Under the pieces are notes generated by a model. That model had not been told where the DNA came from, ran no database searches, and saw nothing but the letters and a program-made list of their open reading frames with translations. From positions 160,001 to 224,000 of the forward strand of contig CAVVPN010000011.1 of NCBI GenBank assembly GCA_963750165.1: 64,000 bases of DNA, given 5' to 3'. Made by a program: the position numbers and the translations under genes. Positions 1 to 64,000 of this stretch are shown here, in pieces (within the stretch, counting starts at the first letter, position 1; every line of letters starts with the position of its first letter). This stretch comes from an uncultured Gemmataceae bacterium (lineage in GTDB: Bacteria; Planctomycetota; Planctomycetia; Gemmatales; Gemmataceae).

Positions 1-568
1 GGCCCTCGAACAAAATGATCTGGGCGCCGTTCTGCTCCATGTCCCAGATGCGCACGGTTTTGTCCTGGCTGGTGGAGACAAGCAGGCGGCCGTCGTCCGT
101 GTACGTCAGGGACTTGATGGTGCCGGTGTGGCCCTTGAGGTCGCGCAGCTTCTTGCCGGTGTTGTAGTCCCACAGCTGGATGGTCTTGAAGGCGCCGCCG
201 ATGGCCAGGATCGAGTCGCCCTTTTTGGGCGAGAAGGCCAGGGCATGGACCCACGGCTCCTTGAAGGTGCGCAGTTCCCTGCCGGTCCTGGCGTCCCACA
301 GGCGCACCGGGTCGTCGCCGCCGCCGGCCGCGAGGACGCTGCCGTCGGGGCTGTAAGCCAGCGCCAGAATGCGGCTGCCGTGGCGGAAGCGCACCGTCCC
401 GAGGCGCGTCAGCGCTAGCGGCGGCAGCTTGTCGCCGTGGGCGTCCGCCTCCTGTTTGGGCGCGGGCTGCTGGGCGGCGGTGGGGGACGGTTCCGGGCCG
501 CACAGGAACAGGCCGCACAGACCGGACCCGATCAACAACGCAGTGAGCTTCCACAGGTTGGTTAACAT
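1..568 (-). CDS. Secreted WD40-repeat protein (5' part; runs off the left edge)
   Basis: Manual translation from ATG at 568: MLTNLWKLTALLIGSGLCG...LGTVRFRHGSRILALAYSPDG...VRLWD...LKGHTGTIKSLTYTDDGRLLVSTSQDKTVRIWD. Signal-like N-terminus, GH...WD repeats, AGGAG RBS at about 579-583. Confidence 0.85.
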   Translation of the reverse strand, partial: MLTNLWKLTALLIGSGLCGLFLCGPEPSPTAAQQPAPKQEADAHGDKLPPLALTRLGTVRFRHGSRILALAYSPDGSVLAAGGGDDPVRLWDARTGRELRTFKEPWVHALAFSPKKGDSILAIGGAFKTIQLWDYNTGKKLRDLKGHTGTIKSLTYTDDGRLLVSTSQDKTVRIWDMEQNGAQIILFEG

Positions 569-871
569 GAAGGTCACACTCCTGTGAGTGGGGTTTATCC
601 GGAACGGGGTGCGTACCCCTATTAATAGGTACGGTGGCGCTCCTGGCCAGCACCTGAGCCGGCCAGTAATGACGAATCAGCCGGCCGGGGCGAACACCGC
701 CGGGCGGCGGGGTGTTTTCCGCAAGAGGCGGGTGAAGGTGAGAGAGTGTGGCACTGCTTGGCCGCCCGGTGGAACCGTCACCTGTGCCGGGGACGGGGAC
801 GGGCGGCCAAGCAGTGGCACACCTCCCCACCCACCCCAAATTCCAGAGGGCGCCGGGCGGCGGCCCCTACA

Positions 872-1924
872 ATGACAGCGGGCAGATCAACGGTTCGTAA
901 TGTGAGGGCCGCGATGGACGAGTCCGCGCCGCGGCGGCTGCCGTGGGGACTGCTGCTGACCCTGGGCCTGCTGACGCTTCTACTGCTGACGCTCCCGCCG
1001 CTACGGCCGCCGACGGCCGCGGTGGCGCCGTGGCATGTGCTGCTGGCGCTGGCGGCGTTCCTCGTCCTGCGCTGGCAGCAGGGCTATCTGTGGGGTGTCC
1101 TGGCGGCGCTGCTGCTGCCGCTGCACCCGCTGTACCCGCAGTGGACGAAAGAGTTGCCGCAAGCGCTGCGCGCCGAGGCGCTGGAGCTGACGGTCCTGGC
1201 GGCGGTGACTTACGGCTGGCGGTTGACGTTCGCGCCGGCGTTCGCCTGGAAATCCTGGTTGGCGATGGCAGCGGTGCTGATCGTCGCCGGGGCGCTGGCG
1301 TGGCCGGCCTGGCCGCAGTCGGGCCTGGTCGCCGGGTTGCTGGTGCTGCTGGGCCTGGGCTGGGCGGTGGTGCTGGCCTGGCGCGTCAGCCGGACGGGCG
1401 GCCCGAACGGCCCCGCGTTGAGCAACCGGTTGGCCGCGGTGCTGGTCAGTCTGGCGGCCCCGGCGGCAGCGCTGTTCCTGGCCCCCGCGGGCGCCGCCCT
1501 GAGCAGCGCTGCGCCGCTGCACTGGCCGCTGGCCGGGGACGCGGTGCCGGAGGACGCCGCGCAGTTGCTGGCACAGGCGCTGCCGGGCAGCGGCGGGCTG
1601 GAGTTGCGCGGCTTTTACCGGCAGGACCTCGAACAGTGGGCGTGGCCGACGGTGTGGCTGGCGCTGTCGTTGACGGCGTGGGGGCTGTGGAGTTGCGTTC
1701 GCCGCGGCTTCAAGGAAGCGGGGCGACGCCGGCCGCCGCTGGCGTGGCTGCTGCTGCTGTTCGCGCTGCTGGAACTGGCGTGCATGACGCTCCACGCAGC
1801 AACGCAATTCTTGCCGCTGGCGTCGCTGGCGGTGCTGCTGGCGGTCTTCGGCGTCGGCGACGTGGCGCGCAGCATCGGCGAGGGCCTGGTCCTGGAGCCG
1901 CCTGGGGAGCGCCAGTCGGTGTAG
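872..1924 (+). CDS. Multi-pass membrane protein, hypothetical
   Basis: ORF 746..1924 with many hydrophobic Leu/Ala/Trp segments; start uncertain (ATG 872 or 914). Confidence 0.7.
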   Translation: MTAGRSTVRNVRAAMDESAPRRLPWGLLLTLGLLTLLLLTLPPLRPPTAAVAPWHVLLALAAFLVLRWQQGYLWGVLAALLLPLHPLYPQWTKELPQALRAEALELTVLAAVTYGWRLTFAPAFAWKSWLAMAAVLIVAGALAWPAWPQSGLVAGLLVLLGLGWAVVLAWRVSRTGGPNGPALSNRLAAVLVSLAAPAAALFLAPAGAALSSAAPLHWPLAGDAVPEDAAQLLAQALPGSGGLELRGFYRQDLEQWAWPTVWLALSLTAWGLWSCVRRGFKEAGRRRPPLAWLLLLFALLELACMTLHAATQFLPLASLAVLLAVFGVGDVARSIGEGLVLEPPGERQSV

Positions 1925-2043
1925 AGCGTTCCCTGCACGGTTCGCGCACGGTGGTGGACGGCGGGCACAACCTGACATCGAGCGGCTTGATCTGCCCCAG
2001 CAAGGGAGCCAAGGGAGCCAACTTTTTCATACGTCGAGATCCG
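1922..2043 (-). repeat. Dispersed ~120-bp repeat, copy 1 (homologous to 24718-24952)
   Basis: The reverse complement reads ATCTCGACGTATGAAAAAGTTGGCTCCCTTGGCTCCCTTGCT...GTGCGCGAACCGTGC...AACGCTCTA and matches the units at 24718 and 24826. Confidence 0.75.
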
Positions 2044-2513
2044 ACCCCTCTGGGTTGTGCCGGGCGTTGCCAGTGTTTGCAAGGGGTTCTTCGTTTCCGC
2101 GAGCCCCGGATTGATCCCCTTGCAGTCCGTGACGCACTGCGAGCGCCCAGATCGGCCTCGAATCAGCGCCCTCGTTGCCAGGTTGGGGTTTGGGAACGAG
2201 TAGCAAGTGGCGTTTCCTCCAGGCGTGGATAACGAATGGCCTGGAGCGCCCTGCTGGGCCGGCACCATTTCCAGCCGGCTGACACGGATGATCTGCATTA
2301 AGAGCGGCTCGGATCAGTGAATCGTTCATGATGTCAAGATTGATCGGTGGCCGCAGAAGTTGCGCCTCGATCTGGGAGTAGATGTAGTCAGCAACTTCGT
2401 TGTCGCTCGAGGGAGAGTCAATGAAATCAACGTCGAGTTGAATAGACGTTATCAGAAATAGTAATTCCGTTACCTTTGTAACCGGAACATTGTTCGGGGC
2501 GTCAAGGACGGCA

Positions 2514-2558
2514 AAGAAAAAAGGGCCATTCACCCACAGGGGATGAATGGCCCTTTTC
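2514..2558 (-). terminator. Rho-independent terminator after the DUF1501 gene
   Basis: Stem AAAAGGGCCATTCA / TGAATGGCCCTTTT followed by a T-run on the minus strand. Confidence 0.8.
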
Positions 2559-2572
2559 GTCTACCCGGCATT

Positions 2573-3973
2573 TCACGCCATGATCGCCCGATTCACCGTC
2601 CCGGACACATCCGTTAGCCGGAAGTCACGGCCGCTGTAACGGTACGTCAGCCGCTCGTGCTCGATGCCCATCAGGTGCAGCATGGTCGCGTGCAGGTCGT
2701 GAACGTGCATCCGCCCTTCCGCCGCGGCGAAGCCGAACTCGTCGCTGCTGCCATAGGCCATGCCGCCCTTGACGCCGCCGCCGGCCAGCCACACCGAGAA
2801 GCCGTGGTTGTTGTGGTCGCGGCCGCGCGCCCCCTCCGACGTCGGCGTCCGGCCGAACTCGCCGCCCCACAGCACCAGCGTGTCTTCCAGCAGCCCCGAC
2901 CGCTTCAGGTCCGTCAGCAGCGCCGCGATCGGTTGATCGACGGTGCGGGCGTTGTTGCGGTGGTTGGCGATGTCGCCGTGATCGTCCCACGGTTGGCCCG
3001 AACCCGTGAAAATCTGCACCACACGCACGCCACGCTCCGCCAGCCGCCGCGCCGCCAGGCAGGCATTGCCGAACGGCGTGGTGCCGTACAGCTGCCGCGT
3101 CGTCTGCGGCTCGCGCGCCAGGTCGAACACCTCCTGCGCCTCGAATTGCATACGGAAGGCCATCTCCATCGACTGGATGCGCGCCTCCAGTGGGTTGTCG
3201 TGGCCGCCGCGCCGCTCCAGGTGCGCCTCGTTCAGCCGCCGCATCAGCTCCACCTGCTGCCGCTGCGAATTGGGGCCGAGGTTGCCGCTGGTCAGGTTCG
3301 GCAGCACGCTGCGCGGGTTCATGTTGCTGTTGTTGATGTGCGCGCCCTGGTAGATGCCGGGCAGGAAGCTGTTGCTCCACAGCGCCGGACCCACCACCGG
3401 GTGCCCCGGGCACAGCACGACGAAGCCGGGCAGGTTCTGGTTCTCCGTGCCCAGGCCGTAGGTCAGCCACGAGCCGAAACTCGGCCGTACCGGCTGCGTG
3501 TCGCCGCAGGTCATCATCAACAGCGACGGCTCGTGGTTCGGCACATTGGTGTACATCGAGCGGATCACGCACAGGTCGTCCGCGTGCCGGGCCACCTGCG
3601 GGAAGATTTCGCTGATTTCCAGCCCGGACTGGCCGTGGCGACGGAAGCGGAACGGCGACATCATCAGGCCGGCGGTGGCGCGCTCGGTACTGCGGTTGGC
3701 CGTCGGCGGCCGCTGGCCGTTGTGGCGCGTCAGGGCCGGCTTCGGGTCAAAGGTATCGACCTGGCTGGGACCGCCGTTCATGAACAGGTGGATGATGCGC
3801 TTTGCGCGCGGCCGGAAGTGCGGCGGCTTCGGCGCCAGCGGATTGGTCGGCTGCGTGGCCGCGGCGTCTTGCTCGGCGAGCAGGCCAGCCAGGCCGAGCA
3901 CGCCCAGACCGGTGCCCATGCGCTGCAACATCGCACGACGGCTGATCGGGGCGGCGGAGAACAGGGGTTGCAT
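2573..3973 (-). CDS. DUF1501 family (sulfatase-like) protein
   Basis: Tat-like SRRAML, AKRIIHLFMNGGPSQVDTFDPKP, GEFGRTP, GRDHN, GRDFRLTDV; RBS AGGAG before ATG 3973. Confidence 0.9.
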   Translation of the reverse strand: MQPLFSAAPISRRAMLQRMGTGLGVLGLAGLLAEQDAAATQPTNPLAPKPPHFRPRAKRIIHLFMNGGPSQVDTFDPKPALTRHNGQRPPTANRSTERATAGLMMSPFRFRRHGQSGLEISEIFPQVARHADDLCVIRSMYTNVPNHEPSLLMMTCGDTQPVRPSFGSWLTYGLGTENQNLPGFVVLCPGHPVVGPALWSNSFLPGIYQGAHINNSNMNPRSVLPNLTSGNLGPNSQRQQVELMRRLNEAHLERRGGHDNPLEARIQSMEMAFRMQFEAQEVFDLAREPQTTRQLYGTTPFGNACLAARRLAERGVRVVQIFTGSGQPWDDHGDIANHRNNARTVDQPIAALLTDLKRSGLLEDTLVLWGGEFGRTPTSEGARGRDHNNHGFSVWLAGGGVKGGMAYGSSDEFGFAAAEGRMHVHDLHATMLHLMGIEHERLTYRYSGRDFRLTDVSGTVNRAIMA

Positions 3974-4034
3974 GGCGGACACTCCTGGGTACGGTGTTTC
4001 TCCTCTCGCCCCTTCAGGGGGAGCGGGGTCAGAT

Positions 4035-6671
4035 TCAATCGATGTACATGAACTCGTTGCTGCCGAGCAGCACCTGCGCCAGCCGCTCCCAGCGGGTCAG
4101 GCGGTTGCTGGCCTGCTCCGTCGGGTCGTCGCGGCCGGCCAGGAACTCCAGGCACGCGCGGACCTCGCCGGCTTCCGCGGCCCGGCCGTAGGCCAGCTGG
4201 AAGGCCCGCTGCACCCGCGCCTCGTCGGTGGCGGCGTCCTTGGCCGCGCGCCGCCAGGGCCTTCGCCAGCTCGATCACGAACGGGCTGTTCAGCACGAAC
4301 AACTGCTGCTGCGGCACCGTCGTCTCGTTGCGCTTCGCGCTGGTGATGTTCGGGTCGGGGAAGTCGAACAACCGCAGCAGCTGGTTCAGGTCGTTGCGGC
4401 TGATGCGGGCGTACACGGTGCGGCGGAAGTTGCTCGACGCGGACAGGTTCAGCGTTGGGCCGCCCAGCTTGGGGTCGAGCTTGCCGCTGACCGCCAGCAT
4501 CGCATCACGCCACGCCTCAATGTCCAGCCGGCGGCGGTTCATGCGCCACAGCCAGCGGTTGTCGCCGTCCTTGCTGAAATTCTGCTCGTCCTGGGCGTTG
4601 CCCAGCTGGTACACCGCGGACAACATGATTTCCTTGTGCAGCGTCTTGAGCGACCAGCCCGACTCGACCAGGCGGCAGGCCAGGTAATCCAGCAGTTCGG
4701 GGTGCGTCGGCCGGTCGCCGAGCTTGCCGAAGTTGCTGGGCGTGCCGACCAGGGCGCGGCCGAAATGGTTCTGCCAGATGCGGTTGACAATGACACGCGC
4801 TGTCAGCGGGTTGTCCTTGCTGGCGATGGCCTCGGCCAGTTCCAGCCGGCCGCTGCCCTGCTTGAACGGCGGCGGGTTGTCGCCGGCCAGGGCGTGCAGG
4901 AACCTGCGCGGCGCCTCCTCGCCGAGGGTGGCCGGGTTGCCACGCACGAACACCTTCATGTTGCCCACGTTCGCTTCCGCCAGGCAGTGGGCGTACGGCA
5001 GCGGCTTCGCGGCTTCGTCCTTTTGTAGCGTCGCCAGTTCGGTCTTCACCCGCGTCAACTTCTGCTTCTGCGCGTCGGTCATCTTGCCAAGCGCGTCTTT
5101 TTCCGACAGCGTGAACAGGCCCTTGTCGCCGAACAGGTCCTGCAGCATCTTGTTCTTGGTCTTTTTGAGATCCTTCTTGTGATCGGCCAGAAGGCCCTGC
5201 ACCTTCTTCTGGAACGCCGCGGCCACGGCGACGGCCCTGTCCTCCTGGGCGGCGGTGAGCTTCTTCAACTCGGCCAGGCCGGTCTGTGCGGTGGCCTTGC
5301 CCAGATACTTCACGCAGCGGTTCAGCATGCCGGCGTCGAGCTTATCCTGCTTCGCCTGAGCGTTGATCGACCACTTCGACTCGGTCTGCTTGCGCAGCTG
5401 GAACTTCCAGGCGGCGACCAGGTAGCGGGCCAGCTCGCCGGCCAGCGGCTCCGCCAGCAACCGCTGCCGTTCACCGTCCAGTTCCTTTAACCGCCCCTGA
5501 ACCTTGCTGAAGCGCTCCTGCAACTGCTTCGGTGCCAGCGTCAGGTCGCTGAGTTTGCTGCTACGGAAGACGCCCGCCAGCGAGTAGTAATCCTGCGTTG
5601 GGATCGGGTCGAACTTGTGGTTGTGGCAGCGGGCGCAACTGACCGTCAGGCCGAGGAAGCCGCGCGTCAGCGTATCCACACGGTCGTCCAGTTCGTCGGC
5701 CGCGGCCTTGGCGGCGTCGGTGTTTTTGTAATACTGGGCGCCCAGGCCGAAGAAGCCGAGCGCCGGCAGGTGCTTGACCCGGCCCGCGTCGTCCTTCTCG
5801 ATCAGGTCGGCAGCGATCTGCAACTTCACGAAGCGATCGTAGGGCATGTCCTCGTTCAGCGCGTTGATGACCCAGTCGCGGTAGCGCCAGGCGTTGGTGT
5901 TTGGCTTGACGGCGAAGGTGTGGGCCTGGTCCTCAGCGTAGCGAGCCACGTCGAGCCAGTAGCGGCCCCAACGCTCGCCGTAGTGCGGCGACGCCAGCAG
6001 GTGGTCGATGACCTTCGCGAACGCCTGCGGCGACTGGTCGTTGACGAAGGCGGCCACTTCTTCGGGCGACGGCGGCAGACCGATCAGGTCGAAGTACGCC
6101 CGGCGGATGAGTTCACGGCGGCCGGCTGGCGCGACCGGCTTCAGGCCCTCCGCCTCCAGTTTGACGAGGACGAAGGCGTCAATCGGCGTGCGCACCCAGG
6201 CGGCGTTCTGCACTTTCGGCGCGGCGGGCTTGTGCGGCGGCTGGAACGCCCAGAATTTGCGCGCCGCGTTCCAGTCGATGCCCTGGGCGACCGCCGCGGG
6301 CTTGCCGTCGCGCGGGTCGGGGCGCCCATGTTCACCCATTTGGCGAAGTCGGCGACGACCTGCGGCGGCAATTTGCCCTTGGGCGGCATTTTCAGATCGC
6401 CCTGGTGGCGCAGCGCCTTGACGATCAGGCTCTGGTCCGCCTTGCCGGGCACGAGGGCCGGGCCACTATCGCCGCCCTTGAGCACGGCGTCTTTGCTGTC
6501 GAGGCGCAACTCGCCGCGCTGCTTTTTCGGGCCGTGGCACTGGTAGCAGTGCTCGACCAGGACAGGACGAATCCTGGCTTCAAAGAAGGCGACGCCATCG
6601 CGGGGGTCGTCGGCGACGGCCCGCGGCACGGCGACAGCAGTGATGCAAAGAACAAGTGCCCAGTGTCTCAT
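4035..6671 (-). CDS. Planctomycete cytochrome c + DUF1549/DUF1553 protein (apparent frameshifts at ~6320 and ~4245)
   Basis: CYQCH haem motif in ORF 6141..6671 continues into ORF 3778..6339 (SPHYGERWGRYWLDVARYA, CARCHNHKFDPIP, HPELLDYLA). The C-terminus ...LLGSNEFMYID* lies in a third frame, with stop at 4035. Confidence 0.85.
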
Positions 6672-7037
6672 GAGTCATCCCTGGTGGCGGGGGCGGGACC
6701 GTGATGCCGCCCGGGAGGAAGCGGCAGGAACCATCCCGATGGTTCGGGCAGGCAGGTTGTCGTGCGGTAAAGTTGGTGTGGGTGCTGTTGTTAGCACAAC
6801 GCCCCACACTTCCTCTCAAATTACAACCCCGGCAGGGAGATTGCAACTTTTTTCAGGACAAAAAATGGCGAGCCGGATAATCGGGGGGTGCCGCCGGTGC
6901 GGAAAAAAAGGGACGTCGGCGCACGAGTCTGGCCGCTGGCGGCATTCGGCTCTCGCAAGAGCCACCTCTGCAAGGGCATAATGAGGGGAAGGGGTTGCCG
7001 CGGTCGGCTTCACTAGAACACCAGGGGGGATTGACAG

Positions 7038-7559
7038 ATGCACACCATCGGTCGCGGGGCGCTGGCGGCGAGTTTGACGCTGGCGGCGGTCGCGCTGGGC
7101 ACGGCGGCGGCACGGGCTCAGCTCTTTCAACCGCACGGCGGCGGCATTGGCCAGCAGTATTTTCCCACGGCCGGCAATCGCGTGATGACCATGTACAATG
7201 GTCAGGCGATTCCTTCCTTCCAGAGCCTCAACGCCAACCGCAACCCGTATCTCATCCCGGGTTCATCGCTGCCACCGTGGGCGACGAACCAGAACGTCTT
7301 CAACCCCATGAACTCCCAACTGATGACGCCCCCGTTCAACTACAATTCGATGTATTACCCAGGCCCGTACTATCCTGGCCCGATCAACCCCACGCCTTAC
7401 AATCCGTTTGCGTATAACCCATACAACCAGAATCTGTTTGCCCCGAACTACCCGATGTTCAACCCCAACCTGCCAATCGGGCCGTACAACCCGGGCTTCA
7501 ACCCCTATGCCTGGCCGCGGAACAACAACGGGTTGTTGAGCCCATTCGGCGGGTTCTGA
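7038..7559 (+). CDS. Secreted Asn/Pro/Tyr-rich low-complexity protein
   Basis: Signal peptide ending in ARA-Q, then repeated NPY/YNP/FNP motifs. Confidence 0.75.
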   Translation: MHTIGRGALAASLTLAAVALGTAAARAQLFQPHGGGIGQQYFPTAGNRVMTMYNGQAIPSFQSLNANRNPYLIPGSSLPPWATNQNVFNPMNSQLMTPPFNYNSMYYPGPYYPGPINPTPYNPFAYNPYNQNLFAPNYPMFNPNLPIGPYNPGFNPYAWPRNNNGLLSPFGGF

Positions 7560-7575
7560 GCGCTCTGTCTGCCGC

Positions 7576-7641
7576 TTGTCGTGAGGCAGGCTTTCCAGCT
7601 TGCCGGTCCCTCGGCAGACAGGAATGTCTGCTCCACGACAA
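7576..7641. repeat. REP-like palindromic pair (GTG(G/A)GGCAG...CTG(C/T)CCCAC family)
   Basis: GTGAGGCAGGCTTTCCAGCTTGCC...GGCAGACAGGAATGTCTGCTCCAC; related copies at 14609-14632, 17502-17557 and 32543-32570. Confidence 0.75.
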
Positions 7642-7646
7642 TATGC

Positions 7647-9083
7647 CTAGCACAAAATCTCGCGCACCACCTCACCGCTCACGTCGGTCAGGCGGAAGTC
7701 ACGGCCCTGGAAGCGAACCGTCAGCCGGCGGTGGTCAATACCCAGCAGATGCAGCATCGTCGCGTGCAGGTCGTGGACCGGCAGCACCTGCTCGACGGCG
7801 TTGTAGCCCAGTTCGTCCGTGGCGCCGTGCGTGACCCCGCCCTTGACGCCGCCGCCGGCCAGCCAGATGGAAAACCCCTTGATGTGATGGTCGCGGCCGT
7901 TGCCCTGCGCCATCGGCGTGCGGCCGAACTCGCAGCCAAACACCACCAGTGTCTCGTCGAGCATACCGCGCTGCTTCAGGTCGCGAATGAGTGCCGCCGC
8001 CCCGCGGTCCACTTCACTGGCGCTGCCGCGGATGCCGTCGCGGATGCCGCCGTGGTGGTCCCAGCCACGGTGGTACAGCTGCACGAAGCGGACGCCGCGC
8101 TCCGCCATGCGCCGCGCCAGCAGGCAGTTGGCCGCGAAGGAGCCGTCGGCGCCGCGGGTGCCGTACAGGTCCAGCACACGCTGCGGCTCGTCGGCCAGGT
8201 TCATCAGCTGCGGCACACTGGTCTGCATGCGAAAGGCCATCTCGTACTGGGCGATGCGGGTGCCGATCTCGGGGTCGTCCACGGCCCGGTCGTGCAGGCG
8301 GTTGAGCTGCTGCACCGCGTCCACCACGTCGCGCTGCTGCTCGGCGCCGACGCCGCGCGGGTTGGTGACGTACAGCACCGGTTCGCCAGCGGAGCGGAAT
8401 TCGATGCCCTGAAAGCGGCTGGGCAGGAAGCCGCTGTGCCACTGGCGGGCGGCGATTGGCTGGGCCTGACCGAAGCGGCCGAGCGAGGTCAGCACGACGA
8501 AGCCGGGCAGGTTGTCGGATTCGCTGCCGAGGCCGTAGTTGAGCCACGCGCCCATCGCCGGCCGGCCGGCGATGGTCGAGCCGGTGTTCATGAACGTGTG
8601 GGCCGGATCGTGGTTGATGGCCTCGGTCTTCATCGAACGGATGATGCACAGGTCGTCCGCGACGGTCGCCAGGTGCGGAAAGATGCTGGAAATTTCCTGG
8701 CCGGAGCGGCCACAGCGCCTGAAGGGGTGCTGCGGCGCGAAGCAGGTGAGGCGCTGGCCCTGCAGCTGAGCGATGGGCTGGCCGCGCGTGTACGACTCGG
8801 GCATGGGCTGGCCGTGCAGCTGGGCCAGGCGTGGTTTGTGGTCGAAGGTTTCCAGGTGCGACATGCCGCCGGCCATGTACAGCCAGATAACGCGCTTCGC
8901 CCGCGGGGCGTGGTGCAGCGGTCGGACGACGCCCGGCCAGCGCGGCACCTCGGGGTGCTGCGCGGCGTCCTGGGCGCGGAGCAGGTCGGGCCGGAGCAGC
9001 GTCGCCAGGGCGGTCAGGCCGAGGCCGCCGGCCATCGACTGGCTGAGGAAGGTGCGGCGGTGGATGTTGTCGATCAAGTTCAT
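7647..9083 (-). CDS. DUF1501 family protein
   Basis: RRTFL Tat-like motif, AKRVIWLYMAGGMSHLETFD, EFGRTP, GRDHH, GRDFRLTDV. Confidence 0.9.
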   Translation of the reverse strand: MNLIDNIHRRTFLSQSMAGGLGLTALATLLRPDLLRAQDAAQHPEVPRWPGVVRPLHHAPRAKRVIWLYMAGGMSHLETFDHKPRLAQLHGQPMPESYTRGQPIAQLQGQRLTCFAPQHPFRRCGRSGQEISSIFPHLATVADDLCIIRSMKTEAINHDPAHTFMNTGSTIAGRPAMGAWLNYGLGSESDNLPGFVVLTSLGRFGQAQPIAARQWHSGFLPSRFQGIEFRSAGEPVLYVTNPRGVGAEQQRDVVDAVQQLNRLHDRAVDDPEIGTRIAQYEMAFRMQTSVPQLMNLADEPQRVLDLYGTRGADGSFAANCLLARRMAERGVRFVQLYHRGWDHHGGIRDGIRGSASEVDRGAAALIRDLKQRGMLDETLVVFGCEFGRTPMAQGNGRDHHIKGFSIWLAGGGVKGGVTHGATDELGYNAVEQVLPVHDLHATMLHLLGIDHRRLTVRFQGRDFRLTDVSGEVVREILC

Positions 9084-9131
9084 GGGTTCATCCCCAGCGA
9101 GTTTGAGCAACCAGCCCATCTGCGGGCGCGG

Positions 9132-9365
9132 TCAGCCCTGGTAGAAGCCTGTGCCAACGTGGCAACCGATTACACCCGCGTAGTGCAAATCATGTTCATC
9201 CTGTTTCGACGCGACCGGCTTGACGTTACCGTCCGGGAGCACCTGCTCCATGGGTAACAGCACCGTGTAGCGCCAGACCGCAGACCAGTTGCCGACGTTC
9301 GGTACAAGCCAGGGGAAGGCGTACGGCCGGAGTGCTTCAGGGTTGAATGGGCGCGGGGGGCTCAC
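9132..9365 (-). CDS. Small hypothetical protein, possibly truncated
   Basis: 77-aa ORF overlapping the end of the 70-aa ORF upstream; lower GC. Confidence 0.4.
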   Translation of the reverse strand: MSPPRPFNPEALRPYAFPWLVPNVGNWSAVWRYTVLLPMEQVLPDGNVKPVASKQDEHDLHYAGVIGCHVGTGFYQG

Positions 9366-9549
9366 GGGGGACGTACCTCGTTATATCGGTGTAGGGGATG
9401 CCGGCTTGATCCAGCGCTCTCACGTGTTCGTCTTCGACCACCATTTTGAAGTCAGGCAGCCCGACGCGCATCCGGGGCACCTCCGACAGGGCCCCCACGG
9501 CCTGGATGTACTCCTCCCTGCCTGGGAACTGAATCACATGGGTTGCCAT
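9337..9549 (-). CDS. Small hypothetical protein (70 aa)
   Basis: ATG with GAGGGG RBS; protein-like composition MATHVIQFPGREEYIQAVGAL... Confidence 0.55.
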   Translation of the reverse strand: MATHVIQFPGREEYIQAVGALSEVPRMRVGLPDFKMVVEDEHVRALDQAGIPYTDITRYVPREPPAPIQP

Positions 9550-9645
9550 ATTTTCCCCCTCGAAAGAGTCTGCTTCGACGGACCGTTACCGCCGTCGAAA
9601 TGATTTTAACACTTCATCAGCCGATACACCAGAAGCACCAGTTCC

Positions 9646-12161
9646 TCACTCCCGCGTGATCGTCTCGTGCAAATTCAGCACCACGCGCGTCACCGACGTC
9701 CACGCCGCCAGCTCCGCCGCCGACAGGTCCGGCGCCGCCGGCCGGTCGCCGACGCGCAGCAGTTCCGCCGCCGCCTTCGGATTCTTCTGGTAGCGCTGCA
9801 GGTGCTGCTCGACCAGCGCCCGCAGCAACCGCACTTCCGCTTCCGCCGCCGGCCGCCCCAGCGCCAGCCGAAACGCATGGTGGATGCGCCCGTCCGTCGT
9901 CTTGCCGCCGTCGCGCAGGACGCGCTCCGCGAAGACGCGGGCCGCCTCGACGTAGATTGGATCGTTGAGCAGCACCAGTGCCTGCTGCGGCGTGTTGGAG
10001 CGCGGCCGCTCCACTGTACACTCCTCGCGCGTCGGCGCATCAAAGGCCAGCAGGCTCGGGTGCAGGAACGTACGGCACCAGTAGCTATATAACCCCCGCC
10101 GATACAGATCCTCACCCTTGTCGTTCTGGTACTCGCGCGTCGGGAAGTTCAGGTGCTTCCAGTAGCCCGGCGGCTGGTACGGCCGCACACTACGGCCGCC
10201 GATCTTCGGCACCAGCAGGCCGCTGACCGTCAGAGCGTTGTCGCGCACCATCTCGGCGTCGAGGCGGAAGCGGGCCTGCCGTGCCAGCAGCTGGTTGTAC
10301 GGATCGCGCTGTCGCAACGCCGGGCTGACCTGCGACGATTGCTGATAGGTTTTCGACATCACGATCAGCTTCAACGTCCGCCGCACGTCCCAGCCGGACG
10401 CGCGAAACTCCACCGCCAGCCAGTCGAGCAACTCGGGGTGCGTCGGCCAGGCCCCCTGTGAGCCGAAATCGTCCAGCGTCTTGACGAGGCCCTGACCGAA
10501 CGTCAGCATCCACAGCCGGTTGACGAACACGCGCGCCGTCAACGGGTTTTCCGGCGCTACCAGCCAGCGCGCCAGGTCGAGCCGTGTCGGCCGCTCCTTC
10601 GTCCGCAGTGATCCGAACACCGCCGGCACTGCGGGGCCGACCACTTCCCCCGAATCGTCCAGCCAGTTGCCGCGCGGCAGCACCCGGATGGTGCGCGGCT
10701 TCACCGACATGGAGACGATGGTCTGCGGGATGTCGCGCATCAAGGCGTTCTTCTCGCCCTGCTGTTTCGTCAGCTCGGCTCGCCGTTTCTGCAACTCCGG
10801 CAGCGTCGCGCGGAAGTGATTCATCACGTCCTGCCTCTGCCTGGCGTTGCGCTTGCCCGGCTCGATGGACAGCACGGCGGCGATGTTTTTCGGCAATGCC
10901 TTCTTCGCCGCGGGTGTCAACCCCTGTTCCCACTGCCGCTGTTGCGCGTCCAGTTCCTGCGACGGCCCGGTCAGCAGCTTTTGCAGCGGCACAATGGCGG
11001 CGTCGAGTTTCTTGAGCCGCGCTTCCTGGGCGGGCGTTGCCAGTTTGACCTGCTCCTGCGGCCCGACTGCCGTTTCCTTGAGGTCCGCGAAGAAGGCGCC
11101 GAAACTGTAAAAGTCCTTCATGCTGACCGGATCGAACTTGTGGTTGTGGCACTCGGCACAGCCCATCGTCAGGCCCATGAAAATGACGGCGGTGTTGCGC
11201 ACCCGATCCGCGAAATACTTGGCGAGGTACTCCTTCGGCTGAGCGCCGCCCTCGCGCGTCGTCATCAGCAAATGGTTGAAGCCGGACGCGATCTTCTGCG
11301 GCACCGTCGGGTTCGGCAGCAGGTCGCCGGCCAACTGCTCCAGCGTGAACTGATCGAAGCGCTTGTTGTCATTGAACGCCCGGATGACGTAATCGCGGTA
11401 CGGGGCGATGTCGCGGTGGTTGTCGCCGTGAATGCCGGTCGTGTCAGCGTAGCGCACCAGGTCCAGCCAGTACATCGCCAGCCGTTCACCGTGGTGCGGC
11501 GACGCCAGCAGCCGGTCCACAACGCGCTCGTAAGCGTCCGGCGACTGGTCGGCCAGGAAGGCGTCCACCTCCGCGGGTGTCGGCGGCAGGCCGGTCAGGT
11601 CGAAGCTGAGACGGCGCAGAAGCGTGCGGCGGTCCGCGCTGGGCGACGGCTTCAGCCCCACTTGCTCCAGTCGGGCGAGGATGAAGTGATCGATTGGGTT
11701 GCCCGGCCAGCTTTTATCCTGGACGGCGGGCACAGCCGACCGCGTGACGGGCAGCAGCGACCAGTGGCCCTGATACTTCGCGCCTGCTCGATCCAGCTGC
11801 GGATGAGGTCGATGTCCCGGGCGGCCAGCTGCTTGTGCGACTGCGCCGGCGGCATACGTTCGCGGGCGTTTTTTGCGGTGATGCGGCGGTACAGTTCGCT
11901 GTCCTGTGGCTTGCCGGGCACGACCGCATGATAACCGCCGCGGTCCGCAAAGGCGCCCTCCTCCGTGTCGAGTCGGAACTTGGCCTTGCGCAGGTTCCGG
12001 TCCGGGCCGTGACAGGCGAAGCAGTTATTCGACAGGATGGGGCGGATGTCGCGGTTGAAATCGACCCGCTTGCCCTTCGAGCCGCCGGCGCGAGTGTCGG
12101 CGGTCAGGGCGGCCAGAGTGAGCAGGGACAGAACGACGAGGTGGGAGCGTGAGCGCGGCAT
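9646..12161 (-). CDS. Planctomycete cytochrome c + DUF1549/DUF1553 protein (frameshift at ~11783)
   Basis: VDFNRDIRPILSNNCFACHGPD in ORF 11652..12311 continues into 9646..11733 (CAECHNHKFDP, HPELLDWLA, NTPQQAL, LNLHETITRE). Confidence 0.88.
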
Positions 12162-12262
12162 CGGAACCCTCCGGCGGGAAGCGCGTGCGGATGTAGTCGA
12201 TGGATTTAAGGTAACCGATGGGGCAGGGAGGCTCAAGCTATTAAATGGGGCGGGCCCTCCTC

Positions 12263-12315
12263 CGCCTTGATTCATCGGTTCGCGCAGGCCCCGCGCGAAC
12301 CGATGAATCAAGGCG
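12263..12315. repeat. Perfect 23-bp inverted repeat (hairpin, possible terminator/REP)
   Basis: CGCCTTGATTCATCGGTTCGCGC-aggcccc-GCGCGAACCGATGAATCAAGGCG. Confidence 0.8.
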
Positions 12316-12333
12316 AACAGGGCCGGTGACGTG

Positions 12334-13194
12334 TTAGCGTCCGCCGGCGACCACCGGCCGCGAGCGCAGCAGTTCCTCGATCTGTTTGAGCTTGCTGCTG
12401 ACGAACAGCACGTTGGGCAGGGGGAACTCCTCGGGCCGTTGGCCGCCGGTCGTGACGATCAAATCGCCCGAGCCCATGCCCAAAATCCAGTGCCGGAAGA
12501 TGTCGTCGCGCTGCTTGCGCACCGACAGGTTGGTCGCGTCGTGGACGTGCTCGCCGTCGCCGATCTCCAGGCAGTAGCGAATCTGGCCGGGCGAGAAAAT
12601 CATGTACGTCTTGGGGTCGAAGAACAGCAGCGCCACCAGCCAGAGGATGAACAGCGCGACGGACACGAAAAAGTAGCCGCCCATGCTGATGCGGATGTCC
12701 AGCAGCCCCACCAGGGCAAAAATATCATCCCAGACGCGGAACACCGACAGCAGCGTGGCGCCCAGGATGATGACCACGATCACCAGCACCGACCACAGGC
12801 CGCGCAGCGCCACGTTCGTGATAAAGATCACCAGCAGTAGCACTGTCAGGAAAACGACACCTGGCCCCGCCGAGTTGGCGACGTGTTGGTGCGGCGTTTT
12901 CATGGTCTTGCCCTTGGGCGCGAACAACACCGAACGGTCCTTGATGTCTTCCGCGCCGACGTCCAGTTTGACCCGGACTTCCTGATCCTTGCCCAGGTTG
13001 AAGCCGACTTCCTGTCCGGCCATGGTCTTGTCGGGCACCACGGCCAGCATGGTGCCGTGCATCCAGGTGATGACGCCCATCAACAGGCCGACGGCCCAGA
13101 CCGGCCACCAGTAAACCAACTGCGAATGGCTGATCACCTTCAACTCTTGTTTCGGGGCCGCGACGGAGGCGACTTGGGGTGTGGCTGTGGACAT
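12334..13194 (-). CDS. Membrane protein with C-terminal bacterial-PH-like segment, paralog A
   Basis: ISHSQLVYWWPVW, TM helices, DIFRHWILGMGSGDLIV; clear paralog of 13396..14427. Confidence 0.75.
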   Translation of the reverse strand: MSTATPQVASVAAPKQELKVISHSQLVYWWPVWAVGLLMGVITWMHGTMLAVVPDKTMAGQEVGFNLGKDQEVRVKLDVGAEDIKDRSVLFAPKGKTMKTPHQHVANSAGPGVVFLTVLLLVIFITNVALRGLWSVLVIVVIILGATLLSVFRVWDDIFALVGLLDIRISMGGYFFVSVALFILWLVALLFFDPKTYMIFSPGQIRYCLEIGDGEHVHDATNLSVRKQRDDIFRHWILGMGSGDLIVTTGGQRPEEFPLPNVLFVSSKLKQIEELLRSRPVVAGGR

Positions 13195-13239
13195 CAGTGC
13201 GCTTGCCTTCCAAAGAGGTTGAAGATGGGTCGCGGGTCG

Positions 13240-13278
13240 TTGCCCTGTTGCGCGCCCGGCCGGCGCGCAACAGGGCAA
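13240..13278. repeat. 17-bp inverted repeat between the paralogs
   Basis: TTGCCCTGTTGCGCGCC / GGCGCGCAACAGGGCAA. Confidence 0.7.
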
Positions 13279-13395
13279 TTATTACTCCCACAAGGTAAAG
13301 GCGTTCGGCCGGCGTGTCAAGCAGGCTGGCGCGTCCGCCGCTGACGGCGTGCGACCCGGCGCGCCACAACCGCGCCAGGCCGCACGCCCGAAACG

Positions 13396-14427
13396 TCATT
13401 GCGCGGTCGAAACCACTTGCCGCTCCTGCAACCGCTTCTCGATCTCGCGCACCCGGCGGCTGACCTGGAGCACATTGTGCAGTTCGATGTGCTCCTTGCC
13501 CTGCGGCCGGATAATCAAATCCCCCGAGCCGAAACCCAGGATGTAGTGGCGGAAGATGTCGCTGCGCTGCTTCTGAAAGACGATGCCGGTGGTGTCGTAA
13601 GCCGTCTCGCCGCCGCCGATCTCCAGGTGGACGCGCACCTGGCCCGGTGTGAAGATCATGTAGAACTGGCGGTCGAAGAAGAAGAAGTTGATTAGCCACA
13701 GGATCATCAGGGCGGTCGAGAGCAGAATGTAGCCGCCCAGGTTGATGTGCGTCGTCAGCACGCGGCCGCTGCCGCGGAAGACGTAATCCCACAGCCCCGC
13801 CTGTGCCATGATAACCGAGCCCAGGATGATCACGACCAGGACGATGATCGACCACAGGCCGCGCAACGGTACGTTGGTGATGATGATGACCATCAGCAGC
13901 ACCAGTATGAAAATGGCGCCGACGAGCCGGTGGTTGTGCATGGCCGGCGGATGGTAGACCCAGTCGCCTTTCAGCTGGTCCCACTTGTACAGCGTTTGCA
14001 GTTTGCCAGTCTTTGGGTCGTAGTCATCCTTCGGCACGAGGACGGCCTGGAAGTTCTTTGCCGGGTATTTTTTCTCGAACGCTTCCCGCTGTTTAGCGTC
14101 CATGCCCTCCAGATTGAACTCGGCCTTCTCCACGGTGACGATCTTTGAGTCGTCGGGGAAGAAGACGGCGTGGGTGTTGTTGAAATAGGTCAGGGCGGCC
14201 ATGACGTAGCCGGTCACCCACACCGGCCACCAGTAGAACAGCGTCGAGTGGCTGATGATGACGATCTCGTCCTCCCGGCCGCGGGCGAACAGCAGGTAGC
14301 CGATGAACGTGCCCAGGCGGCCGCGCTTTTTGGGCTTCGGCGGCGCCGGGGGCGTGAACACGCCGGGCTGCGACGTGGGCGTCGGAGCAGCCTGGGGGGA
14401 GTCGGTGGGGAGCGGGTTGTCAGGCAT
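13396..14427 (-). CDS. Membrane protein with C-terminal bacterial-PH-like segment, paralog B
   Basis: ISHSTLFYWWPVW, ITNVPLRGLWS, DIFRHYILGFGSGDLII. Confidence 0.75.
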   Translation of the reverse strand: MPDNPLPTDSPQAAPTPTSQPGVFTPPAPPKPKKRGRLGTFIGYLLFARGREDEIVIISHSTLFYWWPVWVTGYVMAALTYFNNTHAVFFPDDSKIVTVEKAEFNLEGMDAKQREAFEKKYPAKNFQAVLVPKDDYDPKTGKLQTLYKWDQLKGDWVYHPPAMHNHRLVGAIFILVLLMVIIITNVPLRGLWSIIVLVVIILGSVIMAQAGLWDYVFRGSGRVLTTHINLGGYILLSTALMILWLINFFFFDRQFYMIFTPGQVRVHLEIGGGETAYDTTGIVFQKQRSDIFRHYILGFGSGDLIIRPQGKEHIELHNVLQVSRRVREIEKRLQERQVVSTAQ

Positions 14428-14633
14428 GGTGGTTGGCACCTGGAGCGTGAAGGGCCGTCCACCCCCGGCCCACGATTGGCAGCCGGAAGGTCGGTCCCGC
14501 AGAGTTATTCGCCGCCGCAGGGCCGATCTTTGCGCGGGCGGTCGGCGCACCTGCTTTGGTGCCAAGGCTATTGGCGCCCGTCGCGCGCGTCAAGCGACCA
14601 CCGCATATGGCAGACAGGAATGTCTGCCCCACA

Positions 14634-15215
14634 TCACAGGTCCAGCTTCACCTTCTCGATCTTGGGCTGCACGAACGGCGTCACGTCCACGTTGACGCGA
14701 AAGCTCTGGTGGCAACTGTTGCAGACGGCGCCGACCTTGATGAGGCTGGCTCGGCCGCGCTCGAAGTCGCGCGCGCCGACCAACACGGCCAGGTCCTTGG
14801 CGGCGTCGCGCAGCGCCATGCTCTTCTCGAACCACACGGCCTGGCCCTGGTTCTTCGGCGGCCGCAGCATCAGTAGATTGGCCGTCTCCGCCAGTAGCAG
14901 GGCCTGACCGCGGGCGAACTGCCAGGCCTTGTCCTCGTTGGGCCGCGCCGTCAGCAGCCGTTCCAGGCCACGAAAGTTCGTGTGAGCCACGCCCTCCATG
15001 ATGAGCCGCGTCTCGGCAATCGGCTCCAGTCGCGGGATCACCTTGATGCCGGTGGTCTGCACCTTCGACTGGCCGGGCTGCAACGGCGCCTTGATCATCT
15101 CCGGCTTCTGCTTCGGCAGCTGATACTGCGGCTCGGCGCGCGTTACGGCCAGCAAGGCCAGCGTTAACGGCAGCGCCAGCCAGAGGCCGCGCCGCGTAAT
15201 CGTCATGCCCGTCAT
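14634..15215 (-). CDS. Exported c-type cytochrome (cytochrome c'-like helical bundle)
   Basis: TRR signal peptide and a single C-terminal CNSCH motif. Confidence 0.8.
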   Translation of the reverse strand: MTGMTITRRGLWLALPLTLALLAVTRAEPQYQLPKQKPEMIKAPLQPGQSKVQTTGIKVIPRLEPIAETRLIMEGVAHTNFRGLERLLTARPNEDKAWQFARGQALLLAETANLLMLRPPKNQGQAVWFEKSMALRDAAKDLAVLVGARDFERGRASLIKVGAVCNSCHQSFRVNVDVTPFVQPKIEKVKLDL

Positions 15216-15556
15216 GGTTGGGGGCCCTCGGAGGGTTTGGCGTCCGCCGCGGGCACCTGCACCTGAATGGCGCCGTCCGCCACGCGCACGGGGTAGCAGC
15301 CGATCTTGATCTTGCTATAGTCCGCCCAGGTGCCGTCCGCCAGGCGGAAGCGCCAGGCGTGCCACGGACAGGTGACGACGCCGTTCTCGACGTAACCACC
15401 GGCCAGCGACGCGCCCATGTGCGGGCACAGGTCGTCCACGGCGAAATAGCGGCCCTGCTCCAGGAAGACCGCGATCAGTTTGCCGTTGACCTCGAACGTG
15501 CGGCCCTCGCCCTCGGCCACGTCGCCGACCTCGCCCACCGTCTGAAACTCGCTCAT
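15212..15556 (-). CDS. Rieske [2Fe-2S] ferredoxin (NirD-like)
   Basis: CPHMG...CPWHAWRF motifs. Confidence 0.9.
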   Translation of the reverse strand: MSEFQTVGEVGDVAEGEGRTFEVNGKLIAVFLEQGRYFAVDDLCPHMGASLAGGYVENGVVTCPWHAWRFRLADGTWADYSKIKIGCYPVRVADGAIQVQVPAADAKPSEGPQP

Positions 15557-15733
15557 GCAACATCTCCCTGCCGGCGGTGCGCTTCTTCGTTCGTAGTTCC
15601 GCCTTCAGGCGGTCTTCACCTTGCTTGCGCGGAAACCGGCGAACCCGCGGAATCCCCTCTGGACCGCCGGCCGCGCGCCTGTCATGATTATATCCCTTCT
15701 CCCCTCGCAATGCCGGCACCAGGAGATCCCATC

Positions 15734-16297
15734 ATGCTGGAAATCGAAATCAAGTACCGTGTTCCCGGCTTTGACACTATGGAGCGCCGGCTGGCCGCCT
15801 GGGGGGCGGCGCCGGCGGCGCCGATCGAGGAAGAGGACCACTACTTCAACGCGCCCGACCGGGACTTCAGCCGAACCGACGAGGTGCTGCGGCTGCGGCG
15901 CATCGACGCCGAGAATCGCATCACCTACAAGGGCAGCAAGCGTACCGCCGGCACCGGCAGCGTCGCCAAGCAGCGCACGGAGATCGAAATCCCCTTCGAG
16001 GACGGCCCCGAGGCGGTGGCACGGTTCCGCGAACTGCTGACGCACCTGGGCTACCGGCCGACGGCGGTGGTGCGCAAGTCACGGCGGATCGTCCGGCTGA
16101 CGCGCGACCATTTCGCCCTGGAGGTGTGTTTGGACGAGGTGGAGGGGCTGGGCAATTTCGTCGAGGTGGAGATCGTGGCGGCGGAGGAGCAGGCCGCGGC
16201 GGCGGAGCGGGTGTTGCAGGATGTGAGTGCGGCGCTGGGCCTGACGGCGGTGGAGCCGCGGGCGTATTTGACGATGGTGCTGGGCGGTATTTCGTAG
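15734..16297 (+). CDS. cyaB: CYTH-domain class IV adenylate cyclase-like protein
   Basis: MLEIEIK (ExExK), DHYFNAPDRDF, LRLR, TYKG, LDEVEGLGNFVEVE; AGGAG RBS. Confidence 0.88.
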   Translation: MLEIEIKYRVPGFDTMERRLAAWGAAPAAPIEEEDHYFNAPDRDFSRTDEVLRLRRIDAENRITYKGSKRTAGTGSVAKQRTEIEIPFEDGPEAVARFRELLTHLGYRPTAVVRKSRRIVRLTRDHFALEVCLDEVEGLGNFVEVEIVAAEEQAAAAERVLQDVSAALGLTAVEPRAYLTMVLGGIS

Positions 16298-16370
16298 TGC
16301 CGGCGGGCCGCCGGCACGGGGAGCGCGTGCAAGCGGGCCTCTGCACCACGGTGGACAGGGGGTTCGAGCC

Positions 16371-17486
16371 ATGTGGATTCGATTGTGGTCGCTGGGGTTG
16401 CTGCTCGCCGGACTGGCGTGCTGGTGCGGGGCCGGGGCGGCGCAGAATGGGGACAAGCAGGAGCTGCCGCCGCACATGGTCGATCTGCCGGCGGACCAGC
16501 CGCTGGACAAATTGCTGGAGCATGTCCGCAAAACTGGTCTGCGTGTCGAGGACCGCCGCCGTGACAGGACCCCGGTGATCGTGAAAGGCGGCCTCAAGGG
16601 CGCGACGTTCTGGCAGGCAGTCGATGCCATCGCCAAACAGGCGAACCTCCGCGTCAACCTGTATCAACCGGACGGGGTGGTTGCCCTGGTCGAGGGGCCG
16701 TATCGGCAGGTGCCGAGCAATTACAGCGGCCCGTTTCGGACCGCCCTCAAACGGCTCACCGTCATTGACGACCTGGAGTCTGGCCAGCGCACCTGTGTGC
16801 TGAGCATGGACCTCGCCTGGGAGCCAGGGCTGCACCCGATCCGGGTCGGTGTCGGCCCAGCGGAGGCGGAGTTCGGAACGAGACAAGCGGTGGCGAGGGC
16901 GAAAATCCCCGGCGGCGAGTCGTTTTCCGTGATCGACCAGCCGGCGGTCGAGGTCGAGCTACGCTGCCCCTGTCCGCACCGCGCCGACCAGGCCCTCGAA
17001 TTGCTGAAAGGTCACTTCACCGTCATCGTGCCGACAAAAATGCTGACGTTCACCTTCGACAAACTCAAGCCGGAGGCGCCGCCGGTCAAGGAAACGAAGG
17101 AGAGCGTCAGCGTGCGCGTCGAGGACATCAAGGTTGATGGGGACGACTGGACGGTCGATGTGAAGATCGACAACCCACCGGGCGGACCGAAGTTCGAGAG
17201 CTATCAGTTGGCCGCCGGGGCTTCGTGGATCAGCTACAACTCGATCGCGCTGATAAAAAAAACCATCAATGGCAAGGTCACGCAGCGGCTGCGGGCGGCG
17301 CCGGAGGATTTTGAGGACGTGAAGTTGACCTCGGCACACGCACACCTGCGCTACCACTTCACGAAAAAAGCGAACCCGGGCGTCAAGTTCGGCGAGGTCG
17401 GCGACTGGCGGCTGGTGTACCGCACGCCGGGGCGCATGGTGGAACTGAAAGTGCCCTACGGCTTCAAGGGTGTGCCCTTGCCGTGA
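16371..17486 (+). CDS. Secreted hypothetical protein
   Basis: Signal peptide; 371-aa ORF with normal codon usage. Confidence 0.75.
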   Translation: MWIRLWSLGLLLAGLACWCGAGAAQNGDKQELPPHMVDLPADQPLDKLLEHVRKTGLRVEDRRRDRTPVIVKGGLKGATFWQAVDAIAKQANLRVNLYQPDGVVALVEGPYRQVPSNYSGPFRTALKRLTVIDDLESGQRTCVLSMDLAWEPGLHPIRVGVGPAEAEFGTRQAVARAKIPGGESFSVIDQPAVEVELRCPCPHRADQALELLKGHFTVIVPTKMLTFTFDKLKPEAPPVKETKESVSVRVEDIKVDGDDWTVDVKIDNPPGGPKFESYQLAAGASWISYNSIALIKKTINGKVTQRLRAAPEDFEDVKLTSAHAHLRYHFTKKANPGVKFGEVGDWRLVYRTPGRMVELKVPYGFKGVPLP

Positions 17487-17597
17487 ATGCTACCTCTCTA
17501 CGTGGGGCAGCCTTTCCAGCCTACCGGTCTCCTGGCAGGCTGGAAAGCCTGCCCCACATGAAGCGACAATCCCAAGAAAAAAGACCTCCAAATTCCT

Positions 17598-17789
17598 TCA
17601 CTGCAGCCAGGTGAACAGCAGGTCGCACAGGATCAGCACGACCAGCAAGATCATGCTGCCGATCCAGAACGCCAGGGCGAAGCGATCGCCCGAATCCGGG
17701 CGACTGTCGGCGGTCGGCGCGGACGCCGGGGCCTTCGAGGTGTACTCGGCGGGTGGTGCGGCATGGATAGGTTCGTTGACGGCGGCCAT
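17598..17789 (-). CDS. Small C-terminally anchored membrane protein (63 aa)
   Basis: GGAGG RBS before ATG 17789; one TM helix, FALAFWIGSMILLVVLILC. Confidence 0.6.
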   Translation of the reverse strand: MAAVNEPIHAAPPAEYTSKAPASAPTADSRPDSGDRFALAFWIGSMILLVVLILCDLLFTWLQ

Positions 17790-17837
17790 GGGACTATCCT
17801 CCAGGGGCGGGCGCAGTCGCTGGGCGAGGGAGAGCAA

Positions 17838-17853
17838 AGCAATCGCAGTGCCA
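17838..17853 (-). promoter_or_regulatory. Sigma-54 (-24/-12) promoter
   Basis: Minus strand TGGCAC-TGCGA-TTGCT matches TGGCAC-N5-TTGCW, about 50 nt upstream of the small membrane gene. Confidence 0.7.
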
Positions 17854-18086
17854 ACGCGCCGGGCCTGAAAAAACCGCGGCGCCAACGCGGCCCCGGCCTG
17901 TTGTAGCTGTGCGGTTGCGGGACAGCGGTGTGCGGAAGCGCGCCGCGCCGCTCACGCCTGGCCCGGCGATTTTCGGCCGAAACCACCAGTCCGAACGTGC
18001 GCGGCTGCTGCAAATCACACAACCGGCTCACGATTTGCTCCGTGTTCTCTCAAGCCCGGTTCCCGCCCTTTTTGGAGGTTCTTCCC

Positions 18087-18524
18087 ATGCGACGCTTCTT
18101 CCCGCTTGTGCTCGGCCTGCTGCTGCTCGGCCTGTGTGCCCCCGCCGCGACGCCTGCCCCGCAGCCGAAAGTCAACAAGATCATGATGGAAAAGCTCAAG
18201 TCCTCACAGGCCCTGCTCGCCGGCATCGCCACCTCCGACTTCAACCGCATCAGCAGCAATGCCGATGAGCTGATCCAGTTGACCAAGCGCGAGGAGTGGC
18301 AGGTCATCAAGACGCCGCGCTATGTGATGTACAGCAACGAATTCCGCCGCACCGCCGAAAACATCATCCAGAAGGCCAAGGCCAAGAACATCGACGGCGT
18401 GACGCTCGCGTACTTCGAGATGACCATGAGCTGCGTCCGCTGCCACCAGTACGTCCGCGAGGTCCGCGAGGCCCGGCTGCAGGACAGCCGTTCCGTGGAC
18501 CTGGCCATGCGGTCGCCGCACTGA
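18087..18524 (+). CDS. Exported c-type cytochrome (cytochrome c'-like)
   Basis: GGAGG RBS, signal peptide, C-terminal CVRCH. Confidence 0.8.
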   Translation: MRRFFPLVLGLLLLGLCAPAATPAPQPKVNKIMMEKLKSSQALLAGIATSDFNRISSNADELIQLTKREEWQVIKTPRYVMYSNEFRRTAENIIQKAKAKNIDGVTLAYFEMTMSCVRCHQYVREVREARLQDSRSVDLAMRSPH

Positions 18525-18611
18525 GACGGTTGTGGTTGCCCGGCGGGCATGGCATAATGGCTGTGCTCGCCCGGCAACCTCTCCCGGAGTCTTCGCCTCG
18601 CGAAGTTCACC

Positions 18612-19984
<1,373 letters not shown>

Positions 19985-19992
19985 ACGAGCGG

Positions 19993-20115
19993 GTTCACCA
20001 CAAAGACACAAAGGGCACAAAGGAAAAGACAGGGAAAGACAGGAGATGGGAAGGGTTTGAAATCTTTCCTTTTCTGCCTTCCTTTGCCTTTTCCTTTGTG
20101 CCCTTTGTGGTGAAC
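19993..20115. repeat. Long inverted repeat with periodic (CACAAAG) arms
   Basis: GTTCACCACAAAGACACAAAGGGCACAAAGG ... CCTTTGTGCCCTTTGTGGTGAAC; same family as 42204-42319. Confidence 0.8.
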
Positions 20116-20300
20116 TTTCTTCTCTGGCGGCCGTTCCGCGAATCCTGTACAGTATAAAATACCGATGTTGCCGACATTGCGGCGGCACCAACGCCACCTC
20201 CGGCCCGCTCACGCCGACCCGGCCGCGGAGGGGCGGTTCGTTTTCCGGACGCCTGTGGGCGTACTTCGTGCAGGTCGGCGGCTCAAGGGACAGGTGCATT

Positions 20301-20558
20301 GTGGCCAAAGAAGAACACTACCAGGTACAGGGCAAGGTGATGCAGGCGCTGGCCAACACGCAGTTCCGCGTCAAACTGGACAACGGCCATGAAATCATCG
20401 CCCACATCGCGGGCAAGATGCGCAAGCACTTCATCCGCATTTTGCCGGGCGACATCGTGACCGTGGCGATCTCGCCATACGACCTGACCAAGGGGCGGAT
20501 CACCTACCGCGGCCCGCTCAAGCAGGCCACCCAGGAAGCCACCGAGGCCGACGCCTGA
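20301..20558 (+). CDS. infA: Translation initiation factor IF-1
   Basis: MAKEE...[49 protein letters not shown]. Confidence 0.97.
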
Positions 20559-20640
20559 GACGCCGGGACGCCGCGCCACCATTCCGCCAACCCACGTTCC
20601 GCCGCACGCCGTCGCCCCCCGCTCGACGCCCTTCGCAGGG

Positions 20641-20687
20641 ATGGGCGTCCCCGCTCCCCCGGGTGGAACGGGGACGCCCATTTTTCT
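20641..20687 (+). terminator. Terminator after infA
   Basis: ATGGGCGTCCCCG / CGGGGACGCCCAT stem followed by TTTTT. Confidence 0.75.
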
Positions 20688-20745
20688 ATCTTGTCCTTAT
20701 TTCCGCCGATCGCGCTGCCCAGTTTCGTCCCGTGCGAGGCCCATC

Positions 20746-22251
20746 ATGGCGATTCACACGCACTGCACCTGCGGCCAGGAAATCTGGGCCCACGACGATT
20801 TTGCCGGCCAACTCGTCCACTGTCCCAGGTGCAAACAGGTGCTCGCGCTCCCCGATCTGTCCAGTGCGGCCGAGCCAGTCCTGGAAGAGGAGGAGTCGTC
20901 CGAGCCCTTCCGGCAGTGTGAGGCGTCGGAGCCCATCCTGGGAGACGTGATGACCATCTCGGTCCAGGATGACGGGGCGGCCGAGCCCATCCTGGAGGAC
21001 GAACCGGCTGAACCGATCCTGGAAGACAAGCAGGCCCCGTTCGCCTTCCACGGCGAGGACGCGATGTTGCCGGCGGAACGGATCGGCCTCAATGACGGCC
21101 TCCGCCGCGGCCGGCTGCGCAACGCCCTCGGCTTCGGGGCGGCGTGCGGGCCTGTCCGCAGCCTGGCGCTGGCGCCGGACTGCCGCTTCGCCCTGGCAGC
21201 CGTCGGCCCACTGCTGTTCCAGGCCGACCTGACCACCGGCCGGCACTACTTCCAGCTGCCGGCTCACCAGGCCGACATCACCGCCGTGGCCGTGTCACCG
21301 GACGGCCGCCACGCCGCGTCCGCCGACCGCGCCGGCCACATTTTGCTATGGGATCTGGCGACGCGGCGCGGCCTGCGCTGGCTGACGGGCCACACGAACA
21401 AGGTGGCAGCCCTGGCGTTCGCTCCGTCGGCGGCGTTTTTGGCCTCGGTCGGCGCCGATGCCTCGCTGCGCTTCTGGGAGGTCGAGACCGGCAAGGAACT
21501 GGTGCGCGTGTGGGACGACGCGCCCTTCACCAGGTTGGCGTATTCGCGGGACGGCAGCCACCTGTTGACCGGCAGCCGCGGCGGCGAAGTGAGCCTGTGG
21601 GACGTGCGGCGGGCCAAGCTGATCCAGGAGTTGGAGTCTCACTTCGACGAGCCGGTCGTCACCGTTGCCTTCTCGCGCGACGCCGGCCGGGCGATGGCCG
21701 CAGCGCGCCACGGCGGCGGCGTGGCCCTGTGCAGCTGGGAACGGGCCACCGGCCCCAGCAAACTGGCCTACCACCGCTCCATCTTCCTGGACGAGGGCCA
21801 CCGCGGCCTTGCCGGGGTGTACGCGCGGTACGACGCCCCTGGCCGGCCCGACCGATTTCGCGGCACAGTGGACCGCGGCCAGGCCGTGGCGTTCTGGCCG
21901 TGCGGCACGGCCAGCATCGCATCGGGGCAGCAGAACCAGGAGTTCGACCGCTTTCGCATCGCGGTGCGGCGCGGCCAGGCCGTGGCGTTTTCGCCGTGCG
22001 GCACGCACTGCCTGGTGACAGGCGCGCCGCACAAGGAGTTCGACATGCACGCAGACGCCGAGCACTGGACGACGCCGGTTTTTGAAGTGGAATTGAGCCG
22101 CGGGTTGACCGGCCTGAGTTTCTCCTTCCACAGCCGGTTCCGCAAGTTCGTCGGCCCAGTGCCGGTGCCGGCCGCCCACAGCATCATCCTCTCGCACGTC
22201 GGCGACCGCTGCCTGGTCGGTTACGACGACGGCACCGTGGCCTTCGGCTGA
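20746..22251 (+). CDS. Zn-ribbon + WD40 repeat protein, paralog A
   Basis: CTCG...CPRC N-terminus, acidic linker, WD40 repeats. Confidence 0.85.
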   Translation: MAIHTHCTCGQEIWAHDDFAGQLVHCPRCKQVLALPDLSSAAEPVLEEEESSEPFRQCEASEPILGDVMTISVQDDGAAEPILEDEPAEPILEDKQAPFAFHGEDAMLPAERIGLNDGLRRGRLRNALGFGAACGPVRSLALAPDCRFALAAVGPLLFQADLTTGRHYFQLPAHQADITAVAVSPDGRHAASADRAGHILLWDLATRRGLRWLTGHTNKVAALAFAPSAAFLASVGADASLRFWEVETGKELVRVWDDAPFTRLAYSRDGSHLLTGSRGGEVSLWDVRRAKLIQELESHFDEPVVTVAFSRDAGRAMAAARHGGGVALCSWERATGPSKLAYHRSIFLDEGHRGLAGVYARYDAPGRPDRFRGTVDRGQAVAFWPCGTASIASGQQNQEFDRFRIAVRRGQAVAFSPCGTHCLVTGAPHKEFDMHADAEHWTTPVFEVELSRGLTGLSFSFHSRFRKFVGPVPVPAAHSIILSHVGDRCLVGYDDGTVAFG

Positions 22252-22270
22252 TCCCTGGAAAGGAAGTGTC

Positions 22271-23536
22271 ATGCCCATCCTCACCAAATGCTCGTGCGGC
22301 CGGGACACCTGGGTCGGCGACCAGTACGCCGGCAAGCGCGTCCGCTGTCCAGCCTGCAAGGAACCGATGTGGGTGCCCGACCCCAACGCCGCCCTGGAGG
22401 TGGTGGAGGAACTGGAGGAGGTGAAGGCGCCCCGGCCGGTCGCGGACCCGGCGCCGGCGCCGCGGCAGACCACCGCCGGCCAGCTGCGAACCAGCGGCCT
22501 GCTGGACGCCTTCGGCCTGCCGACCGGCGGCTCAGTCAGTCACCTCGAGTTCAGCCGGGATTGCAGTTACGCCCTGGCCTCGGTCGGCCCGCTGCTGCAC
22601 AAGATCGACCTGCGCAACCTGAAAACCTACATCGATCTGCCGGCGCACGAGGAGGCCATCACGGCGCTGGCCACATCGCCGGACGGCCGGCACGCGGCGT
22701 CCGCGGATCGGGCCGGCAACATCCTGCTGTGGGACATGACGGCGGATCGACCGCTGCGCTGGCTGCCGGGCCACGATGGTGCGGTGGGCGGCCTGGCGTT
22801 CGCGCCGTCGGCGGCGTTCCTGGCCTCGGCCGGCGCCGACGCCACGGTGCGCTTCTGGGAGGTCGCCAGCGGCCAGGAACTGGCGCGGCTGCGCGAGGAG
22901 GAGGGCGTTCGCGGTGTCGCCTATTCGCCGGAAGGCGAGCGCGTGCTGACCGGCACCGAGGGGGGCTACGTGAGCCTCTGGGACGTGCGGCGGACCAAAC
23001 GGTTGCAGGACCTGAAGTCGGAGCCGCTCGGTCCCATTTTGAAGGTCGCATTTTCGAGCACCGGCGACCGGGCGCTGGCCGCGGGCCGTGGCGGTTCCGG
23101 GGTCGCGCTGTGCGGCTGGGACCTGTACCGCCGCGACAACAAGGTGCGCTACCGCGACGCGGTGTACCACGGCGGCTTTCGCAAGTTCAACGACATCGCC
23201 TTTTCGCCGTGCGGCACGCGCTGCCTGGCGGTCGGCGACGCGGCGAAGGAGCCAGAGCCCTCGGACCCCCAGGCGTTCCGCTGGACGACGCCGATTTGCG
23301 TGGTCGGCCTGGCCACGGGCGCCACGACGCGCGAATTTTCGGCGCACTGCGTGATCCGCCGGCCCGGCGATGGCTTCGCATATTCGCCGGCAACCATCCA
23401 GGCCGCGGTGGAGGGCTTTCAGGATCTCGTCGGCCGGCCGGTGCCCAGCGGCCGCAGTGTCGCCATCGCGCACGACGGCCTGCGCGGCCTGGTTGGCTAC
23501 AGTGACGGGTCCGTGTCGTACTGGGGACTCGCTTGA
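22271..23536 (+). CDS. Zn-ribbon + WD40 repeat protein, paralog B
   Basis: CSCG...CPAC; WD40 repeats closely similar to paralog A (SPDGRHAASADRAG, FAPSAAFLAS). Confidence 0.85.
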   Translation: MPILTKCSCGRDTWVGDQYAGKRVRCPACKEPMWVPDPNAALEVVEELEEVKAPRPVADPAPAPRQTTAGQLRTSGLLDAFGLPTGGSVSHLEFSRDCSYALASVGPLLHKIDLRNLKTYIDLPAHEEAITALATSPDGRHAASADRAGNILLWDMTADRPLRWLPGHDGAVGGLAFAPSAAFLASAGADATVRFWEVASGQELARLREEEGVRGVAYSPEGERVLTGTEGGYVSLWDVRRTKRLQDLKSEPLGPILKVAFSSTGDRALAAGRGGSGVALCGWDLYRRDNKVRYRDAVYHGGFRKFNDIAFSPCGTRCLAVGDAAKEPEPSDPQAFRWTTPICVVGLATGATTREFSAHCVIRRPGDGFAYSPATIQAAVEGFQDLVGRPVPSGRSVAIAHDGLRGLVGYSDGSVSYWGLA

Positions 23537-23625
23537 ATTGCAGATTTAAGATTGCAGATTGCAAATTGAAAGACAGCCACCGTTGTGGTCCGGAGATTGG
23601 GCCACGGACCACGGACCACGAACAA

Positions 23626-24639
23626 ATGACGAACCTTGCCATCCTGGGCGGCTCCGGTTACACCGCCGTCGAACTCATCAAAATCCTGTTGCGGCACCCA
23701 CACGCCCGCATTGTCGCCGTGACCTCGCGGCAGGAGGGCACGCCGCACCTCGCCGATGTTCACCCCAGTCTCACCGGTCGCCTCGACCTGCGTCTGGAGC
23801 CGTTCGACCCGGATCGCCTCGTCGCCCGCGGCGTGCAGTGCGTCTTCGGCTGTCTGCCGCACGGTGTCAGCATGGGCACGCTGCCGGCCGTGCTGCAGCG
23901 CGGCCTGCGCGTCATCGACCTCAGCGCCGACTACCGCCTCGCCGACCCCAACGTTTACGCTCAGTGGTACGGCCACAGTCACGAAGACCTCGCCCACCTC
24001 ACGCAGGCAGTCTACGGCCTGCCGGAGCTATACGGCGACGACATCGCCAGCGCCCAGCTGGTCGCCAACCCCGGCTGCTATCCGCAGACTGCTATCCTGG
24101 GCCTGGCCCCGCTCGTGGCCGGCCGGTACGTCGATCTCAAGGATTTGATCGTCGATAGCAAAAGCGGCGTCTCCGGCGCCGGCCGGACGCCGAAGTTGCC
24201 CTATCACTTCCCAGAGTGCAACGAGAGTGTGGCGGCGTACAGCGTCGGTCAGCACCGCCACACACCGGAGATCGAACAGGCGCTAACCGCCGTGGCCGGC
24301 GAACCGGTGCAGGTGCTGTTCACGCCGCACCTGATCCCGATGGACCGCGGCATCTTCACCACCATCTACGCCACGCCGCGCCGCCCGTTTTCGGAGGAAC
24401 AGCTGCTGGAACTGTACCGAACCTATTACGCCAGGGCTCCGTTTGTGCGCGTGCGCGCCGGCCTGCCGGCGACCAAGGACACCCTCGGCACCAACTTCCT
24501 CGACGTGGCAGTGCGCGTGGTCCAGGGTCGCGTGGTCATCCTGGTTTGTGAGGACAACCTGATCCGCGGTGCCAGCGGCGTGGCGGTGCAGAACTTCAAC
24601 CGCATGTACGGCCATGATGAGCGCACGGCGCTGCTGTAA
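23626..24639 (+). CDS. argC: N-acetyl-gamma-glutamyl-phosphate reductase
   Basis: GGSGYT, VIDLSADYR, ANPGCYP, SGVSGAG, DNLIRGASG. Confidence 0.96.
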   Translation: MTNLAILGGSGYTAVELIKILLRHPHARIVAVTSRQEGTPHLADVHPSLTGRLDLRLEPFDPDRLVARGVQCVFGCLPHGVSMGTLPAVLQRGLRVIDLSADYRLADPNVYAQWYGHSHEDLAHLTQAVYGLPELYGDDIASAQLVANPGCYPQTAILGLAPLVAGRYVDLKDLIVDSKSGVSGAGRTPKLPYHFPECNESVAAYSVGQHRHTPEIEQALTAVAGEPVQVLFTPHLIPMDRGIFTTIYATPRRPFSEEQLLELYRTYYARAPFVRVRAGLPATKDTLGTNFLDVAVRVVQGRVVILVCEDNLIRGASGVAVQNFNRMYGHDERTALL

Positions 24640-24659
24640 TGCAGAAGCGCCTTGGCGAT

Positions 24660-24952
24660 TAGAGTGGTTCCCCGTTGTGTGGACCACGAACGGCAGGCCG
24701 GCGCTGCCAGGCGGCGAATCTCGACGTGTGAAAAAGTTGGCGTTCTTGGCGTTCTTGGCGTCCTTGCTGTGGCAACCGCCGCCAGTGGTCGCGCCGTGCC
24801 ACCCACACGGAGCCAGGGCGCCGATTCTCGACGTGTGAAAAAGTTGGCCCCCTTGGCCTCCTTGGCCCCCTTGCTGTGGCAATGCAGGCCGCTGGTGGTC
24901 AAGCCGTGCCCGCCGCCCCACCCCGTGCGCGAACCGTGCGTGAACCGCTCCA
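24660..24952. repeat. MITE-like element with two ~107-bp internal units
   Basis: Ends TAGAGTGGTTC / GAACCGCTCCA; two copies of TCTCGACGTGTGAAAAAGTTGGC, each followed by 9-bp CTTGGC-containing repeats. Confidence 0.65.
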
Positions 24953-25090
24953 GTGCGGATTGCAGTCGAGTGTAGCGGTCGGGTTCTGAGCCCCGAAGGG
25001 GTGGGAGCCAATAGCCAGTCCCGTCAGGGCCTGGGACCGGGCTTCGAGAAGGCAGTTGGGAGAGAGCGCAGCACTATTGCAGATTGCGAA

Positions 25091-25160
25091 TGGGTGTAGC
25101 GGAAGTCGCCAGACTTCCGAGCAGCACCGGACGGAAGTCTGGCGACTTCCGCTACACCCA
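25091..25160. repeat. GTAG-type REP doublet
   Basis: GTAGCGGAAGTCGCCAGACTTCCG...CGGAAGTCTGGCGACTTCCGCTAC; near-identical copy at 32923-32982. Confidence 0.85.
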
Positions 25161-25292
25161 ACTGCGAATCGCTCTAATACGGCAGTGTTGCGGCTCAGTT
25201 TGGCCTATTTCTCCACCACCCCGACCCCTTACAATGGCGAAGTTGGAGCGCCCGAATCCCTTCAGGCCATCAGCCGACAGGAGTCTCGAACG

Positions 25293-28049
25293 ATGAACCA
25301 TTCCACGACCCGCCGCCGGCCCCAGCCGGTTCGGTCGTTCATTGCCCTGCTCGCCGCCCTTGCCCTGCTGAGCGCCGTCGCCCCCGTCCGCGCCCAGCCC
25401 GCCGCCCCCAAAAAGGTCGCCACCGTCGAGGGCATCACCGAATATCAGCTCGACAACGGCGCCCGCGTCCTGCTCTTCCCCGACCCGTCCTCGTCCACCG
25501 TCACCGTGAACATGACGGTGCTGGTCGGCTCGCGGCACGAGGGCTACGGCGAGAGCGGCATGGCTCACCTGCTCGAACATATGCTCTTCAAGGGCAGCCC
25601 CAAATTCCCTAACCCGTTCAAGACCCTGCAGGCCCGCGGTGCCGACTTCAACGGCACCACCTCCTACGACCGTACCAACTACTACCAGACCATGCCGGCC
25701 AGCGACGCCAACCTCAAGTTCGGCATCGAACTGGAGGCGGATCGGCTGGTGCATTCCTTCGTCAAGCGCGAGGACCTGGTCAGGGAAATGCCCGTGGTGC
25801 GCCAGGAGTTTCAGACCGGCGAGAACAGCCCGGACTACATCCTGACGCAGCGCATGATGGCCGCGGCGTTCGAGTGGCACAACTACGGCAAGGCGGTCAT
25901 CGGCAACCGCAGCGACATCGAGCGCGTGCCTATCGACCGCTTGCAGGCGTTCTACCGCAAGTTCTACCAGCCCGATAACATCGTGCTGACCATCGCCGGC
26001 AAGTTCGACGAGCACAAAGCGCTGGAGTACGTCGGCAAATACCTCGCCCCGATCCCGCGGCCGAAGCGCACGCTGGAGAAGACCTACACCGAGGAGCCCG
26101 AGCAGGACGGCGAACGCACGGTGACGCTGCGCCGCGTCGGCCGGGTGCCGCTGGTCGGCCTGATGTATCACATCCCCGCCGCGGCGCACCCCGACTACGC
26201 CCCGATGCAGGTGCTGGCGTCGGTGCTCGGCTCGTCGCCGTCCGGCCGGCTCTACAAGGCGCTGGTCGAGGGCAAGAAGGCGACCGGCGTCAGCGGCAGC
26301 GCCAGCGGCCTGTTCGAGCCAGGCATCCTCGGCCTGTCCGCGACCGTCGATAAGGGCGTCCCGGCCGAGGAGGTGCGCGACCTCATGATCGAACTGGTGG
26401 AGAACCTGAAACAGCAGCCCGTCACGCAGGCGGAGGTGGACCGCGTTCGCCGCACCTTCCTCGCGGAGCACGAGCGCGCCTGGGCCAGGAGCACGACCAT
26501 CGCCGTGGAGCTGAGCGAGTGGATTGCCGTGGGTGACTGGCGGCTGCTGTTCCTGCACCGCGACCGGGTGATGAAGGTCACGCCGGAGGACGTGATGCGC
26601 GTTGCCGAAGCGTACCTGCTCCAGACCAACCGCACCACCGGCCTGTACCTGCCCAGCCAGGAGGTCGTGTGCACGAAGATTCCGCGGACGCCCTCCATTA
26701 CCGCGCTGGTCAAGGACTACAAGGGCGGCGCCGCCGTCAGCAAGGGCGAGGCGTTCGATCCAACCTTCGAGAACATCGACCGCCGGCTCCAGCGCGCCAC
26801 GCTGCCCGGCGGCGTCAAGGTCGCGCTGTTGCCGAAGAAGACGCGCGGCGAAACGGTCCTCCTCGACCTGACGCTGCGCTTCGGCAACGAAAAGTCGCTG
26901 GCCGGCCAGAGGGTCGCCGCGGAGTTCGTCGGCCCGCTGCTGCTGAGCGGCACCAAAAAATTCACGCAGGAGCAGCTGGCGGATGAGCTGGACCGCCTCA
27001 AGGCGACGCTCGACACCAGCAGCGGCCTGGGCGAGCTGTCCGTCAGCATTGAGGCCAAACGTGAGACACTGCCGCAGGTGCTCGAACTGCTCCGCGAGGT
27101 GCTGCGGGCGCCGACGTTCCCGCAGGACCGCTTCGACATCCTGCAGCGCGGCTACCGGCAGTCGCTGGAAAAATCGCTGAGCGAGCCGGGCTCCCTGGCG
27201 GCCAACGCCCTGGGCCGCAAGTTGAATCCGTATTCGCCCGAGGACATCCGCTATCGGCCGACCATCAAGGAATTGATCGGCCGCGTGGACCAGGTCACGC
27301 GCGAGCAGGTCGTGAAGCTGTATCAGGAGCAGTGCGGCGCCACTGTCGGCGAACTGGTCATCGTCGGCGACTTCGACGAGGCCGCGACGCTGAAGCAGAT
27401 GGGCGAACTCCTGGCCGGCTGGCAGTCGCCGGTGCCCTACGAGCGCATTAGTTCCGGGCCGAACCTGAAGGTGCCCGGCGGCCGCGTGGACATCGTGACG
27501 CCGGACAGGGAGAACGCCGTCTTCCTGGCCGCGCTGCAGTTCAAGTTGACCGACACTTCGCCGGACTATTTGCCGTTGCGGCTGGGCAATTACATCCTCG
27601 GCGGCGGCACCAACTCGCGGCTATTCAACCGCCTGCGCGTCAAGGAGGGCCTGTCCTACGGGGCCAGTTCGTCGGTGAGCGTTTCGTCGTTCCCGAGCGG
27701 CCGTTCCTCGTTCCGCATCAACGCCACCTGTCCGCCGGCCGACATCAACAAGGCGGAATCGGCGGCGCTGGAGGAACTGCACCGCCTCCTCAAGGATGGC
27801 GTGACTCAGAAGGAAGTGGACGAGGCCAGCAAGGGTTACCAGGAGGAGATCAAGGTGGCGCGCGGCGAGGATGCCAACGTGGTCAGCCTGCTCGCGGGAG
27901 CGCTGCACCTGGGCCGACCGCTGAGCCACTACGCCGAGCAGGAGCGGAACCTGGCCCGGGTGACCGCCGAGCAGGTCAACGCGGCCCTGCGGACACACCT
28001 GGACCCGCAGCGACTGGTCATCGTCCGCGCCGGGGACTTCAAGAAGTAA
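25293..28049 (+). CDS. M16 (pitrilysin/insulinase) zinc peptidase, paralog A
   Basis: Signal peptide, GMAHLLEHMLFKG (HxxEH), NGTT, LRVKEGLSYG. Confidence 0.93.
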   Translation: MNHSTTRRRPQPVRSFIALLAALALLSAVAPVRAQPAAPKKVATVEGITEYQLDNGARVLLFPDPSSSTVTVNMTVLVGSRHEGYGESGMAHLLEHMLFKGSPKFPNPFKTLQARGADFNGTTSYDRTNYYQTMPASDANLKFGIELEADRLVHSFVKREDLVREMPVVRQEFQTGENSPDYILTQRMMAAAFEWHNYGKAVIGNRSDIERVPIDRLQAFYRKFYQPDNIVLTIAGKFDEHKALEYVGKYLAPIPRPKRTLEKTYTEEPEQDGERTVTLRRVGRVPLVGLMYHIPAAAHPDYAPMQVLASVLGSSPSGRLYKALVEGKKATGVSGSASGLFEPGILGLSATVDKGVPAEEVRDLMIELVENLKQQPVTQAEVDRVRRTFLAEHERAWARSTTIAVELSEWIAVGDWRLLFLHRDRVMKVTPEDVMRVAEAYLLQTNRTTGLYLPSQEVVCTKIPRTPSITALVKDYKGGAAVSKGEAFDPTFENIDRRLQRATLPGGVKVALLPKKTRGETVLLDLTLRFGNEKSLAGQRVAAEFVGPLLLSGTKKFTQEQLADELDRLKATLDTSSGLGELSVSIEAKRETLPQVLELLREVLRAPTFPQDRFDILQRGYRQSLEKSLSEPGSLAANALGRKLNPYSPEDIRYRPTIKELIGRVDQVTREQVVKLYQEQCGATVGELVIVGDFDEAATLKQMGELLAGWQSPVPYERISSGPNLKVPGGRVDIVTPDRENAVFLAALQFKLTDTSPDYLPLRLGNYILGGGTNSRLFNRLRVKEGLSYGASSSVSVSSFPSGRSSFRINATCPPADINKAESAALEELHRLLKDGVTQKEVDEASKGYQEEIKVARGEDANVVSLLAGALHLGRPLSHYAEQERNLARVTAEQVNAALRTHLDPQRLVIVRAGDFKK

Positions 28050-28050
28050 G

Positions 28051-28208
28051 TTTGTCCGTTGTCCGTTGTCAGTACGTGAGCAAGCGGCCTGCTTTTCGTG
28101 GGACGGCTCTCCAGAGCCGTCTCTGCCGAACGACGGCTCTGGAGAGCCGTCCCACGGTTGCACAGCAGAGTTCTGGTAACGGACCACGGACAACGGACAA
28201 CGGACAAA
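28051..28208. repeat. Heptamer-armed (TGTCCGT)n inverted repeat enclosing a REP doublet
   Basis: TTTGTCCGTTGTCCGTTG ... ACGGACAACGGACAACGGACAAA, with inner GTGGGACGGCTCTCCAGAGCCGTC / GACGGCTCTGGAGAGCCGTCCCAC at 28097-28156. Confidence 0.8.
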
Positions 28209-28276
28209 TAGGCCGCTACAATCTCCACCGTGAGCGCACGGTTGCTCGTCTCGCCATTTCATCAGGAGTCGATTGC

Positions 28277-31045
<2,769 letters not shown>

Positions 31046-31051
31046 CTTTGA

Positions 31052-31135
31052 GAGTCATTAGTCATCAGTCATTAGTCATTAGTTCTGAACGGGGACCCGG
31101 AGAACTAATGACTAATGACTGATGACTAATGACTC
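31052..31135. repeat. Perfect 35-bp inverted repeat built of GTCATTA heptamers
   Basis: GAGTCATTAGTCATCAGTCATTAGTCATTAGTTCT-14 nt-AGAACTAATGACTAATGACTGATGACTAATGACTC. Confidence 0.9.
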
Positions 31136-31152
31136 CCCCGAAGGGGGGTAAG

Positions 31153-31611
31153 ATGGATCCGTACAACGATCCGCTTGGCGGAGCGGTTGAAGGCGGGCGC
31201 GGCACCTCCACGCGACACGCCACGGACTGGGGCCTGGCGGCGCTGCTGCTGGCGCTGGCGCTGATGATGCTGTTCCCCATCTCGCTGGGAGTCCTGGCCG
31301 TCGGTTTTGACCTCATCGCCCGCACTACCCATCCCAACAACATGCGCTGGGTGAACACCGTGGCTGACGTGTCGGTCTACTCGTTCATCGGCCTGTCGGT
31401 CCTGGCGGCGCTGTTCGGCTTGGTCGGACTGATTTCGGGCTTCGCCCGCAACCAGCCGGTCGGCCTGCCGACGGCCGGGCTGCTAGTCAGCATCGTCGCG
31501 CTGATCCTGTGGGTGGTGATGGCCGTGGTGGTCGGGGTAGTCAAGAGCGAAATGCCCAACTACCAGAATAACCGCATGCCCATGCACATGTGGCGCGACT
31601 TTAAGCCCTGA
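31153..31611 (+). CDS. Small membrane protein (about 3 TM helices)
   Basis: Three hydrophobic segments. Confidence 0.7.
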   Translation: MDPYNDPLGGAVEGGRGTSTRHATDWGLAALLLALALMMLFPISLGVLAVGFDLIARTTHPNNMRWVNTVADVSVYSFIGLSVLAALFGLVGLISGFARNQPVGLPTAGLLVSIVALILWVVMAVVVGVVKSEMPNYQNNRMPMHMWRDFKP

Positions 31612-31695
31612 CGCCGCGGCCCGGGAACCTGACGGGGCCGCCCGGTGTCCTGCCTTCGTCGCCCCTCCGACCATCCGCCCAGGGATCGTTTGCTC

Positions 31696-32532
31696 ATGGT
31701 GGACAACGCACCGTACCTGACGCACCAGCACGCCGGTCTGACCATTGAGGGCTACTCGCGCGCCGCCGTGCAGAGCTACTGGCGCATCCCCGAGTTGAAG
31801 ATCGGCTTCGACCTGGGGGCGCAGCCGTGGGACTTCATGGGCACGCCGACGTGGTTCATCACGCACACGCACCTGGACCACGTGGCGGCACTGCCGGTGT
31901 ACGTCGCCCGGCGGCGCATGATGAAGATGGGGCCGCCGACGATCTACCTGCCGGAGCCGGGCCTGGAGGATGTGAAGCGGCTGCTGCTGGTGATGCAGCG
32001 CCTGGACCGCGGCCGCATGGTCTGCGACCTGAACGGCGTTCATGCCGGCCAGGAGATCGAGCTGTCGCGCGAGCACGTGGTGGTGCCGTTCGCCACGACG
32101 CACACGATCCCGTCGCTGGGCTACGTGGTCTTCGAGCGCCGCAACAAGCTGAAGGAGGAGTACCACGGTCTGCGCGGCGACCAGATTCGCGACCTGCGGC
32201 TGTCCGGCGTGGAGGTGACGCGCGAGGTGCGGACGCCACTGCTGGCGTACACCGGCGACACCAGCCCCGCCGGCCTGGACGGCTGTCCCGCGGCGTTCGA
32301 GGCCAAAATCCTCATCACGGAATTGAGCTTCATCCGGCCGAACCACCGCCGCGAGAAGATCCACAAGTTCGGGCACATGCACCTGGATGATTTCGCCGAA
32401 CGCGCGGATCGGTTCAAGAATGAACTCATCATCTGTGGTCACTTCAGCACGCGCTATCACCCAAATGAGGTGCGGCGCATCGAGGAGAAACTACCGCCGC
32501 AGTTGCGCTCGCGGATCAAGTTGTGGATTTGA
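31696..32532 (+). CDS. Metallo-beta-lactamase fold hydrolase, RNase Z-like
   Basis: THTHLDH (HxHxDH), [24 protein letters not shown]. Confidence 0.88.
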
Positions 32533-32572
32533 GCTGGCGAACGTGGGGCAGGCTTTCCAGCCTGCTCCACGG

Positions 32573-32778
32573 GAAAAAAGTCGGGCCGGCCCAACCACGA
32601 GGACGCTGCCAACCTCGCAGTCGAAACCGGCCCGGACAGCACCATGACCACATGGGTCAAGGGCGCCTTACCCCAAAGGAGACAGTCGAAAAACAACGAC
32701 TCGCTAGAAGTCCGAAGACTCCTCTACCCCCCGGTATCGAATCGCGATTTTTGGGACCGTCGAGGCCCCCCTGCCATG
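32573..32778 (-). ncRNA. Candidate structured ncRNA (~200 nt)
   Basis: TATAGT -10-like box at 32785-32790, a series of hairpins including C(UUCG)G, and a terminal long stem plus U6. Confidence 0.4.
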
Positions 32779-32922
32779 TGTTCAACTATACGATGCGCCC
32801 TGCGCGAAAATATTGTGAGGAATTATCATCTTTCCAACCTTCTGATCGCAAACCATTGCTACCATTGCACTAGCGACGCTGGAAAACCGCCGCACACCGC
32901 GCAAGCGGATGCGGCGGTTTTC

Positions 32923-32982
32923 GTAGCGGAAGTCGCCAGACTTCCGAGCAGCGCCGGACGGAAGTCTGGCGACTTCCGCTAC
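32923..32982. repeat. GTAG-type REP doublet, copy 2
   Basis: Same sequence as 25096-25155; preceded by the hairpin GAAAACCGCCGCA...TGCGGCGGTTTTC. Confidence 0.85.
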
Positions 32983-33280
32983 CCAACCCGAGAACCGCTC
33001 CAGTGCTCCGTGGCAGGTTGCAACGGTCCTGGCAAAATTTACCGCGGGCGCCACCGGCAATTCTTACAAGCGTTCCGCGGCGTGTACGGCGTCCCGGACT
33101 GACCGGCTCTTCGCGAAAGTTGCTCCCAGGCCGCACGTTAGCACCGCGACGTGGCGAAAAGCGCTCGGCGTTTCTGGCTTGGCTCACGTTTTGCTGTAGA
33201 CTTGCGTCAGACATCTCAACGCCGCCGTCCCGGCTGCTCATCGGATGCCAATCTTTCGACGCATCTTCCAGGAGGCTATC

Positions 33281-34450
33281 ATGGCCTTGCGCCGTCTCCA
33301 CGCGCTCGCATTCGCGCTCGTCGCCGTCATCGCTTCGACCGGCGCTTACGTACGGACCCCCAATTTCCTGGTGGACGCCCCGACACCGGAGATCGCTCAG
33401 AAGGTCGGGCAGCTCGCCGAGCAGTACCGCCGCGAAAAGGCCCTCTTGTGGCTCGGCCAAGAGATGCCGACATGGGCGCGGCCGTGCCCGTTGAAGGTAA
33501 CAGTCTGCCCAGAGGGGCCGAGCGGAGCGACATCGTTCATGTTCGGGCCGGGCGGCGTCACCAGCCAGCAGATGGAAATCAAGGGGCCGCTGGAACGGCT
33601 GCTGAACAGCGTGTTGCCGCACGAGATCACGCACACGGTGTTCGCGTACTACTTCCGCCGGCCGGTGCCGCGCTGGGCCGACGAGGGCGGCTCGGTGCTA
33701 TCCGAGGACGACCTGGAGCGCGACCGTCACGACAAACTGGTGCGGAGTATCCTGAACCACCGCGGCCAGTTCCCGCTGCGGACGCTGTTCAGCATCGAGA
33801 AGTACCCGAACGACCACGAGCGCGTGATGTGCCTGTACGCTCAGGGCTTTTCGGTGTCGCACTACCTGGTCCACGTCAGCGACCGCCGGACGTTCCTGGG
33901 GTTCGTGGCCATGGGCATGAACGGCGACTGGGACGGGGCGTGTCGGAAGTATTACGGCCTGCGCGGCGTGGAGGACCTGGAGGCGACGTGGCTGAAGCAC
34001 CTGCGCGACACCAAGGGCATCACGCCGACGCAGCTGGCGCAGATGAAGGCGAACGGCCAGACGCCCGGCACGCTGACCGCGAGCAACGGTCAGGTGGCGG
34101 CGATGCCGGCGACGGTCACGCGGCTGACGGCGCCGCCGGCGCAACCGCTGGCGCCGGTGCCGGTCATCCGCGCCCAGGCGCCGGAGGATGGCCAGCCGGT
34201 GCAGAAGTTCGGCGACCCGCGGCCGGGCCAGCAGCCGTACTTCATGCCGCCGAACCCGCCGTCGTTGCCGGCGCCGTCGCTGAGCCCGGCGCCGAGCACC
34301 TGGCAGGCGGGACAGGCGCAGCCGTATGTGCCGGTGCCGGTGCGGCTCGAGGCGCCGCGCTACGACCAGGGGATGCCGCAGTTCGTGCCGCAGGGCGGCA
34401 ATGGCGTCGCGCCGCAGGCGCCGGTGTCGCCGGTGGGCTTCCCGCAGTGA
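33281..34450 (+). CDS. Secreted zincin-like (HExxH) protein with Pro-rich C-terminus
   Basis: GGAGG RBS, signal peptide, LPHEITH, PRWADEG (peptidase MA-like). Confidence 0.8.
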   Translation: MALRRLHALAFALVAVIASTGAYVRTPNFLVDAPTPEIAQKVGQLAEQYRREKALLWLGQEMPTWARPCPLKVTVCPEGPSGATSFMFGPGGVTSQQMEIKGPLERLLNSVLPHEITHTVFAYYFRRPVPRWADEGGSVLSEDDLERDRHDKLVRSILNHRGQFPLRTLFSIEKYPNDHERVMCLYAQGFSVSHYLVHVSDRRTFLGFVAMGMNGDWDGACRKYYGLRGVEDLEATWLKHLRDTKGITPTQLAQMKANGQTPGTLTASNGQVAAMPATVTRLTAPPAQPLAPVPVIRAQAPEDGQPVQKFGDPRPGQQPYFMPPNPPSLPAPSLSPAPSTWQAGQAQPYVPVPVRLEAPRYDQGMPQFVPQGGNGVAPQAPVSPVGFPQ

Positions 34451-34727
34451 AGGCGGGCGGGGAATGAAGTTCGGCGACCCGCGGCCGGGCCAGCAGCCGT
34501 ACTTCATGCCGCCGAACCCGCCGTCGTTGCCGGCGCCGTCGCTGAGCCCGGCGCCGAGCACCTGGCAGGCGGGACAGGCGCAGCCGTATGTGCCGGTGCC
34601 GGTGCGGCTCGAGGCGCCGCGCTACGACCAGGGGATGCCGCAGTTCGTGCCGCAGGGCGGCAATGGCGTCGCGCCGCAGGCGCCGGTGTCGCCGGTGGGC
34701 TTCCCGCAGTGAAGGCGGGCGGGGAAT
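34204..34727. repeat. 262-bp tandem duplication (34204-34465 / 34466-34727)
   Basis: The sequence from GAAGTTCGGCGACCCG to GGCGGGGAAT is repeated head-to-tail and appears identical. Confidence 0.92.
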
Positions 34728-35076
34728 GCGGGCGCACCCAGGAGTAACATGGCCACATGGCCACACGGTGCGCCTCCCACTCAGGGCGGGTTACCTGTGC
34801 CCTTGAAAGAAGAGCCAAGCCAACGGGATATGTCCCGATTGAAAAAGACGGTGCGTAATCCGGGCTAAGAGTTGCCAACCCGAACCAGTCGGCCGTGCCC
34901 TCCCCCGAACTCCGGCAACGTCTGCTGGAACATTTCAGCCCAGGAGTCTGCGATCTCGGAAATCCGCCGTCCACAGACGCGGGTGAATCCGATTGACACT
35001 TCATCGTGCCCACCCGGCGCCGCACTCCCTAGAATGAGACCAGTGGATCGCCATCACCCTTCGGAGGACCGCCGTC

Positions 35077-36134
35077 ATGGGCGTCGCACTTTCCTCGCTG
35101 ATCGCCTCGGGCACCAAGCTCTGGCTCGACTCCATCGACCCCGAGTTGGTCAAGCGCAACCGGCTCCTCGGCGCCACCGGCGCCACCTCCAACCCGATCA
35201 TCGTCGGCGACCTCATCAAGACTGGTCGCTTCGACAAGGATCTCATCGACCTCATCAACAAGGGCCAGAGCGATCACGACATCGCCTGGAGCCTGACCGA
35301 CCACCTCGTCAAGCAGGCGCAGGAGGTGTTCCTGTCCGTCTGGAAGGACACGCACGGCGACGACGGCTACGTCAGCTTCGAGCTGGACCCGCTGCTGGAA
35401 GACCCAGGCAACGGCCTGTCCGACGAGGAGAAGGCCAAGCGCTACATCGCCCTGGGCAAGCAGTGGAGCGCCGGCCACCTGAACCGCATGATTAAAATCC
35501 CGGCGACGGCCGCCGGTCTGCTGGCCATCGAGGATTTGTGCGCCGCGGGCGTCACGCTCAACGTGACGCTGACCTTCACGCCGCGGCAGTACACCGCCGC
35601 TCGCGACGCCATGTGGCGCGGCGCCCAGCGCCGCACGGACCGGTCGCAGTTCAAGTCGGTCTACAGCATCTTCGTCAGCCGCGTCGATGTCTACACCGAG
35701 CATCATTTGCCGCAGCTGTCGCCGCGGCGCAGGGCCAGGTCGGCATCGTCAACGCCAAGCGCATCTGGCAGATGAACCAGCGCTTCTGGGCCGACAAGCA
35801 TCTGCCGATCAAACAGGAAATCATCTTCGCCAGCACGGGCGTCAAGAAGAAGGACGACCCGCCGTGGAAGTACGTCGAGGCGTTCGCCGGCAGCGACATC
35901 GAGACCAATCCGCCGCTGACCAACGACGAGGTCGATGCGAGCGGCCGCACCATCACCAGCCACATCAACGAACTGCCGCCCGCGGACGTGCTCGCCGAGA
36001 TCGAGCACGCTGTTGATATGAAGCACCTTGAAGACACGCTCATGAGCGAGGGCATCAAGAAGTTCGCGGACCCGCAGAAGGCGCTGCTGAAGTTGATCGC
36101 GGAACAGCGGCAGAAATTGACGAAGGGGAAGTGA
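35077..36134 (+). CDS. tal: Transaldolase family protein (frameshift at ~35725)
   Basis: [39 protein letters not shown]; continues in ORF 35538..36134 ([18 protein letters not shown]). Confidence 0.88.
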
Positions 36135-36225
36135 TCCACAGATGACGCAGCTGGCACAGATGGAAAACAGAATGACCCATTCAATCGTCTTTTTCTTATC
36201 TGTGCCAGCTGTGTCATCTGTGGAT
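36134..36225. repeat. Inverted repeat with (CACAGAT)-type periodic arms
   Basis: ATCCACAGATGACGCAGCTGGCACAGAT ... ATCTGTGCCAGCTGTGTCATCTGTGGAT. Confidence 0.8.
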
Positions 36226-36254
36226 GAATCAACCCAACACGGGAGGTTCCTGTC

Positions 36255-37025
36255 ATGCGGCAGTTCACTCTCTCCGGCGGCCTGATCGCGGCCCTGCTCC
36301 TCGGCGCCTCAGCGGCCCGCGGCCAGGCGGTCGATCTGCCCCGCGACCCGAAAGCGGTAGTCATCACGCTGGACCACCAGGGCGGCGGCATGAAGCGCGC
36401 CGACCCCGAGCCGGTCCTGGCCATCCACGCCGACGGCAGCGTGGTCGTCGGCAACCCCTTCGCCATCGGCAAGCGCGTCGAGGCGAAAATCCCCGTCGCG
36501 GAAGTGCAGGCGCTGCTGCGCTACATCGTGCAGGAGCAGCACTTCTTCGACTTCGACGAGGCCAAGGCGAAGGCGGCCATCGCGGACGAGGTGAAGAAGA
36601 AGGGCATGGGCATCGGCGTCGGCGGCGCCAGCACGACCGTCATCCGCGTCAAGACCGCCGCGAAGGAGCACGAGGCGAAGTACTACGGCCTGGCCGCCTT
36701 CGCGCAGCATTACAAGGACATCAAGGCGCTGACTCAGCTGGCGGCGGTGGAGCGGCGGCTGCAGCGCGTGATGTACGAGTCGCTGGCCGGCGGCCCAAAC
36801 ACCATCGCCAAACTGCTGGCGGTGGCGAACGAGCGCCTGAAGAAGGACTACCCGGACGCGCGGCCGCTGACCACGGCGGACCTGGAGTTCGCCCGCTGGC
36901 ACGCGGGTGACTTGACCGTCCGCTTTTTCCGACGCGGCGAGCGGCCGGACCTGTTCGTCGCCGCCACCGTGATGCAGCCGGACCCGGGCGCGGCCAAGGC
37001 GACCGTCAAGGCCAAGCTCAAGTGA
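36255..37025 (+). CDS. Secreted hypothetical protein, paralog A
   Basis: GGAGG RBS, signal peptide; shares [22 protein letters not shown] and GERPDL with the next gene. Confidence 0.8.
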   Translation: MRQFTLSGGLIAALLLGASAARGQAVDLPRDPKAVVITLDHQGGGMKRADPEPVLAIHADGSVVVGNPFAIGKRVEAKIPVAEVQALLRYIVQEQHFFDFDEAKAKAAIADEVKKKGMGIGVGGASTTVIRVKTAAKEHEAKYYGLAAFAQHYKDIKALTQLAAVERRLQRVMYESLAGGPNTIAKLLAVANERLKKDYPDARPLTTADLEFARWHAGDLTVRFFRRGERPDLFVAATVMQPDPGAAKATVKAKLK

Positions 37026-37050
37026 CCGCGTCCCAAACACGGAGGTGATC

Positions 37051-37812
37051 ATGAGGCGCCGGACTCTTCTTGCCGTTGGATTGATCGCCGGGTGGTTTCT
37101 CAGCGCTGCCGTGGTGCGCGGCCAGGCGGTCCAGCTACCCCGCGATCCGAAAACGCCCATCATCATCCTGGACTTCCAGAGCGGCCCCAAGCGCGACGAC
37201 CCGGAGCCGGTGCTGGTCATTCACGCCGACGGTCGCGTGGTCGTCAGCACCGCCTACGGCAGAAGCAAGCGCGTCGAGACGACAATCCCCGTCGCGGAGG
37301 TCCAGGCGCTGCTGCGCTACATCGTCCAGGAACAAGCGTTCTTCGATTTTGACGAGGCGACGACGGCGGCCGTGAAGGAGGCGATGAGGGCGAAAGCCCT
37401 CGGTATCGTCCACAGTGCCACGACGGTCCTCCGCGTTAAAACCGCAACTCGGGAACACGCGGTCAGCTTCTACGCCCTGGCGGCCTCCGCCAAAAAGTAC
37501 CCGGACATTAAATCGCTGTCCCGGCTGGCCGCCGTAGTTCGGCGGCTGTCGCGGGTGAGGTGCGAGTCGCTCGCCGGTGGGTCGGACGCCGTCGCCAAAA
37601 TGCTCGCGCTGGTGAACGAGCATTTGAAACAGCAGTACCCGGATGCCCGTCCCTTGACGCCGGCGGACTTGCACTCCACCCACTGGATGGGGGAGACGAT
37701 GATCGTCCAGTTTCACCGAAACGGCGAGCGGCCCGACCTGTACGTCGCCGGCTCCGTGAAGCAGCGGCCCCAGGGCGAAGCTGAGGTAACCGTCGGCGCC
37801 CAACTCAAGTAA
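37051..37812 (+). CDS. Secreted hypothetical protein, paralog B
   Basis: GGAGG RBS; colinear with paralog A. Confidence 0.8.
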
Positions 37813-39378
37813 CCCGCGGCCCGGCCGCGCGGACCTCCGGCGCCGCGCGGCCGGTGTACTTCTGAAAATTCCTGACGAACAGCGCCGCCAGCTGCCGCGC
37901 CCGCTTGTCGTAGTCCCCCCCGCTCGCCCACGCCAGCCGCGGTTGCAGCACCTCGTCCGGCACTCCCGGGCAGTGCCGCGGCACCAGCACGCCGAACACC
38001 GGGTCCGGCGCGAACGCCACGTCCCGCAGCGCCCCGCCCAGCACCGCCCGCAGCAGCGCTCGCGTGTGTGCCAGCTTGATCCGGCTGCCCTGGCCGTAGA
38101 CGCCGCCCGTCCAGCCCGTGTTCACCAGCCACACCTGCGCGCCGTACTTCAGCAGCTTTGCCCGCAGCAACTCCGCGTAGCGGGTCGGCTCCAGCGGCAG
38201 GAACGGCGCCGCGAAACAGGTGCTGAACGTCGCCTCCGGTTCCGTGACGCCCTTCTCGGTGCCGGCGATCTTCGCGGTGTAACCGAGCAGGAAATGGTAC
38301 AGCGCCTGCTCCGGCGTCAGCCGGCTGAGCGGCGGCAGCACGCCGAAACTGTCGCACGTCAGGAACAGCACGTTGGCCGGGTGACCGCCGCGGCCGGACT
38401 GCTCGGCGTTGTCGATGAAGTCCACCGGATAGGCGGCGCGCGTGTTCTCGGTGTAGTGCTCGCTGTCGTAGTCGGGGCGGCGCGTGTCGGGGTTGAGCGG
38501 CACGTTCTCCAGCACACAGCCGAAGCGGATCGCGTTCCAGATTTGCGGCTCGCCGCTGCGCGACAGGCGAATGGTCTTGGCGTAACAGCCGCCCTCGAAG
38601 TTGAAGACGCCCGCGTCGGACCAGCCGTGCTCGTCGTCGCCAATCAGTCGCCGCTCCGGGTCCGCCGACAGGGTGGTTTTGCCGGTGCCGGACAGGCCGA
38701 AGAACAGCGCCGTGTCGCCGGCGGCGCCGAGGTTGGCGGCACAGTGCATCGGCAGCACGCCGCGCTGCGGCAGCAGGTAATTCAGCAGCGAAAACACCGA
38801 CTTCTTGATTTCGCCAGCGTAGTGCGTGCCGCCGATCAGCACCATCGGCTGCTCCAGTTCCAGCACGATGAACACGTCACTGTGGGTGCCGTCCTCGGAC
38901 GGCGCGGCGTGCAGGTTGGGGCGCACAGGATCGTGCATTGCGGCGTGAAGGAAGCCAGTTCGGCGGCGCTGGGCCGCAGCAGCAGGCAGCGCGCGAACAG
39001 CGCGTGCCAGGCCAGCTCGGCGACGACGCGCACCGATAAGCGGTAGTCGGGGTCGGCGCCGGCGAAGCCGTCGAAGACGAACAGTTCGCGGTTCTGCAAG
39101 TAGGCGCGCATCAGGTGCGACAGGCGGCCGAACGCGGCCGGCTCTAGGGGGTGGTTGACGTTGCCCCAGTCGATCTGCTCCTGACTCGGCGGCTGCGCGA
39201 CGATGTAGCGGTCGCGCGGCGAACGGCCGGTGATGGCGCCGGTGTTGACGACAAGGGCGCCGTTGTCCGCCAGTTCGCCCTCGCTGCGGCGCAGCGCGTG
39301 CTCCACCAGCGCCGCCGGGGCGAGGTTGCGGTAAATCGTGCCCATGTAACGCAGGCCGTGCGCGCCGAGGTCGAACAT
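37805..39378 (-). CDS. pckA: Phosphoenolpyruvate carboxykinase (ATP) (frameshift at ~38920)
   Basis: [54 protein letters not shown]. Confidence 0.94.
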
Positions 39379-39443
39379 GCGAGTCGTCCTTGCTGCGAAT
39401 GATGTGCCCACTTCCCGTCCAGTCCGGCGCTCCGTCCCGGATG

Positions 39444-39523
39444 GTCTGCCGCTTGCAGCTTAGCGCGCTGCATCCCTTCTGATGTCAGATGGGTTGCAGC
39501 GCGCTAAGCCGCAAGCGGCAGAC
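39444..39523. repeat. REP-like inverted repeat
   Basis: GTCTGCCGCTTGCAGCTTAGCGCGCTGCA ... TGCAGCGCGCTAAGCCGCAAGCGGCAGAC, followed by TATAAT at 39530. Confidence 0.8.
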
Positions 39524-39619
39524 AACCTGTATAATGCCACCACGAGCCCGGTCATGCAACATCCGTGGCCGGGCGGTCCCGAACCAACCCCGATGAAGTC
39601 CCCTCGACCGGGTGACCGC

Positions 39620-42205
39620 ATGCGCTGGCAATCGACCGAGTTCATCTTGAAGGGCATTTACCTGGGCCTGCTGGTCTTCGTCGGCCTGCAGTTGCAGGCG
39701 ACCGGCTGGTGGCAGGACATTGGCCGCGTGGCGGCGTGTACGTTCGGCGGTTTGGCCCTGTTCCTCAGCGGCGCGGCGGTGCACAAGCTGATCGACGGCT
39801 ACCGCATCCGCGGCCGGCTGGTGCCGTTCCTGCTGTTCCTGGTGCTGGAAAACCCCGCCCTGGTCTACGCCGGCGTGCTGCTCGGCATGGCCGGCGGCGC
39901 TTACTGGATCTGGAACGAGCACCCCACCGAGGACGCGCAGCAACAACTCTTCTGGGCGCTCGCCGGCGGCGCGGTGCTGGGCTACGGCTTCAACTCGCTG
40001 CGGCAGACGCAGACGAAGTTCCGCGTCTGGATGGGCCTGATCATGGCGGTCTGCCTGGTGGTGGCGGCCACCGCGGCGCTGAAAGAAGATCCCACGCTGG
40101 TACCGCCCGAGCACCGCCTGATGGCCGGCACCCTGTTGTTGCTCGGCTTGCCTTTGTTTTACCTGCTGACGCTGTGTGGCTACGCGGAGGAATCCGAGAT
40201 CGAGTTCGCGGCGCTCTGTACCGGCCTGTGCCTGGGCCTGGGACTGATCGCCGACCGGCTGTCGGCGATGGCGGCCGGCAGCCCGACCGCCGGCAGTTCG
40301 CAGAGCATCGCGTTGGGGGCGCCGCTGTTGCTGTACTTCGTCTACACCTGGCGGATCATGCCGGGGCTGCGCGTCTTCAAGTACGTGCTGCGCGGCGTCG
40401 GCTACGCCAACGCGGGCTACTGGCGGCAGGCGCTGGCGGCGCTGAACCGGGCGCTGCAGCTCGACCCACGTAACCAGATGGCTCGCGAGCAGATGTTTAG
40501 CATCCACCGCAACATGGACCTCAACCAGGTGGCCAACGATCCCGAGACATTGGCTCAGGTGAATTTCGAGTTTTGCATCGAGCGCGTCGGCTGGCTGCTG
40601 CTGCACTCGCCGCCGAGCGCCGAGCAGCTGGGCGAGGCGCAGCGGTTGCTCGACCTGGTGTCGAGTCAGCGGCCGGCGCTGCAACCGCGCTGCGACTACT
40701 GGCGAGCGGTGGCGTACCTGCACGAGCGGCGCTACGACGAGGCCGCAGCAAGCCTGGAAGCGGTGTTGACGGCGTCGGGTGGCCCCGCGGAGAACCCGCA
40801 GCGCTGGGTGGTGCTGATGCAGGCGTGGCAGCTGGCGATGCTGCTGCATCCGCGCATGGTCGAGCGCGTCGGCCTGACGATCATCGGCCAACCGGGGCGG
40901 CGCATGGAGGCGATTGCCGCGGTGGAGCGCTACCTGACGCAGACGGGAGCGAAGGCGCAGGCCGACCCGGCGGCGCCAAAGCCGCAGCCGCGGACGCTGC
41001 TACAGAAGCTCACGCAGAAGGTGCAGGAGCAGATCCCGCAGGCGCCCGTGGACGCCGGGGCCTGGAACCTGAAGCGGCTGCTGTACAACGACCTGCAAGG
41101 GGCGGATTACCGCACCGCCTGCGTGGACGGCAAGCCGCCGGAGTTCTTCGATCACGCCTACGCCCGGGAGCTGGGATTGGCCCATCTGCAACAGGACGAC
41201 ACCTGGAAACGCGGCGAGGAGTATCTGCGCATGGCGGCCCACGGTTTGCCGGCGGAGGGGGTGCGCTTGTTCGTGCAGCTGGCCCAGGCGTACGAGAAGG
41301 CGGGCAACATCGACGCGCTGTACGAGAATTACGAGCTGGCCAAGGCGGCGGGCCGGGCCGCGGGGCCGAAGACGCTCAAGACCGAGGACCGCCAGACGTA
41401 TTACGCGGTGGTCAAGGCGCTGGCGGAGGACGCCATCAACCGCGGCGACCTGGACGCGGCCCTGGAGAACTATCACCTCTACACCGAGTACGAGCGCGCC
41501 GGCGTGGAGACGTACCGCAGCCTGGCGAGGTTGTACGAGCAGAAGAAGGACGTCTGGGCCGCCCTGCGCTGCTGCGAGCAGGGCCTGCAGTACGACAAGA
41601 CCGACAAGGACCTGCTGGCGCGCAAGGATAGCTATTACTACTCGGTGACGGTCGAGCAGATGAAGGAGCGCTGGGAGAGCGTCAAGAACTGGTTCGACAT
41701 CCCGTACTGCATTCAGAAGGCGCGGTGGCTGCTGGACCGGCAGGGCGACCTGGACCTGCTGGACTGGGCGAGTCATTTGCTGGACCTGGCGCAGGCGGTG
41801 CAGCCGGAGAGCCTGGCGGTGAAGGTGCTGCGGGCGCGACTGCTGCGGCGGCGCGGTGAGGTCGAGAAGGCGGTGGCGCTGCTGGAAGAGGTGCGCACGG
41901 GCAAGCCGGAAAAGTTCCCGAGCACCGAGGAGGCGGAGGCGTGGTACGGCTGCTGCCGGCAGCTGGGCGAGCTGTATCTGAACGACAATCCGCAGCGGGC
42001 GATTGAGTGTCTGATGGACTTTTTGAAGAGCACGAAGAGCGGGGCGGACACGTACTACAAGCTGGGCGTGGCTCATGAGAACCTGGGCGATCACGTCAAG
42101 GCGGCGAAGTGGTACGAGCAGGTCACGGCTTACGAGAGCCACCCGCTGGCGCCGGATGCGCACGACCGGCTGTACCGCTTGCGGCAGGGGGCGCAACAGA
42201 CATAA
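39620..42205 (+). CDS. Membrane protein with C-terminal TPR repeats
   Basis: About 9 N-terminal TM segments, then TPR-like helices ([23 protein letters not shown]). Confidence 0.85.
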
Positions 42206-42319
42206 AAGGATTCACCACAAAGACACAAAGAACACAAAGAAGACCTTTTGGAATTGGAAAACCGATTTTCCCTGTTGTCTTTCCTTTGTGTTCTTTGTGT
42301 CTTTGTGGTGAATCCTTTT
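42204..42319. repeat. Inverted repeat with (CACAAAG) periodic arms
   Basis: AAAAGGATTCACCACAAAGACACAAAGAACACAAAG ... CTTTGTGTTCTTTGTGTCTTTGTGGTGAATCCTTTT. Confidence 0.85.
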
Positions 42320-42333
42320 CGATGGAGAATCTC

Positions 42334-43101
42334 ATGCACATTGCGGGCAGCACGATCCTGGTCAGCGGCGGTGGCTCCGGCCTGGGCGCGGCGTGCGTGC
42401 GGCTGCTGGCCGGTGCCGGCGCCAACGTCGCCATCGCGGACCTGAACGCCGACGCCAGCCAGCGCGTGGCCGCCGAACTGGGCGAGCGCGTGCGCTGCTT
42501 CCGTACCGACGTGACCGACGAGGCCGCCGTGCGCGCCGCGGTGCAGGGCACGCTGCAAGCGTTCGGAGCGCTGCACGGCTCGATCCAGTGCGCCGGCATC
42601 GGCCTGGCGGAACGGCTGCTCGGCAAGGACGGGCCGCATTCCGTGGCGTCGTTCGAGAAGGTCATCCGCGTCAACCTGGTCGGCACGTTCCAGGTGGTGC
42701 GCCTGGTCGCCGAGGCGTGCAGCCGCAATCCGCCGAACGCCGCCGGCGAACGCGGCGTGCTCATTAACACCGCATCGGTCGCCGCGTTCGAGGGCCAGAT
42801 CGGCCAGGTCGCGTACTCCGCATCGAAGGGGGCCATCGTGGCGATGACGCTGCCGCTGGCCCGCGAACTGGCGCGGCACGGCGTGCGTGTCGTGACCATC
42901 GCGCCGGGCATCTTCGACACGCCGCTGCTGGCGGGGCTGCGGGAGGCGGCGCGGGCGTCGTTGGGGCAGCAGGTGCCGTTCCCGTCGCGGCTCGGCCGGC
43001 CCGAGGAGTTCGCGGCATTGGCGAAACATATCATCGAGAATGAAATGCTCAACGGTGAGGTGATCCGCCTCGACGGGGCGCTGCGCATGGCACCGAAGTG
43101 A
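42334..43101 (+). CDS. SDR oxidoreductase, 3-hydroxyacyl-CoA dehydrogenase type II-like
   Basis: [43 protein letters not shown]. Confidence 0.92.
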
Positions 43102-43133
43102 TTGCTTTCTGCCGCTCGCCGCTTAACCCGGAG

Positions 43134-43282
43134 GATTCACCACAGAGCACGCAGAGCGCGCGGAGAGAAGACCGAGGAATCGATCCACAGATGGTCACAG
43201 ATAAAAACATTTGAATTGGTCTTTATCTGAGTTCATCTGTGGATCCTCTTTGGTCTTTTCTCCGCGTGCTCCGCGGTGAATC
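43134..43282. repeat. Nested inverted repeats between convergent genes
   Basis: Outer GATTCACCACAGAGCACGC.../...GCGTGCTCCGCGGTGAATC; inner GATCCACAGATG...CAGATAAA / TTTATCTG...CATCTGTGGATC. Confidence 0.8.
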
Positions 43283-43289
43283 ATCCGCG

Positions 43290-44651
43290 TTACCGGACCT
43301 TTTTCACGACCGCGTGGACCTTCTTGACCAGCACCTCTTCCACGTCGTTGCTGAAGCGCCCCGGCAGGCCGTAGTAAATCAGGTTGAAGTCGGCCTCGTA
43401 GCCGCCCTCGAACAGGATGCGCGCCGACGGCACGTAAGCGAACACATCGTTGGCGTAGGCCGCCACCCACAGGTTGCCGTCACGCAGCTCGCGCTTGAGC
43501 CGCAGGGCGTAATCCACCACGACCTCGCCGCCCAGCGCCACCAGCGTCAGATCCTTGCCCAGCTGCCACGCCTGCACCGGACACGGATAGCTCGTCGGCA
43601 GCGGTTCGCCGCGGTCCATCATGTCCAGGAACCGCCGGGCGTGGCGTTGAATGAACACATTTTTATCCTTGAGCCGCTTCTCGTACTCCGCGCGTGTGGG
43701 CGCCTTCGCCAGCGGCAAATCCACGCGTTCCAGTGCCGCCTTGAGCTTGCCCTGCACGGCGGTGCGCCGCCCGGTCAGCACGCGGCTGACGGCGCCGGCG
43801 ATCTCCAGACCGTGCTGCCGGGCGAAGTCGAGTTTGCCGCGCGGCTCCGGGTTGGCGTCGCCGCCACAGCCGGTGATGAACAACGCCGTCGCCCCCGGAT
43901 GGGCACGCTCCAGGTAGTCCTGCGCGTAGCCTGCCCAGTCGCCGCCAATGCGGTAGTGATCGCCGCCCAGCGTCGTGCAGTGGCAGGCGTAGCCGAAGAC
44001 AATCGCCTTGACCTTGCCCTGGGCGTCATCGATGCGCAGCACCGGCACCTCATGGTCCACGGGGCCGTCCGGGTTGACGCCGAAGTTGACGCCGCCGGGC
44101 CGGAACACGCGGCGGTTCATGGCGAACGTCGCCTTGCCGCGGCCGAACGACAGCCGCACCGGCTCCGTCTTCGCCAGCGCCGCGGTCGCTGCCTCCAGCG
44201 TGCGCTCCACCAGTTTTATCGCGTACTGCTTGACCGCTGCCGCGTCCTTCTCCTTCAATTCAAACATGCCCTTGAGGTTGTAGCCGATCACCGGCCCCGT
44301 GTGCGTGTGGCTGGCCGCCAGCAAAATGTTCTCGCGCGGCAGCTTGTATCGCTTGTGCAGCTGGCCCGCGATCTCCTCGGCCAACTCGCGGTTGAAGCCG
44401 ATGATATCGGCGGTGATGAGCAACAGCGGCGGCTCCCTGTCGTATTGCAGGGCCAGCGCCTTGACGGACAGCGGGTGATCGACGCCCTCGGACGGCTTGT
44501 TGCGATTGCCGTAACCGGCCATCCAGATGGGGGCGTCCGGCGTGATGTCCGCCCGTCCGACGCCGGCGCGGTAGCCGTCCTGGGCGCGGGCGGGCGCCGC
44601 GACGCAGCAGACGGCGAGGGTGAGCAGGACAAGGCGGTGCAAGCTCGGCAT
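43290..44651 (-). CDS. Neutral/alkaline ceramidase N-terminal domain protein
   Basis: Signal peptide, DITP, MAGYG, ASHTHTGP, YACHCT, GCGGDANP, AYAND...Y.P. Confidence 0.85.
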   Translation of the reverse strand: MPSLHRLVLLTLAVCCVAAPARAQDGYRAGVGRADITPDAPIWMAGYGNRNKPSEGVDHPLSVKALALQYDREPPLLLITADIIGFNRELAEEIAGQLHKRYKLPRENILLAASHTHTGPVIGYNLKGMFELKEKDAAAVKQYAIKLVERTLEAATAALAKTEPVRLSFGRGKATFAMNRRVFRPGGVNFGVNPDGPVDHEVPVLRIDDAQGKVKAIVFGYACHCTTLGGDHYRIGGDWAGYAQDYLERAHPGATALFITGCGGDANPEPRGKLDFARQHGLEIAGAVSRVLTGRRTAVQGKLKAALERVDLPLAKAPTRAEYEKRLKDKNVFIQRHARRFLDMMDRGEPLPTSYPCPVQAWQLGKDLTLVALGGEVVVDYALRLKRELRDGNLWVAAYANDVFAYVPSARILFEGGYEADFNLIYYGLPGRFSNDVEEVLVKKVHAVVKKVR

Positions 44652-44756
44652 GGTCGTGGCTCCAACCGGGGTCAGATGTTGTTGAGTCCCCTTGCGGCTA
44701 CTGCATCCGACTTTCCTAAAGACACTATAGTCGATGCGCGTGCTTAGAATAGCGGT

Positions 44757-45402
44757 ATGAGATCCAAAGGTACGGCAGCCGAGTTGGCACGGCGGCGACG
44801 CCGTGCAGTTGCCTTGGTCGAGCAGGGGGAAGCCCCGGCTGTGGTCGCCCGCATCTTGGGCGTGACGCGCTCCTCCTTGTACCGCTGGTGGCGGATGGCG
44901 CGCCAGGGCCAAGCCCTGGCTGCCAAGCCGGTGCCCGGTGCCAAACGCCGTCTGTCGGACGCGCAACTGCGGGAACTGAAAGCGCTCTTCGACCAAGGGG
45001 CTCCCGCGCACGGCTTCCCAAACGAACTATGGACCTCGGCCCGGGTCGCCCAGGTGATCTGCCAGCACTTCGGCGTCACCTATCACCCCGACAACGTCCG
45101 CCGGCTGCTGGGACGCCGGTTGGGTTGGAGCAGTTACAAGCCGCAACGGCGCGACCGGGAGCGCAACGCCAAGGAGGTGGAATGCTGGCAGGCCGATGAG
45201 TTCCCTCGGATTCTGCAGGAAGCCTGGCGTCGATGAGCCCACAGCGCTTTCCTGGACGAATTGGGCTTTCTGCTGATGCCGCTGGTCCGGCGGACCTGGG
45301 CACGACGCGGCCAGCGGGTGTTCCTGCGCTGCTCGTCCAAGCACGACCGGATCTCCGCGATCAGTTGCGTCACCCTCAGCCCGCAGGCGCTGCGCGTCGG
45401 GA
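44757..45402 (+). pseudogene. IS630-family transposase remnant
   Basis: HTH and winged-helix N-terminus (LWTSARV, LGWSSYKPQRR). After an in-frame TGA at 45234-45236 comes AFLDELGFLLMPLVRRTWA (first Asp of the DDE_3 domain); truncated at about 45400. Confidence 0.85.
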
Positions 45403-45600
45403 CGAAATGGCGAGGGGTGCCCAAGATTGCGGCCAAGGGTTCCTCGGCGGAGGTTACAGTCGCGCTATGAGGAGAGGGACACGATAATTCAGTCACCGGT
45501 TCAGCCCTCGCCAGGAAGACAGGCACGCGGAAAGCGGCCCGTCCCGGAGAAGGCGCGCAGGCGGAACGGGCAGTGACCGCCGATCTTATCCGAACTTATC

Positions 45601-45625
45601 GGTGTCCAATCTGGACGGCAGTTCA
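45601..45625 (-). mobile_element. Possible IS3-family terminal inverted repeat (orphan)
   Basis: The reverse complement TGAACTGCCGTCCAGATTGGACACC resembles IS3/IS150-type ends (TGAACTGC...TTGGACA). Confidence 0.45.
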
Positions 45626-45788
45626 CGTGGAAGCCCGGCGACCGCCCTGCTAAAATGGCCTTGATCAGAGGCAAGGTAGGTAACCGAAGCGGCCTGAGTT
45701 ACCAATAACAGTTTAACCATGCCTAATAGAGACTAGAAGAAGATCGACGTAAGTAACAGAATGGAAGCCTGATAGGCTGAAAACAGCC

Positions 45789-47618
45789 TCAACCTACCCG
45801 GTAGTGTAACGGTAGCACAAGAGATTTTGGTTCTCTTTGTCCAGGTTCGAATCCTGGCCGGGTAACTTGATGCCTGGAAATGCCAGTCGATGCAACCCGC
45901 TGCACAGTCAGCGGGTTGTGTTGTTCCTGGGCCACCTCTTCTTTCTCCCCTACGGTGCCGGCAGGTGCCGTGAGATGCTTTTGGTTGCACGGAGTTTGTG
46001 CAACCAGTGTGCAACCAACACCGGCGCCATCTGCCCTGAGATCGTCCTTACCCGGCACCGAATGAAAATCGCTCGCGCGAGTTTCTCCCTCTGCATAGCC
46101 AACCGGCCCAGCCGGCCCGATTTGGGTTTCCCTCAGTGTTTTTCCAGGGTTTTCGTGGGTCGGTCGGATTTTCACCGCTGGCCCAACCGGCCCCTGAACC
46201 GGCCGGTCCGTGCCTGTCGCGGCCAGTCGGACGGGCTCCGCCGCCCCGGAGGCGCTGGCCGGAAGGAGGCTCGGCAGCTTCTCGACGGCCCCGGCCAGGT
46301 CGTGCAGTCGTCGGTGCGAATAACGAGCCGTCAACGTCGGCGTCGAGTGCCCGGCCAGTTCTTGCAGGGTCCGCAGGTCGATGCCGGCGCGGCCGCCCAG
46401 CGTCAGGTAGGAGTGGCGCAGGCTATGGAAGTCGGCGAATAGCGGGCCGTCGGCTCCCTCGACGGCGTAGGGGATGCCGGCCGTTTCCAGGTCGGCCCGC
46501 AGCATCTCCGCCGCCACCGAACGCCAGGCGCCGGGCCAGACGGGCAGGGCCCGGGGACGGCCGGCAAGGTAGCCGCGCAGGGTTGCGGCCACGTCGGCGG
46601 GGAGCGGTTGCACTTTTTGCCGCTTGTTCTTCGCCAGCCGCGCGGGCAGCACGACGGCGGGCACGTCGGCGTCGAGATCGAAATCGTTCGGTGTCAGTCC
46701 GGCCAGAGCGCGGGCACGGAAGCCTGTCCCGCACGCCATCAGGTACAGGGCCGCGCGGTCCGATCCGTTCAGCCCTCGGAATACCCGTTCGCTCGCCCCG
46801 GTGACGGCGAGCAATCTGCGGAGTTCATCCGCCGTCAGTTCGCGGCGGTCGTGTCTGCGGTCAGTCGCGGTGTTGAGCAGTGGCAGCCGGTCAAACGGGT
46901 TGGCGGGCAGGCGCTTGCCGGCAAGCCAGCGGCCGAAAGACCGGAGGGCCTGCGCGTTGTGGTTCGCCGTCTGCGGCGAGGCGCCCCGCGAGGCCCGTTC
47001 CAGCAGGGCAAGCACGGTCGCCCGCGGGTAACGGCGTGCGGGGCCTGCCCCGACGGCGGCCAGGCCGTGCCGGCGGATCGCCTTGGTGATTGACATGCGG
47101 CGAATGCCCAGCATCCGGGCCAGTTCCGCCATCGTGAACAACTCTTGCCCGTGGGGCAGTTCGGGGAGTTCGCGGTCGGCTCGCAGGGAAGTCAGCCACC
47201 CGGCGGCCTTGCCGGCGTCGAGGTCGGCCAACCAGATGGCGCCCGTGGCGTCGAAGAATGACCGGAGATGAGCGACCGTCTTTTGAACGTGCTGGGCACA
47301 GTCGCCCTTGGCCTGCAGCGCCGCGGCGAAATCGTCCAGGTGATCGGCCAGCGGCCGCTTGCGGTGTTCCTCGTAGGGGTCGGCCAGGCCGTGCTGACGC
47401 ATGGCGGCGTCGGTCAGCAGTTTGTTGAGCATTTGCTTGCTGCGGGCCAGGTCCGGGCACAGCGGGACGGCCTTACGCTTGCCGTTGGGCAGCGGCACCA
47501 AGCCGTAATACTTGCGCGATTCCTCGACGCGCTTGACGGCGCCGGGCGTGTCCGGGCTGCAGCGTTGCCCGTCCGGTGTGGCGTAGCGGACGGTATGTTT
47601 CTTGAACGGCGTGGCCAC
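45789..47618 (-). CDS. Tyrosine recombinase/integrase with internal HTH insertion
   Basis: GTGFRA (R), AKNK (K), FHSLRH (HxxR), LAGHS (H), ARYSH (Y); adjacent to and overlapping the t[12 protein letters not shown]. Confidence 0.93.
   Translation of the reverse strand: MATPFKKHTVRYATPDGQRCSPDTPGAVKRVEESRKYYGLVPLPNGKRKAVPLCPDLARSKQMLNKLLTDAAMRQHGLADPYEEHRKRPLADHLDDFAAALQAKGDCAQHVQKTVAHLRSFFDATGAIWLADLDAGKAAGWLTSLRADRELPELPHGQELFTMAELARMLGIRRMSITKAIRRHGLAAVGAGPARRYPRATVLALLERASRGASPQTANHNAQALRSFGRWLAGKRLPANPFDRLPLLNTATDRRHDRRELTADELRRLLAVTGASERVFRGLNGSDRAALYLMACGTGFRARALAGLTPNDFDLDADVPAVVLPARLAKNKRQKVQPLPADVAATLRGYLAGRPRALPVWPGAWRSVAAEMLRADLETAGIPYAVEGADGPLFADFHSLRHSYLTLGGRAGIDLRTLQELAGHSTPTLTARYSHRRLHDLAGAVEKLPSLLPASASGAAEPVRLAATGTDRPVQGPVGPAVKIRPTHENPGKTLRETQIGPAGPVGYAEGETRASDFHSVPGKDDLRADGAGVGCTLVAQTPCNQKHLTAPAGTVGEKEEVAQEQHNPLTVQRVASTGISRHQVTRPGFEPGQREPKSLVLPLHYRVG
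45795..45865 (+). tRNA. tRNA-Gln (anticodon UUG)
   Basis: Acceptor TACCCGG/CCGGGTA, D-arm GTGTAACGGTAGCAC, anticodon arm AGAGA-TTTTGGT-TCTCT, T-arm CCAGG-TTCGAAT-CCTGG; CCA not encoded. Confidence 0.95.
45982..46017. promoter_or_regulatory. Putative integrase arm-type binding sites
   Basis: GTGCAACCA direct copies at 45998-46006 and 46009-46017 and an inverted copy at 45982-45990. Confidence 0.55.
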
Positions 47619-47754
47619 GGGATGCGCTCCTTTGGTGAGAAGGCCGGGCCGCCGGTCCGCTTCTCACGACGAAGCCGGCGGCACACGGCCAAAGGATTCA
47701 ACTACAACACAAGTATAAACTTCGGGCGAGCCAATCAAAGGCCAGTAGGGGCAG

Positions 47755-48117
47755 TTAATGGCGCCGGCGTTTCGCCGCTCGGGCTCGCGCCAGGTAGTAG
47801 CAGCGCATCGGCCAGCGCTCCCGCTCCCGCAGCCTTCGCCACAGCTGCCGGGCCGCTTCTTCTGCCTGCACCTTCGCCTTGGTCGTCTGGAAGAACGCTT
47901 CGGCAGCGACGCGCATCGCCGCCACGAACGCGGCATCCCGTAGCCAGCGGTAGACCGTCGCCCGATGCACCCCCGCCAAGCGTGCAGCTGGGGCAATGGC
48001 CAGCCGCTGACGGTAGGCGTCGAGGAATCGACGTTGCCGCTCACTCAACGCTGGCGCGGGGTTAACATCGGTTAGCAATGTGTCGCATCTGTCGCACGGC
48101 GGAACGTCGGCAGTCAT
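47755..48117 (-). CDS. HTH protein (small-terminase N-terminal/phBC6A51-like HTH)
   Basis: LSERQRRFL...AARLAGVHRATVYRWLRDAAFVAA. Confidence 0.65.
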   Translation of the reverse strand: MTADVPPCDRCDTLLTDVNPAPALSERQRRFLDAYRQRLAIAPAARLAGVHRATVYRWLRDAAFVAAMRVAAEAFFQTTKAKVQAEEAARQLWRRLRERERWPMRCYYLARARAAKRRRH

Positions 48118-48245
48118 GTTTCACCCCCCGGTGGTCACCTCTCGGCCTCATCGTCGAATAGTCCAGGCTGACTCTCGCCCTTCCGTTGTGGTTGCCGACG
48201 GGGCAGCGCCTTCACCTCAAGGGCGCGGTCTTCCCTTGCGGCGGT

Positions 48246-48800
48246 CTACCGTCGCTTGCCGATCCTTTTCATAGCCCGTTTCACGGTGGCGAAATCCATC
48301 CCGGTGTCGGAGGCCAGCAGGCGGAACAGCGCGTCGTGCTTGCGGCTCTCCTGGCAGCTGGTGTAGGTCAGGTCGTGGCAGCGCCGGCAGCCGTAGTAGA
48401 CCGAGTGCGCCGCCAGGTACAGCTTGCCGACGCGCCGCCCGCACGGGCGGCCGTTCTTGCTCAGCGGGCAGAGGAACCACCAGCGCAGCCCCCCGAAGCG
48501 CGGCCGGGTCGTGGCCAGGCGGACGGTGTAGTCGAGGGCCTGCCCCGTCCTGGTCACGGTGTAATGGAGGCGCACCCAGGGGTTCGCCAGGTCGAGCGTG
48601 CAAACCTCGTAGCCGATGGACGACGCCGCCTTCGTCGGGCCGATCAGCCAGTTCCAGCCGCCGGATTGGTGGACGCCGGCGGCGAGAATCTTCTCGCGCG
48701 TCCAGCGGTTGGCGTCCAGGGCAAGGCACCCCTCGACGACCGCCTTTTTGCTGGGACGCCACCAGTGGTAATACGAGGCACCGCTTCCGAGTCCGCCCAC
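48246..48800 (-). CDS. Cys-rich hypothetical protein of a type seen in integrated elements
   Basis: MGGLGSG...RFGGLRWWFLCP...CGRRVGKLY...GCRRCHDLTYTSCQES. Confidence 0.75.
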   Translation of the reverse strand: MGGLGSGASYYHWWRPSKKAVVEGCLALDANRWTREKILAAGVHQSGGWNWLIGPTKAASSIGYEVCTLDLANPWVRLHYTVTRTGQALDYTVRLATTRPRFGGLRWWFLCPLSKNGRPCGRRVGKLYLAAHSVYYGCRRCHDLTYTSCQESRKHDALFRLLASDTGMDFATVKRAMKRIGKRR

Positions 48801-49038
48801 GGCTATGCCCTCCCCCGATTATTCCTAAATCATGTACAAAAACTGCCATCCCGTCTGACGGCTTTTTTGGGCTATACTTTTCGCGGCAATGGCTTACGTC
48901 GATTGTGAAGGCGGCGTCTTGGTGCGCCACCACGATCAGTTTTCTTCCGTTTTGATGCCCTTTTGTTGGCGTTTGATGGTCAATCCGCTGCCGATTCGCC
49001 ACCGGCGATGGCGTTTTGTGGGCGCATCCGCCATGCCG

Positions 49039-49455
49039 TTAGGGGGCTTTTGTTCGCAGGCCGCAGCCCGCGCAGGCGATGGTTTTCCGGCTGTCCGACC
49101 AGAAGCACGGGCCGCCACACCGCCGGCAATTCCGGGACGCCCGGGGCCGCCAGCTGGCCCAGTCACACCAGGGCCAGCGGCCGCAACGCCAGAACGGCAC
49201 CCCCCGCGCCGTCTTGCGGACCACCACGCGGGCGCGGCAGCGGGGGCAGTCGCGGCGCCAGTCCACCGACGGGCGATCTACAGCGGGCCGGGCGTGCTTG
49301 ACCCGGCGCAGGGCCTGGCGCAAATCCGGGTCGCTGGCTTGCCAGCGGCAGACCGTCGCCACATGCACTCCGGCCACCTTGGCGGCCTTCCGCAGCGTCA
49401 GCCCGGCCCGGCGCAGCCGCAGAAGTTTCTCAATGATCGGGTCCGCGGCGTTCAT
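49039..49455 (-). CDS. HTH + C4 Zn-finger protein
   Basis: TLRKAAKVAGVHVATVCRW; CPRC...FWRCGRWPWC (topoisomerase-type Zn ribbon); ATGA-coupled to the upstream gene. Confidence 0.65.
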   Translation of the reverse strand: MNAADPIIEKLLRLRRAGLTLRKAAKVAGVHVATVCRWQASDPDLRQALRRVKHARPAVDRPSVDWRRDCPRCRARVVVRKTARGVPFWRCGRWPWCDWASWRPRASRNCRRCGGPCFWSDSRKTIACAGCGLRTKAP

Positions 49456-49787
49456 CGGCCCTCCCCACCGTCCTGGAAAGCGTGTCCGCAGGCCACGCAA
49501 CGCAGGATGAAGTAACTCCCGGTGAGCCTGCCGCAGTCCACGCACAGGCGGTCGAAACACTTCGGGCAGCGCCGGGCCGAGTCCAGCGGCCAGCGGCAGG
49601 CCGGGCAGCGCTCCAGGCAGTCCGGCCCGGTCAACAGGCCGATCAATCCCGCCCGGTGCGCCTGGATCAGTTCAGCCTGCGGGGCGTTCACCAGGAAGGC
49701 CGGCCGCCAGCGCAGCCGGGCGCCGTCCGTATCCAGTTCGACGCCCCGGGAACGGAGGTCCGCCAGCAAGGCGGTTGCTTCGTTCAT
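49452..49787 (-). CDS. TubC-N-like docking domain + Zn-binding protein
   Basis: ALLADLRSRGVELDTDGARLRWRP...LIQAHRAGLIGLL, then CxxC pairs; ATGA-coupled to the primase stop. Confidence 0.65.
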   Translation of the reverse strand: MNEATALLADLRSRGVELDTDGARLRWRPAFLVNAPQAELIQAHRAGLIGLLTGPDCLERCPACRWPLDSARRCPKCFDRLCVDCGRLTGSYFILRCVACGHAFQDGGEGR

Positions 49788-52700
49788 TGCCAGCCCCCCC
49801 ACCCCTCAGATTGCGTCCCAGACAAGATTTCCTCGGCGTTCGTCTCCTCCCCCGGACGAGACCGGCCCTTTCGGCCCACGGGCACGTTTACCTCAAAAAT
49901 GGAAGGGTTGCCGTGGGCCGCTGCGCCGTTCCCGTTACCGTTCCCGGCCCACGGTTTCGGCCCATCCCTGTCGTCGGCCTCGTCCTCCGGGCCGGTTGGG
50001 CCGGTTGTCGGCGCGGGGGGCAAGCCAGCCCACGCGATGTGCAGCACGTCGCGGCGGGCGCCCTGCAGCGTCTTGCGAACCGTCAACTTCTTCCGCGTCG
50101 TGTCCGTCGTGGCCAATAGCTCCTGTTCCTTCAGGCGTCGGCGGAGGGTGTGCGGCGTGATGCTGAAACAGTCGTTCTGGTCGCGGGCGAACTGCTGCAC
50201 GGCCGCGAAACTCGCGTCCGGCTCCAGGTACAATTCTCCGTCCGCCAGCCAGCCGACGCACACCCGCTGCGGCTTGTACCGGGTTTCGGTGCTCTCGCCG
50301 GTGTAATACTTCTCGGGCCGCCAACCCCAGCGCTGCGGCTCGGCGGGTTGGTTGCCGTCCTGGTCGGCGACGTGGGCGTAGCCGCTCGCCACGGCCGCCG
50401 CCAGCAGCCGCAGGAACAGCCCGGCCGGCTCCACGGTGGCGAGTTGGCTTGCCTGGGACGCGCCGGCTTCCGCCAGGGCACCCCATCCCCGTCGCCAGTA
50501 GTCCGCCCGATCCTGCTCCGAAATCGCGCCCACGGCCCGCGCGTAGTCGAGCAAGTAGCGCAGGCCGAGGGCCAGGTCGGCGACGATGCCCGGGGTCCGG
50601 GCGTGTTGCCCCGCGCTCCGGGCCTGGTCCCGCAGCTGCGCCAGTTCGTTCCGCAGCCGTGCGCGCACCGCTTCATACTGCGGCGCCAGCCAGCAGAGGA
50701 AACCGGCCAGGGCCGCGGCGTACAGCCCGGCGGCCGCGTCGCGCTGGCAGGCGCTCAAGGTCGGGTTGGGGTCCGGGGGCAGCGGGCCGAAGTCGCCGGG
50801 GGAGATTTCCAGCACCAGCAGCCGGGCGCGCAGGGACTGGCCGCGGGGCGTATCCTCGCCGGTGGAAAGCGTCAGCCCGCGGGGCGGCTTCGCCGGCCGT
50901 AGCGTGGCGTCGGCCTTCATGCGCTGCCGGCCGGCCCGGTTGCCCTGGCCGCGGAACAGCCGGTCGGCTTCCTTGTGGTAGCGCTGCACGTCGGCAGCTG
51001 ATCCGGTGGGGCAGAAGTCGTCCACGACCAGCAGCGCGTCTTTCGCCGTGAAGGCCAGCCCCTCCAGCGCGTTGCCCGTGGAACTCCAGCTGGCCGGCAG
51101 GTGCCGCGCGTCCATCTCAGGGCCGAAGTGTTGCTGCGCCAGGGCGGCGGCCTCGGACTTGTAACAGCCCGTCGGCCCGGCCAGGTGCAGGGCGAAATCC
51201 GTGGACCCCAGCGCGGCGCGGTAGACCGCGGCCAGCAGCGGGAACGTCAACCGATCCGGGCCGAGCCGCAGCAGCCCCAGGCTGGCCCGAACGGCGCTGG
51301 TGAGTCCGGCCGCCTGTCGCGCCGCGGCGGCACCTAACTCGCCGGTCAGTTGAACGTCACCCGGTTGGAGAAGGGCAAGTGGATGCGGCAGGCGGAAGCC
51401 GGCCAGGGGTTCGGGGAGCGCCACCGGGATGGCGTCGGTCAGCCCGTCCGCGCCGATGGCGCCGCCGGCGTGCAGGTAGAACCAACTCCCGTCGATCTGC
51501 CGCCAGCCGGTGTGCCGGTAGATTGTGCGCCGCGGCACATCGCCGGACAGCAGCTGCAGGGCCGTGCGCAGGTGGTCCTTCGTCCCCATGCCGGCGTAGA
51601 CGACGGCCCGCGTCCCCCAGGCGGGAACGGTCCAGCCCATGCCGGCAAACTCCGCGGCCGGCACCTCAGCCCGCGGCAAGGGCGAGCCGTCGCGCAGCGC
51701 CCCTTGCAAGGCCAGGCTGCGCGCCTGCTCGGCACCGTCGTCGTGAACCACGTCCTCCACGATCCGGGCGGAGAAGTTGCAGAGCGGCACCGGGACCGGG
51801 CCGTCCTTCGTCTGCACGGTGCGGTAGACGCAGCCGTCTTGCTCGAAGTAGGTGGGAGATTCCGCGCCTTCCGCGGGCGCGGCCTGGCGACGGAAGGGCC
51901 GCAATGCTTTGTCCAGGTCGCGGAGGGAAACGCGCTCCCGAATGGACGCGCGAACCGCGGCGAAGCCGGCAGGATCAGCCCCAGCCAGGTCGGCCAGTGC
52001 CTGCATCAACGCCTTGTCGCGGAACAGCGCTTCCGCGCCACCGCCGTCCAGCACGTCCTGCAACCGGGCCAGTTCATCGGGTGGGGCAGGTTCCTCATCC
52101 GCGGTTGCAGCGGCCAGCGTTTCCCGGATCGCCTGCAGCGCGACATCCCCTTGCAGCAGTTCGGGCGCCTTGCCGGCCGCGAGCAGGTCGTCCAGCCCCT
52201 TGCCGTTTGCCCCGTCCCAGCGTTCCAACTCGACGGCAAAGCCGGCGGCGGTCAGGGCATCGGTGCAGGCCAGGAGCGCCCGCGCCACGGTGGGGTTGTC
52301 CCAGGCGTCGGCGTCGAAGGCCAGGCGAACCGTTTTGCAGCCCAACTCCTTCAGCACGGCCAGCGCCGGCCGCCAGTTGGTCGCGCCGGGGACGGAGAGC
52401 GTCGGCACGCCAGTTCGGGCCTGGGTAACATCAGCCTTCAGTTCGCCTTCGGTCAGTCGCGCCAACTCGGCCGCCTCGGGAGTTCCCAAGGGGACGTGAA
52501 TCGGAGAACCCGGCCCTGGGCCGCCATGCCCCGCGGAAGAAACGTAGACGTAGCGGCGGTTCTTTTCGTCCGCGTCGTCTCTGCGCACCTTGAGGGCGAT
52601 GATTCGCCCGGTGCGGTCGCGGCACGGGACGATTAACCCGACCGGGCCGCGCAGCGTCAGGTAGTGGCCCGACGGCCCTTCTTTGACCACGACGCCCGGC

Positions 52701-53143
52701 ACGCGCAACAGCTTGTCCCCGAAGCGCTCGCGCAGCTCCCGGACGACCCGCGGCCGCCCCTGGCGTGACAGTGTGCCGTACCCGGCCTTGTCGATTACCT
52801 CATCCGTCAGGCCCCGCCGTTGCAGCGCTTCACGGTGCGCCTTGCTGAGCGGCAGCCGGGCCAGCAGTGCCGAGTAGACCTCGTGCAACGTGTCGGCGTC
52901 CGCCCGCTTCGCTTCCGGCCCCGGCCGCGGTGTGGGCGCGGCCTCGGGCCGCGGGCCGTCCGCCAGGCGGTGGAGGAAGTAGCGGGCGCCGTTGCTGTCT
53001 TCCTTCGAGCGAAAGCTGCCGTCCTCGACGCGCATGCACTTGCAGACGGCCCCGTCCGCCGTAACGCTGCACCAATCCGCACACCCGCAGACGGGACAAG
53101 GGGCGGCCCGAGAAACCCGGACCCAGTTGCGTTTCGTGTTCAC
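49784..53143 (-). CDS. Primase-helicase (Zn finger + TOPRIM/DUF3854-like + DUF927-like + P-loop ATPase)
   Basis: CPVC..DWC; LTEGELKAD and AFDAD (TOPRIM); LCNFSARIVED, HTGWR; Walker A GPTGCYKS; Walker B LLVVDD; LSTGE. Confidence 0.85.
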   Translation of the reverse strand: MNTKRNWVRVSRAAPCPVCGCADWCSVTADGAVCKCMRVEDGSFRSKEDSNGARYFLHRLADGPRPEAAPTPRPGPEAKRADADTLHEVYSALLARLPLSKAHREALQRRGLTDEVIDKAGYGTLSRQGRPRVVRELRERFGDKLLRVPGVVVKEGPSGHYLTLRGPVGLIVPCRDRTGRIIALKVRRDDADEKNRRYVYVSSAGHGGPGPGSPIHVPLGTPEAAELARLTEGELKADVTQARTGVPTLSVPGATNWRPALAVLKELGCKTVRLAFDADAWDNPTVARALLACTDALTAAGFAVELERWDGANGKGLDDLLAAGKAPELLQGDVALQAIRETLAAATADEEPAPPDELARLQDVLDGGGAEALFRDKALMQALADLAGADPAGFAAVRASIRERVSLRDLDKALRPFRRQAAPAEGAESPTYFEQDGCVYRTVQTKDGPVPVPLCNFSARIVEDVVHDDGAEQARSLALQGALRDGSPLPRAEVPAAEFAGMGWTVPAWGTRAVVYAGMGTKDHLRTALQLLSGDVPRRTIYRHTGWRQIDGSWFYLHAGGAIGADGLTDAIPVALPEPLAGFRLPHPLALLQPGDVQLTGELGAAAARQAAGLTSAVRASLGLLRLGPDRLTFPLLAAVYRAALGSTDFALHLAGPTGCYKSEAAALAQQHFGPEMDARHLPASWSSTGNALEGLAFTAKDALLVVDDFCPTGSAADVQRYHKEADRLFRGQGNRAGRQRMKADATLRPAKPPRGLTLSTGEDTPRGQSLRARLLVLEISPGDFGPLPPDPNPTLSACQRDAAAGLYAAALAGFLCWLAPQYEAVRARLRNELAQLRDQARSAGQHARTPGIVADLALGLRYLLDYARAVGAISEQDRADYWRRGWGALAEAGASQASQLATVEPAGLFLRLLAAAVASGYAHVADQDGNQPAEPQRWGWRPEKYYTGESTETRYKPQRVCVGWLADGELYLEPDASFAAVQQFARDQNDCFSITPHTLRRRLKEQELLATTDTTRKKLTVRKTLQGARRDVLHIAWAGLPPAPTTGPTGPEDEADDRDGPKPWAGNGNGNGAAAHGNPSIFEVNVPVGRKGRSRPGEETNAEEILSGTQSEGWGGWQ

Positions 53144-53221
53144 GTCTGGTAAACTCTCGTGTGGGTATCAAGCCTGTTCGGTGATGCGCCCAGCGATCTT
53201 CGCTGGGCGTGTCCGTTTCGT

Positions 53222-53289
53222 TGGGGCGGCCGGAAGTCGAACCGGAGAACAGGGGTATCAAGCCCGCTCGGCGACCACGCACCCACCCC
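53222..53289 (-). ncRNA. tRNA-like cloverleaf (not a canonical tRNA)
   Basis: GGGGUGG/CCGCCCC acceptor, GCG-UGGU-CGC mini D-arm, GAGCGGG-CUUGAUACC-CCUGUUC arm, CCGG-UUCGACUU-CCGG T-arm. Confidence 0.6.
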
Positions 53290-53308
53290 ACAATGCACTT
53301 TCTCGAAC

Positions 53309-53590
53309 TCAACGTTTGGCGGCCTGTTTTTGCAGAACGGCCCATCGGTCGTGGTCGGGCAAGCCGGCCCGCACCCATTCGCGCACGACTTCGGTCTGAA
53401 ACAGCACGCGCCGGCCCGCGACTACGCGACCGGGGATGTCGCGCGCGGCGTCCATGCGTCGCAACGTTCGGACCCCAAGGCCGGTCAGGGTGGCAAGTTC
53501 GGCAACGTCCACTAACAACTTGTCTGCCAGCGAGAGAACCGGGGCCTTGTCCTCCGACGGCGCGGTAAAGGGAATGATGTCAGTCGGCAT
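53309..53590 (-). CDS. AlpA/excisionase-like HTH protein
   Basis: LLVDVAELATLTGLGVRTLRRMDAARDIP...GRRVLF..EVVREWVRAG. Confidence 0.85.
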   Translation of the reverse strand: MPTDIIPFTAPSEDKAPVLSLADKLLVDVAELATLTGLGVRTLRRMDAARDIPGRVVAGRRVLFQTEVVREWVRAGLPDHDRWAVLQKQAAKR

Positions 53591-53765
53591 GGTACACCTC
53601 CCGACGGTGTTCCGAACGATTCGACGAGGTGTTCCGCGCCTGAGCGGTCTGGGCCAGGCGCAGCAGCCGGCGTAGCAGGGCCAGCTCTCGGTAGAGCCGG
53701 CCCATGTAGGTGTGGATGTCCCCGGGCGCGGGCAGGTGGTCCAGGGGGGAAGGGTCGGTATGCAT
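53580..53765 (-). CDS. Small hypothetical protein (61 aa)
   Basis: GGAGG RBS before ATG 53765; MHTDPSPLDHLP...ELALLRRLLRLA; overlaps the AlpA-like start. Confidence 0.6.
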   Translation of the reverse strand: MHTDPSPLDHLPAPGDIHTYMGRLYRELALLRRLLRLAQTAQARNTSSNRSEHRREVYHAD

Positions 53766-53884
53766 GGTGCCTCCAGAACAAGGGGGTCTTGATCTGGAGG
53801 CAGTATGACTGAAGCGCCGCCGACGAACCAACGACGCTATCTGTCGGTTTGATCGTCGGTGAATCGTCGGCGGCTCGTCCGGCG

Positions 53885-55136
53885 CTAGCGGACGTGCAGG
53901 AGGACGTAAACCTCGCCGCGGCGCTTGGCGACCTCGAAGGGTTGGTTGATCTCGGCCAACTTTCGGTTGGTGCGGTCCTTCACCTTGTCCAGCGCCTCTT
54001 CCTGACCGGACTTGCAGCCATAAATCGCGTGATGAATCTCGGGGATAGGCACCTCGGTCCCTCTCCAGAGCAGCCGAAGCAGTTGGTACTGATTCCGCTG
54101 GAAGTGCTCCCCCACCCAGGACGGTAAGGTAGGCTCGGCAGCGGTCGCAGTTGGTGTGCATTTCTCCGGCGCGGTCCGCGCCGAAAGGGCCTTGCGGAAG
54201 TAGGCGAGCACGTCCCGCAGGTCGGCGATGCACCCCGCCCGGTCCATAGACCCGCGGCTCCACCGGGGCATTCGACAATCCGAGGTGGCGCACGATCAGG
54301 TGGGCATGCGTGACCAGCCCCCGCGGTGTCGGCAGATACCTGGGGCTGTGGTCGGAGTTGGGCGGGAGGTCGCCGCGGTCCTCAATTTTGGCCACATCGA
54401 TTGCGTAGTCGAACCACCGTTCGAGGTGGGGCAGCGTCCAGCCCGTCGAGAACACGTCCATCTCCCAGCCGTCGGGGAGCCAGGTCGCATCGTGCTGGCA
54501 GCCCATCAGCAGACAGCCGGAATGGTCCAGGTCGTGCAGGACTTCATCCCCGCAGCCATTTCTCCACACCACGGCCAGATGTTGGTTTCGCTTGACGTAG
54601 CGTATTTCACCGCGCAGTTCGGCATAGCCGTCCAGAGTCGGCGGCTCCAAGGCGACCACAAGCCGGCCCGTGTGCGGGGCGGGCACCTGGGCCGCTTCCT
54701 CCGTCGTCAGGTCCCGCACGATTTCCCAACCGCCAAATCGTTCGCCCCGGACGTGACGCGCTGGCGTGTCACCGCCGCAATCTGGTTTGGCGGTCCCCGT
54801 GGGGGCGTCCGGCCTCCGGTGTCGGGCCAGTTCGCGCAGTTCGTCCAGCTTGCGGCGGGCGCCGGCGGGCGTCCACACCTGATCGGTGGGCAGGTCGCGC
54901 ACCAGGCCGAGATCACGGGCGTGGGCGTATGCCTTGTTCACCTGGATGCTGGGATAGCAACGGGTGTCCTGCTGCGCATCGAGCCGGTCCAAACTGTCGC
55001 GCGCCTTCTCCAGCCAGTCAAGGAACTGCTCAAGGGTGGTAGGTGCCTCGGCCAGAGGTCCGTCTGTTTTTCCGCGGCTTGAATCCTGTTCTTTCATCTC
55101 GGCCTCCGGGGGTCTTCCGTCAACCGAACCAGCCAT
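53885..55136 (-). CDS. Hypothetical protein with C-terminal winged-HTH-like region (frameshift at ~54252)
   Basis: The N-terminal part of ORF 53580..55208 is protein-like up to ~54255 and continues in ORF 53885..54271 (QYQLLRLLW...EIHHAIYG...ALDKVKDRTNRKL). Confidence 0.55.
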
Positions 55137-55146
55137 TGTTCCGCCG

Positions 55147-56580
55147 TCACCAGTGCCGCCTCTGCGCGCTCCGCCGGCGTCTCTCCCGCCGGTAGCGCCG
55201 GGGCGCACCGCGGCCTAGCGCCGCGAGTTGATCCCACAAGTCCGGAATCTTGGGGAGAAGAAAAACCGAATCGTCGCCTTTGAGTATTCGGGCGAAATTC
55301 CCCGAAGTGTGGGGGACAGGCTGGCGCCCGGCTGCCAAATCAGCGCGAAGGTGGTGCAACCGCAGCCGAATGTTGTTGAGCAATTGTTCAACCGTGGGTG
55401 GGGCCGGATTCGCTTCCTCGTCGGCAGGATCGAGTGGCCGTTCGCCGAACGCCCGATGTGCCTTTTTGTAATCCTCCAGGCTAACTCCCTCTGGTGGCAT
55501 CTCGTGCCGTGTCAACCCATCAGGCCCGGGGTATGGGGTCCAGAGCACGTCCAGGATGAAAGGCAGCCAGAGGACGAACCGGCGAAGTTCATAGTCGAGG
55601 TATGCCTTCTCCAAATTGTCCGCTACGACCGGGATGTTCCCCTGTGCCCCCAGCACCAGCAGGGCGCAAGCGTACTTCATTGCCGCAGGCGCGGGCCGCT
55701 GTGCCGCTGCTTGCAGCCGCCCAATCAACTGAATTCGCTCGATGATCTGGTCGCACTCTCGCAGCGCGGCACCTAGCGCGACGATCCGTTCGGCCCAGAG
55801 CAGGAAACCATCCGGGCCGGGTTTTCGACCTTGCTCGTTTGCTTCGCTGGGGAACGCGGTAACACGCCCAAAGGCTGCCGCCAACCGTGCGCGGTGGCGG
55901 GCATGCTCCTCCAGCTTCTGCCTGCGTTCCTCTGCGTCACGCCTGGCGTCGGCTTGCTGCTTCTGCCTTGCTTCGGCTTCGGTCAACAGGCTGTCGATGA
56001 CCGAGCAAGGGTCAGACGGGGGCGGGGCGGCAGGCTCGCGCCGCCGAACCGGCGAGCGAACCGCTCGCTCGATGTCGCGGTGAATCCGGCTCAGCCATCC
56101 TGACGGCAGGTACAACGTGGCCAGCAGCGGGGCGGACTCTTCAGTGCAGGCTCGTCGCAAGACCATTTCAAGGTCCGCGGCACTGCAACTGGGGTCCGCC
56201 GCGCGGAGGGCAATGTACCTCGCCAGCCCGGCGCGGCGCCACTCGTCGCTGTCCTTGGGGATGTGCGTAGGCGGTTGCCAGTTGCGGAGTGCGTTCCGTG
56301 CCCGACACCCGCAGGCGCGAACGGCGTCCCCCCAGCGTTTCAACCGCCCCGCCCAGATGGTAAAGTGCTCATCCTCAGTGGGCCTGCGCCCCAGTTCGGG
56401 GCAGGCTTCATGAGCGCTCGGGAATCGCTGGAACCAGGCATCCCTCAAAGAGTCCAGCTGTCGGCGCCGGCCCGTGGTGAGGGCTTCGATCCGCTGCTCT
56501 CGCAGCCGACGTTCGCCAAAATTCGGGTCGGTCAGGATGTCAGCGAGAGGGTCGTTCGGGGGCAAGTCGGAATTCACCAT
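55147..56580 (-). CDS. Hypothetical helical protein
   Basis: Long ORF with a coiled-coil stretch; no recognisable motif. Confidence 0.6.
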   Translation of the reverse strand: MVNSDLPPNDPLADILTDPNFGERRLREQRIEALTTGRRRQLDSLRDAWFQRFPSAHEACPELGRRPTEDEHFTIWAGRLKRWGDAVRACGCRARNALRNWQPPTHIPKDSDEWRRAGLARYIALRAADPSCSAADLEMVLRRACTEESAPLLATLYLPSGWLSRIHRDIERAVRSPVRRREPAAPPPSDPCSVIDSLLTEAEARQKQQADARRDAEERRQKLEEHARHRARLAAAFGRVTAFPSEANEQGRKPGPDGFLLWAERIVALGAALRECDQIIERIQLIGRLQAAAQRPAPAAMKYACALLVLGAQGNIPVVADNLEKAYLDYELRRFVLWLPFILDVLWTPYPGPDGLTRHEMPPEGVSLEDYKKAHRAFGERPLDPADEEANPAPPTVEQLLNNIRLRLHHLRADLAAGRQPVPHTSGNFARILKGDDSVFLLPKIPDLWDQLAALGRGAPRRYRRERRRRSAQRRHW

Positions 56581-56979
56581 GACGCACTCACTCAGACGGG
56601 TCGGTTGGCGGAGGCGCGCGGTGAGTGCGACGCGCGACATCCGCCAACCGCATTGAGCCGTCCGCCTGGCCGGGTGGATCGGCTACCCGCCTTTTGGGAG
56701 TATACATGCGATCACAAAATCAAGAAAGGTGGCTTTCGAGAAAAGGCGGTCGATCTGGTGGGCCTGCTGCCCCAACGGGGGTTCCGCCCGACGTGGGGGC
56801 GGGCATGCGGCGTCGAGCGGAGCAGCGTCCACGGTTATTGTCATTGACTGGGCGCCGCGAGCCATAGGATCAGTTCGGGCGGATTTCTGTTTCATCACCT
56901 GCGTCAGGCGGGTAGGATAGCGTCAGTAAGGAGGGGGTGACCTCATGGCAGCCCCTGCTGGGCGGCTGAGGAGGGAGGC

Positions 56980-57035
56980 GATTTCCGGAACGGATTTCAA
57001 GGATTTCCGCTGCCATTATTTCGGCGAGGAGGACA
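56980..57035 (-). mobile_element. Transposon end (type A), orphan, element body to the left
   Basis: Reverse complement TGTCCTCCTCGCCGAAATAATGGCAG-CGGAAATCCTT-GAAATCCGTTCCGGAAATC; the first 26 nt are identical to the end at 60040. Confidence 0.85.
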
Positions 57036-57036
57036 G

Positions 57037-57596
57037 TGTGCCCCCTACGAAATAATGGCCGTAAACTCGGGCGAAATGCGTTCCGGAATTCGCCCGCCCG
57101 GATACCCCAGGTTCGTTCCCCGGCCATCCTACCCGGGAGCCGGCCGGAAGGAAAGCCAAAATCGCTGCCAGCCGTCCAGGACTCCTGAACGGGTGTTCCT
57201 GCTCGCCAACCGACGGGCGCAGCCGAGTCCCGGGGACACCGCCTGCACCCGGCCCCGGCCTGAGCCGGCGCGGCCGCCCACCAGGACAGGCGAAGGGGCA
57301 GACGAGGCACCGACACCTTCACCGTGGGTGCGCTTCGCCGCAGTGGTGACGCCCGGTCCCGATTTTCCCCTGGACACCGCGCGGCGGGTGGGATACACCA
57401 AGAGCGGTTCACTACGGCACCCCCGGCCTTGACGTGGGCCGCCTGGGTGTCAACCGCCCCCCAGTGGGTGCCAGTGCAGATGACGAGTCGTTCAGCCGTC
57501 ACGTCCGCGTCGGGCGTGACGATCTTCGGTTTTGGAGGGTGGAATTCCGGAACACATTTCAGCCCCAAGCGCGGCCATTATTTCGTAGGGGGCACA
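57037..57596. mobile_element. 560-bp non-autonomous element (MITE) with TGT...ACA ends (type B)
   Basis: 25-bp perfect TIR TGTGCCCCCTACGAAATAATGGCCG, plus a second box GAAATG(C/T)GTTCCGGAATTC at both ends. Confidence 0.88.
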
Positions 57597-58475
57597 GGAG
57601 ACAGCAACCTGTATAGATATGTGAACAATGATGCGACTATTACCGATCCGTCTGGCTTGCAACCTGATATTCAGTTTTTCAGTCGCGACCAAAAAGGAAA
57701 AGCAGTGGTCAATGCGGGTAATGCGGACGAATTAAAACAAGTCTTCTTACCCGGGACTCTGGTGATCGTGGGCGGTGGGTACAATGATCGTGTTGAGGTC
57801 GATGAAAAAGGCAACAAAATCGCCCGCGAAGGGGATTTGGCAACACTGAAAAGAATTTATAACAACCCCAACGGAGTTCAAAATAACAAGCTTGATCCGG
57901 GTACGAAGGGATTTCAAACGCCTCATACTGGCATGCTCTGGCTAAAGCAGGCAAGTAATGTGCAAGATCTCTCGAACATTATCCTTCAAGCGCTGGCGAA
58001 AAACGGCGGAAAGAAATTCACGCGGATTACTGTCATTGGTCATTGTGGGATTGGAAACCCCGAGAAGGTAAAAATTAATGCGCCTGGAGTAATGTTAACT
58101 GATGCGCGTCTCCAATACCAAAATCGCTACCCTGATCACACAAACCCCAACGTAAAGAAACTCTCGGGTCTCATCAATGACAAAGGAAACCTTGATGCAC
58201 TGAGGAATGCGCTCGATAAAGCGCTCGACCCGAAAGGCGTGTTACAATTCGCTGTTTGTGGCTATGAGAAGAAATTCGACACATACTCTAAAAAGGAAGG
58301 TGAATGGTTTAAGGACCTCCAGGGGTTGGCGAACGTGCTTAATCGTGTCGTTGTGCATCCGAATCAACTGATGCATTTGGAACAGAATGGTGTGACTTAC
58401 GAGCCGGGCGAAGATAAAGCGGCGGGGGTCACGAAAGAATCATTTATTTGGCGGATTGCTGAACCCAAAAAATGA
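57597..58475 (+). pseudogene. Orphan RHS C-terminal toxin fragment (caspase/DUF4347-like tip)
   Basis: GDSNLYRYVNN...TDPSGL is the RHS core end, followed by a variable low-GC domain with ITVIGHC and LQFAVCG. Confidence 0.8.
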
Positions 58476-58529
58476 CCTGGGCTTCCGCGCCGGAGTGAGC
58501 AAATAACTTTCCGACACCCTGAGACACAC

Positions 58530-59705
58530 ATGCGTTACATCATTATCAGCATGGCAACCGTGCTTAGCATGAATGCAGGTTTGTGCTGCATTTTTCAAAG
58601 CAATGCCGATTCCGATCAGAAACCACAAAACCAAGTAGATCGACAAAAGGCTCCCCCAAAGGGGCGAGCGGATCAGGAAAAGATCCCGCCGAAAGAACCA
58701 TCAGATATGGTTCTGAAAAAACTTGGGTTTTGGGTGGTTGGGAACCCGGTGACCGCCGTCAGTCATGCGGAAAGCACTGTTGGCGACGCCGCACTCGCAC
58801 ACCTCGCGGCATTCCCCAGGCTCAGGACTTTGTCGCTAGATACCATGTGGAACATCACTAGCAACGGTCTGAAATATCTGGAGAATTGCAACAGATTGCG
58901 AGAGTTGCGCTTAGAACATATGAAGAAAATCGACGACGAGGGCATGAAATACGTTGCCCGATTGACGAAACTTCGAGAATTGAGCCTTTGGGAAACCTCC
59001 GTCGGCGATGAGGGAGTGAAAAGACTGAGCCGCTTGGTGGAACTGGAATCCCTTAATCTTGGCTGGACGAAAGTCACCGACGAGGGCTTGACCCAGTTGG
59101 CCAATTGCATCAAACTAAAAGAAGTGAGTTTGCCCGGAACGGGCATCACAGACCGTTGCATGCCTACCATCAACCGCTGGATAAACTTGGAGTCCCTTTC
59201 CATCTACAAAACCAACATTACGGACGACGGCTTGTTGGAGTTGAAGGATATGAAAAGGATTTATTTCCTTTGGATTCCCTCGTCGGTAGGAGATCGTGGT
59301 TTTCAACATCTTTGCGAATTCTCGTCTTTGCGTATCCTTACAGCGGACGGCACTCGGATCACGAACCAAGGGTTGATACACCTAAGGAAACTGCCGAAAC
59401 TTGAACAGTTGTCCTTAGGCAAAACGCCCATTGATGGAAACGGTTTGAGGCACCTCGCTAATTGTTTGAGACTGCGCAAATTAAACTTGTCCGGGACGAA
59501 GATCACGGATGTTTCTTTGTCGCATTTGAAGCCCCTTACGAGTCTCGAATCCCTCGATCTCAATGACACTAATATTTCTGATGAAGGGTTGGCTCATCTC
59601 GAGCAGTTGCACAATTTGAAAGAACTCTGGTTTCAACATAGGAAGATTTCAGAGAAAACGGTCCAGAAGTTAACAAAAAAGTTGCCGGGGCTGTTGATTC
59701 ACTAG
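58530..59705 (+). CDS. Exported leucine-rich repeat protein (candidate immunity)
   Basis: N-terminal hydrophobic signal and about 12 repeats of LxxLxLxxTxITDxGLxxL; low GC like the toxin. Confidence 0.88.
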   Translation: MRYIIISMATVLSMNAGLCCIFQSNADSDQKPQNQVDRQKAPPKGRADQEKIPPKEPSDMVLKKLGFWVVGNPVTAVSHAESTVGDAALAHLAAFPRLRTLSLDTMWNITSNGLKYLENCNRLRELRLEHMKKIDDEGMKYVARLTKLRELSLWETSVGDEGVKRLSRLVELESLNLGWTKVTDEGLTQLANCIKLKEVSLPGTGITDRCMPTINRWINLESLSIYKTNITDDGLLELKDMKRIYFLWIPSSVGDRGFQHLCEFSSLRILTADGTRITNQGLIHLRKLPKLEQLSLGKTPIDGNGLRHLANCLRLRKLNLSGTKITDVSLSHLKPLTSLESLDLNDTNISDEGLAHLEQLHNLKELWFQHRKISEKTVQKLTKKLPGLLIH

Positions 59706-59708
59706 TCC

Positions 59709-60039
59709 GTAAGCGCCCGGCCAATCACGTCGAGCCGTGCCAAAAGCAAACGGCGTCCACCCGCGGAACCCTGAGAGCCGCAGGTTGACGCCGTTGTTGG
59801 TTTGCTCTGTCTCTTCTCAGCCTGCCCAGGCTTCCCCGCTAGGTGACTCTCGGCCTCGCCGTAAGAGCCAGCGATCTGGCAGCCAGTCCTGTAATTGCTC
59901 TGCCGTTGGCCCGTCCCCCAGCGCGAACAGCCCCGGCAACGCCTCCCGCAGGTAACCAAACGGGTCGACGCCCAGATGCTTGCACGTCGCCACCAGCGTG
60001 TACAGCACCGCCGCCGTCTGACCCCCGGCCTCACTGCCG
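59709..60039 (-). mobile_element. IS66-family remnant (C-terminus and terminal IR)
   Basis: GTAAGCG terminal motif at 59709; minus-strand GSEAGGQTAAVLYTLVATCKHLGVDPFGYLREAL...WLPDRW (IS66 C-terminal domain), cut at 60039. Confidence 0.85.
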
Positions 60040-60137
60040 TGTCCTCCTCGCCGAAATAATGGCAGTCTGATCGCTGGAAATGGGTGCCGGAATTCGGCCC
60101 TCCCCTTCGCGGGTCCCCCCGCACGAAAGGAGGGCGC

Positions 60138-61597
60138 ATGTCCGCCCCGTCCCCCACCCCCGACCCGGCCGCGGTAGTGCCGCGGCCCGCCCCTCAGGCC
60201 CCCGACTCCGGCCCGCCAGTGCCGCCGGCCGACGTTGCCCCGCCCGACGAACCGCCCCGCGAGCGGCCCCGCCTGCAGCAGCCCGCCCGCGGCCGGCGCC
60301 TCGCCCGGCCCCCCGACACCCCCGCCGCGCCCCTGACCGCCGCCCAGCGCCTGCTCGTCCTCGACGCCTGGCGCCGCAGCGGCCTGCCCGCCGGCGACTT
60401 CGCCCCCCTGGTCGGCGTCTCGAAGCATACCCTGTACGCCTGGAAACGCAAGTTCGAGACGGACGGCCCCGCCGGCCTGGACGACAAGGCCCGCGGCGCC
60501 CCCGCCGGCAGCCGCCTGCCCGAGCCCACCCGCCGCGCCATCCTCATGCTCAAGGAGGCCCACCCCGATTGGGGCACCGAGCGCATCGCCGCCCTGCTGC
60601 TCCGCGGCCCCGCCCTGGCCGCCAGCCCCCAGGCCGTCGCCCGCGCCCTGCGCGAGGCCGGCTACGAGCTGGAGGAGGCGCCGACCAGGCCCCACCCCGA
60701 CCACGACCGCCGCTTCGAGCGCGCCGCCCCAACCAGCTGTGGCAGACCGACCTGTTCACCTTCGTCCTGAAGCGCCAGAACCGCCGGGTCTACCTGGTCG
60801 CCTTCCTCGACGACCACAGCCGCTTCCTGGTCGGCTACGGCCTGCACGCCAGCCAGTCCACGCCCCTGGTCCTGGAGGTCTTCCGCGCCGCCGTAGCCGT
60901 CCACGGCGCCCCCGCGGAGGTGCTCACCGACAACGGCAGCCAGTACGTCACCTGGCGCGGCAAGGGCGCCTTCACGAAGGAGCTGGAGAAGCGCGGCGTC
61001 CGCCAGGTGGTGGCCTCGCCGCACCGGCCGCAGACGCTGGGCAAGATCGAGCGCTTCTGGGGCACGCTCTGGCGCGAGTGCCTGGAGGCGGCGGTGTTCG
61101 TGGACCTGGCCGACGCCCGGCAGCGCGTCGGGCTGTTCATCGACCACTACAACTTCCAGCGGCCGCACCAGGGCATCGGCAACCTGGTGCCGGCCGACCG
61201 CTACTTCGGGGCGGCGCCGGAGGTGTTGCGGACGCTGCGGGCGCGGGTGGCGGCCAACGCCCTGGAGCTGGCCCGGCACGGGCTGCCCAGGGCGCCGTTC
61301 TACCTGACGGGGCAGGTGGGGGGCCAGCCGTTCAGCCTGCACGCCGAGGGCGAGCGCGTCATCCTTACGGACGCGGGCGGCGGCCGCCGCGAGGTGGACC
61401 TCGCCGCCCCGCCCGCGCCGGCCCCGGCGGCGCCGGGCGGGCCGCCGGCGGCGCTGCCCGCGCCGGTGTGCCCACAGGGGATCGTGGCGGGGCACCCGGG
61501 GGATGCGGAGGAGCCGCCGGAGCCCGGGGCCTCGCCGCTGGACGGGGGCCTGCGGCGGCTGGACGCGGGGCCGAGCCCGGAAGGGGGTGCGCCATGA
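60138..61597 (+). CDS. rve/DDE transposase 1 (IS481-like, N-terminal HTH; frameshift at ~60725)
   Basis: GVSKHTLYAWKRKF, HPDWGTERI; NQLWQTD, FLDDHSR, LTDNGSQY, GKIERFWGT, YNFQRPHQG; AGGAGG RBS. Confidence 0.92.
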
Positions 61598-62163
61598 GCC
61601 CCACCCCCTCCCCCCGGCGGCGCGGCCGACCGCCCGCCGGCACGCCCGCGCCGCCCGCGGCGGCACCCGCGCCGGCACCCGCGGCGGACCCGACGCCGTT
61701 CGCGGGAGCCAGCCCGGCGGCCCGGCGACTGGCGGCGACGATCCTGGAGGTGCTGGCCGGCAGTCTGCGGCCCGCGGAGGCCGGCCGGGCGCTGGGGCTG
61801 TCGCTGGCCCGCTACTACCAGCTGGAACTGCGGGCGGTGGCCGGGCTGGTGGCGGCCTGTGAGCCCCGGCGGCGCGGCCACGCCCCGGCCGCCGAGCCCG
61901 CCGACCTGCGCCGCGAGTGTGAGCGGCTGCGCCGGGAGTGCGCCCGGCAGCAGGCCCTGGTCCGCGCCGCCCGGCAGGCGGTCGGCCTGACGCTGCCGGC
62001 GCCGCCCGAGCCGCCCGCCGCCCGCAAGCGGCGCCCCACCGTCCGCGCCCTGAAGATGGCCGCGCTGCTGCAGCCGTTCGGGGACGCCGCCCCCGCCGCC
62101 CCCGCCGAGGCCCCGGCCGAACCGGCGGCCCCGGAGTGCCCGCCCACGCCGGCCCCGCCCTGA
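61594..62163 (+). CDS. HTH + coiled-coil accessory protein 1
   Basis: ATGA overlap with transposase 1; ILEVLAGSLRPAEAGRALGLSLARYYQLE, LRRECERLRRECARQQALVR. Confidence 0.75.
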   Translation: MSPTPSPRRRGRPPAGTPAPPAAAPAPAPAADPTPFAGASPAARRLAATILEVLAGSLRPAEAGRALGLSLARYYQLELRAVAGLVAACEPRRRGHAPAAEPADLRRECERLRRECARQQALVRAARQAVGLTLPAPPEPPAARKRRPTVRALKMAALLQPFGDAAPAAPAEAPAEPAAPECPPTPAPP

Positions 62164-62257
62164 CCGTGCGCCCGGCGGCGTCCCCCGAAGCTAGAGTTGG
62201 CCGGGGCGGGCGGCGGTCGCCTGCCCCGGCATTTGCGTTTTTCTGGAGGGCGGGTCG

Positions 62258-62689
62258 ATGACGCGGGGACGAAGGCCGGAGTGGGACGCGGCGGTGGGGC
62301 GGCTGGAGGGCTCGGCGCTGGCCAAGGCGCGGCTGCTGGCGGTGCTGGACGTGCTGTCAGGAAGGCGGACGGTGGCCCAGGCGGGGCTGCCGCTGGGCCT
62401 GGGCGAGCGGCGGCTGCGGGCGCTGCGCGACCAGGCCCTGGCGGCGGCCCTGGCGGGGCTGGAGCCGCGCCCGGCGGGCCGGCCGGCGCGGGCGCCGGCG
62501 GGGCCGGACGCGCGGGTGGCGGCCCTGGAGGCCGAGGTGCGCGAGCTGCGCATCGGCTTGCGCGCCGCCCAGGTCCGCGAAGAGATCGCCCTGCTGCTGC
62601 CGCGGCTGCGCCGCCGGGGCGGCCGGGCGGCGGGGGCGACGCGGACCCGGCGGGTGCCCGCCGCGAGGAGCGGCGGGTGCAACGGCTGA
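62258..62689 (+). CDS. HTH + coiled-coil accessory protein 2
   Basis: GGAGG RBS; VLDVLSGRRTVAQAGLPLGLGERRLRALR, LEPRPAGRP, VAALEAEVRELR. Confidence 0.75.
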   Translation: MTRGRRPEWDAAVGRLEGSALAKARLLAVLDVLSGRRTVAQAGLPLGLGERRLRALRDQALAAALAGLEPRPAGRPARAPAGPDARVAALEAEVRELRIGLRAAQVREEIALLLPRLRRRGGRAAGATRTRRVPAARSGGCNG

Positions 62690-63813
62690 CTGCCCCCGGG
62701 CAACCGCCCGGGGAACCGCGGCGGCGCGGGCCGGCGGGGCAGCGGGCGGCCCGGGAGCGGGAGCGGGCCGTGCGCGCCCGGGCGGTGGCCTTCTGCCGCT
62801 GGGCCGCCCGGCTGGGGCTGACGCGGGCGGAGGCGGCTGCACGCCTGGGGCTGTCCCTGCGGACACTGAGGCGCTGGGAGGCGCGCTGGCGGCGCGACCG
62901 GCTGCGGGCGGCAGCGCAGGGCCGGCCGGCGCAACGCTCCGACCGGGAGTTGCGCAACCGGGCGCTGGCGCTGATTGGGCTGCTGGGCCCGCGGGTGGGG
63001 CTGCCGACGCTGCAGGCGCTGTGCCCCGGGATGGCGCGCCGCGAGGTGGCCGACCTGCTGCGCCGCTACCGCCGGGCGTGGGCGCGGCGGCACCGGCTGC
63101 TGGCCCGGGTGTTGCACTGGCAGCGCCCCGGTACGGTCTGGGCGGTGGACTTCTCGGAGCCGCCGGCGCCGGTGGACGGCCAGTTCGGGCGGCTGCTGGC
63201 GGTGCGCGACCTGGCCAGCGGCTGCCAGCTGCTGTGGCTGCCGGTGGCGGACGAGACGGCTGCAACGGCCGCGGCGGCGCTGGAAGCGTTGTTCCGGGAA
63301 CACGAGGCACCGCTGGCGCTGAAGTCGGATAATGGCTCGGCGTTCGCGTCCGAGGAGTATGAGTCGCTGTTGCGGGCGTGGGAGGTGTGGCCGCTGCCCT
63401 CGCCGCCGCGGCAGCCGCGCTACAACGGCTCTTGTGAGGCCGGCATCGGCTCGATGAAGGCGCGAACGCATCAGCAGGCGGCGCGGGCGGGTCGGCCGGG
63501 GCGGTGGACGTGCGACGACGCCGAGGCGGCCCGGCTGCAGGCCAACGAGACGGCGCGGCCCTGGGGCGTCAACGGGCCGACCCCCGAGGAGGTCTGGCAA
63601 GGACGGCTGCCGGTGCAGGCCGAGAAGCGGGCGGCCTTCGGGGAGTCCGTGCGGCGGCTGGAGCGGGAGGCGCGGGCGGAGTTGGGGCATGGCCCAGACA
63701 CCGTGCTGGACCGCATGACGCAAGCGGCGGTGAACCGGGCGGCGCTGCGGCGGGCGCTGGTGGCGCACGGCCTGCTCCGGTTCACCACGCGGGAGCAGCC
63801 CGGCATGCCGTGA
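62677..63813 (+). CDS. rve/DDE transposase 2 (N-terminal HTH)
   Basis: GAGGAG RBS + GTG 62677; TRAEAAARLGLSLRTLRRWE; VWAVDF, VRDLAS, LKSDNGSAF, PRYNGSCEAG. Confidence 0.88.
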   Translation: MQRLTAPGQPPGEPRRRGPAGQRAARERERAVRARAVAFCRWAARLGLTRAEAAARLGLSLRTLRRWEARWRRDRLRAAAQGRPAQRSDRELRNRALALIGLLGPRVGLPTLQALCPGMARREVADLLRRYRRAWARRHRLLARVLHWQRPGTVWAVDFSEPPAPVDGQFGRLLAVRDLASGCQLLWLPVADETAATAAAALEALFREHEAPLALKSDNGSAFASEEYESLLRAWEVWPLPSPPRQPRYNGSCEAGIGSMKARTHQQAARAGRPGRWTCDDAEAARLQANETARPWGVNGPTPEEVWQGRLPVQAEKRAAFGESVRRLEREARAELGHGPDTVLDRMTQAAVNRAALRRALVAHGLLRFTTREQPGMP

Positions 63814-63837
63814 GCCGGCGCCCCGGGAAACGGACAG

Positions 63838-63870
63838 CGGGGCCGGGGGCAAGCGCTGCCCCCGGCCCCG
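63838..63870. terminator. GC-rich hairpin between convergent genes
   Basis: CGGGGCCGGGGGCA-agcgc-TGCCCCCGGCCCCG. Confidence 0.55.
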
Positions 63871-63877
63871 TGCCGTC

Positions 63878-64000
63878 TCAACCCGCCAGGGCGCCGGCGA
63901 CCTCGCCGAACGCCAGGGCGCGGCGGACGCGGTAGGCGGGGATGTCCTGGATGGAGTACCAGAGCCCTTTCCGCGAACGCCGCAGCCAGCGCCGCGGCAC
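63878..64000 (-). CDS. 3' end of a convergent gene (possible transposon cargo)
   Basis: Open to the window edge: VPRRWLRRSRKGLWYSIQDIPAYRVRRALAFGEVAGALAG*. Confidence 0.5.
   Translation of the reverse strand: MPRRWLRRSRKGLWYSIQDIPAYRVRRALAFGEVAGALAG

Follow-up and report, generated by a model that had tools for sequence, protein, structure and literature searches.

What does a tRNA-shaped sequence, followed by a second copy of its own anticodon loop, do between the excisionase and primase genes of a mobile element? The question arises from the DNA of an uncultured Gemmataceae bacterium, which we analysed over a stretch of 64,000 nucleotides, called the window below. An earlier note on the same DNA had likened this segment to the C4 and CI immunity RNAs of P1 and P4 and had proposed an RNA switch or processed small RNA controlling the replication gene. 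Its picture holds in part: the excisionase-primase operon of an integrative element does contain a conserved tRNA-shaped RNA, and antisense control plays a role, judging from a predicted promoter, a predicted terminator and a complementary copy. The segment is a real and apparently undescribed cassette of two RNAs, with a logic other than the one first proposed.

The tRNA-like gene and its host element

On the minus strand of the window, an excisionase-like HTH_17 gene (53309..53590) ends 19 nt before a tRNA-like gene of 68 nt (53222..53289), and a primase-helicase-type gene of 1119 aa with DUF3854 and DUF927 (49784..53143) lies downstream. Every part of the cloverleaf, hairpin and loop repeat first described from this strand was found in place. 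The tRNA-like gene is composed of a 7-bp acceptor (53289-53283/53229-53223) with the top pairs G1-C72, G2-C71 and G3-C70, a 3-bp mini D-arm (53280-53271), an extended anticodon-like arm (53269-53247), a T-arm (53245-53230) and A73 at 53222, with no encoded CCA. The middle arm, which is also the target of the antisense RNA predicted below, carries the loop UU-GAU-AC; in the register of the family, assigned by eye, its anticodon is GAU (Ile, 53259-53257). The combination of a short D-stem and a long anticodon stem recalls the geometry of mitochondrial tRNA-Ser and tRNA-Pyl. A perfect hairpin follows at 53209-53187.

The loop motif does recur at 53174-53163, but the repeat is longer than the earlier note had it: the 19 nt of 53271-53253 return at 53181-53163, at a period of 90 nt and with G>A changes at two positions. 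The direct copy (53163..53181, minus strand) thus takes in not only the loop but also the middle arm's 5' strand, and would be the template of the 5' seed of the antisense RNA. The repeated 12-mer occurs twice in the 9.6-Mb genome, both times in the module, and within the element the loop 9-mer has same-sense occurrences only.

Taken alone, the fold of the window sequence is weak evidence (z = -1.78), and its minimum free energy structure is not the cloverleaf but one better by 2.7 kcal/mol (-33.4 vs -30.7). ARAGORN did not call the tRNA-like gene in the window. No family of Rfam, whether C4-type, tRNA or other, reached the gathering threshold for the module of the window or of 14 member loci, and for the window module the E-value mode returned nothing above chance level. 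The best match within the tRNA clan was tRNA-Sec, with 15.6 bits and an E-value of 6.3. A canonical tRNA gene, with a standard D-arm and a 5-bp anticodon stem, was considered and rejected, both ARAGORN and Rfam being silent on the module in the window. That the structure goes beyond chance therefore follows from the homologues, namely from 24 loci, their covariation and the helices recovered de novo.

A GTG ORF of 52 codons (53140-53298, minus strand) spans the module, and its stop coincides with the start codon of the primase. We discarded the idea that the module encodes a conserved peptide, since homologues carry frame-breaking indels of 1-2 nt and the 52-codon ORF has no Pfam hit.

The host element is a tyrosine-integrase island at a tRNA gene. 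Its integrase ORF (45789..47618, minus strand) lies beside the attachment site, a tRNA-Gln(TTG) gene (45795..45866, plus strand), and 45 bp of the 3' part of this tRNA are repeated about 19.8 kb away, past the window end. A link of the module to the attachment tRNA was rejected, as that tRNA is a tRNA-Gln and lies about 7 kb from the module. The integrase ORF (45789-47618) carries an excisionase-type HTH_17 domain N-terminal of the catalytic domain. A possible operon promoter, TTGGTT-18-CATACT, was located by eye within 53802-53879 of the minus strand; it is overlapped by a 26-nt inverted repeat, and an unnamed ORF of 84 codons lies downstream. The island cargo includes a MITE-like segment of 560 bp with perfect 25-nt inverted repeats at its ends (57037-57596) and a low-GC leucine-rich-repeat gene (58530-59705), behind which lie insertion-sequence genes.

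Homologues and alanine identity marks

The first two homologues came from primase neighbourhoods and, together with the window, served to build a covariance model of the tRNA-like part and the hairpin, from which the copy was left out. This model gave 84 matches in 151 genomes of the window's family, and 50 of these were inspected. The best 12 of the 50, two of them training sequences, have an exact downstream copy of 10-22 nt. In the other 38 the copy does not exceed 8 nt, and 34 of these 38 are ARAGORN tRNAs. Further search rounds led to 24 loci in 20 planctomycete genomes, all of the window's phylum, and the arm/loop copy is present in 23 of them. ARAGORN calls two of the members scanned, L419 and L481.

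The family is diverse, with a median pairwise identity of 58% over 175 nt and 16 clusters for 22 loci. Both structure and compensatory pairing were found in the homologues. In a model-fitted alignment of 15 members, covariation extends to all five helices: 95.7% of the cells pair and 19 of the 30 pairs change on both sides, values that the model fit inflates. The D-arm is the weakest helix there, with 86.8% paired. In an unfitted alignment of 20 members, RNAalifold recovered the anticodon arm, the T-arm and the hairpin de novo, with two-sided changes at 12/20 pairs.

An HTH_17 gene adjoins the module in 20/24 loci (E <= 0.01, among the ORFs submitted). The downstream replication genes differ, including DUF3854, D5, Prim-Pol, Toprim, AAA_25 and DUF3987 types, which indicates that the cassette moves between replicon types. 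It is also optional: in the five closest relatives of the window primase (L001, L002, L004, L010 and L019) the excisionase gene abuts the primase gene with no module between them. Many of the best matches of this primase come from Gemmataceae or other Planctomycetota, which points to a planctomycete host. Among 200 primase loci, the covariance model R2 found the module in three, two of which are identical in sequence. Two further loci hold other tRNA or tRNA-like sequences between excisionase and primase, with no downstream copy: a tRNA-Thr(GGT) called by ARAGORN (L011:2776-2848) and a degenerate cloverleaf (L006, about 2890-2965). This slot seems to collect tRNA genes.

Searches farther afield brought no member among the matches listed for five DNA patterns in a viral collection, nor in 23 viral primase loci scanned with model R2. 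A D-arm pattern run on 252 genomes recovered only the window and L389, among the 30 of 45 matches with loci. In 151 genomes around a Myxococcota record nothing exceeded 38 bits and the best match was a plain tRNA, while four single genomes outside the phylum gave no match above 34 bits. Since these genome searches score 20-48 candidates per genome and missed the known member L481 once, they do not establish absence. A loose scan for a cloverleaf plus repeat gave noisy output.

The acceptor carries a nearly constant set of marks. G1-C72 and G2-C71 occur in 24/24 members and G3·U70 in 22/24, whereas compensatory swaps are seen at pairs 4-7. The alignments show no base other than A at position 73. 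The full alanine-identity motif (G3·U70, G1-C72, G2-C71, A73) is thus found in 22/24 members; G3·U70 is absent from L394 and from the window copy, which has G3-C70. G3:U70 is the main determinant for alanyl-tRNA synthetase (PMC5389517), and in the host, 7 of 97 tRNA calls have G3·U70, five of these being tRNA-Ala. By contrast, the anticodons vary, with GTC in 11 members, CCT in five, GCT and GAC in two each, and GAT, TCT, CTC and TTA in one each. An alanine anticodon (NGC) was seen in 0/24 members, a lack that is not significant alone with eight anticodon types. These anticodons depend on a register assigned by eye, which about six members leave ambiguous. U33 is kept in 21/24 and a purine at position 37 in 22/24, and several anticodon loops, again by eye, close at 8-9 nt. 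The canonical GTTCRA T-loop is present in only 15/24; these non-canonical T-loops, together with the tiny and weak D-arm, make use by the ribosome uncertain.

The window copy shares its top three pairs, A73 and the GAU anticodon with the host tRNA-Ile(GAT). It may thus receive the right amino acid or none, although as a single case the match may be due to chance. With G3-C70 and an isoleucine anticodon, it may represent a defused member of the family. A different solitary form was noted at L483:860-927 (G389). This mini-tRNA has G3·U70, but its 2.5-kb locus contains no copy and no excisionase was detected near it; its loop may read as an ochre-suppressor anticodon.

A predicted antisense RNA read from the copy

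The earlier note had seen direct copies of the loop and no antisense copy. The copy, however, is the template of a predicted opposite-strand RNA equipped with a separate promoter and terminator. The invariant alignment columns past the copy, when read in the antisense direction, correspond to a -10 box and, 17 nt further, to TTG. In the window, the predicted sigma70-type promoter (53127..53155, plus strand) consists of a -35 box TTGCGT (53127-53132), a 17-nt spacer containing the primase start codon, and a -10 box TAAACT (53150-53155). With a start placed 7 nt after the -10 box, the antisense RNA would measure about 60 nt (53162..53221, plus strand). It would end at a predicted intrinsic terminator (53183..53221, plus strand; stem 53183-53213) with a T-rich tail, which is the hairpin of the earlier note on the other strand; T-rich tails behind the hairpin are also found in homologues.

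A key score over six promoter positions was 6/6 in 16/21 members and 5/6 in the remaining five. In the controls, 6/6 was reached by 2/92 non-member matches, 81/4200 shuffles and 0/21 sense strands. A generic promoter scan with a threshold of 9/12 consensus matches reported no promoter in the window, the predicted site having 7/12, and the same scan detected the hairpin as a plus-strand terminator. The end of the -10 box lies 2-11 nt before the complement of loop position 38, so that the antisense RNA would start on the anti-anticodon. For the tRNA-like gene itself, an own sense promoter was not found, key score 6 occurring in 0/23.

The copy follows the arm closely. In 21 members, 261/294 positions are identical, and at arm positions 31-36 there is no difference at all, though seven anticodons occur among these members. 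At 24 of the 33 differences the arm has G and the copy A, and the reverse change is seen once; when each cluster is represented by a single member, G>A makes up 15/20. Stem changes concern 27/105 positions with G in the arm and 6/84 with other bases. Such G>A changes in the copy leave a tolerated U·G wobble in the arm-antisense duplex, which in the window amounts to -44.4 kcal/mol over 24 nt. On these sequence grounds, the copy is selected for RNA pairing with the arm.

The antisense unit also goes with the tRNA-like gene, promoter and terminator being found together in 16/21 members vs 5/135 primase loci without it. Since the unit rarely accompanies a primase alone, control of the primase by the cassette is not favoured. 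The five exceptional loci (L050, L113, L114, L120 and L196) have the two antisense signals at a distance of 18-182 nt before the primase start, with no upstream copy above 9 nt, and possibly exert a simpler antisense control. A member with a degenerate D-arm, L543, keeps an exact copy and the -10 box with a poor -35 box.

Possible functions of the cassette

We see roughly even chances that the cassette is an RNA-only pair of a mistranslating mini-tRNA as toxin and an antisense RNA as antitoxin, a reading drawn from sequence features. In this scheme, the early operon with excisionase and primase would transcribe a mini-tRNA derived from tRNA-Ala, which host RNase P, 3' trimming and CCA addition would set free. 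By the known identity rules, alanyl-tRNA synthetase would charge it through G3·U70 and A73 regardless of the anticodon. With a non-alanine anticodon, often in a loop of 8-9 nt, it would insert alanine at Asp, Arg, Ser, Glu or Val codons or disturb the frame, and either effect could slow or kill the cell. The predicted opposite-strand RNA of about 60 nt, beginning with the complement of the anticodon loop, would invade the 5' strand of the arm and so neutralise the mini-tRNA. In the resting element it would cover leaky expression, and toxicity would appear upon induction of the operon or when the antisense RNA is lost, through loss of the element or shut-off by a phage. Since the mRNA overlapped by the antisense RNA offers it full complementarity in any case, the extra match to the arm would be needed mainly if the tRNA-like RNA is cut free. 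On the other hand, the tRNA-like gene lacks a separate promoter, which sits badly with addiction unless transcription of the operon is leaky. G3·U70 may be a legacy of descent from tRNA-Ala or may do no more than add stability, and some irregular tRNAs are charged yet not translated (PMC5389517).

A bolder version, to which we give only tentative credence, is a programmable mistranslation weapon. The anticodon of alanine-charged mini-tRNAs would be exchangeable between types for Asp, Arg, Ser, Glu, Val and Ile, with a fitting anti-anticodon RNA for every one, so that after phage shut-off or loss of the element the antidote would decay and the code would be corrupted. AGG and AGA codons are rare in the host (3.2 and 1.1 per 1000), and Arg versions might thus strike foreign genes first.

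The same complementarity and wobble bias would also be explained if an antisense immunity RNA repressed the operon by pairing with the overlapped mRNA just upstream of the next gene, and if the processed, alanylated and stable mini-tRNA soaked up this RNA after induction, giving positive feedback into replication with the variable loop defining immunity groups. We regard this, the main rival reading, as rather unlikely, although several observations suit it. The cognate duplex is the best one in 16/21 members (mean -39 vs -23 kcal/mol), a result in part built into the comparison; a sponge would also account for the relaxed T- and D-loops, for the 2/24 members without G3·U70 and for the early-operon position; and the five module-less primase loci with an antisense promoter and terminator have no counterpart with a sense one. 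However, that unit is rare where the tRNA-like gene is missing, the closest primase relatives lack any module, and the predicted RNA ends upstream of the next start codon, which in L389 is far away. A harmless charged sponge would moreover be expected to have an alanine anticodon or to have lost U33 or purine 37, and none reads NGC. The toxin reading is favoured over the sponge because the antisense unit follows the tRNA-like gene and because alanine identity combined with a foreign anticodon does mistranslate in the case of allo-tRNAs in E. coli, while the sponge stays in contention since the tRNA-like gene lacks a separate promoter and its T- and D-loops are relaxed.

Regulation acting on the nascent transcript or on the DNA was weighed against the same data. 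The antisense RNA could bind both the nascent cloverleaf and the downstream copy and cause termination or RNase III cleavage before the primase, the tRNA shape merely presenting the loop. Two targets per transcript would mirror P4 CI at seqA and seqC (PMC4825925), and the cassette does lie upstream of several kinds of replication gene. Such attenuation nevertheless appears improbable: it leaves the conservation of G3·U70 and A73 unexplained, the generic scan found no sense-strand terminator, and, a fully complementary cis site being available, a second one adds little unless the tRNA is released. The cis switch of the earlier note, in which the downstream copy takes the place of the arm's 5' strand and alters primase expression, drew on the window, where the copy pairs slightly better than the native strand (-11.0 vs -10.3 kcal/mol). 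The window is the only member of this kind, the copy pairing worse in 16/21 and equally in four, as its G>A changes weaken cis pairing with the 3' strand of the arm. RNAalifold does not predict the alternative helix, and neither the exact loop copy nor the antisense promoter would be explained, so that we hold this switch to be hardly credible. Excisionase genes are often flanked by direct repeats, and attachment sites often hold tRNA fragments; the repeat might accordingly be a protein operator or an integration scar beside a decayed tRNA. This is very improbable, given the strand-specific G>A bias, the compensatory pairing, the promoter and terminator at a fixed distance, and an attachment site at a different tRNA 7 kb off.

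Among the closest known systems are the allo-tRNAs of Mukai et al. (PMC5389517), which likewise combine a fixed Ser or Ala identity with diverse non-cognate anticodons, including GUC and readers of AGA/AGG. In E. coli, those with G3:U70 insert alanine, and those that insert serine and have Leu anticodons are lethal; the paper reports missense suppression as well as cell death, and a location near toxin-antitoxin genes (PMC5389517). Their acceptor branch is 8/4 or 9/3, and both the variable arm and the D-stem are long (PMC5389517). The family differs, with 66-73 nt, a mostly 7/5 branch (7-bp acceptor, 4-5-bp T-stem), no variable arm and a D-stem of 3-4 bp, and was therefore not assigned to them. 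The main text of that paper does not contain the word 'antisense' (PMC5389517). Variants of tRNA-Pro in Streptomyces and Kitasatospora also join one amino-acid identity to another anticodon and cause growth defects in E. coli; they differ in their proline identity and in lying beside a dedicated synthetase, and their abstract makes no mention of antisense control (PMC10404621). The tRNA-Other of Bacillus cereus is, similarly, an island-linked tRNA-like element with a new job, but it acts outside translation as part of a longer regulatory RNA, and its abstract mentions no paired antisense gene (PMC3399842).

P4 CI (PMC4825925) and P1/P7 C4 (PMC11143913) resemble the cassette as small structured RNAs in the early replication operon of a mobile element that involve antisense pairing with repeated sites, and C4 is an RNase P substrate (PMC11143913). 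The roles are inverted, however: there the processed RNA is the antisense agent (PMC4825925, PMC11143913, PMC2864571), whereas in the cassette the tRNA-like RNA shares the sense of the repeat and would be targeted by an RNA from another promoter. Membership in C4/CI was rejected, with no C4-type match in Rfam, cis complementarity that is not conserved and a loop 9-mer in the same sense only.

Toxin-antitoxin type VIII calls for two non-coding RNA genes, one complementary to the other, and for a toxic RNA that its partner neutralises. At the level of sequence the cassette has the two complementary genes; if it is toxic, it would work like such a pair. To our knowledge, neither toxin of the type VIII systems SdsR-RyeA and CreTA is a tRNA. 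In both of these systems the two partners are RNAs, as proposed here (PMC10767807), and CreA acts via a CRISPR effector (PMC9458426). SdsR and RyeA are encoded on opposite strands, as in the cassette, and overlap, whereas here the antisense RNA adjoins the tRNA-like gene and matches it through a duplicated segment of 12-22 nt (PMC10767807).

Neither Rfam 15 nor the literature, as covered by titles and abstract openings of mostly open papers, yielded a tRNA-like RNA paired with an anti-anticodon RNA; supplementary motif collections could hold the family. If the mini-tRNA is charged and decodes, it would offer a reason for natural mistranslating tRNAs, an open question since the allo-tRNAs were described, and would show how a cell carries one safely. 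A tRNA toxin with an anti-tRNA antitoxin would then join the few RNA-only toxin-antitoxin systems. Should the mini-tRNA instead be a sponge, a new control circuit of integrative elements would still result. The cassette also bears on the minimum D-arm size that the bacterial ribosome accepts, and its 170 bp occur as natural cognate and non-cognate pairs.

One cassette has itself been invaded. In L510 (about 300-2260, G199:C2), a group II intron encoding a reverse transcriptase of 433 aa lies in antisense orientation, immediately after the hairpin and a run of eight T; beyond the intron, the copy and the promoter are intact. This position adds to the signs that the hairpin is a terminator. Insertion behind terminators or comparable stem-loops is typical of class IIC introns (PMC1702495), and judging from its target site the intron probably belongs to that class.

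Follow-up and report, generated by a model that had tools for sequence, protein, structure and literature searches.

As a rule, an insertion sequence of the IS481 family carries a single transposase gene, and IS26 likewise has one enzyme, which belongs to a different DDE group. The transposase of Tn7 is heteromeric and acts on unequal ends, with TnsB as its only DDE enzyme, and the slot of an integron is the att site of a tyrosine recombinase. One IS481 element has been shown with a single transposase gene, and IS3 elements make their OrfAB protein by programmed frameshift (PMC11708052). Target duplications are 2–15 bp, mostly 6, in IS481 elements and 3–5 bp in the IS3 family (PMC10045372). 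IS1202, a distant relative of IS481 and IS3, has TGT ends like the family described here and forms linked-end circles, with duplications of 5–6, 16–17 or 27–28 bp (bioRxiv 2022.12.17.520857). IS26 makes copies also without duplications and leaves split 8-bp duplications (PMC4471558). In the literature searched, we found no insertion sequence that combines two different catalytic subunits of the DDE type.

Here we analyse a stretch of 64,000 nucleotides from an uncultured Gemmataceae bacterium (the window). The original prediction for its last part was a single element with two different DDE transposases and two OrfA-like helpers, possibly acting as a heteromeric transpososome.

The copy in the window

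Behind a TGT end, four co-oriented reading frames, termed A to D, are present as predicted:

60040..60104, plus strand: left-type (alpha) end with a TGT tip and two conserved boxes, facing gene A
60138..61597, plus strand: gene A, an IS481-like HTH-rve transposase with a frame change at about 60723–60730 in this assembly
61594..62163, plus strand: gene B, HTH and coiled coil, a paralogue of C, with ATGA coupling to A
62258..62689, plus strand: gene C, HTH and coiled coil, IS3 OrfA-like
62677..63813, plus strand: gene D, a second HTH-rve transposase with the triad D158/D218/E254

The finer details of the prediction are found as well, namely the ATGA overlap of A and B, the AGGAG and GTG ahead of D, and the motifs QTD/TDNG/KIERF and AVDF/SDNG/GSCEAG. 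Domain calls place rve in A and D and HTH in A, C and D, and C combines HTH_28/HTH_Tnp_1 with a coiled coil. Fold searches lead from D to retroviral integrases, as expected, and from B to weak HTH matches only. A scan of the window with an end model returns just four matches, at 57035, 57037, 57596 and 60040, and hence, as had been noted, nothing end-like between the genes. The end at 60040 is duplicated identically at C11:1081027, and related ends lie at C12:579486 and C12:1315180.

The window copy is damaged and atypical: A is frameshifted and D has no right end. The domains and motifs described for the first transposase are there, but the gene is not one open frame in the assembly. Both copies of A in this genome carry the change, homologues have one frame, and related contigs from four soil runs have one extra base at this site; the change may be a sequence artefact or a real break. 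Two end models detect no right end 3' of D anywhere on contig C11, and the D protein of the window lacks the C-terminal tail whose coding sequence, in canonical copies, runs into the right end. An ACA at 63834–63836 was rejected as a right end, having only 5 bases in common with the left one. The right end had been expected beyond 64000; the motif quoted for it turned out to lie at 57011–57035, inside the window, in a left-type end that faces away from the genes.

The overlap of genes C and D carries a conserved slippery heptamer, an A-run, in 33 of 43 elements (control rate, 7 in 13338 codons). D is in phase −1 relative to C in 33 of the 43 and +1 in eight, and the two are fused in frame in two; the strict heptamer is absent from ten, and the window copy of C is without the run that in its homologues leads into the frame of D. 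Judged from this arrangement, C is probably fused to D by slippage, which would make it part of the second transposase and not only a helper. The OrfA-like role first assigned to C is supported but is probably not its only one. IS3 offers a parallel in the OrfA-like C, in the −1 phase of D behind the run and in the predicted fusion; the family differs from it by an extra transposase, an extra OrfA-like gene and the one-base spacer of its joined ends, and scores with NF033516 (70–147) are below the cut-off of 160.

The four-gene family

When homologous loci were collected to check the conservation of gene order, 65 of 80 had A-B-C-D, with 3.4–4.8 kb between TGT...ACA ends. They come from many phyla; matches in plasmids or phages were not found. 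Identical boundaries recur in multiple copies within a genome (four in G294, two each in G167 and G276, three in G433). The triad of D is invariant in all 26 sequences of an unbiased HMMER set, and both triads are intact in 50 of 50 non-redundant elements, a count that is biased for D because the search patterns include two of its catalytic residues. Gene order, shared ends and the retained triads, which had already looked intact in the window, support the view that the four genes form one element with two conserved DDE enzymes and OrfA-like helpers. The family is widespread and apparently undescribed, and the failure to match it to a described one holds for the literature searched and for NCBIfam, neither of which yielded a description.

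A sister group has three genes, and in two of its loci (L107, L108) the first aspartate of the D homologue, D', is replaced. In a quick tree, A and A' form one clade (99 SH-aLRT) and D and D' another (96 SH-aLRT). D evolves much faster than A (mean identity 38% versus 63%), and the trees of the two proteins conflict at nine of 25 supported A splits.

With IS481 the family has the TGT...ACA ends and HTH-rve layout in common, and one of three A proteins tested passes the cut-off of 224 of NF033577 (220.9, 230.9 and 210.1; D scores 85, 46 and 70). It differs in its four genes and two DDE enzymes. Scores with NF033594, the IS1202 model, are 15–80, far under 250. Several proteins per element are also the pattern of Tn7, Mu and IS21, but domain and profile searches of the element detect no ATPase family among A to D.

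Ends, flanks and joined ends

Left and right ends are unequal. Of the 37 left ends that could be scored, 33 have the conserved box at +13, and 35 of 37 right ends have it at +12; in an aligned subset the spacing differs without exception (28/28 against 28/28), and the sister group likewise has the one-base difference. This fixed difference indirectly favours the proposed heteromeric transpososome, in which one enzyme would serve each end. Two observations argue against a strict alpha/beta rule: the beta-beta unit of this genome, and a junction of two beta ends separated by two bases (L077).

The search for a target duplication, suggested at the outset, gave none of at least 3 bp in 53 elements (0/30, 0/14 and 0/9 in three sets). 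Three elements have 2-bp flank matches, which is chance level, and long duplications of up to 30–40 bp were not found; as a positive control, 8–9 bp duplications were seen in five of six carrier elements. IS481 and IS3, in contrast, duplicate their targets. IS26/IS6 elements resemble the family in copies without flanking duplications, inverted pairs and direct end arrays around cargo, but the split duplications of IS26 are absent: among 374 pairs of ends, each pair from one of five genomes, the longest match is 4 bp, and the set covers every one of the 22 ends detected in G433, whose genome is a single contig. Two left ends in the genome G000 have flanks that match over 6 bp; this match was rejected, since the cut repeat continues otherwise.

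The two flanks of a copy derive from different genes, which are cut midway. As no pre-insertion allele was found, with no flank pair joined in any sequence examined, joining at two sites is inferred. The first 5–8 bases outside the ends show a base bias; in-frame cutting and start codons directly outside the ends show none. RHS genes occur in 8 of 143 flanks versus 2 of 1500 random windows, with models built from 1–6 seeds from G000 and two of the eight matches in G000 as well. Targeting of RHS genes was rejected, because similar rates 0.6–6 kb further out indicate only enrichment at the level of the island.

Upstream of the genes, the window holds further ends and the remainder of an integrative island:

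45789..64000: tRNA-Gln integrative island carrying genes A to D, the ends, the junction and the slot segment
45795–45866: tRNA-Gln
45789–47618: tyrosine integrase
49784–53143: primase-like gene
56972..57035, minus strand: second alpha-type end, about 3 kb upstream of A to D and facing away, the end originally sought
57035..57037: junction of back-to-back ends (alpha, one base, beta)
57037..57596: non-coding unit of 560 bp, each side of which is a right-type (beta) end
57597..60039: 2443-bp segment of low GC (0.50), bounded by a beta end and an alpha end that both turn their outer faces to it
57597–58475: C-terminal remnant in this segment, without a Pfam match, which we take to be RHS-type by its motif
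58530–59705: LRR gene in the same segment

The 44-bp tRNA repeat lies beyond the window, at C11:225644. A second copy of the 560-bp unit (C12:1313385–1313943) is 99.3% identical and has different flanks, and the 2443-bp segment also carries a cut fragment of a repeated element, presumably IS66-like.

Back-to-back junctions with a one-base spacer occur at five sites, the window and L349, L335, L323 and L347. Abutted ends are also known from IS3 and copy-out transposition; the five junctions seen here are chromosomal. In the related genome G598 such a junction lies inside a small carrier element, which exists once empty (L335) and elsewhere filled (L332–L334, 1516 bp), while paralogous carriers (L337, L339) hold other cargo. 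Second copies of the slot contents were not found in G000 except for the cut repeat, nor in G598 except for carrier copies and paralogues. Joined in this way, the ends seem to act as a slot for the uptake of other genes. The empty carrier may derive from a filled one rather than the reverse. A fixed slot with varied genes in a non-autonomous carrier recalls integrons, MIC and MITE (the latter two named in PMC3281130); the slot of the family differs in being an outward-facing pair of DDE ends with cargo that has no terminal repeat.

Two enzymes and two ends in one element

How could these observations be connected? We give a probability of roughly one half to a joint model of one insertion sequence family with two catalytic subunits, distinct A-B and C-D roles, end specificity and two-site joining. 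Slippage at the A-run, either of the ribosome or during transcription, would fuse C to D into a second transposase like OrfAB of IS3, B would be the matching helper of A, and each enzyme would be fitted to one end type. In a copy-out step, one end would be joined one base outside the other, which yields the alpha-N-beta junction; this would be reopened and its ends joined to two separate target sites instead of one staggered site. A whole element would thereby replace the DNA between these sites, and its flanks would be unrelated and show no duplication. An inside-out end pair would take that DNA into the junction and so capture it. The window would represent a derived, island-borne copy, its end pair facing a slot of 2.4–3 kb upstream of the genes. 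We more tentatively propose that a DDE-DDE heteromer with a left/right end rule and two-site joining turns the junction into a reloadable capture slot used by carrier MITEs and islands. Such a slot would be integron-like, yet driven by DDE enzymes and without need of cassette sites, and carrier MITEs and integrative islands such as that of the window would gather genes with it, often 3' toxin remnants together with downstream genes.

That IS26 can be duplication-free with one enzyme counts against the joint model, as do the faster evolution of D, the conflicting tree splits, the replaced aspartates of D' and the elements with a +1 phase or no strict heptamer. The same two-enzyme element might perform ordinary concerted insertion, its short duplication being erased by very frequent adjacent deletions or replicative, IS26-like rearrangements; slots would fill by nested insertion and shrink by deletion, with the empty junction as end point. 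The base bias over 5–8 bases would fit a staggered target, flanks are cut mid-gene, and inverted copy pairs and orphan right ends are common. Precedents exist in IS150, whose duplications were removed by adjacent deletions (PMC11708052), and in IS26, no copy of which had a matching pair (PMC4471558). We nonetheless regard erasure as less likely than the joint model: 0/53 is extreme next to an evolution experiment that kept the duplication in 69 of 83 events (PMC11708052), replicative inversion should give the split duplications that are missing from the 374 pairs, and deletion alone does not produce unrelated, intact cargo in paralogous carriers.

Labour could instead be split by step, with one enzyme forming the junction and the other integrating, or D (or C-D) could be mainly structural. 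Copy-out requires a symmetric step in addition to an asymmetric one (PMC7780238), A and D evolve at different rates, and the beta-beta unit and junction exist. Such a split by itself gives no account of the fixed one-base end difference in both subgroups and leaves the invariant triad of D unexplained, so that we find it quite improbable. Hardly any weight remains for the idea that A, as an IS481-like insertion sequence, and C-D, as an IS3-like one, are separate neighbours brought together by chance or at a hotspot. C-D alone does resemble orfA/orfB of IS3, and of the 80 loci, eight have D without A, B or C and three have C-D only; but the D-only loci inspected are truncated pieces adjoining a right end, none of the 65 loci has an end between its genes, copies move with a single end pair, and in 14 of the 15 genomes where this could be checked, a close homologue of A has D downstream of it. 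These results already contradict the explanation.

Current annotation pipelines label A and D as two unrelated transposases. Known elements carry out the asymmetric first step of copy-out with one enzyme, whereas this family has two enzymes and two end types. If two-site joining is true, each jump would bring a deletion or a capture, and the family would be a new means of acquiring genes and remodelling islands in Planctomycetota, Acidobacteriota and other little-cultured phyla; ends that join separate sites could also become a tool for directional integration or segment replacement.

Gene order and distribution of the element

The window corresponds to C11:160001-224000 of genome G000. Behind the TGT end at window position 60040 lie four genes, A, B, C and D, as the original prediction described. 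Pfam assigns HTH and rve domains to A and D, the two DDE transposases, and a weak HTH to C; B and C are paralogues (99%), each combining an HTH with the coiled coil first read for them. Matches to D occur in at least 32 of the 401 phylum genomes, in 10 of 201 at the level of the order and in 13 of 252 within the family. Scanning every genome gave 133 relatives, and the best 80 of these, our locus set, include groups of the Planctomycetota, Acidobacteriota, NC10, Thermodesulfobacteriota, Elusimicrobiota, Gemmatimonadaceae, Eisenbacteria and Verrucomicrobiota. The anticipated conservation of gene order is seen in 65 of these 80 loci; the others read ABD (2), BCD (2), CD (3) or D alone (8). Of 401 genomes, 20 have close homologues of A; five of these run into the end of the contig, and in 14 of the other 15 D lies downstream. 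In none of the 65 ABCD loci are the genes separated by an end-like sequence, and copies within each of four genomes (G294, G167, G276, G433) have exact boundaries in common, which argues for a single element, as proposed, over two adjacent insertion sequences. We put the probability that this is a single element in which both DDE enzymes are kept at about 0.95.

Rearranged copies also occur. Two loci of genome G532 (L075, L080) carry C-D and a right end upstream of a left end and A-B, with 2-2.3 kb between, and in L072 (G547) C and the start of D are inverted between a left-type and a right-type end.

Conservation of the two transposases and their partners

Catalytic residues of both enzymes are kept, as expected. 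All 26 D proteins compared carry D158, D218 and E254. The 80 loci and seven earlier ones yielded 54 with four long intact matches, or 50 once near-copies were removed; both triads are kept in all 50, a count to be read with the search patterns behind the 80 loci in mind, since these already contained two residues of the D triad. Mean identity is 63% for A versus 38% for D. A and D distances are correlated (rho 0.43, p no greater than 0.001, kin not being independent), and 13 of 25 supported splits of the A tree recur in the D tree while nine conflict. A scores at the cut-off of the IS481 family and D far under every family cut-off; the predicted fold of D comprises HTH domains and an integrase core.

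C has an A-run around codon 125; 33 of 43 cases show a strict slippery heptamer there (control: 7 in 13338 codons), and D stands in phase -1 relative to C in 33, +1 in 8 and fused in 2. This arrangement points to a probable C-D fusion protein resembling OrfAB of IS3. The window copy has no A-run, and AGGAG-GTG precedes its D.

A second tier of A proteins (41-46% identical) belongs to a three-gene sister group with a divergent D counterpart (13 of the 14 loci retrieved; one genome lies outside the count). These loci (L097-L110) hold an A counterpart, one HTH gene and the divergent D between TGT...ACA ends. In a quick tree with five outgroups, the A proteins of both groups form one clade and the D proteins another.

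Ends, the window copy and variable slots

The ends span about 60 bp, with a TGT tip and two boxes. The spacing from tip to first box is one base longer in left ends (+13 in 33 of 37 scorable, of 52) than in right ends (+12 in 35 of 37 scorable, of 66), a split without exception in the aligned subset (28 left versus 28 right) and also present in the sister group. In canonical copies the last codons of D fall within the right end. An outward-reading Shine-Dalgarno-like run of 5-6 bases, as at window 60040-60052, occurs in 17 of 70 left-type and 1 of 82 right-type tips, with no excess of start codons outside. By the spacing rule the window ends are typed as follows.

Features of the window copy, within a 19.8-kb tRNA-Gln island
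57035, left-type end, facing outward
57035-57037, left-type and right-type ends back to back, one base between
57037 and 57596, right-type ends (right-right unit)
2443-bp segment, before the left-type end at 60040
60040, left-type end, then genes A to D
about 60723-60730, frame change in gene A
63841-63872, G+C-rich hairpin 3' of D, where a region begins that recurs in several of this genome's islands

Gene A has the domains predicted for it, and the single open frame read in this copy does not hold. The identical break recurs in a second copy (C11:1081027-1078042, 99.7%), where D is interrupted by another element. Homologues of A are single-framed, related contigs from four soil runs have one extra base at the site, and further frame breaks occur elsewhere in the assembly, including the copy on contig C12. 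The break may be either an assembly artefact or a real lesion.

The right end predicted beyond 64000 failed to appear: no end lies 3' of D anywhere on contig C11, and the expected motif sits at 57011-57035, facing away. The nearest relative, L112 (junction, 385 bp, left-type end, A-B-C-D, among resolvase and primase genes), likewise has no right end, and none of the 12 close D proteins examined (58-74%) has the canonical tail. We read the window copy as a probable member of an island-borne subclade whose ends face a variable slot. Members of the nearest D clade (identity at least 60%; L111, L112, L263, L284, L291 and the window) have a different C-terminus, no right end directly after D, and integrase, resolvase, ParB-methylase and primase neighbours. 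The C12 copy (C12:1312558-1316526, 83%) has the same order of ends, left, right, right, left, with different sequence in its slots (826 and 1236 bp) and a tRNA-Pro nearby.

Further left-right junctions with one base between occur twice in G598 and also in G532 and G512, and one right-right junction with two bases in G512. In L335 (G598) the junction sits in a carrier of 399 bp that has repeats and a duplication of its own, with the slot empty. Carriers with identical arms stand at three other places (L332-L334), their 1516-bp slot holding an acyltransferase gene; L337 and L339, with arms 70-76% identical, hold other genes in slots of 2398 and 3532 bp (the left carrier repeat of L339 was not found). 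No terminal repeat above 2 bp was seen in 13 inter-end segments checked. That homologous carriers hold different cargo means that slot contents have been replaced repeatedly, whichever of the empty and filled forms came first.

These carriers are non-autonomous, with an inside-out pair of ends and GTA...TAC repeats, tip letters that we take to be IS66-like. Their other cargo comprises a sigma-70/HEAT gene, and WD40-Roc and DUF4365 genes. In G433 (L083, L246-L253) about 16 right-type ends, many within a 680-bp hybrid mini-element, form direct arrays flanking Hint and toxin-like 3' gene pieces.

Target flanks, mechanism and standing

Target duplications of at least 3 bp were found in 0 of 30, 0 of 14 and 0 of 9 four-gene elements with both flanks, and none in about 10 sister-group copies with placeable ends. 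No cross match among 374 end pairs within five genomes, including all 22 ends found in G433 (one contig), exceeds 4 bp, a length reached three times. The test works, since five of six carriers in assemblies of this kind still have their 8-9 bp duplication; IS66 duplicates 8 bp according to PMC3281130. Flank peptides named by Pfam (12 of 60 and 11 of 78) are genes cut mid-gene, and the opposite side is not the other half. Positions 1-8 outside the ends show a base bias. At 187 outer flanks the cut genes mostly read away from the end (right-type 47:7, left-type 25:9; 99 without call), against 278:283 in a random control. Under simple insertion the bias should be reversed between left-type and right-type ends; both are biased outward instead.

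Each enzyme would act on one end type, and the two ends would be joined to separate target sites, with deletion or capture as the outcome. The leading alternative is that insertion is ordinary and that adjacent deletion then happens very often. In the literature, IS481 duplications measure 2-15 bp (PMC10045372), copy-out junctions have spacers of 6-8 bp (PMC7780238), and PMC11708052, which treats OrfAB and adjacent deletions, records a duplication in 69 of 83 events; IS26 and IS1202 were compared through PMC4471558 and bioRxiv 2022.12.17.520857. We give the whole per-end, two-site model even odds against its alternatives.

The literature searched, most subscription papers excluded and ISfinder/TnCentral outside the comparison, describes no such element, in agreement with the initial failure to match a family. 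This insertion-sequence family is real and widespread and has apparently yet to be described; it is of the IS3/IS481 kind yet outside the membership of both. That two-site joining and capture hold is somewhat doubtful; if they do, the family would be categorically new.
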